The notes under the pieces are model-generated. The model was not told the DNA's origin, did not search any database, and saw only the letters and a program-made list of their open reading frames with translations. From contig JASTWF010000034.1 of the NCBI GenBank assembly GCA_030390025.1, positions 5,952,001 through 6,016,000 of the forward strand: 64,000 bases of DNA. The letters run 5' to 3'. The position numbers were made by a program, and so were the translations under genes. Each line of letters begins with the position of its first letter. The first letter of the stretch is position 1. This DNA is from Squalus acanthias (lineage: Eukaryota). Below are positions 1-64,000 of the stretch, piece after piece.

Positions 1-563
1 ATCCAGCACTCCCAGGGCAGGTACAATACAGAGCTCCCTCTACATTACCCTGAGAGTGTACCCCCACTTTATACCCAGTGTCAGCATCCAGCACTCCCAG
101 GGCAGGTACAATACAGAGCTCCCTCTACATTACCCTGAGAGTGTACCCCCACTTTATACCCAGTATCAGCATCCAGCACTCCCAGGGCAGGTATAATACA
201 GAGCTCCCTCTACATTACCCTGACAGTGTCCCCCCACTTTATCCAAATGTCAGCATCCAGCACTCCCAGGGCAGGTATAATACAGAGCTCCCTCTACACG
301 ACCCTGACAGTGTCCCCCCACTTTATCCAAATGTCAGCATCCAGCACTCCCAGGGCAGGTATAATACAGAGCTCCCTCTACATTACCCTGACAGTGTCCC
401 CCCACTTTATACCCAGTGTCAGCATCCAGCACTCCCAGGGCAGGTATAATACAGAGCTCCCTCTACATTACCCTGACAGTGTCCCCCCACTTTATACCCA
501 GTGTCAGCATCGTGCACTCCCAGGGCAGGTACAGTACCGAGCTCCCTCTACATTACCCTGACA
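1..563. repeat. 84-85 bp tandem repeat, ~6.5 copies (runs off the left edge)
   Basis: ATCCAGCACTCCCAGGGCAGGT recurs at 1, 86, 171, 255, 339 and 424; explains ORFs 78..449 and 226..561. Confidence 0.95.
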
Positions 564-593
564 TTACCACTGTTACTCCCTCCCGCTCCATAG

Positions 594-701
594 CATTTCT
601 GTTCCTCACTCTGCTCCAGCTCGGGTTCCCCAGCTACAGTTCCTCTGCCGTTTGTTCCAGGTATTCCAGGGTCCACTTTGCTGGACAGGCCACAGCGGGG
701 T
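594..701 (-). pseudogene. PEX5: PEX5 pseudo-exon (WxxxY-motif exon) with nonsense codon, frameshift and broken donor
   Basis: Acceptor cttcctctacccttAG, then DPAVACPAKWTLEYLEQTAEEL*LG and, after a 1-nt shift, EPELEQSEEQK(W). Resembles vertebrate PEX5 [28 protein letters not shown] as recalled. TAG at 636-634 replaces Trp; the expected donor reads CTATGG. Confidence 0.85.
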
Positions 702-785
702 CTAAGGGTAGAGGAAGGTTCAGAAGTCAAACACCATTTAAAGTGAAACAGTCAGAGCGGCCGTAATCACCCTCAGGACCTTAAC

Positions 786-1493
786 CACAATGCCCAGGGT
801 CAGTGACCCTTTACCAACAATGCCATGGGGCAGTGACCCTGTACCCACAATGCTCGGGGTCAGTGGCCCTGTACCAACAATGCCCGGGGTCAGTGTCCCT
901 GTACCCACAATGCCCGGGTTCAGTGAACCTATACCCACAATGCCCGGGGTCAGTGTCCCTGTACCCACAATGCCCGGGGTCAGTGAACCTATACCCACAA
1001 TGCCCAGGGTCAGTGTCCCTGTATCCACAATGCCCGGGGTCAGTGACCCTGTACCCACAATGCCCGTGGTCAGTGACCCTGTACCCACAATGCCATGGGG
1101 CAGTGGCCCTGTACCCACAATGCCCGGGGTCAGTGTCCCTGTACCCACAATGCCCGGGGTCAGTGAACCTATACCCACAATGCCCGTGGTCCGTGACCAT
1201 GTACCCACAATGCCCGTGGTCAGTGACCCTGTACCCACAATGCCATGGGGCAGTGGCCCTGTACCCACAATGCCCAGTGTCAGTGTCCCTGTACCTACAA
1301 TGCCCGGGGTCAGTGTCCCTGTACCCACAATGCCCTGGGTCAGTGAACCTATACCCACAATGCCCGGGGCTGTGACCCTGTACCACAATGCCCGGGGTCA
1401 GTGACCCTGTACCCACAATGCCCGGGGTCAGTGTCTCTGTACCCACAATGCCCGGGGTCAGTGACCCTGTACCCACAAAGCCCGTGGTCAGTC
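786..1493. repeat. 30-bp minisatellite (GTACCCACAATGCCCGGGGTCAGTGACCCT), ~23 copies, inside the PEX5 pseudogene intron
   Basis: 30-bp periodicity visible directly; explains the repetitive ORFs at 738-1476. Confidence 0.95.
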
Positions 1494-1506
1494 ACACACA
1501 TACACG

Positions 1507-1964
1507 GAAAGGCCCAGGCTCCATCCCCGGACTGTGCTGAGTTGTTTCCCTGCTCCACCCTCTACTCCCAGGGGTGATCTTACCTTGCTGCGGAGCGTGG
1601 CGAAGTCTCGAGTTCTCAATCTGCTGCATCTCCGCCAGCAGGTCGTCCATTTTGAATGTTTGAGGTGCCCGGGGCAGCAGCGGCCCATTCTGCTCAGTCA
1701 CAAACTCCGAAACTAACTGCGAGAGGGAGGGAGAGAGAGGCGGCAATTAGACCCACATAATGATATGTGCCCCAATCCTCAAATGTCCCCACCCGGAGTG
1801 GGTACTGAGAGCCCCACACACTCGGAGCAGAAAAGGCCGAGGCTCCATCCCCGGCCTGTGCTGAGTTACCCTGATCCTCGCCTGGTGTGGTGCTGAGAGC
1901 CCCCACACACTCAGAGCAGGAAAGGCCCAGGCTTCATTCCCGGCCTGTGCTGAGTTACCCTGAC
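1507..1964. repeat. Short local repeat (GAAAGGCCCAGGCTCCATCCCCGGcCTGTGCTGAGTT), 3 copies around the PEX5 exon
   Basis: Copies near 1507, 1830 and 1920; the last two sit in a ~90-bp tandem duplication. Confidence 0.75.
1584..1716 (-). pseudogene. PEX5: PEX5 N-terminal coding exon, 133 bp, open frame with canonical splice sites
   Basis: Polypyrimidine tract + cgcAG, then [44 protein letters not shown], then GTAAGA donor. [19 protein letters not shown] is characteristic of vertebrate PEX5. Confidence 0.93.
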
Positions 1965-2027
1965 CCTCACACGGTGAATGGAGCCTGGATTACAGGCTGA
2001 CACGATAACTGTGTTTGTCCTCCTCGC

Positions 2028-2063
2028 CTACTCCTCTGTAGCAGATCCCGGTGGCTTGGAGAT
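2028..2063 (-). pseudogene. PEX5: PEX5 36-bp micro-exon ending in a stop codon
   Basis: ttgcAG|ATC TCC AAG CCA CCG GGA TCT GCT ACA GAG GAG TAG|gcgagg = ISKPPGSATEE* (cf. ASKPLGVASEDE just before LVAEF in PEX5); donor is GC rather than GT. Confidence 0.8.
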
Positions 2064-2289
2064 CTGCAATAAAGCCTGGACTGCTTTGGCTGAATGGCCT
2101 GTTTCAGTGCCGTATATCCTATGTGAAGAGACTTTTTATAATTCTGAGGGAGAGAGGGAGAGGGACACATAGCGGGAGGAGGAGAGACCGATGGAGAGAG
2201 CGGGAGAGAGATGGGGAGACATAAATATTATAGTTATAGTCATATATTTGCATTATTGATTGATACTATTTATTATGCATTCGTAACAG

Positions 2290-3110
2290 ATCTTTAATTG
2301 GCATATAATTGGCAAATGAAATACAACACAGATAAATGTGACGTATTTCATTTTGGTAAGAAAAATAAAGAGGCCATATATCACTTGGAAACCAATAATT
2401 TAAATGGGGTGGAGATCTCGGAGTACAAATACACACTGCACTGAAAATAGTGACACAGATTAACGAGGCCATAAAAGAGCAAACCAAGCCTGTGGGTTTA
2501 TTCCGAGGGGGATCGAATTGAAAAGTAGTGAAGTTCTGCTAAACCTGTATCAAACCTTGGTTAGACCTCACTTGGAGTACTGCATACAGTTCTGGTCACC
2601 AGATTATAAAAAGGATAGAGAGAGGCTGGAGAGGGTGCAGAGCAGATTTACAAGGATAATATAGGAAATGCGAGGGTACCTCTATCAGGAAAGGATGAAC
2701 AGGCTTTTCTCTTGAAAAGAGAAGGCTGAGGGGTAACATAACAAAGATCTTTAAAATAATGAAAGGTTTTGAAAGAGAAGATACAGAGAGAGTGTTTCCA
2801 CTTGTGGGGAAGAGCAAGATTAGAGGCCATCATTATACGATAGTCACCAGGAAAACAAATAGGGAATTCAGAAGAAACTTCTTCACCCAGAGAGTGGTGA
2901 GAATGTGGAACTCACTTCCACAGGGAGTGATTGAAGCGAACAGTATTGATGCATTTAAGGGGAGGCTAGATAAGCATATGAGGGAAAAGGCAATAGAGGG
3001 TTACTCTAATAGAGTTAGATGAGGAAAGACGGGAGGAGGCTCGAGTGGAGCATAAACCCCGGCAGGGACTGGTTGAGCCGAATGGCCTCTTGCCCTGCCG
3101 TACATCCTAA
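2290..3110 (+). mobile_element. Degenerate 5'-truncated CR1 LINE (3' part of ORF2 plus 3' UTR)
   Basis: WQMKYNTDKC.. near 2310; ORF 2759..3022 has RRNFFTQRVVRMWNSLP; CR1-type 3' UTR GCCGAATGGCCT. Confidence 0.9.
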
Positions 3111-3379
3111 AAAATTCCAGCTGCTACAGCGACCCCTCTGGCAGGAGTGGGAACTACAGCGTGACATGTTTACATAGGATCTCCCATTGGGAAGCCCAGA
3201 GGCGGGAATTTCCACCGGAGCGGAGGGGAGGGGGTGCTCCAGGCCCCCAAATCTCTTCTCCCTCCCTGGGTTTTCTGGCCTTCTCTCCCCGATTCACCAT
3301 CCTCTTCCTCCTCCAGATGGAGGCTTGATGCCTAATCCCGGGCAGGGCCGGGGTGGGGATTGGGAACATTAGCTGCCGG

Positions 3380-3870
3380 TGTGACCACCTGTTCTGGGCT
3401 CTGGGCTGAGGTCGACCCGCCTCTTGCTCCGCCTGCCCAATCCCGGGGCTTTGCCGCCGCTTCAGGCGCTGAGTCTCGTCCCCCTGCCCCGCCCACTGAA
3501 GGGGCCGCTGGCCAATCGCAGCTGCCCGTTGCTTGACCGACAGCCGCCCCAACCAATAGCTAGTGCCGCTCTGGGGGATCCGCCGACTCGCTCGACGATG
3601 GACAGCTCGCCAACCAATCAAACGGTCGCTCCAGCACCTGAGCCTCTCAGCTCACGCCTCCCCGGCCGCTCGCTGATGGACATTTGAGTGAACCAATCAC
3701 TAGTTGGCGCCGCTGCGCTTCCACCAATCGGAGTGCAGCCTTTGTCCTCAATCCCCGCCCAGCAGCGTTACGTAATTACCCGCCCAGCGTGATTACATCT
3801 TCCGCTTCAGCGGCGAGTTTGCGCGCTGGAATCAATGAGAGACCTTAAAGCGGAGACGCATCCCGCTAAT
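3380..3870. promoter_or_regulatory. CpG-rich promoter-like segment with six CCAAT boxes and GC boxes
   Basis: CCAAT at 3437, 3512, 3553, 3614, 3693, 3724; CCCCGCCC at 3487 and 3753, CCCGCCC at 3779; palindromic TTACGTAA at 3768; many unmutated CpGs. Confidence 0.65.
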
Positions 3871-4056
3871 TATGGTTGTGCAACTATATTTCACAGCGGT
3901 CTCTTAAAGCGGTGTTTCTGTTACTGCACCAACTTTACAATTGTACCATTTCGTTAATATACATAATCTATTTCCCCAATACTGACCCATTACTGATATA
4001 AGAGGCATTTATACTGTCAATACTCTCTCTCCAACACTCAGTGCCCATTAAGACTG

Positions 4057-7000
4057 ACAGGACTGAAGGTGCAGGCCCGGACCGCGTAGTGAGGGACTGG
4101 AGTCAGGTGTAGGCCCAGACCGGGTATTGAGGGACTGGAGTGAGGTATAGACCCAGACCGGGTAGTGAGGGACCGGAGTCAGGTGTAGGCCCAGGCCAGT
4201 TATCAAGGGACTGGAGTGAGGTATAGACCAAGACCGGGTAGTGAGGGACTGGAGTCAGGTGCCGGCACAGACCAGGTAGTGAGGGACTGGAGTCAGGTGT
4301 AGGCCCAGACCGAGTAGTGAGGCACTGGAGTGAGGAATAGACCCAGACCGGGTAGTGAGGGACTGGAGTCAGGTGTAGGTCCAAACCGGGTAGTGAGGGA
4401 CTGGAGTCAGGTGTAGGCCCAGACCGGGTAGTGAGAGACTGGATTCAGGTGTAGACCCAGACTGGATAGTGAGGGACTGGAGTCAGGAGTATACCCAGAC
4501 TGGGTAGTGAGGGACTGGAGTCAGGTGTAGACCCAGCCTGGGTTGTGAGGGACAGGAGTCAGGTGTAGACCCAGACCGGGTAATGAGGGACTGGAGTCAG
4601 GTGTGGGCCCAGACCGGGTAGTGGGGGACTGGAGTCGGGTGTAGGACCAGAGCAGGTATTGAGGGACCGGAGTCAGGTGTGGGCCCAGACCAGGTATTGA
4701 GGGATCGGACTCAGGTTTAGGACCAGACCTGGTAGTGAGGGATTGGAGTCAGGTGCATACCCAGACCAGGTAGTGAGGGATTGGAGTGAGGTATAGACCC
4801 AGACCGGGAAGTGAGGGACTGGAGTCAGGTGCCGGCACAGACCAGGTAGTGAGAGATTGGAGTCAGGTATAGGCCCAGACCGAGTAGTGTGGGACTGGAG
4901 TGAGGAATAGACCCAGACCGGGTAGTGAGGGACTGGAGTCAGGTGTAGGCCCAGTCTGGGTAGTGAGGGACTGGAGTCAGGAGTATACCCAGACTGGGTA
5001 GTGAGGGACTGGAGTCAGGTGTAGGACCAGACCACGTATTGAGGGACCGGAGTCAGGTGTATATCCAGACCGGAGAGTGAGGTACTGGAGCCATTTGCAG
5101 GCCCAGACCAGGTAGTGAGGGACCGGAGTCAGGTGCAGGCCAAGAACGGGTAGTGAGGGACTGGAGTCAGAAATAGGCCCAGATCAGGTTTAGAGGGAAT
5201 GGAGTCAGGTATAGGCCCAGACCGGGTAGTGAGGAACTGGAGTCAGGTCTAGGCCCAGACTGGGTAGTGAGGGACTGGAGTCAGCTGTAGGCCCAGACCG
5301 GGTAGTGAGAGATTGGAGTCGGGTGTAGGCTAAGAGGGGGTAGAGAGGGACTGGAGTCAGGTGTAGGCCCAGCCTGGGTTGTGAGGGACTGGAGTCAGGT
5401 GTAGACTCAGACCGGGTAATGAGGGACTGGAGTCAGGTGTGGGCCCAGGCCGGGTAGTGGGGGACTGGAGTCGTGTGTAGGACCAGACCAGGTATTGAGG
5501 GACCGGAGTCAGGTGTAGGCCCAGACCAGGTATTGAGGGATCGGACTCAGGTGTAGGACCAGACCGGGTAGTGAGGGACTGGAGTCAGGTGTATGCCCAG
5601 ACCAGGTGGTGAGGGATTGGAGTGAGGTATAGACCCAGACTGGGTAGTGAGGGACTGGAGTCAGGTGCCGGCACAGACCAGGTAGTGAGAGACTGGAGTC
5701 AGGTATAGGCCCAGACCGAGTGGTGAGGGACTGGAGTGAGGAATAGACCCAGACCGGGTAGTGAGTGACTGGAGTCAGGTGTAGGCCCAGACCGGGTAGT
5801 GAGAGACTGGATTCAGCTGTAGGCCCAGACTGGGTAGTGAGGGACTGGAGTCAGGAGTATACCCAGACAGGGTAGTGAGGGACAGGAGTCAGGTGTAGGA
5901 CCAGACAAGGTATTGAGGGACCGGAGTCAGGTGTATATCCGGACCAGATAGTGAGGTACTGGAGCAAGGTGCAGGCACAGACCAGGTAGTGAGGGACCGA
6001 AGTCAGGTGTAGGCCAAGAACGGGTAGTGAGGGACTGGAGTCAGAAGTAGGCCCAGACCGGGTAGTGAGGGACTGGAGTCAGGTGTAGGCCCAGACTGGG
6101 TAGTGAGGGACTGGAGTCAGCTGTCGGCCCAGACCGTGTAGTGAGGGACTGGAGTCGGGTGTAGGCCAAGACCGGGTAGTGAGGGACTGGAGTCGGGTGT
6201 AGGCCCAGACCGGGAAGTGAGCGACTGGAGTGAGGTGTAGGCCCAGACCGGGTAGTGTGGGACTTGAGTCAGGTGTAGGCCCAGACCAGGTAGTGAGGGA
6301 CTGGAGTCAGGTGTAGGCCCAGACTGGGTAGTGAGGGATTGGAGTCAGTTGTACCCCAGACCGGGTAGTGAGGGACTGGAGTTGGGTTAGGACCAGAACG
6401 GGCTTTGAGGGACTGGAGTCAGGTGTAGATCGAAACCAGGTATTGAGGGACTGGAGTGAGGTATAGAACCAGACCGGATAGTGAGGGACTGGAGTCAGGT
6501 GTAGGACCAGTCCAGTTATTGAGGGACCGGAGTCAGGTGTGGGCCCAGACCAGGTATTGAGGGATCGGACTCAGGTGTAGGACCAGGCCAGGTAGTGAGG
6601 GACTGGAGTCAGGTGTAGGCCTAGTCCAGGTAGTGAGGGATTAGAGTGAGGTATAGACCCAGACCGGGTAGTGAGGGACTGGAGTCAGGTGCCAGCACAG
6701 ACCAGGTAGTGAGAGACTGGAGTCAGGTATAGGCCCAGACCGAGTAGTGAGGGACTGGAATGAGGTATAGACCAAGACCGGGTAGTGGGGGACTGGAGTC
6801 GGGTGTAGGACCAGACCAGGTATTGAGGGACCGGAGTCAGGTGTAGGCCCAGACCAGGTATTGAGGGATCGGACTCAGGTGTAGAACCAGACCGGGTAGT
6901 GAGGGACTGGAGTCAGGTGTATACCCAGACCAGGTAGTGAGGGAATGGAGTGAGGTGCCGGCACAGACCAGGTAGTGAGAGACTGGAGTCAGGTATAGGC

Positions 7001-10000
7001 CCAGACCGAGTGGTGAGGGACTGGAGTGAGGAATAGACCCAGACCGGGTAGTGAGGGACTGGAGTCAGGTGTAGGCCCAGACCGGGTCGTGAGAGACTGG
7101 ATTCAGCTGTAGGCCCAGTCTGGGTAGTGAGGGACTGGAGTCAGGAGTATACCCAGACTGAGATATGAGGGACTGGAGTCAGGTGTAGGACCAGACAAGG
7201 TATTTAGAGACATTAGTCAGGTGTATATCCGGACCAGATAGTGAGGTACTGGAGCAAGATGCAGGACCAGACCAGGTAGTGAGGGACCGGAGTCAGGTGT
7301 AGGCCAAGAACGGGTAGTGAGGTACTGGAGTCAGAAGTAGGCCCAGACCAGGTTTAGAGGGACTGGAGTCAGGTATAGGCCCAGACCGGGTAGTGAGGGA
7401 TTGGAGTCAGGTGTAGGCCCAGACTGGGTAGTGAGGGACTGGAGTCAGGTGTAGGCCCAGACCGGGTAGTGAGGGACTGGAGTCAGGTGTAGGCCAAGAC
7501 TGGGTAGTGAGGGACTGGAGTCAGGTGTAGACCCAGACCAGGTATTGAGGGATCGGACTCAGGTTTAGGACCAGACCTGGTAGTGAGGGATTGGTGTCAG
7601 GTGCATACCCAGACCAGGTAGTGAGGGATTGGAGTGAGGTATAGACCCAGACCGGGTAGTGAGGGACTGGAGTCAGGTGCCAGCACAGACCAGGTAGTGA
7701 GAGACTGGAGTCAGGTATAGGCCCAGACCGAGTAGTGAGGGACTGGAATGAGGTATAGACCCAGACCGGGTAGTGAGAGACTGGATTCAGGTGTAGGCCC
7801 AGACCGTGTAGTGAGAGACTAGATTCAGGTGTAGACCCAGACCGGGTAGTGAGGGACTGGAATGAGGTATAGACCCAGACCGGGTAGTGAGGGACTGGTG
7901 TCATGTGGAGGCCCAGACCGGGTAGTGAGGGACTGGAGTCGGGTGTAGGCCAAGACCGGGTAGTGAGGGACTGGAGTCGGGTGTAGGCCAAGACCGGGTA
8001 GTGAGGGAATGGAATCAGGTGTATACCAAGGCCGAGTAGTGAGGGATTGGAGTCAGGTGTAGGCCCAGTCTGGGAAGTGACCGACTGGAGTGAGGTGTAG
8101 GCCCAGACCGGGTAGTGTGGGACTTGAGTCAGGTGTAGGCCCAGCCCAGGTAGTGAGGGACTGGAGTCAGGTGTAGGCCCAGACTGGGTAGTGAGGGATT
8201 GGAGTCAGTTGTACCCCAGACCGGGTAGTGAGGGACTGGAGTTGGGTTAGGACCAGAACGGGCTTTGAGGGACTGGAGTCAGGTGTAGATCGAAACCAGG
8301 TATTGAGGGACTGGAGTGAGGTATAGAACCAGACCGGATAGTGAGGGACTGGAGTCAGGTGTAGGACCAGACCAGTTATTGAGGGACCGGAGTCAGGTGT
8401 GGGCCCAGACCAGGTATTGAGGGATCGGACTCAGGTGTAGGACCAGGCCAGGTAGTGAGGGACTGGAGTCAGGTGTAGGCCTAGTCCAGGTAGTGAGGGA
8501 TTAGAGTGAGGTATAGACCCAGACCGGGTAGTGAGGGACTGGAGTCAGGTGCCAGCACAGACCAGGTAGTGAGAGACTGGAGTCAGGTATAGGCCCAGAC
8601 CGAGTAGTGAGGGACTGGAATGAGGTATAGACCCAGACCGGGTAGTGGGGGACTGGAGTCGGGTGTAGGACCAGACCAGGTATTGAGGGACCGGAGTCAG
8701 GTGTAGGCCCAGACCAGGTATTGAGGGATCGGACTCAGGTGTAGAACCAGACCGGGTAGTGAGGGACTGGAGTCAGGTGTATACCCAGACCAGGTAGTGA
8801 GGGATTGGAGTGAGGTGCCGGCACAGACCAGGTAGTGAGAGACTGGAGTCAGGTATAGGCCCAGACCGAGTGGTGAGGGACTGGAGTGAGGAATAGACCC
8901 AGACCGGGTAGTGAGGGACTGGAGTCAGGTGTAGGCCCAGACCGGGTCGTGAGAGACTGGATTCAGCTGTAGGCCCAGTCTGGGTAGTGAGGGACTGGAG
9001 TCAGGAGTATACCCAGACTGAGATATGAGGGACTGGAGTCAGGTGTAGGACCAGACAAGGTATTTAGAGACATTAGTCAGGTGTATATCCGGACCAGATA
9101 GTGAGGTACTGGAGCAAGATGCAGGACCAGACCAGGTAGTGAGGGACCGGAGTCAGGTGTAGGCCAAGAACGGGTTGTGAGGTACTGGAGTCAGAAGTAG
9201 GCCCAGACCAGGTTTAGAGGGACTGGAGTCAGGTATAGGCCCAGACCGGGTAGTGAGGGACTGGAGTCAGGTGTAGGCCCAGACTGGGTAGTGAGGGACT
9301 GGAGTCAGGTGTAGGCCCAGACCGGGTAGTGAGGGACTGGAGTCAGGTGTAGGCCAAGACTGGGTAGTGAGGGACTGGAGTCAGGTGTAGACCCAGACCA
9401 GGTATTGAGGGATCGGACTCAGGTTTAGGACCAGACCTGGTAGTGAGGGATTGGTGTCAGGTGCATACCCAGACCAGGTAGTGAGGGATTGGAGTGAGGT
9501 ATAGACCCAGACCGGGTAGTGAGGGACTGGAGTCAGGTGCCAGCACAGACCAGGTAGTGAGAGACTGGAGTCAGGTATAGGCCCAGACCGAGTAGTGAGG
9601 GACTGGAATGAGGTATAGACCCAGACCGGGTAGTGAGAGACTGGATTCAGGTGTAGGCCCAGACCGTGTAGTGAGAGACTAGATTCAGGTGTAGGCCCAG
9701 ACCGGGTAGTGAGGGACTGGAATGAGGTATAGACCCAGACCGGGTAGTGAGGGACTGGTGTCATGTGGAGGCCCAGACCGGGTAGTGAGGGACTGGAGTC
9801 AGGTGTCGGCCCAGACTGGGTAGTGAGTGACTGGAGTCAGGTGTAGGCCCAGACCGGGTAGTGAGGCACTGGAGTCAGGTGTAGGCCCAGACTGGGTAGT
9901 GAGGGATTGGAGTCAGGTGTAGGATCAGACCAGGTATTGAGGGATCGGAGTCAGGTATCGGCCCAGACCGGGTAATGAGGAACTGGAGTCAGGTGTAGGC

Positions 10001-13000
10001 TAAGACTGGGTAGTGAGGGACTGGAGTCAGGTGTAGGCCCAGACCGGGTAGTGCGGGACTGGAGTCAGGTGTAGGCCCAGACTGGGTAGTGAGGGACTGG
10101 AGTCAGGTGTGGGCCCAGACCGGGTAGTGAGGGACTGGAGTCAGGTGTAGACCCAGACCGGGTAGTGAGGGACTGGAGTCAGGTGTAGGCCCAGACCGGG
10201 TAGTGAGGGAATGGAGTCAGGTGTATACCAAGACTGCGTAGTGAGGGACTGGAGTTAGGTGTAGACCCAGACCAGGTAGTGGGGGACTGGAGTCGGGTGT
10301 AGGCTAAGAGGGGGTAGTGAGGGACTGGAGTGAGGAATAGACCCAGATGGGTAGTGAGGGACTGGAGTCAGGTGTAGGCCCAGACTGGGTAGTGAGGGAC
10401 TGGAGTCAGGAGTATACCCAGACTGGGTAGTGAGGGACTGGAGTCAGGTGTAGGACCAGACCAGGTATTGAGGGACCAGAGTCAGTTGTATATCCAGACC
10501 GGATAGTGAGGTACTGGAGCCAGGTGCAGGCCCAGACCAGGTAGTGAGGGACCGGAGTCAGGTGCAGGCCAAGAACGGGTAGTGAGGGACTGGAGTCAGA
10601 AATAGGCCCAGACCAGGTTTAGAGGGACTGGAGTCAGGTATAGGCCCAGACCGGGTAGTGAGGAACTGGAGTCAGGTCTAGGCCCAGACTGGTTAGTGAG
10701 GGACTGGAGTCAGGTGTAGGCCCAGACCGGGTAGTGAGGGACTGGAGTCAGGTGTAGACTCAGACCGGGTAGTGAGGGACTGGAGTCAGGTTTCGGCCCA
10801 GACCAGGTAGTGAGGGATTGCAGTCAGGTGTAGGCTAAGAGGGGGTAGTGATGGACTGGAGTCAGGTGTAGACTCAGCCTGGGTTGTGAGGGACTGGAGT
10901 CAGGTGTAGACTCAGACCGGGTAATGAGGGACTGGAGTCAGGTGTGGGCCCAGACCAGGTATTGAGGGATCGGACTCAGGTGTAGGACCAGACCGGGTAG
11001 TGAGGGACTGGAGTCAGGTGTATACCCAGACCAGGTAGTGAGGGATTGGAGTGAGGTGCCGGCACAGACCAGGTAGTGAGAGACTGGAGTCAGGTATAGG
11101 CCCAGACCGAGTGGTGAGGGACTGGAGTGAGGAATAGACCCAGACCGGGTAGTGAGGGACTGGAGTCAGATGTAGGCCCAGACCGGGTCGTGAGAGACTG
11201 GATTCAGCTGTAGGCCCAGTCTGGGTAGTGAGGGACTGGAGTCAGGAGTATACCCAGACTGAGATATGAGGGACTGGAGTCAGGTGTAGGACCAGACAAG
11301 GTATTTAGAGACATTAGTCAGGTGTATATCCGGACCAGATAGTGAGGTACTGGAGCAAGGTGCAGGCCCAGACCAGGTAGTGAGGGACCGGAGTCAGGTG
11401 TAGGCCAAGAACGGGTAGTGAGGTACTGGAGTCAGAAGTAGGCCCAGACCAGGTTTAGAGGGACTGGAGTCAGGTATAGGCCCAGACCGGGTAGTGAGGA
11501 ACTGGAGTCAGGTCTAGGCCCAGACTGGGTAGTGAGGGACTGGAGTCAGGTGTAGGCCCAGACCGGGTAGTGAGGGACTGGAGTCAGGTGTAGACTCAGA
11601 CCGGGTAGTGAGGGACTGGAGTCAGGTTTCGGCCCAGACCAGGTAGTGAGTGTTTGGAGTCAGGTGTATGCTAAGAGGGGGTAGTGATGGACTGGAGTCA
11701 GGTGTAGACCCTGCCTGGGTTGTGAGGGACTGGAGTCAGGTGTAGACTCAGACCGGGTAATGAGGGACTGGAGTCAGGTGTGGGCCCAGACCGGGTAGTG
11801 GGGGACTGGAGTCGGGTGTAGGACCAGACCAGGTATTGAGGGACCGGAGTCAGGTGTAGGCCCAGACCAGGTATTGAGGGATCGGACTCAGGTGTAGGAC
11901 CAGACCGGGTAGTGAGGGACTGGAGTCAGGTGCATACCCAGACCAGGTAGTGAGGGATTGGAGTGAGGTGCCGGCACAGACCAGGTAGTGAGAGACTGGA
12001 GTCAGGTATAGGCCCAGACCGAGTGGTGAGGGACTGGAGTGAGGAATAGACCCAGACCGGGTAGTGAGGGACTGGAGTCAGGTGTAGGCCCAGACCGGGT
12101 CATGAGAGACTGGATTCAGCTGTAGGCCCAGTCTGGGTAGTGAGGGACTGGAGTCAGGAGTATACCCAGACTGAGATATGAGGGACTGGAGTCAGGTGTA
12201 GGACCAGACAAGGTATTTAGAGACATTAGTCAGGTGTATATCCGGACCAGATAGTGAGGTACTGGAGCAAGGTGCAGGCCCAGACCAGGTAGTGAGGGAC
12301 CGGAGTCAGGTGTAGGCCAAGAACGGGTAGTGAGGTACTGGAGTCAGAAGTAGGCCCAGACCAGGTTTAGAGGGACTGGAGTCAGGTATAGGCCCAGACC
12401 GGGTAGTGAGGGACTGGAGTCAGGTGTAGGCCCAGACTGGGTAGTGAGGGACTGGAGTCAGGTGTAGGCCCAGACCGGGTAGTGAGGGACTGGAGTCAGG
12501 TGTAGGCCAAGACTGGGTAGTGAGGGACTGGAGTCAGGTGTAGACCCAGACCAGGTATTGAGGGATCGGACTCAGGTTTAGGACCAGACCTGGTAGCGAG
12601 GGATTGGAGTCAGGTGCATACCCAGACCAGGTAGTGAGGGATTGGAGTGAGGTATAGACCCAGACCGGGAAGTGAGGGACTGGAGACAGGTGCCGGCACA
12701 GACCAGGTAGTGAGAGATTGGAGTCAGGTATAGGCCCAGAACGAGTAGTGTGGGACTGGAGTGAGGAATAGACCCAGACCGGGTAGTGAGGGACTGGAGT
12801 CAGGTGTAGGCCCAGTCTGGGTAGTGAGTGACTGGAGTCAGGTGTGGGACCGGAGTCAGGTGTATATCCAGACCGGAGAGTGAGGTACTGGAGCCATTTG
12901 CAGGCCCAGACCAGGTAGTGAGGGACCGGAGTCAGAAATAGGCCCAGATCAGGTTTAGAGGGAATGGAGTCAGGTATAGGCCCAGACCGGGTAGTGAGGA

Positions 13001-16000
13001 ACTGGAGTCATGTCTAGGCCCAGACTGGGTAGTGAGGGACTGGAGTCAGCTGTAGGCCCAGACCGGGTTTAGAGGGAATGGAGTCAGGTATAGGCCCAGA
13101 CCGGGTAGTGAGGAACTGGAGTCAGGTCTAGGCCCAGACTGGGTAGTGAGGGACTGGAGTCAGCTGTAGGCCCAGACCGGGTAGTGAGGGACTGGAGTCA
13201 GGTTTACACTCAGACCGGGTAGTGAGGGACCGGAATCAGGTTTCGGCCCAGACCAGGTAGTGAGGGATTGGAGTCGGGTGTAGGCTAAGAAGGGGTAGTA
13301 AGGGACTGGAGTCAGGTGTAGACCCAGCCTGGGTTGTGAGGGACTGGAGTCAGGTGTAGACTCAGACCGGGTAATGAGGGCCTGGAGTCAGGTGTGGGCC
13401 CAGACCGGGTAGTGGGGGACTGGAGTCGTGAGAAGGACCAGACAAGGTATTGAGGGACCGGAGTCAGGTGTAGGCCCAGACCAGGTATTGAGGGATCGGA
13501 CTCAGGTGTAGGACCAGACCAGGTAGTGAGGGACTGGAGTCAGGTGTATAACCAGACCAGGTGGTGAGGGATTGGAGTGAGGTATAGACCCAGACCGGGT
13601 AGTGAGGGACTGGAGTCAGGTGCCGGCACAGACCAGGTAGTGAGAGACTGGAGTCAGGTATAGGCCCAGACCGAGTGGTGAGGGACTGGAGTGAGGAATA
13701 GACCCAGACCGGGTAGTGAGGGACTGGAGTCAGATGTAGGCCCAGACCGGGTAGTGAGAGACTGGATTCAGCTGTAGGCCCAGACTGGATAGTGAGGGAC
13801 TGGAGTCAGGAGTATACCCAGACAGGGTAGTGAGGGACAGGTGTCAGGTGTAGGAACAGACAAGGTATTGAGGGACCGGAGTCAGGTGTATATCCGGACC
13901 AGATAGTGAGGTACTGGAGCAAGGTGCAGGCACAGACCAGGTAGTGAGGGACCGGAGTCAGGTGTAGGCCAAGAACGGGTAGTGAGGGATTGGAGTCAGA
14001 AGTAGGCCCAGACCGGGTTTAGAGGGACTGGAGTCAGGTATAGGCCCAGACCGGGTAGTGAGGGACTGGAGTCAGGTGTAGGCCCAGACTGGGTAGTTAG
14101 GGACTGGAGTCGGGTGTAGGCCAAGACCGGGTAGTGAGGGACTGGAGTCATGTGTAGGCCCAGGCCGGGTAGTGAGGGAATGGAATCAGGTGTATACCAA
14201 GGCCGAGTAGTGAGGGATTGGAGTCAGGTGTACGCCCAGACCGAGAAGTGAGGGACTGGAGTGAGGTGTAGGCCCAGACCGGGTAGTGTGGGACTTGAGT
14301 CAGGTGTAGGCCCAGACCAGGTAGTGAGGGACTGGTGTCATGTGGAGGCCCAGAGCGGATAGTGAGGGACTGGAATCAGTTGTATGCCCAGACCGGGTAG
14401 TGAGGGACTGGAGTCGGGTGTAGGCCAAGACCGGGTAGTGAGGGACTGGAGTCAGGTGTAGGCCCAGACTGGGTAGTGAGGGATTGGAGTCAGTTGTACC
14501 CCAGACCGGGTAGTGAGGGACTGGAGTTAGGTGTAGGACCAGAACGGGCTGTGAGGGACTGGAGTCAGGTGTAGATCCAAACCGGGTATTGAGGGACTGG
14601 AGTCAGGGGTCGGCTCAGACGGATAGTGAGGGACTGGAGTGAGGTATAGAACCAGACCGGATAGTGAGGGACTGGAGTCAGGTGTAGGACCAGACCAGGT
14701 ATTGAGGGACCGGAGTCAGGTGTGGGCCCAGACCAGGTATTGAGGGATCGGACTCAGGTGTAGGACCAGACCAGGTAGTGAGGGACTGGAGTCAGGTGTA
14801 GGCCTAGTCCAGGTAGTGAGGGATTAGAGTGAGGTATAGACCCAGACCGGGTAGTGAGGGACTGGAGTCAGGTGCCAGCACAGACCAGGTAGTGAGAGAC
14901 TGGAGTCAGGTATAGGCCCAGACCGAGTAGTGAGGGACTGGAATGAGGTATAGACCCAGACCGGGTAGTGAGAGACTGGATTCAGGTGTAGGCCCAGACC
15001 GGGTAGTGAGAGACTGGATTCAGCTGTAGGCCCAGACCAGGTAGTGAGGGACTGGAATGAGGTATAGACCCAGACCGGGTAGTGAGAGACTAGATTCAGG
15101 TGTAGGCCCAGACCGGGTAGTGAGGGACTGGTGTCATGTGGAGGCCCAGACTGGGTAGTGAGGGACTGGAGTCAGGTGTAGGCCCTACTGGGTAGTGAGG
15201 GACTGGAGTCAGGTGTAGGCCCAGACCGGGTAGTGAGGCACTGGAGTCAGGTGTAGGCCCAGACTGGGTAGTGAGGGACTGGAGTCAGGTGTAGGATCAG
15301 ACCAGGTATTGAGGGATCGGAGTCAGGTATCAGCCCAGACCGGGTAATGAGGAACTGGAGTCAGGTGTAGGCTAAGACTGGGTAGTGAGGGACTGGAGTC
15401 AGGTGTAGGCCCAGACCGGGTAGTGAGGGACTGGAGTCAGGAGTAGGCCCAGACTGTGTAGTGAGGGACTGGAGTCAGGTGTGGGCCCAGACCGGGTAGT
15501 GAGGGACTGGAGTCAGGTGTAGACCCAGACCGGGTAGTGAGGGACTGGAGTCAGGTGTAGGCCCAGACCGGGTAGTGAGGGAATGGAGTCAGGTGTATAC
15601 CAAGACTGCTCAGTGAGGGACTGGAGTTAGGTGTAGACCCAGACCAGGTAGTGGGGGACTGGAGTCGGGTATAGGCTAAGAGGGGGTAGTGAGGGACTGG
15701 AGTGAGGAATAGACCCAGATGGGTAGTGAGGGACTGGAGTCAGGTGTAGGCCCAGACTGGGTGGTGAGGCACTGGAGTCAGGAGTATACCCAGACCAGGT
15801 TTAGAGGGACTGGAGTCAGGTGTAGGACCAGACCAGGTATTGAGGGACCAGAGTCAGTTGTATATCCAGACCGGATAGTGAGGTACTGGAGCCAGATGCA
15901 GGCCCAGACCAGGTAGTGAGGCACCGGAGTCAGGTGCAGGCCAAGAACGGGAAGTGAGGGACTGGAGTCAGAAATAGGCCCAGACCAGGTAGTGAGGGAT

Positions 16001-16680
16001 TGGAGTCGGGTGTAGGCTAAGAGGGGGTAGTGAGGGACTGGAGTCAGGTGTAGACCCAGCCTGGGTTGTGAGGGACTGGAGTCAGGTGTAGACTCAGACC
16101 GGGTAATGAGGGACTGGAGTCAGGTGTGGGCCCAGACCGGGTAGTGGGGGACTGGAGTCGGGTGTAGGACCAGACCAGGTATTGAGGGACCGGAGTCAGG
16201 TGTAGGCCCAGACCAGGTATTGAGGGATCGGACTCAGGTGTAGGACCAGACCGGGTAGTGAGGGACTGGAGTCAGGTGTATACCCAGACCAGGTAGTGAG
16301 GGATTGGAGTGAGGTGCCAGCACAGACCAGGTAGTGAGAGACTGGAGTCAGGTATAGGCCCAGACCCAGTGGTGAAGGACTGGAGTGAGGAATGGACTCA
16401 GACCGGGTAGTGAGGGACTGGAGTCAGGTGTAGGCCCAGACCGGGTCGTGAGAGACTGGATTCAGCTGTAGGCCCAGTCTGGGTAGTGAGGGACTGGAGT
16501 CAGGAGTATACCCAGACTGAGATATGAGGGACTGGAGTCAGGTGTAGGACCAGACAAGGTATTTAGGGACATTAGTCAGGTGTATATCCGGACCAGATAT
16601 TGAGGTACTGGAGCAAGGTGCAGGCCCAGACCAGGTAGTGAGTGATTGGAGTGAGGTGCCGGCACAGACCAGGTAGTGAG
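4057..16680. repeat. 38-bp satellite (GGAGTCAGGTGTAGGCCCAGACCGGGTAGTGAGGGACT), left part, ~330 units
   Basis: GAGGGACTGG at 4091, 4129 and onward (period 38); G-rich + strand. Confidence 0.97.
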
Positions 16681-19287
16681 GCAGAAAACGTTAGTGGGAG
16701 TTGTGTACAGACCTCCAAACAGCAGTGGTGAGGTGGGGGAGGGTATGAAACAGGAAATCAGAGGTGCGTGCAAAAAAGGCACGGCAGTTATCATGGGTGA
16801 CTTTAATATGCATATAGATTGGGCTACTCAAACTGGAAGCAATACGGTGGAGGAGGATTTCCTGGAGTGTTTAAGGGATGGTTTCCTAAACCAATATGTT
16901 GAGGAACCAACTCGAGGGGAGGCCATCCTGGACTGGGTGTTGTGTAATGAGGAAGGACTAATCAGCAATCTTGTGGTACGAGGCCCCCTGGGGAAGAGTG
17001 ACCATAGTATGGTGGAGTTCTACATTAGGAAGGAGAAGGAAACAGTTAAGTCAGAGACCATGGTCCAGAACTTAAATAAGGGCAACTTTGATGGTATGAG
17101 GCGTGAATTGGCGAGGTTAAATTGGCAAGCGATATTTAAGGGGCTATCAGTGGAAGGGCAATGGCAGACATTTAGAGATCGCATGGATGAACTACAACAA
17201 TTGTACATCCCGGTCTGGCGTAAAAATAAAAAAGGGAAGGTGGCTCAACCATGGCTAACAAGGGAAATCAGGGATAGTATTAAAACCAAGGAAGTTGCAT
17301 ACAAATTGGCCAGAAGTAGCAGCAAACCCGGGGACTGGGAGAACTTCAAAACTCAGCAAAGGGGGACGAAGGGTTTGATTAGGGCAGGGAAAATAAAATA
17401 TTAAAGGAAGCTTGCAGAGAACATTAAAATGGACTGCAAAAGCTTCTATAAATATGTAAAAAGAAAGAGGTTAGTAAAAACAAACGTAGGTCCCCTGCAG
17501 TCGGAAACAGGGCAAGTCGTAATGGGGAACAAGGAAATGGCTGGTCAATTGAACAAGTACTTTGGTTCGGTGTTTACTGTGGAGGACACACACAACCTGC
17601 CGGAAATAAAAGGGGTCAGAGGAGCTGGTAAGAGGGAGGAGCTGAGGGAAATCCTTATTAGTCGGGAAAAGGTATTGGGGAAATTGATGGGACTGAAGGC
17701 TGAAAAATCCCCGGGGCCTGATGGTCTGCATCCCAGAGTACTTAAGGAGGTGGCCTTGGAAATAGTGGATGCATTGACGATCATTTTCCAACATTCCTTA
17801 GACTCTGGATCAGTTCCGATGGAGTGGAGGGTGGCCAATGTAACCCCTCTTTTTAAAAAAGGAGGGAGGGAGAAAGCAGGGAATTATAGACCGGTCAGCC
17901 TGACATCGGTCGTGGGTAAAATGATGGAAGCAATTATTAAAGATGTCATAACAGACCATTTGGAAAGTGGCCACATGATAGGTCCAAGTCAGCATGGATT
18001 TGTGAAAGGGAAATCATGCTTGACAAATCTTCTGGAATTTTTTGAGGATGTTTCCAATAGGGTGGACAGGGGGGAACCAGTAGATGTGGTGTATTTGGAC
18101 TTTCAGAAGGCCTTCGACAAGGTCCCACACAAGAGATTGGTGAGCAAAGTTAAAGCACATGGGATTGGGGGTAATGTGTTGATGTGGATTGAGAACTGGT
18201 TGGCACACAGGAAACAAAGAGTAGGAGTAAATGGGTACTTTTCAGAATGGCAGGCAGTGACCAGCGGGGTACCGCAGGGTTCGGTGCTGGGACCCCAGCT
18301 GTTTACATTATATATTAATGATTTGGACGAAGGGATTAAATGTAATATCTCCAAATTTGCGGATGACACTAAATTGGGAGGCAGTGTGAACAATGAGGAG
18401 GATGCTAGGAGGCTACAGAGTGACTTGGACAGGTTGGGTGAATGGGCAAATGTATGGCAGATGAAGTACAATGTGGATAAATGTGAGGTTATCCACTTTG
18501 GTGGTAAAAATAGAGAGGCGGACTATTACCTGAATGGTGGCAGATTAGGGAAAGGGGAGGTGCAACGAGACCTGGGCGTCATGGTACATCAGTCACTGAA
18601 GGTGGGAATGCAAGTGCAGCAGGCAGTCAAGAAAGCAAACGGAATGATGGCCTTCATAGTAAGGGGATTTGAGTACAGGAGTAGGGAGGTGATGCTGCAG
18701 TTGTACAGGGCCTTGGTGAGGCCACACCTGGAGTATTGTGCGCAGTTTTGGTCTCCTAACTTAAGGAAGGACATTCTTGCTATTGAGGGAGTGCAGCGAA
18801 GGTTCACTAGATTGATTCCTGGGATGGCCGGAATGACATATCAAGAAAGATTGGGTCAACTGAACTTGTATCCTCTGGAGTTCAGAAGAATGAGGGGGGA
18901 TCTTATAGAGACATTTAAAATCCTGACTGGTTTAGACAAATTAGATGCGGGCAGAATGTTCCCAATGTTAGGGAAAACTAGAACCAGGGGTCACAGTCTA
19001 AGGATTAAGGGGAAGCCATTTAAGACTGAGCTGAGGAGGAACTTCTTCACCCAGAGAGTGGTGAATCTATGGAATTCTCTTCCACAGAAGGTTGTTGAGG
19101 CCAGTTCGCTAAATATATTCAAAAGGGAGTTAGATATAACACTCACAACTAGGGGGATCAAGGGGTATGGCGAGAAAGCAGGAATGGGGTACTGAGGTAG
19201 CATGTTCAGCCATGAACGCATTGAATGGTGGTGCAGGCTCGAAGGACCGAATGGTCTACTCCTGTACCTATTTTCTATGTTTCTATG
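16681..19287 (+). mobile_element. Young 5'-truncated CR1 (HER1-like) LINE inserted in the satellite; partial APE endonuclease plus full RT
   Basis: GVVYRPP, GDFN and SDH endonuclease motifs; LDFQKAFD, GVPQGSVLGP and FADD RT motifs. ORFs 16676..17404 and 17429..19195 are in one frame split by a single TAA. (TTTCTATG)2 tail; TSD (G)TGAG at 16676-16680 and 19287-19291. Confidence 0.97.
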
Positions 19288-22200
19288 TGAGAGACTGGAG
19301 TCAGGTATAGGCCCAGACCGAGTGGTGAGGGACTGGAGTGAGGAATAGACCCAGACCGGGTAGTGAGGGACTGGAGTCAGGTGTAGGCCCAGACCGGGTC
19401 GTGAGAGACTGGATTCAGCTGTAGGCCCAGTCTGGGTAGTGAGGGACTAGAGTCAGGAGTATACCCAGACTGAGATATGAGGGACTGGAGTCAGGTGTAG
19501 GACCAGACAAGGTATTTAGGGACATTAGTCAGGTGTATATCCGGACCAGATAGTGAGGTACTGGAGCAAGGTGCAGGCCCAGACCAGGTAGTGAGAGACC
19601 GGAGTCAGGTGTAGGCCAAGAACGGGTAGTGAGGTACTGGAGTCAGAAGTAGGGCCAGACCAGGTTTAGAGGGACTGGAGTCAGGTATAGGCCCAGACCG
19701 GGTAGTGAGGGGCTGGAGTCAGGTGTAGGCCCAGACTGGGTAGTGAGGGACTGGAGTCAGGTGTAGGCCCAGACCGGGTAGTGAGGGACTGGAGTCAGGT
19801 GTAGGCCAAGACTGGGTAGTGAGGGACTGGAGTCAGGTGTAGACCCAGACCGGGTAGTGAGGGACTGGAGTCAGGTGTATACCAATACTGCGTAGTGAGG
19901 GATTGGAGTCAGGTGTAGGCCCAGACCGGTTAGTGAGGGACTGCAGTCAGGTGTAGGACCAGAACGGGCCGTGAGGAACTGGAATCAGGTGTAGATCCAA
20001 ACCGGGTATTGAGGGACTGGAGTCAGGTGTCGGCTCAGATGGATAGTGAGGGACTGGAGTGAGGTATAGACCCAGACCGGGTAGTGAGGGACTGGAGTCA
20101 GGTGTAGGACCAGACCAGGTATTGAGGGACCGGAGTCAGGTGCAGGCCCAGACCGGGTAGTGAGGGACTGGAGTCAGGTGTATAACCAGACCAGGTAGTG
20201 AGGGACTGGAGTCAGGTGTAGACCCTCACCGGTTAGTGAGGGAGTGGATTCAGATGTGGCCCAGTCCGGGTAGTGAGGGGGTGGAGTCAGATGTAGACCC
20301 AGCCTGGGTAGTGAAGGACTGGAGTCATGTGTAGACCCAGACCGGGTAGTTAGGGACTGGAGTCAGGTGTAGACCCAGACCGGGTAGTGAGGGACTGGAG
20401 TCATGTGTCGGCCCAGACCTGGTAATGAGGGACTGGAGTCAGGTGTATACCCAGACCGGGTAGTGAGGGACTGGAGTCAGGTGTAGGGCCAGACCTGGTT
20501 TAGAGGGAATGGAGTCAGATGTAGGCCCAGACCGTGCAGTGAGGGACTGAAGTCAGCTGTAGGACCAGACCAGGTATTGAGGGACTGGATTCAGGTGGAT
20601 ACCCAGACCGGGTAGTGAGGGACTGGAGTCAGGTGCAGACCCAGACCGGATAGTGAGGGACTGGAGTCAGGTGTAGACCCAGAACAGGTAGTGAGGGACC
20701 GGAGTCAGGTGTAGGCTAAGAGGGGGTAGTGAGGGACTGGAGTCAGGTGTAGACCCAGACCGGGTAATGAGGTACTGGAGTCAGGTGTGGGCCCAGACCG
20801 GGTAGTGGGGGACTGGAGTCGGGTGTAGGCCAAGACCGGCTAGTGAGGGAAGGAGTCAGGTGCATACCCAGACCGGGTAGTAAGGGACTGGATTCGGGTG
20901 TAGGCCAAGACCAGGTAGTGAGGGACTGGAGTCAGGTGTAGGCCCAGACTGGGTAGTGAGGGATTGGAGTCAGGTGTAGGCCCAGACTGGGTAGTGAGGG
21001 TCTGGTGTCAGGTGTAGGACCAGACCAGGTATTGAGGGACCAGAGTCAGTTGTATATCCAGACCGGATAGTGAGGTACTGGAGCCAGGTGCAGGCCCAGA
21101 CCAGGTAGTGAGGGACCGGAGTCAGGTGCAGGCCAAGAACGGGTAGTGAGGGACTGGAGTCAGAAATAGGCCCAGACCAGGTTTAGAGGGACTGGAGTCA
21201 GGTATAGGCCCAGACCGGGTAGTGAGGAACTGGAGTCAGGTCTAGGCCCAGACTGGGTAGTGAGGGACTGGAGTCAGGTGTAGGCCCAGACCGGGTAGTG
21301 AGGGACTGAAGTCAGGTGTAGACTCAGACCGGGTAGTGAGGGACTGGAGTCAGGTTTCGGCCCAGACCAGGTAGTGAGGGATTGGAGTCGGGTGTAGGCT
21401 AAGAGGAGGTAGTGAGGGACTGGAGTCAGGTGTAGACCCAGCCTGGGTTCTGAAGGACTGGAGTCAGGTGTAGACTCAGACCGGGTAATGAGGGACTGGA
21501 GTCAGGTGTGGGCCCAGACCGGGTAGTGGGGGTCTGGAGTCGGGTGTAGGACCAGACCAGGTATTGAGGGACCGGAGTCAGGTGTAGGCCCAGACCAGGT
21601 ATTGAGGGATCGGACTCAGGTGTAGGACCAGACCGGGTAGTGAGGGACTGGAGTCAGGTATAGGCCCAGACCCAGTGGTGAAGGTCTGGAGTGAGGAATA
21701 GACCCAGACCGGGTAGTGAGGGACTGGAGTCAGGTGTAGGACCAGACCGGGTCGTGAGAGACTGGATTCAGCTGTAGGCCCAGTCTGGGTAGTGAGGGAC
21801 TGGAGTCAGGAGTATACCCAGACTGAGATATGAGCGACTGGAGTCAGGTGTAGGACCAGACAATGTATTTAGGGACATTAGTCAGGTGTATATCCGGACC
21901 AGATAGTGAGGTACTGGAGCAAGGTGCAGGCCCAGACCAGGTAGTGAGGGACCGGAGTCAGGTGTAGGCCAAGAACGGGTAGTGAGGTACTGGAGTCAGA
22001 AGTAGGCCCAGACCAGGTTTAGAGGGACTGGAGTCAGGTATAGCCCCAGACCGGGTAGTGAGGGACTGGAGTCAGGTGTAGGCCCAGACTGGGTAGTGAG
22101 GGACTGGAGTCAGGTGTAGGCCCAGACTGGGTAGTGAGGGACTGGAGTCAGGTGTAGACCCAGACCGGGTAGTGAGGGACTGGAGTCAGGTGTAGGACCA

Positions 22201-25200
22201 GACCGGGTAGTGAGGGAATGGAGTCAGGTGTAGGCCCAGACCGGGTAGTGAGGGAATGGAGTCAGGTGTATACCAATACTGCGTAGTGAGGGATTGGAGT
22301 CAGGTATAGGCCCAGACCGGTTAGTGAGGGACTGGAGTTAGGTGTAGGACCAGACCAGGTATTGAGGGACCGGAGTCAGGTGTGGGCCCAGACAAGGGAT
22401 TGAGGGACCGGTGTCAGGTGCAGGCCCAGACCGGGTAGTGAGGGACTGGAGTCAGGTGTATAACCAGACCAGGTAGTGAGGGACTGGAGTCAGGTGTAGA
22501 CCCAGACCGGGTAGTGAGGGACTGGAGTCAGGTGTAGACTCAGACCGGGTAGTGAGGGACCGGTGTCAGGTGTAGGGCCAGACCTGGTATAGAGGGAATG
22601 GAGTCAGATGTAGGCCCTCACCGGTTAGTGAGGGAGTGGATTCAGATGTGGCCCAGACCGGGTAGTGAGGGGGTGGAGTCAGATGTAGACCCAGCCTGGG
22701 TAGTGAAGGACTGGAGTCATGTGTAGACCCAGACTGGGTAGTGAGGGACTGGAGTCAGGTGTAGACCCAGACCGGGTAGTGAGGGACTGGAGTCATGTGT
22801 CGGCCCAGACCTGGTAATGAGGGACTGGAGTCACGTGTATACCCAGACCGGGTAGTGAGGGACTGGATTCAGGTGTAGGGCCAGACCTGGTTTAGAGGGA
22901 ATGGAGTCAGATGTAGGCCCAGACCGTGCAGTGAGGGACTGAAGTCAGCTGTAGGACCAGACCAGGTATTGAGGGACTGGATTCAGCTGTATACCCAGAC
23001 CGGGTAGTGAGGGACTGGAGTCAGGTGCAGACCCAGACCGGATAGTGAGGGACTGGAGTCAGGTGTAGACCCAGAACAGGTAGTGAGGGACCGGAGTCAG
23101 GTGTAGGCTAAGAGGGGGTAGTGAGGGACTGGAGTCAGGTGTAGACCCAGACCGGGTAATGAGGTACTGGAGTCAGGTGTGGGCCCAGACCGGGTAGTGG
23201 GGGACTGGAGTCAGGTGTAGGCTAAGACTAGGTAGTGAGGGATTGGAGTCAGGTGTAGGCTAAGAGGGAGTAGTGAGGGACTGGAGTCAGGTGTGTGCCC
23301 AGACCGGGTAGTGGTGGACTGGAGTCGGGTGTAGGCAAGACCGGCTATTGAGGGAAGGAGTCAGGTGCATACCCAGACCGGGTAGTAAGGGACTGGATTC
23401 GGGTGTAGGCCAATACCAGGTAGTGAGGGACTGGAGTCAGGTGTAGGCCCAGACTGGGTAGTGAGGGACTGGAGTCAGGTGTAGGCCCAGACTGGGTAGT
23501 GAGGGATTGGAGTCAGGTGTAGGCCCAGACTGGGTAGTGAGTGACTGGAGTCAGGTGTAGGCCCTGACCGGGTAATGAGGGACTGGAGTCAGGTGTGGGC
23601 CCAGACCGGGTAGTGAGGGACTGGATTTGGGTGCAGGCCAAGACCAGTTAGTGAGGGACTGGAGTCAGTTTGTAGGCCAGACTGGGTAGTGAGGGATTGG
23701 AGTCAGGTGTAGGCCCAGACTGGGTAGTGAGGGACTGGAGTCAGGTGAAGATCCAAACCGGGTATTGAGGGACTGGAGTCAGGTGCCAGCCCAGACCGGG
23801 TAGTGAGGGACTGGAGTCAGGTGTAGGCCCAGACCGGGCTGTGAGCGACTGGAGTCAGGTGTAGATCCATACCGGGTATTGAGGGACCGGTGTCAGGTGT
23901 AGGCCCAGACCGGGTAGTGAGGGACTGGAGTCAGGTGTAGGCCCAGACCGGGTATTGAGTGAATGGTGTCAGGTGTAGGCCCAGAGCGGATACTGAGGGA
24001 CCGGAGTCAGGTGCAGGACCAGACCAGGTATTGAGGGACCGGAGTCAGGTGTGGGCTCAGACTGGGTAGTGAGGGACTGGAGTCATGTATAGGCCGAGAC
24101 CGGGTATTGAGGGACAAGGGTCAGGTTTGGGCCCAGACCGGGTAGTGAGGGACTGGAGTCAGGTGTAGACCCTGACCAGGTAGTGAGGGACTGGAGTCAG
24201 GTGTAGGCCCAGACCGGGTAGTGAGGGGGTGGAGTCAGGTGTAGACCCAGACCGGGTAGTGAGGGACTGGAGTCAGGTGTAGACCCAGACCGGGTAGTGA
24301 GGGACTGGAGTCAGGTGTAGACCCAGACCGGGTAGTGAGGGACTGGAGTCAGGTGTAGGACCAGACCGGGTAGTGAGGGACTGGAGTCATGTGTAGGCCC
24401 AGACCGGGTAGTCAGGGAATGGAGTCAGGTGTATACCAAGACTGCGTAGTGAGGGATTGGAGTCAGGTGTCGGCCCAGACCGGGTATTGAAGGACTGGAG
24501 TCAGGTTTGGGCCAAAACCAGGTAGTGTGGGACTGGAGTCAGGTGTAGACTCAGACCGGGTAGTGAGGGACTGGATTCAGGTATAGGCCGAGACCGAGTA
24601 TTGAGTGACCAGAGTCAGGTTTGGGCCAAAACCAGGTAGTGTGGGACTGGAGTCAGGTGTAGGCCCAGACCGGGTAGTGAGGGACTGGAGTCAGGTGTAG
24701 ACCCAGACCGGGTAGTGAGGGACTGGATTCAGGTGTAGACCCAGACCGGGTAGTGAGGGACTGGATTCAGGTGTAGGCCCAGACCGGGTAGTGAGGGACT
24801 GGAGTCAGGTGTAGGCCCAGACCGGGTATTGAGTGAATGGTGTCAGGTGTAGGCCCAGACCGGATACTGAGGGACCGGAGTCAGGTGCAGGACCAGACCA
24901 GGTATTGAGGGACCGGAGTCAGGTGCAGGCCCAGACCGGGAAGTGAGGGACTGGAGTCAGGTGTATACACAGACCGGGTAGTGAGGGACTTGAGTCAGGT
25001 GTAGACTCAGACCGGGTAGTGAGGGACTGGAGTCAGGTGTAGGCCAAGACCTGGTAGTGAGGGAACGGAGTCAGGTGTAGGGCCAGACCTGGTATAGAGG
25101 GAATGGAGTCAGATGTATAACCAGACCGGATAGTGAGGGACTGGATTCATGTGCAGATGCAGACCGGGTAGTGAGGGACTGGAGTCAGGTGTCAGCCCAG

Positions 25201-28200
25201 ACCTGGTACTGAGGGACTGGAGTCAGGTGTATACCCAGACCGGGTAGTGAGGGACTGGATTCAGGTGTATACCCAGTCCGGGTAGTGCGGGACCGGAGTC
25301 AGGTGTAGGGCCAGACCTGGTTTAGAGGGAATGGAGTCAGATGTAGGCCCAGACCGTGCAGTGAGGGACTGAAGTCAGCTTTAGGACCAGACCAGGTATT
25401 GAGAGACTGGATTCAGGTGTATACCCAGACCGGGTAGTGAGGGACTGGAGCCAGTTGCAGGCCCAGACCGGATAGTGACGGACTGTAGTGAGGTGTAGAC
25501 CCAGACCAGGTAGTGAGGGACCGGAGTCAGGTGTAGGCTAAGAGGGGGTAGTGAGGGACTGGAGTCAGGTGTAGACCCAGACCGGGTAATGAGGGGCTGG
25601 AGTCAGGTGTGGGCCCAGACCGGGTAGTGGTGGACTGGAGTCGGGTGTAGGCCAAGACCGGCTAGTGAGGGAAGGAGTCAGGTGCATACCCAGACAGGGT
25701 AGTGAGGGACTGGATTCGGGTGTAGGCCAAGACCAGGTAGTGAGGGACTGGAGTCAGGTGTAGGCCCAGACTGGGTAGTGAGGAATTGGAATCAGGTGTA
25801 GGCCCAGACTGGGTAGTGAGGGACTGGAGTCAGGTGTAGGGCCAGACCTGGTTTAGAGGGAATGGAGTCAGATGTAGGCCCAGACCGTGCAGTGAGGGAC
25901 TGAAGTCAGCTGTAGGACCAGACCAGGTATTGAGGAACTGGATTCAGGTGTATCCCCAGACCGGGTAGTGAGGGACTGGAGTCAGGTGCATTCCCAGACC
26001 GGATAGTGAGAGACTGGAGTCAGGTGTAGACCCAGACCAGGCAGTGAGGGACTGGAGTCAGGTGTAGACCCAGACCGGGTAATGAGGGACTGGAGTCAGG
26101 TGTAGGCCCAGACCGGGTATTGGGGGACTGGAGTCGGGTGTAGGCCAAGACCGGCTATTGAGGGAAGGAGTCAGGTGCATACCCAGACCGCCTAGTGAGG
26201 GACTGGATTCGGGTGTAGGCCAAGACCAGGTAGTGAGGGACTGGAGTCAGGTGTCGGCCCAGACTGGGTAGTGAGGGACTGGAGTCAGGTGAAAATCCAA
26301 ACCGGGTATTGAGGGACTGGAGTGAGGTGCCAGCCCAGACCGGGTAGTGAGGGATCGGAGTCAGGTGTAGGCCCAGACCGGGCTGTGAGGGACTGGAGTC
26401 AGGTGTAGATCCAAACCGGGTATTGAGGGATTGGATCAGATGCCGGCCCAGACCAGGTAGTGAGGGACTGGAGTCAGGTGTAGATCCAAACCGGGTATTG
26501 AGGGACTGGAGTCAGGTGTCAGCTCAGACCGTGTATTGAGGGACCGGAGTCAGGTGTAGGCCCAGACTGGGTAGTGAGGGACTGGAGGCAGGTGTAGGCC
26601 CTGACCGGGTATTGAGGGAATGGTGTCAGGTGTAGGCCCAGACCGAGTACTGAGGGACCGGAGTCAGGTGTGGGCTCAGACTGGGTAGTGAGTGACTGGA
26701 GTCAGGTATAGGCCGAGACCGAGTATTGAGGGACCAGAGTCAGGTTTGGGCCAAAACCAGGTAGTGAGGGACTGGAGTCAGGTGTAGGCCCAGACCGGGT
26801 AGTGAGGGACTGGAGTCAGGTGTAGACCCAGACCGGGTAGTGAGGGACTGGATTCAGGTGTAGACCCAGACCGGGTAGTGAGGGACTGGATTCAGGTGTA
26901 GGACCAGACCGGGTAGTGAGGGACTGGAGTCAGGTGTAGGCCCAGACCAGGTAGTGAGGGAATGGAGTCAGGTGTATACCAAGACTGCGTAGTGAGGGAT
27001 CGGAGTCAGGTGTAGGCCCAGACCGGGCTGTGAGGGACTGGAGTCAGGTGTAGATCCAAACCGGGTATTGAGGGATTGGATCAGATGCCGGCCCAGACCA
27101 GGTAGTGAGGGACTGGAGTCAGGTGTAGATCCAAACCGGGTATTGAGGGACTGGAGTCAGGTGTCGGCCCAGACCGGGTAGTGAGGGAATGGTGTCAGGT
27201 GTAGGCCCAGACCGAGTACTGAGGGACCGGAGTCAGGTGTGGGCTCAGACTGGGTAGTGAGTGACTGGAGTCAGGTATAGGCCGAGACCGAGTATTGAGG
27301 GACCAGAGTCAGGTTTGGGCCAAAACCAGGTAGTGAGGGACTGGAGTCAGGTGTAGGCCCAGACCGGGTAGTGAGGGACTGGAGTCAGGTGTAGATCCAA
27401 ACCGGGTATTGAGGGACTGGAGTCAGGTGTCAGCTCAGACCGTGTATTGAGGGACCGGAGTCAGGTGTAGGCCCAGACTGGGTAGTGAGGGACTGGAGGC
27501 AGGTGTAGGCCCTGACCGGGTATTGAGGGAATGGTGTCAGGTGTAGGCCCAGACCGAGTACTGAGGGACCGGAGTCAGGTGTGGGCTCAGACTGGGTAGT
27601 GAGTGACTGGAGTCAGGTATAGGCCGAGACCGAGTATTGAGGGACCAGAGTCAGGTTTGGGCCAAAACCAGGTAGTGAGGGACTGGAGTCAGGTGTAGGC
27701 CCAGACCGGGTAGTGAGGGACTGGAGTCAGGTGTAGACCCAGACCGGGTAGTGAGGGACTGGATTCAGGTGTAGACCCAGACCGGGTAGTGAGGGACTGG
27801 ATTCAGGTGTAGGACCAGACCGGGTAGTGAGGGACTGGAGTCAGGTGTAGGCCCAGACCAGGTAGTGAGGGAATGGAGTCAGGTGTATACCAAGACTGCG
27901 TAGTGAGGGATTGGAGTCAGGTGTAGGCCCAGACCGGTTAGTGAGGGACTGGAGTCAGGTGTAGGCCCAGACTGGGTAGTGAGAGATTGGAGTCAGGTCT
28001 AGGCCCAGACTGGGTAGTGAGGGACTGGAGTCAGGTGTAGGGCCAGACCTGGTTTAGAGGGATTGGAGTCAGATGTAGCCCAGACCGTGCAGTGAGGGAC
28101 TGAAGTCAGCTGTAGGACCAGACCAGGTATTGAGGGACTGGATTCAGGAGTATACCCAGACCGGGTAGTGAGGGACTGGAGTCAGGTGCAGACCCAGACC

Positions 28201-28740
28201 AGATAGTGAGAGACTGGAGTCAGATGTAGACCCAGACCAGGTAGTGAGGGATTGGAGTCAGGTGTAGGCTAAGAGGGGTTAGTGAGGGACTGGAGTCAGG
28301 TGTAGACCCAGACCGGGTAATGAGGGACTGGAGTCAGGTGTGGGCCCAGACCGGGTAGTGGGGGACTGGAGTCGGGTGTAGGCCAAGACCGGCTATTGAG
28401 GAAGGAGTCAGGTGCATACCCAGACCGGGTAGTGAGGGACTGGATTCGAGTGTTGGCCAAGACCAGGTAGTGAGGGACTGGAGTCAGGTGTAGGCCCACA
28501 CTGGGTACTGAGGGATTGGAGTCAGGTGTAGGCCCAGACTGGGTAGTGAGGGACTGGAGTCAGGTGAAGATCCAAACCGGGTATTGAGGGCCTGGAGTCA
28601 GGTGCCAGCCCAGACCGGGTAGTGAGAGACTGGAGTCATGTAGAGGCCCAGACCGGGTATAGAGGGACTGGAGTGAGGTGTAGACCCAGACCGGGTAGTG
28701 AGGGACTGGATTCAGGTGTATACCCAGACCGGGTAGTTAT
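19288..28740. repeat. 38-bp satellite, right part, ~250 units
   Basis: Same monomer resumes in phase after the CR1 tail. Confidence 0.97.
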
Positions 28741-31700
28741 TAAAATGATCCTATTCTATGGTTTGTGGGGTTTTTAATATTCATCTGTCCAATACCTGGT
28801 TTAAAGTATATTGTTGTGCAAAGTGTCTTAGAGTGAAAAGGGAACCTGCTGCTGTTCAGTGACTGGATTGAATGTGACTCACCCTGGAACCTACATGTCT
28901 CTGCTTCTTATTAGTTACAGTAAGCTGACAACAGATTTACACAATCTCCCATTATCATTTCTGAGATCACAGAACATATTTTAAAGATGCCCCAAACTAA
29001 CACTAAGGTCAATTCTACAATTCACTCCCAACAATTCAATCATTAAATTCACTGATTGAATGAAGTCAGAGATGTAACCACGGCCGGGAATGTAACCTGT
29101 CTTGTTTAATGCTGGGATTCAGGTTCACTGTTACTGGTGGAAATTTCAAAGGGTTCCTGTGTTGGACAGTGTCAGCTCAGTACCAGAACATTCAAAGATA
29201 TAATCCAGATTCTAACCAGTGTAGACAAAACTTTCAGATAAATCTCCATCCCCCACAATGAGGGACCGTCGATGTTGCCTGGGTTCTGCCTTATTAGGGG
29301 GGCTGGGAATTTTCACACTGATGCTGTATTGACTGAACTTATAAAGAGGAATAGTGAATCCCTGAAAGGTGCTGCTTACAATGGTGAGAATCTGTTGCCG
29401 TATTTTGAAAGTCCTGATATTAATTAGCACCGTTCCACCCAGCAGTCTACATTTTCAATCCTGCAGAGTGAACCCGCTTCCCACAGTGCAACCTCGCTGA
29501 GTGAGATGAACATCTCTTGGTTTTTGTACAGTCAGAGTGTTTAATGATTAAATGATAGGAATTGATTTATTGAGATGAGCAAAATGCAGATCTGTGATAA
29601 ATTTTAGATATATTCCATTATAATAAACATTGGAAAGAATACTCTATGACCTGCTGTGTTCAACTGACTGGAATTAATAACAAGCAGAGACAATTAGTTC
29701 CCATGGAGACTGGCATCAATTAGTCATTGAACGGCTGAAATTAACCTGTTCTGGTCCGGCACTTCATATAACAAATATAAAGTATATGATTTTATATCTA
29801 TATTAATATGAGACAGATATTTCCAGTCTGTAAAGTGAACTCCCAAAAGAACTGAATATTATTTCACTAGAATTGGGAATAATAGAAAATATGAGGTCCA
29901 CAGTCCGATAGGATTACATTGAGAGCAGAGATTTAGTTACAGATTTCAGATAATTTCGGTGATAAATTCTAATCCTGTCCTTACCGCGACTGTCTATCCA
30001 ATTCACCCGGTGAGTTTACACTCAGATACCGTCCCTGAAACATGGAGCAGGTCAGTTCACAACTAAAATTCCCTGGTACAGCACGACCTAATTATCAGAT
30101 TTGCTAAATCAAACTTGAGTGTTCAGAAACTGATCTTTGGGAGAAGTGGATTGTCCTGATTGCCACTCATCGATATCCCAATTTAAATATTTTCAGTTCT
30201 GTAATAAACATGAGCGGGAATAATGTCTGATGCTGCTGTGACCAACGGACTGGCACTAATATGACCCTGTTAGCTGGCAGTATCACTGCCGGTTTCAACA
30301 CAAGCAACATAAATCATTGCTTCACACAGAACACGCAGGAAGATTTGATAGTTATTTAGAAATGTAACTGACCTCACTTATACTGTCACTATCCATTCTG
30401 TTTACCACGAACCTCACTTGAACCAACATTCCACATCCAGGTACATTATTGACCTCACTTGTACTGTCAATACAAACCGAGCTGGTTTACTGACAGATAT
30501 TCTACTGTAATTACAAGTAAGAAATATCTCTGATATAGTTTGTACTGCCACTATCCATTCCGAGACATTACTGACCTCAATTGTTCAGTCACTGATCTCA
30601 CTTAAATATTCGCTTCCCTTCCTGATACATCACTGAACTGACCTATGTTATCAATGCCCATCCAGGTTTACCCTGACATCACTCATACTGTCACTACCCA
30701 TACAGGATTATCACTGACCTCACTCATACTGTCACTACCCATCCAGGTTTATCACTGAGCTCACTCATACTGTCACTACCCATCCAGGATTATCACTGAC
30801 CTCACTCATACTGTCACTACCCATCCAGGTTTATCCCTGACCTCACTCATACTGTCACTACCCATCCAGGTTTATCACTGACCTCACTCATACTGTCACT
30901 ACCCATCCAGGATTATCACTGACCTCACTCATACTGTCACTACCCATCCAGGTTTATCCCTGACCTCACTCATACTGTCACTACCCATCCAGTTTTATCA
31001 CTGACCTCACTCATACTGTCACTACCCATCCAGGTTTATCACTGAGCTCACTCATACTGTCACTACCCATCCAGGATTATCACTGACCTCACTCATACTG
31101 TCACTACCCATCCAGGTTTATCACTGACCTCACTCATACTGTCACTACCCATCCAGGTTTATAACTGACCTCACTCATACTGTCACTACCCATCCAGGAT
31201 TATCACTGACCTCACTCAAACTGTCACTACCCATCCAGGTTTATCCCTGACCTCACTCATACCCTCACTACCCATCCAGATTTATCACTGACCTCACTCA
31301 TACTGTCACTACCCATCCAGGTTTATCACTGACCTCACTCATACTGTCATTACCCATCCAGGTTTATCCCTGACCTCACTCATACCCTCACTACCCATCC
31401 AGATTTATCCCTGACCTCACTCATACTGTCACTACACATCCAGGTTTATCACTGACCTCACTCATACTTTCACTACCCATACAGGATTATCACTGACCTC
31501 ACTCATACTGTCACTACCCATCCAGGATTATCACTGACCTCACTCAAACTGTCACTACCCATCCAGGATTATCACTGACCTCACTCATACTGTCACTACC
31601 CATCCAGATACATTTAGGTGCACCGTTGCACGATGGCGCTGCCTCAGACATACGTCTCTCTCTTGCAATACTCCTGAAATCTCACGGATCCAGGGCAATA

Positions 31701-34700
31701 TAAACGAATTGTTCAAAATTACAGTACATTTATCCATTAATTTAATTTAATACAGAACAATGAACCTATTTTAGATTATCTGAAGGATCACAGGTGAGGA
31801 ACCATGAAGTGAATTATAATAGAAATATAACCTGCTGATTTCCCAATTTCTGATTTATTGTTTTTGGAGTCTGACCAGTGAAATGTTTCAGTTTCTGTGT
31901 GTGACTGTTAAGCCCACCCCTGAGAAGTGGATAGAAATTGTATGAAATGACAAGATTACATCGGCTCATGGAAATGATTTAAAACTGTAAATTAATCGGC
32001 TCCCACTTCTCATCATTCCTGTCAGACCGAGCGATTCGCACCGTCTGTTACTCCCAATAGTTATTAAAATGATCCTATTCTGTGGTTTGTGGGGTTTTTA
32101 ATATTCATCTGTCCAATACCTGGTTTAAAGTATATTGTTGTGTAAAGAGTCTTAGAGTGAAAAGGGAATCTGCTGCTGTTCAGTGACTGGATTGAATGTG
32201 ACTCACCCTGGAACCTACATGTCTCTGCTTCTTATTAGTTACAGTAAGCTGACAACAGATTTACACAATCTCCCATTATCATTTCTGAGATCACAGAATA
32301 TATTTTAAAAGATGCCCCAAACTAACACTAAGCTCAATTCTGCAATTCACTCCCAACAATTCAATCATTAAATTCACTGATTGAATGAAGTCAGAGATGT
32401 AACCACGGCCGGGAATGTAACCTGTCTTGTTTAATGCTGGGATTCAGGTTCACTGTTACAGGTGGAAATTTCAAAGGAATCCTGTGTTGGACAGTGTCAG
32501 CTCAGTACCAGAACATTCAAAGATATAATCCAGATTCTAACCAGTGTAGACAAAACTTTCAATGAAATCTCCATCCCCCACAATGAGGGACCGTCGATGT
32601 TGCCTGGGTTCTGCCTTATGACGGGGGCTGGGAATTTTCACACTGATGCTGTATAGACTGAACTTATAAAGAGGAATAGTGAATCCCTGAAATGTGCTGC
32701 TTACAATGGTGAGAATCTGTTGCCGTATTTTGAAAGTCCTGATATTAATTAGCACCTTTCCACCCAGCAGTCTACATTTTCAATCCTGCAGAGTGAACCC
32801 GATTCCCACAGTGCAACCTCGCTGAGTGAGATGAACATCTCTTGGTTTTTGGACAGTCAGAGTGTTTAATGATTAAATGATAGGAATTGATTTATTGATT
32901 TGAGCAAAATGCAGATCTGTGATATATTTTAAATATATTCCATTATAATAAACATTGGAAAGAATACTCTATGACCTGCTGTGTTCAACTGACTGGAATT
33001 AATAACAAGCAGAGACAATTAGTTCCCATGGAGACTGGCATCAATTAGTCACTGAACGGCTGAAATTAACCTGTTCTTTCCGGCACTTCATATAACAAAT
33101 ATAAAGTATATTATTTTATATCTACATTAATATGAGACAGATATTACCCGTCTGTAAGGTGAACTCCCAAAAGAACTGAATATTATTTCACTAGAATTGG
33201 GAATAATAGAAAATATGAGCCCTGCAGTCCGATAGGATTACATTGAGAGCAGAGATTTAGTTACAGATTTCAGATAATTTCGGTGATAAATTCTAATCCT
33301 GTCATTTCAGCGACTGTCTATCCAATTCACCCGGTCAGTTTACACTCAGACACCGTCCTTGAAACATGGAGCAGGTCAGTTCACAAATAAAATTCTCTGG
33401 TACAGCACGACCTAATGATCAGTTTGAATTAGCAAACCTGGAGTGTTCAGAAACTGATCTTTGGGAGAAGTGGATTGTCCTGATTGCCCCTCCTCGATAT
33501 CCCTATTTAAATATTTTCAGTTCTGTAATAAACATGAGCGGGAATAATGTCTGATGCTGCTGTGACCAACGGACTGGCACTAATATGACCCTGTTAGCTG
33601 ACAGTCTCACTGCCGGTTTCAACACAAGCAACAGAAATCATCGCTTCTCACAGAACATGCAGGAAGATTTGATAGTTATTTAGAAATGTAACTGACTTCA
33701 CATCTACTGTTACTACCCATTCCGATATGTCACTGACCTCACTTGTACTGTCACTATCCATTCTGTAGTCCACGAACCTCACTTGCACCATCGTTCCACA
33801 TCCAGGCACATTACTGACCTCACTTGTACTGTCCATACATTCCGAGCTCGTTAACTGACAGATATTGTACTGTCAATACAACTCTAGGACTATCTCTGAC
33901 ATACATTGTACTGCCACTGCCCATTCCGAGACATTACTGATCTCAATTGTTCAGTCACTGATCTCACTTATATATTCACTACCCTTCCTGATACATCACT
34001 GAACTGGAAACTACATCTCTCTGCTTCTTATTAGTTACAGTAAGCTGAGCACAACAGATTTACACAAGGCTCCCATTATCATTTCTGAGATCACAGAATA
34101 TATTTTAAAAGATTCCCCAAACTCAGCTCAATTCAAAATTCTCTCCCTATCAATTCAATCATTAACTTCGCTGATTGAATGAAGTCAGAGATGTAACCAG
34201 GGCCGGGAATGTAACCTGTCTTGTTTAATGCTGGGATTCAGGTTCACTGTTACTGGTGGAAATGTCAAAGGGTTCCTGTGTTGGACAGTGTCAGCTCAGT
34301 ACCAGAACATTCAAAGATATAATCCAGATTCTAACCAGTGTAGACAAAACTTTCAGTTAAATCTCCATCCCCCACAATGAGGAACCGTCCGTGTTGCATG
34401 GTTTCTGCCTTATGAGGGTGGCTGGGAATTTTCACACTGATGCTGTATAGACTGAACTTATAAAGAGGAATAGTGAATCCCTGAAAGGTGCTGCTTACAA
34501 TGGTGAGAATCTGTTGCCGTATTTTGAAAGTCCTGATATTAATTAGCACCTTTCCACCCAGCAGTCTACATTTTCAATCCTGCAGAGTGAACCCGATTCC
34601 CACAGTGCAACCTCGCTGAGTGAGATGAACATCTCTTGGTTTTTGTACAGTCAGAGTGTTTAATGATTAAATGATAGGAATTGATTTATTGAGATGAGCA

Positions 34701-34925
34701 AAATGCAGATCTGTGATATATTTTAAATATATTCCATTATAATAAAAATTGGAAAGAATAATCTATGACCTGCTGTGTTCAACTGACTGGAATTAATAAC
34801 AAGCAGAGACAATTAGTTCCCATGGAGACTGGCATCAATTAGTCACTGAACGGCTGAAATTAACCCATTCTAGTCCGGCACCTTATATATCAAATAGAAA
34901 GTAGATTATTTTATATCTATATTAA
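28737..34925. repeat. AT-rich local segmental duplication: copy A ~28737-32060, copy B ~32060-34005, partial copy C ~34005-34925
   Basis: TAGTTATTAAAATGATCCTATTCT near 28737 and 32058; near-identical ORFs at 29212, 32537 and 34331. Confidence 0.92.
30655..31607. repeat. 41-bp minisatellite (CACTCATACTGTCACTACCCATCCAGGTTTATCACTGACCT), ~23 copies
   Basis: CACTCATAC at 30721, 30762 and onward (period 41). Confidence 0.95.
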
Positions 34926-34939
34926 AATAAGCTACAGAT

Positions 34940-34957
34940 TGGCGCCTAACGTGGGGC
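34940..34957 (+). promoter_or_regulatory. Primer-binding site, tRNA-Lys1,2 (CUU) type
   Basis: TGGCGCCTAACGTGGGGC, 17/18 match to the Lys1,2 PBS TGGCGCCCAACGTGGGGC; lies 3 nt after ...GCTACA. Confidence 0.9.
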
Positions 34958-34989
34958 TGTGACTATTAACTGAAACCAGGTCTATTGTG

Positions 34990-35981
34990 CATAGAAACAT
35001 AGAAGATAGGAGCAGGAGTAGGCCATTCGGCCCTCGAGCCTGCTCCGCCATTTAATGCGATCATGGCTGATCATCCAAATTCAGTACCCTGTCCCTGCTT
35101 TCTCCCCATATCCCTTGATCCCTTTAGCCTTAAGAAATATATCTAACTCCTTCTTGAATATATTTAATGAATTGGCCTCAACTGCCTTCTGTGGTAGAGA
35201 ATTCCACAGGTTCACCACTCTCTGGGTGAAGAAATTCCTCCTCATCTCAGTCCTAAATGGCTTACCCCTTATCCTTAGACTGTGACCCCTGGTTCTGGAC
35301 TCCCCCGCCATCGGGAACATCCTTCCTGCATCCAGTCTGTCTAGTCCTGTTAGAATTTTATAAGTTTCAATGAGAGCCCCTCTCACTCTTCTAAACTCTA
35401 GCGAGTATAAGCCCAATCGTCCCAATCTCTCTTCATACGTTATTCTTGCCATCCCAGGTATCAGTCTGGTGAATCTTCGCTGCACTCCCTCCATGGCAAG
35501 AACATCCTTCCTCAGATAAGGTAACTAAAACTGCACACAATACTCAAGGTGTGGTCTCACCAAGGCCCTGTACAACTGCAGCAAGACATCCTTGCTCCTG
35601 TACTCGAATCCTCTCGCTATGAAGGCCAACATACCATTTGCCTTCTTAACCACCTGCTGCACCTGCATGCTTACCTTCAGCGACTGGTGCACAAGGACTC
35701 CCAGGACTCGTTGCACTTCCTCTTTTCCCAATCTATTGCCGTTCAGATAATAATCTGTCTTCCTGTTTTTGCCACCAAAGTGGATAACCTCACATTTATT
35801 CACATTAAACTGCATCTGCCATGCATCTGCCCAATCACCCAACTTGTCCAAATCATACTGGAGTTTCTCTGCATCCTCCTCACAGCACACACGCCCACCC
35901 AGCTTTGTGTCGTCTGCAAACTTGGAGATATTACATCTAGTTCCCTCGTCTAGATCATTGATATATATTGTGAATAACTGG
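34990..35981 (-). mobile_element. 5'-truncated CR1 LINE inserted in the ERV leader
   Basis: FADDTKLGG...RRNFFTQRVVNLWNSLP on the minus strand (ORFs 35525..35890 and 35081..35494, one stop between them); tail CATAGAAACATAGAA. Confidence 0.95.
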
Positions 35982-36069
35982 CAGGCGCTTGGATTTTCGT
36001 CTGATCAACGCGAGTCCTTGTGGAAAGTTAGGTTATCTGACAGACAGTGTCACTTTAACGTACAGCAAG

Positions 36070-37158
36070 ATGTCGAGTGAGATTTTCTTTGTAGACTTTA
36101 AAACGAAGTTAATGAAGAAGTGGGAGGCTGCACAGTTCCAGACGTTAGTAGTAGAATGTCTAACAGAGGGTAAGAGAGTCTCCTTTGAGGACGTTGTTGC
36201 GCTCAGTGAGAAACAAGTTGAGGAGAAGAGATGGAAGCCAGATGGGGCAGTGCAGCGGATGGCCTCTGCGGCAGTGGATCGTGTCACCCAGCTAGAGGAC
36301 AATCAGAATCAATGAGAAAAAGACAAGCTGCGGCTGATTGAAGAGAATCTAAAGTTAACGGGCGAGAAGTCAAACTGGGAGAAAGAGGCTGCAGAGTTAA
36401 AGAGTAAAATTGAAGCTCTTCAGTCACCAAAATGAAGTTGTTCAGGGCCAGGTCGGGGCTTCGACAGCAATAATCCAGCAACAGCGCATTCATGCAGTTC
36501 ACACCGGCGCTGCAATGCTGAACCTTGAGGAGGCTCGGTGTCAGGTAGCCTCCTTAACAAAAGACAATGACCGTCTTACCAGACAATTAAATGATTCACC
36601 AGGAGCCCTAAGAGAGGCTCTTCAGCAGCCCCAAAGGGAGCCGGACCACAGACTGTGCCATATTACTATACAAGAGTTGGAAAACCAGCTGGGTAAACAA
36701 CGGGCTGTAATAGCGGCAGTCACGGGGGTAGACCACCCCCCCCGATTTATGATACAGAATGCGAGGGGTTCAGCGGAGAACTATATCCTCCCTTGCTACC
36801 CCCTCCCCAAAAGGCCCCCCATCTCGTATGCCACCATCGACCTGGCTAACCGGCCCCCCAGCCTATGCTGAGAACAATATCATGAAAACCTCAGTGGACG
36901 AGCCTGCACCCTTTAAAGCCTCAGTTAATGTTCGGCAGCTTTCCGCAATTACCAATCTAATTTTGAGGACAGTGATATGAAAAATGTTATACTGTCTGCC
37001 CTGACCCCGGACCTACGCACCAGTCTCCCCTTCATGGCCTTTAATGTGGGAACCCCCTGAATAACTTAATCACAACTACACAAACAGCTCTGGGGTTGGT
37101 CACTATTGATCTGGTTCAGAAATTAAACCAGTCTCAACAAGACCCCTGCTGCATTATC
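36070..37158 (+). pseudogene. Disrupted gag-like ORF: coiled-coil N-terminus, Pro-rich linker, truncated helical capsid-like part
   Basis: ATG 36070 MSSEIFFVDFK..; in-frame TGA at 36313 followed by EKDKLRLIEENLKL..EAAELKSKIEALQ; frameshift to ..LEEARCQVASLTKDNDRLTRQL..DHRLCHITIQELENQL; later DMKNVILSALTPDLRTSLP. Called gag mainly by position after the PBS. Confidence 0.6.
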
Positions 37159-39913
37159 ATAGAAAGTTACAGCCCATCGTGTCCGCGCCGGCCAACAAAA
37201 AGCTATCCAGCCTAATCCCACGTCCCAGCTCTTGGCCCGTAGCCCTGCAGGTTACAGCATCCCAAGTGCACATCCAAGTACTTTTTAAATGTGGTTAGGG
37301 TTTCTGCCTCTACCACCCTTTCAGGCAGTGAGTTCCAGACCCCCACAACCCTCTGGGGAAATTTCCCCTCAAATCCCCTCTAAACCTTCCACCAATTACT
37401 TTAAATCTGTGCCCCCTGGTTTTTGACCCCTCTGCTAACGGAAATAGGTCCTTTCTCTCCACTTTATCTCGGCCACTCATAATTTTATACACCTCAATAA
37501 GGTCTCCCCTCAGCCTCCTCTGTTCCAAGGAAAACAGACCCAGCCTATCCAGTCTTTCCTCATAGCTAAGATTCTCTACTCCCGGCAACATCCTTGTAAA
37601 TCTCCTCTGTACCCTCTCTAGTACAATCACATCTTTCCTGTAATGTGGTGACCAGAACTGCACGCAGTACTCTAGCTGAGGCCTAACCAGTGTTTTATAC
37701 AGTTGAAGCATAACCCCCCTGCTCTTGTATTCTGTGCCACGGCTAATAAAGGCAAGTATTCTGTATGCCTTCTTAACCACCTTATCTACCTGGCCTGCTA
37801 CCTTCAGGGATCTGTGGACATGCACTCCAAGGTCCCTTTGTTCCTCTACTCTACTCCGTATCCTACCATTTAATATGTCTTCCCTTTCCTTTTTAGCTCT
37901 CCCCAAATACATTATCTCACACTTCTCCGGATTAAATTCCTTTAACCACTGTTCTACCCACCTGACCAATTTATTGATATCTTCCTGCAGTCTGCAGCTT
38001 CCTTCTTCAGTATCAACCACACCGCCGATTTTAGTATCATCTGCAAACTTTTAATCATACCCCCTATATTCAAGTCTAGATCATTGATATATGCCACAAA
38101 AAGCAAGGGACCTAGTACTGAGCCCTGCGGAACCACACTGGAAACAGCCTTCCAGTCACAAAAACACACAGCAACCATTACCCTCTGCCTCTTGCCTCCG
38201 AGCCAGTTTTGAATCCAACTTGACACTTTGCCCTGGATCCCAAGGGCTTTTAACATCGTGACCAGTCTGTCATGTGGAACCTTATCAAAAGCCTTGCTGA
38301 AGTCCATATACACTACATCAAATGCACCACCCTCATCTACCCTCCTTGTTACCTCCTCAAAAAATTCAATCAAGTTTGTCAGACACGACCTTCCCTTAAC
38401 AAATCCGTGCTGACTATCCTTGATTAATCCGTGTCTTTCTAAATGAAGATTTATCCTGTCCTTCAGAATTATTTCCAATAATTTTCCCATCACCGAGGTT
38501 AGGCTGACTGGCCTGTAATTACTCGGTCTATCCTTTTCTACCTTTTTAGACAAGGGTACAACGTTAGCAGTCCTCCAGTACCACACCTGAAGCCAGAGAG
38601 GAAAATGATGGCCAGGGCCTCTGCTATTTCCTCTTTTGCTTCGCTTAACTGCCTGGGATACATTTCATCCGGGCCTGGGGATTTATCCACTTATAAAGCT
38701 GCTAAACCCCTTAATACTTCCTCTCTCACTATGTTTATTCCATCTAATATTTCACGCTCCCTGATAGCAATGTCTGCTTCGCCCCTCTCCTTTGTGAAAA
38801 CACACACAAAGTATTCATTAAGAACCCTACCAACGTCTCCCGCCTCCACACACAGATTGCCCTCACGATCTCTAATAGGCCCTACCCTTTCTTTAGTTAT
38901 CCTCTTACTCTTAATATATTTGTAAAACATCTTTGGGTTTTCCTTGATTTTACTTGAAAATAATTTTTCATGCTCTCTCTTTGCTTTCCTAATATCCTTT
39001 TTAATTGCACCCCTGCACTTTCTGTACTCCTCTAAAGATTCTGCAGTATTTAGCACTCGGTATCTGTCATACGCCTCCCTTTTTTTCTTTATCCGACCCT
39101 GTATGTCCCTAGACATCCTGGGGGCTCTAGATTTGTTAGTCCTACCTTTTTTCTTTAAGGGCATATATTTGGTCTGAACCCTCCGGATCTCCTCCTTGAA
39201 TGCCTTCCACTGCTCTGACACTGATTTACCTTCAAGTAGCTGTTTCCAGTCCACTATGGCTAAATCCCCTCTGAGCTCAGCAAAATTTGCTTTTCCCCAA
39301 TTTAGATTTTTTTTTCCTGGTCTATCCTTGTCCTTTTCCATAACTACCTTAAATCTAACAGAATTATGGTCACCAGCACCAAAATGCTCCCCCACTGATA
39401 CGCCTTCTACCTGCCCAGCTTCATTCCCTAAAACTAAGTCCAGAACCGCCTCCTCCCTTGTTGGGCTTGCTATATACTGGCTAAAAAAGTTCTCCTGGAT
39501 GCATTTTAGGAATTCCGCACCTTCTATATCCTTCACACTAATTTTATCCCAGTTAATATTGGGGTAGTTGAAATCCCCTACCATTACTGCCCTATAGTTT
39601 ATGCACTTCTCAGAAATGTGTCTACATATTTGCTCTTCTATCTCCCTCTCACTGTTTGGGGGTCTATAGTACACTCCCAGCAGTGTGATCGCCCCTTTTT
39701 TGTTTATCAATTCGACCCATATGGCCTCGTTTGATGATCCCTCCAACATACCATCCCTCCTCACAGCTGTAATAGTTTATTTAAACAATACCAGGACCCC
39801 CCCTCCCTTTTTACCTCCCTCTCTATCCCGTCTGAAAATCCTGTAACCAGGAATGTTGAGCTGCCATACCTGCCCCTCTTTCAGCCACGTCTCTGTAATA
39901 GCCAAGTATTTAC
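37159..39913 (-). mobile_element. CR1 LINE of a second subfamily, most of ORF2 with frameshifts, between gag and env
   Basis: AITETWL, GVYYRPP, GDFN, MDFSKAFD and VPQGSVLGP motifs in ORFs 37310-40016; flanked by CATTATC at 37152-37158 and 39914-39920. Confidence 0.95.
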
Positions 39914-40779
39914 CATTATCTGGACTAATACTACAAATTCCTAGTCTAATGAATCGAACCAGGCCCAACCCCTTATTTAGAATAGAGAATATAGGAGTTG
40001 TAAAAGGAAATACCATTAACCGATTTCTCAGGGCACCACAATGGTTAGTACAGTTAGAAAAACTAACATGGATTGAACCAAACCTACAAGGATGTAGTAC
40101 AAATGAGGATGCCGTTGTTTGCCCATACAGTTTGTACGATCATTCAAAGCACACCTGTGGGTATGGTTGGAATGAAGAAAGGTTAAACTGTACTATGGAA
40201 GTGACAGGCCCCTCAGATGTAAGAACTAGAACAACCTACGTACGAGAAGGGAGATATTGTTTTACCACTTTAGAGAGCTCCTATAGTCAGGGAACACTTG
40301 AATGTTCAATAACCCCAGGAACCTACTGTATCAGACCTACTAAGACTACGGTAATAGGAGGAAGGATTCTCCTTGCAGTAGCCTCACATGACCAGCAGGT
40401 ATTACAAGTAGAGGATGATTTAAATATAAATCTGGAAGATTATGTCACTAAATTCGGATATGATATCCCCAAGCTACCTGAAGCCTTAACCGAATTAATA
40501 AATCAGGTGAGCACCTCCCAACGCCATTACTATACACTGGTGCAAGGGAATGAAGCCGTAGCCAAGAAAATTCCAGGTATCGAAAATCAAACACACTGGT
40601 GGGACATAGGGACAAACATGGAAATTCCTCCTTGGATTAGGGTAATTTCCCATGTACTGGTCATCACCCAACTTGTAGTACTGACATGCTTACTATTCTA
40701 CACCTGCTACCTGAAACACCTGATGTACAAAACCCGTTTAAATATGATCACAACCCGGAATATCTTCAGAGTTACATAA
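39914..40779 (+). pseudogene. C-terminal ~290 codons of a class I fusion-type envelope, frame open to the stop
   Basis: Cys spacing C-x8-C-x11-C-x10-C-x22-C; heptad-like LPEALTELINQVSTSQRHYYTLVQGNEAVAKKI; membrane-proximal WW; TM ISHVLVITQLVVLTCLLFYTCYL; short basic tail; sequons NRT, NCT, NQT. Confidence 0.85.
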
Positions 40780-40856
40780 ACATGGGAGAACAAACCCATA
40801 TGTAAGATTTTCGTTATGAGGGGTCGGAAAAATGCCTCGCCCTCAAGGTAGGGATC

Positions 40857-41552
40857 TGTAGGATAGAGTGTCCCTGTAGGATTTAGTAAACATTATTAAG
40901 ATTCTATAACCATTTTTATATAACTATAATATGTGAAGTTGTATGTTAAAAACCTAAACAGCCTGTATAAAATGGCGAATGACTGAGACCAAAGCAGGAT
41001 GGGAATTTTGCCAACCTGACTAAACTCTGTTAGAAATTGATGTAATTCTGTTAAATGGCTTGTTAAGTACACAAGGAGACAGTGGGAAACAAGAAATTCA
41101 GCAGCATTGCAAACGAAGATAGAGGGCTGGAGACAGTCACCACTCATAAATACAGAACCGGCTAAGCAATGAGCTGATTAAAAAGCGAAAAGACATCTGT
41201 GGGAATTTAGTGTGAAGGTTGTTCTCAGATCAGGATAGCTTGCTTACTAACTGCCACGTAGGCAAAACGGAGGAAAAAAAAGTAATAAATGAACAGCTAT
41301 TGAACACCGAAAGCAGCGCAAAACCAGAGGATGAGAAGCTTCAGTCAACAGAACACAGCAAGAGAAGAGAGATACTCGGAAGGAACGCTGGGGTACAATG
41401 AACAGACTGCGACAATCTTCTTGTTAAGCATTACTTCTTTGTACTGGATATTTAATGCTTAATAAACCTGTTTTAATTATACACAATATACCTGTACCCA
41501 GAGTGGCTTGTATAGTCACAGACAAATCAATTCAGAGCATTTAAAAGCTACA
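40857..41552 (+). mobile_element. 3' LTR (~696 bp)
   Basis: TGTAG...CTACA termini, preceded by purine-rich AAGGTAGGG-ATC; AATAAA at 41461; TATA-like TATAAAA near 40966. Confidence 0.85.
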
Positions 41553-42230
41553 TTCTAACACTCTCTGAAATACGCCACACCCCTCACTGTAAGACAGATA
41601 TACTCCACACCACTCACTGTAACACTGATATACCCCACACCCCTCACTGTAACACTGATATACCCCACACCCCTCACTGTAACACTGATATACCCCACAC
41701 CCCTCACTGTAACACTGATATACCCCACACCCCTCACTGTAACACTGATATACCCCACACCCCTCACTGTAACACTGATATACCCCACACCCCTCACTGT
41801 AACACTGATATACCCCACACCCCTCACTGTAACACTGATATACCCCACACCCCTCACTGTAACACTGATATACCCCACACCCCTCACTGTAACACTGATA
41901 TACCCCACACCCCTCACTGTAACACTGATATACCCCACACCCCTCACTGTAACACTGATATACCCCACACCCCTCACTGTAACACTGATATACCCCACAC
42001 CCCTCACTGTAACACTGATATACCCCACACCCTCACTGTAACACTGATATACCCCACACCCCTCACTGTAACACTGATATACCCCACACCCCTCACTGTA
42101 ACACTGATATACCCCACACCCCTCACTGTAACACTGATATACCCCACACCCCTCACTGTAACACTGATATACCCCACACCCCTCACTGTAACACTGATAT
42201 ACCCCACACCCCTCACTGTAACACTGATAT
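41553..42230. repeat. Near-perfect 30-bp satellite, C-rich strand (CCCTCACTGTAACACTGATATACCCCACAC)
   Basis: Identical 30-mers running up to the gap. Confidence 0.97.
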
Positions 42231-42730
42231 NNNNNNNNNNNNNNNNNNNNNNNNNNNNNNNNNNNNNNNNNNNNNNNNNNNNNNNNNNNNNNNNNNNNNN
42301 NNNNNNNNNNNNNNNNNNNNNNNNNNNNNNNNNNNNNNNNNNNNNNNNNNNNNNNNNNNNNNNNNNNNNNNNNNNNNNNNNNNNNNNNNNNNNNNNNNNN
42401 NNNNNNNNNNNNNNNNNNNNNNNNNNNNNNNNNNNNNNNNNNNNNNNNNNNNNNNNNNNNNNNNNNNNNNNNNNNNNNNNNNNNNNNNNNNNNNNNNNNN
42501 NNNNNNNNNNNNNNNNNNNNNNNNNNNNNNNNNNNNNNNNNNNNNNNNNNNNNNNNNNNNNNNNNNNNNNNNNNNNNNNNNNNNNNNNNNNNNNNNNNNN
42601 NNNNNNNNNNNNNNNNNNNNNNNNNNNNNNNNNNNNNNNNNNNNNNNNNNNNNNNNNNNNNNNNNNNNNNNNNNNNNNNNNNNNNNNNNNNNNNNNNNNN
42701 NNNNNNNNNNNNNNNNNNNNNNNNNNNNNN
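42231..42730. other. Assembly/scaffolding gap (500 N)
   Basis: Run of exactly 500 N; satellite orientation flips across it. Confidence 0.99.
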
Positions 42731-44945
42731 CTTTTAGCAGTGTGTTACAGTGAGGGGTGTGGGGTATATCAATGTGTGACATTAAGGGTTTGTTCCTTTT
42801 AGCAGTGTGTTACAGTGAGGGGTGTGGGGTATATCAATGTGTGACATTAAGGGTTTGATCCTTTTAGCAGTGTGTTACAGTGAGGGGTGTGGGGTATATC
42901 AATGTGTGACATTAAGGGTTTGATCCTTTTAGCAGTGTGTTACAGTGAGGGGTGTGGGGTATATCAATGTGTGACATTAAGGGTTTGATCCTTTTAGCAG
43001 TGTGTTACAGTGAGGGGTGTGGGGTATATCAATGTGTGACATTAAGGGTTTGTTCCTTTTAGCAGTGTGTTACAGTGAGGGGTGTGGGGTATATCAATGT
43101 GTGACATTAAGGGTTTGATCCTTTTAGCAGTGTGTAACAGTGAGGGGTGTGGGGTATATCAATGTGTGACATTAAGGGTTTGTTCCTTTTAGCAGTGTGT
43201 AACAGTGAGGGGTGTGGGGTATATCAATGTGTGACATTAAGGGATTGTTCCTTTTAGCAGTGTGTTACAGTGAGGGGTGTGGGGTATATCAATGTGTGAC
43301 ATTAAGGGTTTGATCCTTTTAGCAGTGTGTAACAGTGAGGGGTGTGGGGTATATCAATGTGTGACATTAAGGGTTTGATCCTTTTAGCAGTGTGTAACAG
43401 TGAGGGGTGTGGGGTATATCAATGTGTGACATTAAGGGTTTGTTCCTTTTAGCAGTGTGTAACAGTGAGGGGTGTGGGGTATATCAATGTGTGACATTAA
43501 GGGATTGTTCCTTTTAGCAGTGTGTTACAGTGAGGGGTGTGGGGTATATCAATGTGTGACATTAAGGGTTTGTTCCTTTTAGCAGTGTGTAACAGTGAGG
43601 GGTGTGGGGTATATCAATGTGTGACATTAAGGGTTTGTTCCTTTTAGCAGTGTGTTACAGTGAGGGGTGTGGGGTATATCAATGTGTGACATTAAGGGTT
43701 TGATCCTTTTAGCAGTGTGTTACAGTGAGGGGTGTGGGGTATATCAATGTGTGACATTAAGGGTTTGATCCTTTTAGCAGTGTGTAACAGTGAGGGGTGT
43801 GGGGTATATCAATGTGTGACATTAAGGGTTTGATCCTTTTAGCAGTGTGTAACAGTGAGGGGTGTGGGGTATATCAATGTGTGACATTAAGGGTTTGATC
43901 CTTTTAGCAGTGTGTAACAGTGAGGGGTGTGGGGTATATCAATGTGTGACATTAAGGGTTTGATCCTTTTAGCAGTGTGTAACAGTGAGGGGTGTGGGGT
44001 ATATCAATGTGTGACATTAAGGGTTTGTTCCTTTTAGCAGTGTGTTACAGTGAGGGGTGTGGGGTATATCAATGTGTGACATTAAGGGTTTGTTCCTTTT
44101 AGCAGTGTGTTACAGTGAGGGGTGTGGGGTATATCAATGTGTGACATTAAGGGTTTGATCCTTTTAGCAGTGTGTAACAGTGAGGGGTGTGGGGTATATC
44201 AATGTGTGACATTAAGGGTTTGATCCTTTTAGCAGTGTGTTACAGTGAGGGGTGTGGGGTATATCAATGTGTGACATTAAGGGTTTGTTCCTTTTAGCAG
44301 TGTGTTACAGTGAGGGGTGTGGGGTATATCAATGTGTGACATTAAGGGTTTGATCCTTTTAGCAGTGTGTTACAGTGAGGGGTGTGGGGTATATCAATGT
44401 GTGACATTAAGGTTTGATCCTTTTAGCAGTGTGTTACAGTGAGGGGTGTGGGGTATATCAATGTGTGACATTAAGGGTTTGATCCTTTTAGCAGTGTGTA
44501 ACAGTGAGGGGTGTGGGGTATATCAATGTGTGACATTAAGGGTTTGTTCCTTTTAGCAGTGTGTAACAGTGAGGGGTGTGGGGTATATCAATGTGTGACA
44601 TTAAGGGTTTGTTCCTTTTAGCAGTGTGTAACAGTGAGGGGTGTGGGGTATATCAATGTGTGACATTAAGGGTTTGTTCCTTTTAGCAGTGTGTTACAGT
44701 GAGGGGTGTGGGGTATATCAATGTGTGACATTAAGGGTTTGATCCTTTTAGCAGTGTGTTACAGTGAGGGGTGTGGTATATCAATGTGTGACATTAAGGG
44801 TTGTTCCTTTTAGCAGTGTGTTACAGTGAGGGGTGTGGGGTATATCAATGTGTGACAAAATGGGTTTGTTCCTAGTAGATGTGTGTTACAGTGAGGGGTG
44901 TGGGGAATATCAATGTGTGACATTAAGGGTTTGTTCCTTTTAGCA
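42731..44945. repeat. 65-bp satellite (dimer of two diverged ~30-bp monomers), ~34 copies
   Basis: CTTTTAGCAG at 42731, 42796 and onward (period 65). Confidence 0.95.
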
Positions 44946-47900
44946 GTGTGGGGTATATCAAAATGTTGCTGTGTGGGGTCTATCAGTGTGTTACAGTGAG
45001 AGCTGTGGTATATATCAGTGTGTTACAGTGAGGGGTGTGGGGTATATCAGTATCCCAGTGAGGGTTGTGGGGTATATCTGTTACAGTGAGCAGTTTGGGG
45101 TGTATCAGTGTTACAGTGAGGGGTATGTCGTATATGAGAGTGTTTCAGTGAGGGTTATATCAGTGTTACAGTGAGGGCTGTGGGGTATATTGGTGTGTTA
45201 CAGTGAGGGGTGTGGGGTATGTCAGTGTTGCAGTGAGGGGTGTTGGGTATATCAGATTGTTACAGTGAGTGGTGTGGGGTATATCAGTGTTACAGTGAGG
45301 GGTGTGGGGTATATCAGTGTTACAGTGAGAGGTGTGGGGTATATCAGTGTTACATTGAGGGGTTGGGGTATATCAGTGTTACAGTGAGGGGTTTGGGGTG
45401 TATCATTGTTACACTGAGGGGTGTGGGGTATATCTGTTACAGTGAGGGCTGTGGGGTATATCAGTGTTACAGTGAGGTGTGTGGGGTATATCAGTTTTAC
45501 AGTGAGGGGTGTGGGGTATATCAGTGTTACAGTGAGGGGTGTGGGGTATATCAGTGTTACAGTGAGGGGTGTGTGGTATATCAGTGTTACAGTGAGGGGT
45601 GTGGGGTATATGAGATAGTTACAGTGTGGGGGTTGGGGTATATAAGAGTGGTACTTTGAGCGATGTGGGGTATATCAGTGTTACAGTGAGGGGTGTGGTA
45701 ATATCAATGTGTGACAGTGAGGGGTTTGGGGTATTTCAGTGTTACAGTGATGGCTTTGGGGTATATTAGTGTTACAGTGAGGGATGTGGGGCATATCAGT
45801 GTTACAGTGAGGGGTGTGGAGTATATCAGTGTTACAGTGACGTGTGTGAGGTATATCAGGGTTACAGTGAGGGGTGTGGAGTATATCAGTGTTACCGTGA
45901 GGGGTGTGAGGTATATCAGTGTTACAGTGAGGGGTTTGAGGTATATCAGTGTTGCAGTGAGGGGTTTGGGGTTTTTCAGTGTTACAGTGAGGGGTGTGGG
46001 GTATATCAGTGTTACAGTGAGGGCTGTGGGGTATATCTGTGTTACAGTGAGGGGTGTGGGGTATATCAGTGTTATAGTGAGGGGTGAGGGGTATATCAGT
46101 GTTACAGTGAGGGCTGTGGGGTATATCAGTGTTACAGTGAGGGGTGTGGGGTATATCAGTGTTACGGTGAGGGGTATATCAGTGTTGCATTGAGGGGTGT
46201 GGGGTATCTGAGATTGTTACAGTGTGGGGGTTGGGGTATGTAAGAGTGGTACTCTGAGCGATGTGGGGTATATCAGTGTTACAGTGAGGAGTGTGGCGTA
46301 TATCAGTGTTACAGTGAGGGGTGTGGGGTATATCAGTGTTACAGTGAGGGGTGTGGGGTGTATCAGATCGTTACAGTGAGAAGTGGGGGTATATGAGATT
46401 GTTACAGTGTGGTGGTTAGGGTATATCACAGTGTTACAATGAGGGGTCTGGGGTATATCAGTGTTACAGTAGCAGTGTTACAGTGAGGGGTGAGCGGTAT
46501 ATCAGTGTGTTACAGTGAGGGGTATGGGATATATATGTTACTATGTGTTGTGTGAGGTATATCAGTGTTACAGTGAGTGGTGTGTGTTATGTCAGTGTTA
46601 CAGTGAGTGGTGTTGGGTGTATCAGTGTTACAGTGAGGGGTGTGGGTATTTCAGTTTTACAATGAGCGGTGTGGGGTATATCAGTGTTACAGTGAGGGGT
46701 GTGGGGTATATCAGTGTTACAGTGAGGGGTGTGGTGTATATCAGTGTTGCAGTGAGGGGTGTGGGGTATATCAGTGTTACAGTGAGGGGTGTGGGGTATG
46801 TCAGTGTTACAGTGAGGGGCGTGGGGTATATCAGTGTTACAGTGAGGGGTGTGGGGTATATCAGTGTTACAGTGAGGGGTGTGGGGTATATGAGTGTTAC
46901 AGTGAGGGGTGTGGGGTATATCAGTGTTACAGTGAGGGGTGCGGGGTATATCAGTGTTACAGTGACGGGTGTGGGGTATATCAGTGTTGCAGTGAGGGGT
47001 GTGGGGTATATCAGTGTTACAGTGAGGGGTGTGGGGTATGTCAGTGTTACAGTGAGGGGTGTGGGGTATATCAGTGTTACAGTGAGGGGTGTGGGGTATA
47101 TCAGTGTTACTGTGACGGGTGTGGGGTATATCAGTGTTGCAGTGAGGGGTGCGGGGTATATCAGTGTTACAGTGAGGGGTGTGGGGTATATCAGTGTTAC
47201 AGTGAGGGGTGTGGGGTGTATCAGATCGTTACAGTGAGAAGTGGGGGTATATGAGATTGTTACAGTGTGGTGGTTAGGGTATATCACAGTGTTACAATGA
47301 GGGGTCTGGGGTATATCAGTGTTACAGTAGCAGTGTTACAGTGAGGGGTGAGCGGTATATCAGTGTGTTACAGTGAGGGGTATGGGATATATATGTTACT
47401 ATGTGTTGTGTGAGGTATATCAGTGTTACAGTGAGTGGTGTGTGTTATGTCAGTGTTACAGTGAGTGGTGTTGGGTGTATCAGTGTTACAGTGAGGGGTG
47501 TGGGTATATCAGTTTTACAATGAGCGGTGTGGGGTATATCAGTGTTACAGTGAGGGGTGTGGGGTATATCAGAGTGTTACTGTGAGGGGTGTGGTGTATA
47601 TGAGTGTTGCAGTGAGGGGTGTGGGGTATGTCAGTGTTACAGTGAGGGGTGTGGGGTATATCAGTGTTACAGTGAGGGGTGTGGGGTATATCAGTGTGTT
47701 ACAGTGAGGGGTGTGGGGTATATGAGTGTTACAGTGAGGGGTGTGGGGTATATCAGTGTTACAGTGAGGGGTGCGGGGTATATCAGTGTTACTGTGACGG
47801 GTGTGGGGTATATCAGTGTTGCAGTGAGGGGTGTGGGGTATATCAGTGTTACAGTGAGGGGTGTGGGGTATGTCAGTGTTACAGTGAGGGGTGTGGGGTA

Positions 47901-50040
47901 TATCAGTGTTACAGTGAGGGGTGCGGGGTATATCAGTGTTACTGTGACGGGTGTGGGGTATATCAGTGTTGCAGTGAGGGGTGTGGGGTATATCAGTGTT
48001 ACAGTGAGGGGTGTGGGGTATATCAGTTTTACAGTGAGGGGTGTGCGGTGTATATGAGTGTTACAGTGAGGAGTGTGGGTTATATCATTGTATGACTAAG
48101 AATTTGTGAGTTATATCAGAGTGTTACTTTGAGGGGTGTGGGGTATATCAGAGCCTTACTGTGAGGGGCGTGGGGCATATCAGTGTGGTACTCTGAGCGG
48201 TGTGGGGTATATCAGTGTTACACTGAGGGGTGTGCGGTATATCAGTGTGTGACAAGGGTTTGTGGGTTATATCAGAGTGTGTTCCAGTGAGGGGTGGGGT
48301 ATATCAGTGTGTTCCAGTGAGGGGTGTGGGGTATATCAGTGTTACAGTCAGGGGTGTGGGGTATATCCGTGTTAGAGTGGGTGAGTGGGTTCTATCAGAA
48401 TGTTACAGTGGGGTTGTGGGGTATATCAGTGTTGCAGTGAGGGGTGTGGGTATATCAGTGTTACAGTGAGGGGTGTGGGGTATATCAGTTTTACAGTGAG
48501 GGGTGTGGGGTATATCAGTTTTGCAGTGAGTGGTGTGGTGTATATCAGTGTTAACGTGAGGGGTGTGGGGTGTATTAGTGTGTTACAGTGAGGGATGTGG
48601 GGTATATCAGTGTGTTACAGTGAGGGGTGTGGGGTATATCAGAGTATTGCAGTGAGGGTATGGGCTGTGTGAGTGTTACAGTGAGAGGTGTGGGTTATAT
48701 CAATTTTACAGTGAGTGGTGTGGGGTATATCATTGTTACAGTGAGGGGTGTGGGGTATATCACAGTGTTACAATGAGGGGTGTGGGGTATATCAGTGTTA
48801 CAGTGAGGGGTGTGGGGTATATCAGAGTATTGCAGTGAGGGTATGGGCTGTGTGAGTGTTACAGTGAGAGGTGTGGGTTATATCAATTTTACAGTGAGTG
48901 GTGTGGGGTATATCATTGTTACAGTGAGGGGTGTGGGGTATATCACAGTGTTACAATGAGGGGTGTGGGGTATATCAGTGTTACAGTGAGGGGTGTGGGG
49001 TATATCAGTGTTACAGCGAGGGGTGTGGGGTATATCAGTGTTACAGTGAGGGGTGTGGAGTGTATCAGTATTCCAGTGAGTGGTGTGAGGTATATCAGTG
49101 TTACAGTGAGGGGTGTGGGGTATATCAGTGTTACAGCGAGGGGTGTGGGGTATATCAGTGTTACAGTGAGGGGTGTGGAGTGTATCAGTATTCCAGTGAG
49201 TGGTGTGAGGTATATCAGTGTTACAGTGAGGGGTGTGGGGTATATCAGTGTTACAGCGAGGGGTGTGGGGTATATCAGTGTTACAGCGAGGGGTGTGGGG
49301 TATATCATTGTTACAGTGAGGGGTGTGGGGTATATCAGTGTTACAATGAGGGGTGTGGGGTATATCAGTGTTACAGTGAGGGGTGTGGGGTATATCAGTG
49401 TTACAGCGAGGGGTGTGGGGTATATCAGTGTTACAGTGAGGGGTGTGGAGTGTATCAGTATTCCAGTGAGTGGTGTGAGGTATATCAGTGTTACAGTGAG
49501 GGGTGTGGGGTATATCAGTGTTACAGCGAGGGGTGTGGGGTATATCAGTGTTACAGCGAGGGGTGTGGGGTATATCAGTGTTACAGTGAGGGGTGTGGAG
49601 TGTATCAGTATTCCAGTGAGGGGTGTGAGGTATATCAGTGTTACAGTGAGGGGTGTGGGGTATGTCAGTGTTACAGTGAGGGGTGTGGGGTATATCAGTG
49701 TTACAGTGAGGGGTGTGGGGTATATCAGTGTTACAGTGAGGGGTGTGGGGTATATCAGTGTTACAGTGAGGGGTGTGGGGTATATCAGAGTTACAGTGAG
49801 GGGTGTGGGGTATATCAGTGTTACAGTGAGGAGTGTGAGGTATATCAGTGTTACAGTGAGGGGTGTGGGGTATATCAGTGTTACAGTGAGGGGTGTGGGG
49901 TATATCAGTGTTACAGTGAGGGGTGTGGGGTATATCAGTGTTACAGTGAGGGGTGTGGGGTATATCAGTGTTACAGTGAGGGGTGTGGGGTATATCTGTC
50001 TTACAGTGAGGGGTGTTGGTTATTTCAGAGAGTGTTAGAA
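44946..50040. repeat. 30-bp satellite, G-rich strand (GTGTGGGGTATATCAGTGTTACAGTGAGGG), variably diverged
   Basis: Reverse complement of the 41553-42230 monomer; explains the GVGYISVTVR and GCGVYQCYSE ORFs. Confidence 0.97.
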
Positions 50041-53000
50041 TGTAGCTTTTAAATGCTCTGAATTGATTTGTCCGTGACTATACAAGCCACTCTGGGTACA
50101 GGAATATTGTGTATAATTAAAACAAGTTTATGAAGCATTAAATATCCATTACAAAGAAGTAATGCTTAACAAGAAGATTGTTGCAGTCTGTTCATTGTAC
50201 CCCAGCGTTCCTTCGAGTATCTCTCTTCTCTTGCTGTGTTCTGTTGACTGAAGCTTCTCATCCTCTGGTTTTGCGCTGCTTTCGGTGTTCAATAGCTGTT
50301 CATGTATTAGTTTTTTTCCTCCGTTTTGCCTACGTGGCAATTAGTAAGCAAGCTATCCTGATCTGAGAACAACCTTCACACTAAATTCGCACAGATGTCT
50401 TTTCGCTTTTTAATCAGCTCATTGCTCGGCCGGTTCTGCATTTATGAGTGGTGACTGTCTCCAGCCCTCTATCTTCATTTGCAATGTTGCTGAATGTCTT
50501 GTTTCCCACTGTCTCCTTGTGTACTTAACAAGCCATTTAACAGAATTATATCAATTTCTAACAGAGTTTAGTCAGGTTGGCATAATTCCCATCCTGCTTT
50601 GGTCTCAGCCATTTGCCATTTTATACAGGCTGTTTAGGTTTTTAACATACAACTTCACATATTATAGTTATATAAAAATGGTTATAGAATCTTAATAATA
50701 TTTACTAAATCCTACAGGGACAGTCTATCCTTCAGATCCCTACCTTGAGGGCGAGGAATTTTTCCGACCCCTCATAACGAAAATCTTACATATGGGTTTG
50801 TTCTCCCATGTTTATGTAACTCTGAAGATATTCCGGGTTGTGATCATATTTAAACGGGTTTTGTACATCAGGTGTTTCAGGTAGCAGGTGTAGAATACTA
50901 AGCATATCAGTACTACAAGTTGGGTGATGACCAGTACATGGGAAATTACCCTAATCAAGGAGGAATTTCCATGTTTGTCCCTGTGTCCCACCAGTGTGTT
51001 TGAGCTTCGATACCTGGAATTTTCTTGGCTACGGCTTCATTCCCTTGCAGCAGTGTATAGTAATGGCGTTGGGAGGTGCTCACCTGATTTATTAATTCGG
51101 TTAAGGCTTCAGTTAGCTTGGGGATATCATATCCGAATTTAGTCACATAATCTTCTAGATTTATATTTAAATCATCCTCTACTTGTAATACCTGCTGGTC
51201 ATGTGAGGCTACTGCAAGGAGAATCCTTCCTCCTATTACTGTAGTCTTAGTAGGTCTGATACAGTAGGTTCCTGGGGTTATTGAAGATTCAAGTGTTCCC
51301 TGACTATAGGAGCTCTCTAAAGTGGTCAAACAATATCTCCCTTCTCGTACGTAGGTTGTTCTAGTTCTTACATCTGAGGGGCCTGTCACTTCCATAGTAC
51401 AGTTTAACCTTTCTTCATTCCAACCATACCCACAGGTGTGCTTTGAATGATCCTACAAACTGTATGGGCAAATAAGGACTTCCTCATTTGTACTAAATCC
51501 TTGTAGGTTTGGTTCAATCCATGTTAGTTTTTCTAACTGTACTAACCATTGTGGTGCCCTGAGAAATCGGTTAATGGTATTTCCTTTTACTACTCCTATA
51601 TTCTCTTTTCTAAATAAGGGGTTGGGCCTGGTTCGATTCATTAGACTAGGAATTTGTAGTATTAGTCCAGATAATGGTAAATACTTGGCTATTACAGAGA
51701 CGTGGCTGAAAGAGGAGCAGGTATGGCAGCTCAACATTCCTGGTTACAGGATTTTCAGACGGGATAGAGAGTGAGGTAAAAAGGGAGGGGGGGTCCTGGT
51801 ATTGTTTAAATAAACTATTACAGCTGTGAGGAGGGATGGTATGTTGGAGGGATCATCAAACGAGGCCATATGGGTCGAATTGATAAACAAAAAAGGGGCG
51901 ATCACACTGCTGGGAGTGTATTATAAACCCCCAAACAGTGAGAGGGAGATAGAAGAGCAAATATGTAGACACATTTCTGAGAAGTGCATAAACTATAGGG
52001 CAGTAATGGTAGTGGATTTCAACTACCCCAATATTAACTGGGATAAAATTAGTGTGAAGGAAAGAGAAGGTGCATAATTCCTAAAATGCATCCAGGAGAA
52101 CTTTTTTAGCCAGTATGTAGCAAGCCCAACAAGGGAGCAGGCAGTTCTGGACTTAGTTTTAGGGAATGAAGCTGGGCAGGTAGAAGGCGTATCAGTGGGG
52201 GAGCATTTTGGTGCTGGTGACCATAATTCTGTTAGATTTAAGGTAGTTATGGAAAAGGACAAGGATAGACCAGGAAAGAAAAATCTAAATTGGGGAAAAG
52301 CAAATTTTGCTGAGCTGAGAGGGGATTTAGCCATAGTGGACTGGAAACAGCTACTTGAAGGTAAATCAGTGTCAGAGCAGAGGAAGGCATTCAAGGAGGA
52401 GATCCGGAGGGTTCAGACCAAATATATGCCCTTAAAGAAAAATGGTAGGACTAACAAATCTAGAGCCCCCAGGATGTCTCGGGACATACAGGGTCAGATA
52501 AAGAAAAAAAGGGAGGCGTATGACAGATACCGAGGGCTAAATACCGCAGAATCTTTAGAGGAGTACAGAAAGTACAGGGGTGCAATTAAAAAGGATATTA
52601 GGAAAAAAAAGAGAGAGCATGAAAAATTATTTTCAAGTAAAATCAAGGAAAACCCAAAGATGTTTTACAAATATATCAAGAGTAAGAGGATAACTAAAGA
52701 AAGGGTAGGGCCTATTAGAGATCGTGAGGGCAATCTGTGTGTGGAGGCGGGATACGTTGGTAGGGTTCTTAATGAATACTTTGTGTGTGTTTTCACAAAG
52801 TAGAGGGGCGAAGCAGACATTGCTATCAGGGAGCGTGAAATATTAGATGGAATAAACATAGTGAGAGAGGAAGTATTAAGGGGTTTAGCAGCTTTATAAG
52901 TGGATAAATCCCCAGGCCCGGATGAAATGTATCCCAGGCAGTTAAGCGAAGCAAAAGAGGAAATAGCAGAGGCCCTGGCCATCATTTTCCTCTCTGGCTT

Positions 53001-53901
53001 CAGGTGTGGTACTGGAGGACTGCTAACGTTGTACCCTTGTCTAAAAAGGTAGAAAAGGATAGACCGAGTATTTACAGGCCAGTCAGCCTAACCTCGGTGA
53101 TGGGAAAATTAATGGAAATAATTCTGAAGGACAGGATAAATCTTCATTTAGAAAGACACGGATTAATCAAGGATAGTCAGCACGGATTTGTTAAGGGAAG
53201 GTCGTGTCTGAAAAACTTGATTGAATTTTTTGAGGAGGTAACAAGGAGGGTAGATGAGGGTGGTGCATTTGATGTAGTGTATATGGACTTCAGCAAGGCT
53301 TTTGATAAGGTTCCACATGACAGACTGGTCACGATGTTAAAAGCCCTTGGGATCCAGGGCAAAGTGTCAAGTTGGATTCAAAACTGGCTCGGAGGCAAGT
53401 AGCAGAGGGTAATGGTTGCTGTGTGTTTTTGTGACTGGAAGGCTGTTTCCAGTGTGGTTCCGCAGGGCTCAGAACTAGGTCCCTTGCTTTTTGTGGCATA
53501 TATCAATGATCTAGACTTGAATATAGGGGGTATGATTAAAAGTTTGCAGATGATACTAAAATCGGCGGTGTGGTTGATACTGAAGAAGGAAGCTGCAGAC
53601 TGCAGGAAGATATCAATAAATTGGTCAGGTGGGCAGAACAGTGGCAAATGGAATTTAATCCGGAGAAGTGTGAGATAATGTATTTGGGGAGAGCTAAAAA
53701 GGAAAGGGAAACATATTAAATGGTAGGATACGGAGTAGAGTAGAGGAACACATAGACCTTGGAGTGCATGTCCACAGATCCCTGAAGGTAGCAGGCCAGG
53801 TAGGTAAGGTGGTTAAGAAGGCATACAGAATACTTGAAATAACAACAGAAAACGCTGGAAAAACTCAGCAGGCCAGGCAGCATCCGTGGAGAGAGAAAGA
53901 G

Positions 53902-53938
53902 AGTTAACGTTTCAGGTCGATGACCTTTCATCAGAACT
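53902..53938 (-). ncRNA. Minimal type I hammerhead ribozyme in the PLE terminal region
   Basis: Reverse complement of 58425-58461. Confidence 0.75.
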
Positions 53939-54215
53939 GGGAAGAGCCGGAAATCAAATAGATTTAAGGCCAGGGTAAAGCTGGGAAAAGGGGGAGGGGA
54001 TAAAGGAACAAAAGGAGAGATGAAGAGACATTAAGAGACATTAAGAGATATGCAAGGCTAGAGGTGGTGTTAATGTGACAGATTAAGGCTGAATGAAGTG
54101 TGAAATCCACTGGCAGAATGAAGGACAGCTGCCAGCTTCTAGGAGGAAAAAAAAGGTGGGGGGGGACAAATAAAAGGGTGGATAAAATAAAATATAAATG
54201 TGATTGGAGCTGAGG

Positions 54216-56120
54216 TTATGATCTAAAATTGTTGAACTCGATATTGAGTCCAGAGGGCTGTGGGCTGCCTAAACGAAAGATGAGGTGCTGTTCCTCGAGC
54301 TTACGCTGAGCTTCCGTGGAACAGTGTAATAGGCCGAGGACGGTGAGGTCAGAGTGGGAGTGAAGCGGTGAATTAAAGTGACAGGCCACCGGGAGCTCGG
54401 GGTCCCCCTTACGGACTGAACGGAGGTGTTCCGCAAAGCGGTCACCCAATCTGCGTTTGGTCTCCCCAATGTAGAGGAGTCCACATCGTGAGCAGCGAAT
54501 ACAGTATACTAAATTGCAGGAAGTACAAGTAAATCGCTGTTTCACCTGGAAGGGGTGTTTGGGGCCCTGGACAGTGGGAAGAGGGGATGTATAAGGGCAT
54601 GTGTTGCATCTCCTGCGCGTGCACGGGAAGGTGCCGGGCGAAGGGGAAGGGGTGCTGGGGGTGGTAGAGGAGTGGACTAGGGTGTCGCGGAGGGAGCGGT
54701 CCCTACGGAATGCTGAAAGGGGAGGTGAGGGGAAGATGTGTTTGGTGGTGGGATCACGCTGGAGGTGGCGGAAATGGCGGAGGATGATCCGTTGAATGTG
54801 GAGGCTGGTGGGGTGAAAGGTGAGGACAAGGGGAACCCTATCGTGGTTCCGGGAGGGAGGGGCAGGGGTGAGGGCAGATGTGCGGGAGATAGAACGGACA
54901 CGGTCGAGGGCCGTGTCGACCACGGTAGAGGGGAATCCTCGGTTGAGGAAAAAGGAAGACATGTCGGAAGCACTGGTATGGAAGGTGGCATCATAAGAGC
55001 AGATGCGGCGGAGACGGAGAAACTGGGAGAATGGAATAGAGTCCTTACAGGAGGCGGGGTGGGAGGAAGTGTAGTCCAGGTAGCTGTGGGAGTCGGTGGG
55101 CTTGTAGTGAATGTTAGTCAATAACCTATCCCCAGAGATGGAGATGGAGAAGTCGAGGAAGGGAAGGGAAGAGTCGGAGATGGACCATGTGAAGGTGAGG
55201 GAAGGGTGGAAATTGGAAGCATAGTGAATGAAATGTTCTAGTTCAGGGTGAGAGCAGGAGACGGCAACGATACAGTCATCAATGTACCGGAAAAAGAGGT
55301 GAGGGAGGGGACCCGAGTAGGACTGGAACAAAGAGTGTTCCACATATCCCACGAAAAGGCAGGCATAGCTAGGACCCATGCGGGTACCCATAGCAACACC
55401 TTTAATTTGGAGGAAATGGGTAGAATCAAAGGAGAAGTTGTTCAATGTGAGAACAAGTTCAGCCAGGCGGAGGAGGGTGGTGGTGGATGGGGACTGGTTG
55501 GGCCTCTGTTCAAGGAAGAAGCGGAGCGCCCTCAGGCCATCCTGGTGGGGAATGGAGGTGTAGAGGGATTGTACGTCCATAGTGAAGAGGAGACGGTTGG
55601 GGCCGGGAAACTGGAAACTGTTAAAATGGCGGAGGGCATCGGAAGAGTCGCGGATGTAGGTGGGAAGAGACTGGACAAGGGGAGAAAAAATAGAGTCGAG
55701 ATAGGAAGAGATAAGTTCCGTGGGGCAAGAACAGGCTGAAACGATGGTTCTACCGGGGCAGTCCTGTTTGTGGATCTTGGGAAGGAGGTAGAAGCGGGCT
55801 GTGCGGGGTTGGGGAACTATGAGGTTGGCGGCCGTGGGGGGAAGATCTCCAGAGGAGATAAGGTCAGTGACAGTCTTGGACACGGTGGCTTGATGTTCGG
55901 TAGTGGGGTCATGGTCCAGGTGGAGGTAGGAGGAGGTCTCAGAGAGTTGGCGTTCAACTTCCGCTAGGTTGAGGTCGCTTCGCCAAACAACAACAGCGCC
56001 ACCCTTGTCAGCAGGTTTAATGACAATGTCAGGGTTGGATCGGAGAGAATGGAGTGCTGCAAGTTCAGAGGGAGGTAGGTTGGAGTGAGTGAGGGGAGCA
56101 GAGAAATTGAGCTGGCCGAT
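54216..56120 (-). CDS. PLE RT + Cys linker + GIY-YIG endonuclease, open frame, N-terminally deleted
   Basis: KPADKGG, LPKIHK, MDVQSLYTSIP, GVAMG, RYIDD, CTRRRCNTC, LVYCIRC..LYIGET. Confidence 0.88.
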   Translation of the reverse strand: MGQLNFSAPLTHSNLPPSELAALHSLRSNPDIVIKPADKGGAVVVWRSDLNLAEVERQLSETSSYLHLDHDPTTEHQATVSKTVTDLISSGDLPPTAANLIVPQPRTARFYLLPKIHKQDCPGRTIVSACSCPTELISSYLDSIFSPLVQSLPTYIRDSSDALRHFNSFQFPGPNRLLFTMDVQSLYTSIPHQDGLRALRFFLEQRPNQSPSTTTLLRLAELVLTLNNFSFDSTHFLQIKGVAMGTRMGPSYACLFVGYVEHSLFQSYSGPLPHLFFRYIDDCIVAVSCSHPELEHFIHYASNFHPSLTFTWSISDSSLPFLDFSISISGDRLLTNIHYKPTDSHSYLDYTSSHPASCKDSIPFSQFLRLRRICSYDATFHTSASDMSSFFLNRGFPSTVVDTALDRVRSISRTSALTPAPPSRNHDRVPLVLTFHPTSLHIQRIILRHFRHLQRDPTTKHIFPSPPLSAFRRDRSLRDTLVHSSTTPSTPSPSPGTFPCTRRRCNTCPYTSPLPTVQGPKHPFQVKQRFTCTSCNLVYCIRCSRCGLLYIGETKRRLGDRFAEHLRSVRKGDPELPVACHFNSPLHSHSDLTVLGLLHCSTEAQRKLEEQHLIFRLGSPQPSGLNIEFNNFRS

Positions 56121-56317
56121 GGACTGATCGTTCGGAGTCAGAGAGGGGAAGGTCAGAGGGGATAGTGAAAACGCGGCAGGGGGTGAGATTGGGAGAAGTG
56201 GGGTCAGAGGAAAGTGAAGGGGAAGAAGGTTCCGGAGGGGCTTTAGATTCCAAGAATTGTTGAAGCTTGCGATCCTTGACATCGGAAAGGAAGAAGAAAA
56301 CCCTGACATTGTCAAAA

Positions 56318-58147
56318 CTCCGATCCAACCCTGACATTGTCATTAAACCTGCTGACAAGGGTGGCGCTGTTGTTGTTTGGCGAACCGACCTCTACCTAGC
56401 GGAAGTTGAACGCCAACTCTCTGACACCTCCTCCTACCTCCACCTGGACCATGACCCCACTACCGAACATCAAGCCACCGTGTCCAAGACTGTCACTGAC
56501 CTTATCTCCTCTGGAGATCTTCCCCCCACGGCCGCCAACCTCATAGTTCCCCAACCCCGCACAGCCCGCTTCTACCTCCTTCCCAAGATCCACAAACAGG
56601 ACTGCCCCGGTAGACCCATCGTTTCAGCCTGTTCTTGCCCCACGGAACTTATCTCTTCCTATCTCGACTCTATTTTTTCTCCCCTTGTCCAGTCTCTTCC
56701 CACCTACATCCGCGACTCTTCCGATGCCCTTCGCCATTTTAACAGTTTCCAGTTTCCCGGCCCCAACCGTCTCCTCTTCACTATGGACGTACAATCCCTC
56801 TACACCTCCATTCCCCACCAGGATGGCCTGAGGGCGCTCCGCTTCTTCCTTGAACAGAGGCCCAACCAGTCCCCATCCACCACCACCCTCCTCCGCCTGG
56901 CTGAACTTGTTCTCACATTGAACAACTTCTCCTTTGACTCTACCCATTTCCTCCAAATTAAAGGTGTTGCTATGGGTACCCGCATGGGTCCTAGCTATGC
57001 CTGCCTTTTCGTGGGATATGTGGAACACTCTTTGTTCCAGTCCTACTCGGGTCCCCTCCCTCACCTCTTTTTCCGGTACATTGATGACTGTATCGGTGCC
57101 GTCTCCTGCTCTCGCCCTGAACTAGAACATTTCATTCACTATGCTTCCAATTTCCACCCTTCCCTCACCTTCACATGGTCCATCTCCGACTCTTCCCTTC
57201 CCTTCCTCGACTTCTCCATCTCCATCTCTGGGGATAGGTTATTGACTAACATTCACTACAAGCCCACCGACTCCCACAGCTACCTGGACTACACTTCCTC
57301 CCACCCCGCCTCCTGTAAGGACTCTATTCCATTCTCCCAGTTTCTCCGTCTCCGCCGCATCTGCTCTGATGATGCCACCTTCCATACCAGTGCTTCCGAC
57401 ATGTCTTCCTTTTTCCTCAACCGAGGATTCCCCTCTACCGTGGTCGACACGGCCCTCGACCGTGTCCGTTCTATCTCCCGCACATCTGCCCTCACCCCTG
57501 CCCCTCCCTCCCGGAACCACGATAGGGTTCCCCTTGTCCTCACCTTTCACCCCACCAGCCTCCACATTCAACGGATCATCCTCCGCCATTTCCGCCACCT
57601 CCAGCGTGATCCCACCACCAAACACATCTTCCCCTCACCTCCCCTTTCAGCATTCCGTAGGGACCGCTCCCTCCGCGACACCCTAGTCCACTCCTCTACC
57701 ACCCCCAGCACCCCTTCCCCTTCGCCCGGCACCTTCCCGTGCACGCGCAGGAGATGCAACACATGCCCTTATACATCCCCTCTTCCCACTGTCCAGGGCC
57801 CCAAACACCCCTTCCAGGTGAAACAGCGATTTACTTGTACTTCCTGCAATTTAGTATACTGTATTCGCTGCTCACGATGTGGACTCCTCTACATTGGGGA
57901 GACCAAACGCAGATTGGGTGACCGCTTTGCGGAACACCTCCGTTCAGTCCGTAAGGGGGACCCCGAGCTCCCGGTGGCCTGTCACTTTAATTCACCGCTT
58001 CACTCCCACTCTGACCTCACCGTCCTCGGCCTATTACACTGTTCCACGGAAGCTCAGCGTAAGCTCGAGGAACAGCACCTCATCTTTCGTTTAGGCAGCC
58101 CACAGCCCTCTGGACTCAATATCGAGTTCAACAATTTTAGATCATAA
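56318..58147 (+). CDS. PLE RT + Cys linker + GIY-YIG endonuclease, open frame, 5'-truncated (no native start)
   Basis: Same motifs in ORF 56267..58147; genuine PLE sequence starts at LRSNPDIVIK. Confidence 0.9.
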   Translation, partial: LRSNPDIVIKPADKGGAVVVWRTDLYLAEVERQLSDTSSYLHLDHDPTTEHQATVSKTVTDLISSGDLPPTAANLIVPQPRTARFYLLPKIHKQDCPGRPIVSACSCPTELISSYLDSIFSPLVQSLPTYIRDSSDALRHFNSFQFPGPNRLLFTMDVQSLYTSIPHQDGLRALRFFLEQRPNQSPSTTTLLRLAELVLTLNNFSFDSTHFLQIKGVAMGTRMGPSYACLFVGYVEHSLFQSYSGPLPHLFFRYIDDCIGAVSCSRPELEHFIHYASNFHPSLTFTWSISDSSLPFLDFSISISGDRLLTNIHYKPTDSHSYLDYTSSHPASCKDSIPFSQFLRLRRICSDDATFHTSASDMSSFFLNRGFPSTVVDTALDRVRSISRTSALTPAPPSRNHDRVPLVLTFHPTSLHIQRIILRHFRHLQRDPTTKHIFPSPPLSAFRRDRSLRDTLVHSSTTPSTPSPSPGTFPCTRRRCNTCPYTSPLPTVQGPKHPFQVKQRFTCTSCNLVYCIRCSRCGLLYIGETKRRLGDRFAEHLRSVRKGDPELPVACHFNSPLHSHSDLTVLGLLHCSTEAQRKLEEQHLIFRLGSPQPSGLNIEFNNFRS

Positions 58148-58424
58148 CCTCAGCTCCAATCACATTTATATTTTATTTTATCCACCCTTTTATTTGTCCC
58201 CCCCCACCTTTTTTTTCCTCCTAGAAGCTGGCAGCTGTCCTTCATTCTGCCAGTGGATTTCACACTTCATTCAGCCTTAATCTGTCACATTAACACCACC
58301 TCTAGCCTTGCATATCTCTTAATGTCTCTTAATGTCTCTTCATCTCTCCTTTTGTTCCTTTATCCCCTCCCCCTTTTCCCAGCTTTACCCTGGCCTTAAA
58401 TCTATTTGATTTCCGGCTCTTCCC

Positions 58425-58461
58425 AGTTCTGATGAAAGGTCATCGACCTGAAACGTTAACT
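58425..58461 (+). ncRNA. Minimal type I hammerhead ribozyme in the PLE terminal region
   Basis: AGTT-CTGATGA-A-AGGTC atc GACCT-GAAA-CGTT-AACT: both core boxes, 5-bp stem II, AGTT/AACT stem I, palindromic ACGT stem III. Confidence 0.78.
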
Positions 58462-60335
58462 CTCTTTCTCTCTCCACGGATGCTGCCTGGCCTGCTGAGT
58501 TTTCCCAGCGTTTTCTGTTGTTATTTCGGATTTCCAGCATCCGCAGTATTTTGCTATCATACAGAATACTTGCCTTTATTAGCCGTGGCACAGAATACAA
58601 GAGCAGGGGGGTTATGCTTCAACTGTATAAAACACTGGTTAGGCCTCAGCTAGAGTACTGCGTGCAGTTCTGGTCATCACATTACAGGAAAGATGTGATT
58701 GTACTAGAGAGGGTACAGAGGAGATTTACAAGGATGTTGCCGGGAGTAGAGAATCTTAGCTATGAGGAAAGACTGGATAGGCTGGGTCTGTTTTCCTTGG
58801 AACAGAGGAGAGACCTTATTGAGGTGTATAAAATTATGAGTGGCCGAGATAAAGTGGAGAGAAAGGACCTATTTCCGTTAGCAGAGGGGTCAAAAACCAG
58901 GGGGCACAGATTTAAAGTAATTGGTGGAAGGTTTAGAGGGGATTTGAGGGGAAATTTCCCCAGAGGGTTGTGGGGGTCTGGAGCTCACTGCCTGAAAGGG
59001 TGGTAGAGGCAGAAATCCTAACCACATTTAAAAAGTACTTGGATGTGCACTTGGGATGCTGTAACCTGCAGGGCTACGGACCAAGAGTTGGGACGTGGGA
59101 TTAGGCTGGATAGCTCTTTGTTGGCCGGCGCGGACACGATGGGCTGTAACTTTCTATGATAATGCAGCAGGGGTCTTGTTGAGACTGGTTTAATTTCTGA
59201 ACCAGATCAATAGTGTCCAACCCCAGAGCTGTTTGTGTAGATGTGATTAAGTTATTCAGGGGGTTCTCCACATTAAAGGCCATGAAGGGGAGACTGGTGC
59301 GTAGGTCCGGGGTCAGGGCAGACAGTATAACATTTTTCATATCACTGTCCTCAAAATTAGATTGGTAATTGCGGAAAGCTGCCGAACATTAACTGAGGCT
59401 TTAAAGGGTGCAGGCTCGTCCACTGAGGTTTTCATGATATTGTTCTCAGCATAGGCTGGGGGGCCTCTTAGCCAGGTCGATGGTGGCATACGAGATGGGG
59501 GCCTTTTTGGGAGGGGGTAGCAAGGGAGGATATAGTTCTCCGCTGAACCCCTCGCATTCTGTATCATAAATCGGGGGGGTGTGGTCTACCTCCGTGACTG
59601 CCGCTATTACAGCCCGTTGTTTACCCAGCTGGTTTTCCAACTCTTGTATAGTAATATGGGACTGTCTGTGGTCCGGCTCCCTTTGGGGCTGCTGAAGAGC
59701 CTCTCTTAGGGCTCCTGGTGAATCATTTAATTGTCTGGTAAGACGGTCATTGTCTTTTGTTAAGGAGGCTACCTGACACCGAGCCTCCTCAAGGTTCAGC
59801 ATTGCAGCGCCAGTGTGAACTGCATGAATGCGCTGTTGCTGGATTATTGCTGTCGAAGCCCCGACCTGGCCCTGAACAACTTCATTTTGGTGACTGAAGA
59901 GCTTCCATTTTATTCTTTAACTCTGCAGCCTCTTTCTCCCAGTTTGACTTCTCGCCCGTTAACTTTAGATTCTCTTCAATCAGCCGCAGCTTGTCTTTTT
60001 CTCATTGATTCTGATTGTCCTCTAGCTGGGTGACACGATCCACTGCCGCAGAGGCCATCCGCTGCACTGCCCCATCTGGCTTCCATCTCTTCTCCTCAAC
60101 TTGTTTCTCACTGAGCGCAACAACGTCCTCAAAGGAGACTCTCTTATCCTCTGTTAGACATTCTACTACTAACGTCTGGAACTGTGCAGCCTCCCACTTC
60201 TTCATTAACTTCGTTTTAAAGTCTACAAAGAAAATCTCACTCGACATCTTGTTGTACGTTAAAGTGACACTGTCTGTCAGATAACCTAACTTTCCACAAG
60301 GACTCGCGTTGATCAGACGAAAATCCAAGCGCCTG

Positions 60336-61336
60336 CCAGTTGTTCACAATATATATCAATGATCTAGACGAAGGAACTAGATGTAATATCTCCAAGTTTG
60401 CAGACGACACAAAGCTGGGTGGGCGTGTGTGTTGTGAGGAGGATGCAGAGAAACTCCAGTATGATTTGGACAAGTTGGGTGATTGGGCAGATGCATGGCA
60501 GATGCAGTTTAATGTGAATAAATGTGAGGTTATCCACTTTGGTGGCAAAAACAGGAAGACAGATTATTATCTGAATGGCAATAGATTGGGAGAAGGGGAA
60601 GTGCAACGAGACCTGGGTGTCCTTGTGCACCAGTCGCTGACGGTAAGCATTCAGGTGCAGCAGGCGGTTAAGAAGGCAAATGGTATGTTGGCCTTCATAG
60701 AGAGAGGGTTCGAGTACAGGAGCAAGGATGTCTTGCTGCAGTTGTACAGGGCCTTGGTGAGACCACACCTTGCGTATTGTGTGCAGTTTTGGTCACCTTA
60801 TCTGAGGAAGGATGTTCTTGCCATGGAGGGAGTGCAGCGAAGATTCACCAGACTGATACCTGGGATGGCAGGAATGACGTATGAAGAGAGATTGGGACGA
60901 TTGGGCTTATACTCGCTAGAGTTTAGAGGAATGAGAGGGGATCTCATTGAAACTTATACAATTCTAACAGGACTAGACAGACTAGATGCAGGAAGGATGT
61001 TCCCGATGGCGGGGGAGTCCAGAAACAGGGGTCACAGTCTAAGGATAAGGGGTAAAACATTTAGGACTGAGATGAGGAGGAATTTCTTCACCCAGAGAGT
61101 GGTAAACCTGTGGAATTCTCTTCCACAGAAGGCAGTAGAGGCCAATTCATTAAATATATTCAAGAAGGAGTTAGATATATTTCTTAAGGCTAAAGGGATC
61201 AAGGGATATGTGGAGAAAGCAGGTACAGGGTACTGAATTTGGATGATCAGCCATGATCGCATTGAATGGCGGAGCAGGCTCGAGGGGCCGAATGGCCTAC
61301 TCCTGCTCCTATCTTCTATGTTTCTATGTTTCTATG
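60336..61336 (+). mobile_element. Mirror copy of the CR1 at 34990-35981, ORF fragment uninterrupted here
   Basis: ORF 60340..61236; tail has three CTATG units versus two in the left copy. Confidence 0.95.
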
Positions 61337-61400
61337 CACAATAGACCTGGTTTCAGTTAATAGTCACAGCCCCACGTTAGGCGCCAATCTGTAGCTTATT

Positions 61401-64000
61401 TTAATATAGATATAAAATAATCTACTTTCTATTTGATATATAAGGTGCCGGACTAGAACAGGTTAATTTCAGCCGTTCAGTGACTAATTGATGCCAGTCT
61501 CCATGGGAACTAATTGTCTCTGCTTGTTATTAATTCCAGTCAGTTGAACACAGCAGGTCACAGATTATTCTTTCCAATGTTTATTATAATGGAATATATT
61601 TAAAATATATCACAGATCTGCATTTTGCTAATCTCAATAAATCAATTCCTATCATTTAATCATTAAACACTCTGACTGTCCAAAAACCAAGAGATGTTCA
61701 TCTCACTCAGCGAGGTTGCACTGTGGGAATCGGGTTCACTCTGCAGGATTGAAAATGTAGACTGCTGGGTGGAAAGGAGCTAATTAATATCAGGACTTTC
61801 AAAATACGGCAACAGATTCTCTCCATTGTAAGCAGCACCTTTCAGGGATTCACTATTCCTCTTTATAAGTTCAGTCTATACAGCGTCAGTGTGGAAATTC
61901 CCAGCCCCCCTCATAAGCAAGAAACCATGCAACACGGACGGTTCCTCATTGTGGGGGATGGAGATTTACCTGAAAGTTTTGTCTACACTGGTTAGAATCT
62001 GGATTATATCTTTTAATGTTCTGGTACTGAGCTGACAATGTCCAACACAGGAACCCTTTGACATTTCCACCAGTAACAGTGAACCTGAATCCCAGCATTA
62101 AACAAGACAGGTTACATTCCCGGCCCTGGTTACATCTCTGACTTCATTCAATCAGCGAAGTTAATGATTGAATTGATAGGGAGAGAATTTTGAATTGAGC
62201 TGAGTTTGGGGAATCTTTTAAAATATATTCTGTGATCTCAGAAATGATAATGGGAGCCTTGTGTAAATCTGTTGTGCTCAGCTTACTGTAACTAATAAGA
62301 AGCAGAGAGATGTACTTTCCAGTTCAGTGATGTATCAGGAAGGGCAGTGAATATATAAGTGAGATCAGTGACTGAACAATTGAGATCAGTAATGTCTCGG
62401 AATGGGCAGTGGCAGTACAATGTATGTCAGAGATAGTCCTAGAGTTGTATTGACAGTACAATATCTGTCAGTAAACCAGCTCGGATTGTATGGACAGTAC
62501 AAGTGAGGTCAGTAATGTGCCTGGATGTGGAACGATGGTGCAAGTGTGGTTCGTGGACTACAGAATGGATAGTGACAGTACAAGTGAGGTCAGTGACATA
62601 TCGGAATGGGTAGTAACAGTAGATGTGAAGTCAGTTACATTTCTAAATAACTATCAAATCTTCCTGCATGTTCTGTGAGAAGCGATGATTTCTGTTGCTT
62701 GTGTTGAAACCGGCAGTGAGACTGTCAGCTAACAGGGTCATATTAGTGCCAGTCCGTTGGTCACAGCAGCATCAGACATTATTCCCGCTCATGTTTATTA
62801 CAGAACTGAAAATATTTAAATAGGGATATCGAGGAGGGGCAAACAGGACAATCCACTTCTCCCAAAGATCAGTTTCTGAACACTCCAGGTTTGCTAATTC
62901 AAACTGATCATTAGGTCGTGCTGTACCAGAGAATTTTATTTGTGAACTGACCTGCTCCATGTTTCAAGGACGGTGTCTGAGTGTAAACTAACCGGGTGAA
63001 TTGGATAGACAGTCGCTGAAATGACAGGATTAGAATTTATCACCAAAATTATCTGAAATCTGTAACTAAATCTCTGCTCTCAATGTAATCCTATCGGACT
63101 ATGGGCCTCATATTTTCTATTATTCCCAATTCTAGTGGAATAATATTCAGTTCTTTTGGGAGTTCACCTTACCGACGGGTAATATCTGTCTCATATTAAT
63201 GTAGATATAAAATAATCTACTTTCTATTTGTTATATGAATTGCCGGAAAGAACAGGTTAATTTCAGCCGTTCAGTGACTAATTGATGCCAGTCTCCATGG
63301 GAACTAATTGTCTCTGCTTGTTATTAATTCCAGTCAGTTGAACACAGCAGGTCATAGAGTATTCTTTCCAATGTTTATTATAATGAAATATATTTAAAAT
63401 ATATCACAGATCTGCATTTTGCTCACATCAATAAATCAATTCCTATCATTTAATCATTAAACACTCTGACTGTCCAAAAACCAAGAGATGTTCATCTCAC
63501 TCAGCGAGGTTGCACAGTGGGAATCGGGTTCACTCTGCAGGATTGAAAATGTAGACTGCTGGGTGGAACGGAGCTAATTAATATCAGGACTTTCAAAATA
63601 CGGCAACAGATTCTCACCATTGTAAGCAGCACCTTTCAGGGATTCACTATACCTCTTTATTAGTTCAGTCTATACAGCATCAGTGTGAAAATCCCCAGCC
63701 CCCCTCATAATGCAGAAAATAAGCAACACGGACGGTCCCTCATTGTGGGGGATGGAGATTTCATTGAAAGTTTTGTCTACACTGGTTAGAATCTGGGTTA
63801 TATCTTTTAATGTTCTGGTACTGAGCTGACACTGTCCAACACAGGATCCCTCTGAAATTTCCACCAGTAACAGTGAACCTGAATCCCAGCATTAAACAAG
63901 ACAGGTTACATTCCCGGCCGTGGTTACATCTCTGACTTCATTCAATCAGTGAATTTAATGATTGAATTGTTGGGAGTGAATTGTAGAGTTGAGCTTAGTG
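61401..64000 (-). repeat. Inverted copy of segmental-duplication copies C and B (32326-34925), continuing past the window
   Basis: ORFs 62490, 62772 and 63670 mirror 33648, 33366 and 32462; the last 40 nt match ~32326-32365 in reverse complement. Confidence 0.93.

Follow-up and report, generated by a model that had tools for sequence, protein, structure and literature searches.

Positions 34929..41552 of a 64,000-nucleotide stretch of the Squalus acanthias genome (the window; contig JASTWF010000034.1 of GCA_030390025.1) raise the question of which retroviral lineage carries an envelope resembling F, the paramyxo- and pneumovirus fusion protein. The original prediction had read this interval as a lokiretrovirus-like element, probably from a cartilaginous fish, that could fill a gap in the host range of lokiretroviruses, which were found in none of six Chondrichthyes genomes (Wang and Han, 2020, Fig. 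S1; PMC7947760). The host is indeed a cartilaginous fish, and the interval is a genuine endogenous retrovirus remnant: every part named earlier (LTR tip, primer-binding site [PBS], gag-like and env-like frames, polypurine tract and TG..CA LTR) was found where it had been placed (Table 1). The element is broken and dead, one of the many copies of an endogenous retrovirus family. Very probably, this pol-deleted, LINE-interrupted copy derives from a virus with a reverse transcriptase (RT) within Retroviridae proper, likely related to snakehead retrovirus (SnRV), and with an envelope predicted to be F-type.

Table 1. Parts of the broken provirus, its insertions and its twin, in window coordinates
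Feature	Position	Strand	Remarks
5' LTR tip	34929..34936	+	Last 8 nt; match to whole-length copies begins at 34929
PBS, tRNA-Lys(CTT) (Lys1,2)	34940..34957	+	17/18 match; 3 nt after LTR end
LINE 1, 5'-truncated, RT C-terminal part	34994..35981	-	RVT_1 E 6.6e-6; sits in leader
Leader and 5' half of gag	35982..37155	+	gag ATG at 36070
LINE 2, endonuclease fragment and RT	37156..39921	-	Exo_endo_phos_2 E 1e-9, RVT_1 E 4.5e-24
env 3' third	39922..40779	+	Cys-rich F1-like beta domains, HRB-like helix, TM anchor, short tail
Polypurine tract, short	40845..40854	+	2 nt 5' of LTR; layout shared with L042 and L065
3' LTR, TG..CA, 696 bp	40857..41552	+	5' LTRs of whole copies begin with the same letters
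Inverted twin of broken element	50041..61397	-	97.6% identical

The 5' LTR end recognised earlier is present but reduced to about 8 nt; the remainder is absent, the tip is fused to a host repeat unit of ~940 bp, and uninterrupted units of this repeat (33142, 29818 and 63184) run on differently past the junction. The Lys1,2 assignment of the PBS was confirmed by identity at 17 of 18 positions to the 3' end of the tRNA-Lys(CTT) genes of the same genome, which we located by pattern because a tRNA family search yielded only Lys(TTT) genes (12 loci checked). A pattern search for the LTR tip plus PBS gave 33 matches, versus none in the reversed control. Together, the two minus-strand LINEs make up 57% of the element interval. 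We take the first, from its 3' tail, to be CR1-like, and saw no target duplication around it on comparing the junction with copies L045 and L067. The second occupies the place of ~5.9 kb of missing provirus, comprising the 3' end of gag, all of pro-pol and the 5' two-thirds of env, and its junction with the provirus is spanned by a contig from an independent DNA run (X7 record 25). The remaining gag, with gag-like frames at 35974-36315 and 36401-36871, is damaged by stops, frameshifts and an internal deletion of ~219 nt, and its zinc knuckle region is gone.

The env-like frame of the original prediction is open to 40779, but only the 3' third of env is kept: the first 25 codons of the 310-codon frame (39847-40779) are antisense LINE sequence, with genuine env beginning at 39922 (286 codons). 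Its cysteines, at residues 83, 92, 104, 115, 138, 153 and 161 of the frame, follow the C-x8-C-x11-C-x10-C-x22-C spacing claimed earlier, with a TM helix close to the end. It is most improbable that this frame is a co-opted host gene. The frame is open across all 286 env codons, with an ATG upstream within the LINE-antisense sequence; however, the fragment lacks a signal peptide, a furin site and a fusion peptide, all four of the other near-identical duplicates (94-98% amino acid identity) carry stops in env, and its dN/dS against close family copies (0.38-0.43) is similar to that among other dead copies. The open frame is likely a chance survivor without function.

Whole-length copies, which the original prediction had proposed seeking genome-wide, were found elsewhere in the genome with the layout gag(CCHC)-stop-PR-RT-tether-RH-IN-env, their Pfam domains lying in order. 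At least 135 matches to Env were counted (E ≤ 1.8e-62), 135 out of 10,047 candidates having been scored. Gag matched zf-CCHC (E 7e-7) and, weakly, Gag_p30, and the gag frame ends in one in-frame TGA before pol. Pol has a YVDD catalytic motif and matches to both RT_RNaseH and RNase_H, that is, the dual RNase H (tether and RH) common to all retroviruses. A 4-bp target duplication flanked five of six copies, and the PBS varied among copies. Eleven between-subgroup pairs gave env dN/dS values of 0.15-0.30, and the family env is under purifying selection. The same Env family is present in sharks, one skate and frogs, with matching host range. Of seven relatives with ~60% RT identity in genome G000, five have nothing left of an F-type env but its final ~100 codons; no env was seen within the stretch examined for the other two (L053 and L056), and the ISD motif of gamma-type Env was not found in the seven.

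The window Env alone gave no matches in Pfam or PDB sequence searches. The predicted fold of the family Env matched paramyxo- and pneumovirus F in Foldseek (E 1e-10), in support of the F-like Env claimed earlier, although the model's pTM was only 0.53 and TM-scores were ~0.4. Foamy-virus, WDSV and WEHV Envs were also structural matches, and the top BFVD match was an entry without a name (A0A384ZVF2). The fold would be shared with F proteins of PF00523, such as those of hPIV3 (1ztm), NDV (3maw) and RSV (3rki), and the order of parts is that of F: F2, furin site, fusion peptide, HRA, Cys-rich region, HRB and TM. Identity to F is 12-15%, with no Pfam match to Fusion_gly, and none of 7,350 candidates matched when the longer family Env was used in a word-based search of proteins. 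As originally claimed, gamma-type motifs were absent: neither Env sequence scanned (P0001 and P0002) contains an ISD, CX6CC or CXXC motif, and TLV_coat gave no match. We regard the family Env as a predicted paramyxo/pneumovirus-F-type fusion protein. Between the signal peptide and the F2-like part it is predicted to carry an Ig-like domain (Atlas 0.94; PDB profile match at E 0.28; against these, a single-sequence fold of the N-terminus reached a pLDDT of only 33), which is deleted from the window copy. The family Env bears its own N-terminal head, whereas paramyxo- and pneumoviruses use a separate attachment protein.

The family RT lies inside Retroviridae proper, not with lokiretroviruses. 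In the RT tree it fell within the Retroviridae-proper branch (97/98), with the Loki-type clade separate (100/99), and it fell inside Retroviridae proper (SH 99 and 100/99) in two RT-plus-tether trees, a quick 47-row tree and a 31-row LG+G4 tree, the latter used for AU tests. The Loki clade excluded the family at 100/99-100 in four trees; Loki labels reflect motif identity, read by eye, to one published Loki Pol (Loki-Oja), and the RT trees contained no ERV-L or CmiERV sequence. AU tests rejected a grouping of the query with Loki (RT plus tether, p 4e-6) and of the whole lineage with Loki (p 2e-4); with RT alone, rejection of query plus Loki was not reached (p 0.19). Family RTs are 37-41% identical to Loki-type RTs, compared to 55-62% for frog and coelacanth ERV RTs, and the nine found carry LPQG (eight) or LLQG (one), never the PFG of Loki RTs. 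In the integrase tree, which had no CGIN1 row, the family grouped with a Xenopus ERV (100/99) and Loki stood apart (100/99); deeper nodes were weak. The best solved-structure match of the family RT was foamy Pol (E 1e-53, versus 1e-37 for Ty3). Membership in Ty3/gypsy or BEL is contradicted by the dual RNase H and by separation from the gypsy outgroup at 100/100, in trees without BEL rows. A segment that resembled the family Pol (L040:78-1697) proved to be a nested Ty3/gypsy element and was excluded from all trees.

These placements largely refute the idea that the family is a lokiretrovirus, the first in a cartilaginous fish, and we consider it very improbable, although several features had pointed that way. 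The envelope of family copies is laid out as described for lokiretroviruses (Wang and Han, 2020), with a signal peptide, an RXKR site, a fusion peptide, a coiled coil and a TM, and it resembles Mononegavirales F; compared by eye alone, its motifs line up one after another with those of the published Loki-Oja Env. Family copies also share with lokiretroviruses dual RNase H and a coiled-coil N-terminal Gag region, and Loki-type integrases show 43-48% identity to that of the family. However, the F-like Env that the original prediction took as a lokiretrovirus hallmark is not exclusive to that group, because the SnRV Env matches the family Env profile and foamy-virus Env shares the fold (PMC11468914). 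The Lys PBS, another difference from lokiretroviruses, is likewise not diagnostic, since family copies differ in PBS. In addition, Gag of the family has a CCHC knuckle and a terminal stop, whereas Loki-Oja has a single Smc-Gag-Pol frame, and the family Env is ~250-300 aa longer N-terminally than Loki Env, with the predicted Ig-like domain in that part. A search of G000 for a Loki RT motif gave 0 matches, which, for one exact motif, does not show the absence of Loki. The window element does not fill the Chondrichthyes gap in the lokiretrovirus host range.

The family likely belongs to an SnRV-related (class III-like) assemblage. Like the family, SnRV, which Xu et al. (2018; PMC6001957) place with its relatives in "clade Huo", has a single CCHC, gag-stop-pol in one frame and YVDD; the single CCHC and in-frame gag stop are seen in its record (L115). 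The SnRV Env, also without ISD or CX6CC, was homologous to the family Env by profile (A2; 26.8 bits, E 3.6e-10 among four ORFs, against 0.2 bits for the reversed sequence and at most 5.9 bits in 300 block shuffles), and the Gags show weak homology (E 2e-7). By contrast, the SnRV RT (P0019; by eye, the same as the RT to which the PMC9040795 supplement gives that name) is only 46% identical to the family RT and was its sister in no tree; no free tree joined the two directly, and AU did not reject the constrained grouping (p 0.056). SnRV also differs in ending gag with TAG rather than TGA, in its longer Env (a 1134-aa frame with several furin sites), in an additional segment that separates RH from IN in Pol, in a 3' accessory frame, and in its PBS, which is nearly identical to that of a related element in the genome that holds the window (L052). 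CmiERV lineage I of elephant shark, grouped with SnRV by Han (2015; PMC4422223), is a 9.6-kb chondrichthyan provirus with a coiled-coil-type Gag and one CCHC, like the family. Read by eye, its RT, tether and IN motifs are near those of the family and its gag likewise ends in PQ then TGA; its Env, however, is gamma-type, with ISD and CX6CC. Its PBS, presumably Ser-type, differs from that of the family.

An endogenous foamy virus or a fish foamy-like ERV is an improbable identity for the family. Its Gag has a CCHC knuckle, a feature absent from foamy Gag (PMC8278194, Table 2), and gag and pol lie in the same frame, unlike the foamy layout. A grouping of the lineage with SFV, itself a long branch, was rejected by AU (p 0.039), and the RT motifs were unlike those of AciFLERV, AliFLERV and DrFV-2 by eye. 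Foamy Env (Fernandez et al., 2024; PMC11468914; PDB 8rm0/8rm1) has its receptor-binding domain between the subunits, whereas the extra domain of the family Env is N-terminal. We also weighed XtERV-S as the closest element so far described and discarded it: ERV-L/XtERV-S traits, as listed in PMC8278194, are YIDD, a dUTPase at the pol end, a 5-bp target duplication and no CCHC, whereas the family has YVDD, a 4-bp duplication (5/6) and no dUTPase match in the scanned Pol frames.

Because the family Pol groups with ordinary retroviruses, F-type envelopes were probably commoner across retroviruses than has been assumed. Wang and Han (PMC7947760), who could see no resemblance of Loki Env to the Envs of other retroviruses, for that reason left four scenarios for how retroviral Env arose. 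We give slightly less than even chances to a reading in which the F-fold Env with its own Ig-like head is native to a widespread SnRV-related lineage (sharks, rays and frogs), and in which one ancestral retroviral F-type Env also gave rise to the Loki, foamy, SnRV and walleye epsilonretrovirus Envs, being replaced later by gamma-type Env, as in CmiERV-I; if true, this would select among the four scenarios. A rather less likely account is a recombinant that joined Retroviridae-proper gag-pol to an env captured late from a lokiretrovirus or an F-bearing RNA virus. ERVs commonly acquire env from elsewhere (PMC10536682), the family Env resembles Loki Env by eye, and CmiERV-I, which pairs a close Pol with a gamma-type Env, implies Env exchange on a shared Pol lineage. 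Late capture is harder to reconcile with one Env family of matching host range in sharks, skate and frogs, with its detectability in SnRV Env, with the foamy, WDSV and WEHV structural matches and with the result that none of the 53 profile matches carries the two Loki-Oja Env motifs scanned for. An old shared origin is thus the simpler account, and a single ancient capture would still fit. A Retroviridae-proper family whose Env combines an F core of Loki size, a tie to SnRV Env and structural matches to foamy and walleye-virus Envs makes the idea of F-type as ancestral and gamma-type as later testable by trees and structures, and the Env family in sharks, skate and frogs therefore provides material for such tests. 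We found no published description of an SnRV-related Env as F-like; PMC9044940 (anamniote Env diversity) and PMC9972966 (cartilaginous-fish foamy elements) lay outside this comparison. What gives the finding its value is that a retroviral lineage other than the foamy viruses has an F-fold Env; taken alone, the locus is a dead copy of an ordinary kind.

The parent virus would have primed reverse transcription with tRNA-Lys, as the PBS indicates, and integrated with the 4-bp target duplication seen in most copies. Gag-Pol may have been made by read-through of the single in-frame TGA, and Env may have bound a receptor via the Ig-like head before F-type refolding. Because env is under purifying selection, we infer that the family spread through germ-line reinfection. 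The window copy would have been stripped of its 5' LTR, have taken up two LINEs, have had ~5.9 kb deleted and have been duplicated along with its surroundings. The inverted twin belongs to a segmental duplication; its env carries stops and a frameshift, and it has an extra insertion at 53837-58557.

The element at 34929–41552 is a real, dead ERV copy. All of the originally predicted parts (LTR end, PBS, gag-like and env-like ORFs, PPT and LTR) are present in the interval, the env cysteine spacing is as first given, and the proposed Lys1,2 PBS, at 34940–34957, shares 17 of its 18 positions with genomic tRNA-Lys(CTT) genes. Mapping on whole-length copies showed that 8 nt of the 5' LTR are left, joined to a host repeat unit, that gag carries stops, frameshifts and a ~219-nt deletion, and that env sequence picks up again at 39922, following a LINE. 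A contig from an independent DNA run spans this LINE-env junction; we regard the deletions and insertions in this copy as established. No target duplication is readable here because the 8-nt 5' LTR tip is fused to the host repeat. The block has been duplicated, as an inverted twin in the window (50041–61397, minus strand; 97.6% identity) and as three other copies at 96–98.6%, and the twin and all three others have stops in env. The window copy is probably without present function. One duplicate (L088) has an additional LINE at the LINE-env junction.

Features of the element and its surroundings in the window
Feature	Position	Detail
Large minisatellite arrays flanking duplicated block	4067-28737, 41565-50028	38-bp unit, ~647 copies; 30- and 65-bp units
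Further LINE, same kind	16655-19287	long open frames; within 38-bp array
Host unit, ~940 bp	28884-29818, 32208-33142, 34004-34939, 63184-63999	93-94% identity between repeats
First LINE	34994-35981	
Second LINE	37156-39921	replaces ~5.9 kb of provirus
3' LTR	40857-41552	TG..CA, 696 bp
N gap	42232-42729	
Insertion in inverted twin	53836-58527	two 2,210-nt arms, 100% complementary, 272 nt between

We found at least 135 matches to the Env remnant in the source genome (135 scored from 10,047 candidates), split into groups at ~53–100% and ~40% identity, and sampled the family through 40 stretches of sequence surrounding matches to Env or RT. Full-length relatives, which the original prediction had proposed seeking, do exist: whole copies are ~9.6 kb, in the order LTR, PBS, Gag, protease, RT (YVDD), tether, RNase H, integrase, env, LTR. 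Gag has a helical N-terminal region and one CCHC knuckle, and gag and pro-pol share one frame with a TGA between them (6 of 6 junctions found); by analogy with known gamma- and epsilonretroviruses, Gag-Pol would be made by read-through of this TGA. Of 10 copies tried, both ends could be located in six, and five of these are flanked by a 4-bp target duplication. The LTRs, PBS, PPT, target duplication, domain order and gag stop are direct observations. PBS types across copies are Lys1,2, Lys3 (matching tRNA-Lys(TTT) genes) and a third that we take to be Arg; the differing PBSs within one family (copies L042, L062, L065–L067 and L101) suggest primer switching. LTR pairs of five copies differ by K2P 0.016–0.054 over 631–796 nt, equivalent to 16–54 My at 0.5e-9, the rate applied in PMC10699275, or 36–122 My at 2.2e-10, from PMC4422223. 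Nested in family copies are a Ty3/gypsy RT-RH (L040:78–1697) and a DDE_Tnp_4 transposase (L056:6051–7490).

The verdict on the element is an F-type Env without lokiretrovirus membership, and it bears on where retroviral Env came from. The nearest Pols to the family RT, at 51–58%, are from Xenopus tropicalis, Latimeria and frogs. Loki-type Pols came from a separate search and were identified through motifs of the published Loki-Oja Pol; P0019 was assigned to snakehead retrovirus (SnRV) via a published alignment. Trees used 59 and 44 of ~180 Pol proteins, picked to span groups, with ERV-L and elephant-shark ERVs (CmiERV) absent. In the 61-row RT tree, the Loki-type sequences form a clade (100/99) that is sister to a retrovirus clade (97/98), as in Wang & Han (PMC7947760). 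The family RT lies inside the retrovirus clade, outside that of the lokiretroviruses, and RT+tether and integrase trees agree, so the lokiretrovirus assignment falls. AU tests of the query with lokiretroviruses gave p 0.19 for RT alone and p 4e-6 for RT+tether; joining the nine-row lineage to lokiretroviruses, the foamy virus SFV or SnRV gave p 2e-4, 0.039 and 0.056, respectively. Based on the trees and AU tests, we conclude that the family is a retrovirus proper, likely among class III-like groups.

An SnRV-like record (L115; 99% to P0019) resembles the family in its single CCHC and its in-frame stop between gag and pol. Its Env scored 26.8 bits against the family profile, compared with 0.2 bits for the reversed sequence and 5.9 bits for the best of 300 block shuffles (161 listed). 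CmiERV lineage I, grouped with SnRV by Han 2015 (PMC4422223), resembles the family by eye in the sequence context of the gag end and in its motifs in RT, tether and IN, and its env has an ISD and CX6CC. These two comparisons indicate that F-type and gamma-type Envs are both likely to occur on the family's Pol lineage.

The claim of an F-type Env was upheld, with the F fold itself predicted from a model. An Ig-like head is also predicted, and would bind receptor; Env may be cleaved by furin and, by analogy with F and foamy Env (PMC11468914), would refold F-like to a six-helix bundle. Structural matches of the Env model in BFVD include the Env of WEHV-1 (E 1e-8) and that of WDSV (E 3e-7), and this model-based comparison suggests that exogenous epsilonretrovirus Env is also F-type. 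Searching the family Env profile against PDB gave a weak match to HERV-K chain 9nnd in the TM-side region (E 5e-4).

No unbroken env, signal peptide through TM, was found among the family copies examined. Env dN/dS was 0.15–0.30 between subgroups (11 pairs) and 0.34–0.59 within them; 45 pairs were computed, of which distant-group pairs were nearly all saturated and one covered 17 codons. These values indicate purifying selection on env while the family spread, a result we likewise regard as established, and the selection points to spread by reinfection. Five related ERVs (L052, L054, L055, L057 and L070; ~60% RT identity) keep gag-pol, with the F-type env reduced to its last ~100 codons and LTR pairs at K2P 0.018–0.024; they are likely env-deleted derivatives spreading intracellularly. 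L054 is a tandem array.

Alpha-globin exons of the source genome scored 71–82 bits against 1cg5 (stingray) and the shark haemoglobins 1gcv and 3mkb (PMC3795541), compared with ~45 bits per domain against human alpha-globin. Together with the Env homologues and a genome size of 3.7 Gb, these scores make an elasmobranch host likely. Frogs have many near-identical full-length (675–677 aa) members of the Env family, and the clusters of P0153 (Mantella) and P0162 (Bombina) are young lineages. Env C-terminal pieces are seemingly fused into predicted host proteins P0142, P0137 and P0132 (Heterodontus fbxo15 isoform, cadherin and Niban-like), representing either gene-model artefacts or exonisation.

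In the window, the ERV remnant is attached to the end of one copy of the ~940-bp host unit; no coding role was identified for this unit. The insertion in the inverted twin has long RT-like frames, presumably Penelope-like by motif, and is either very recent or an assembly artefact.
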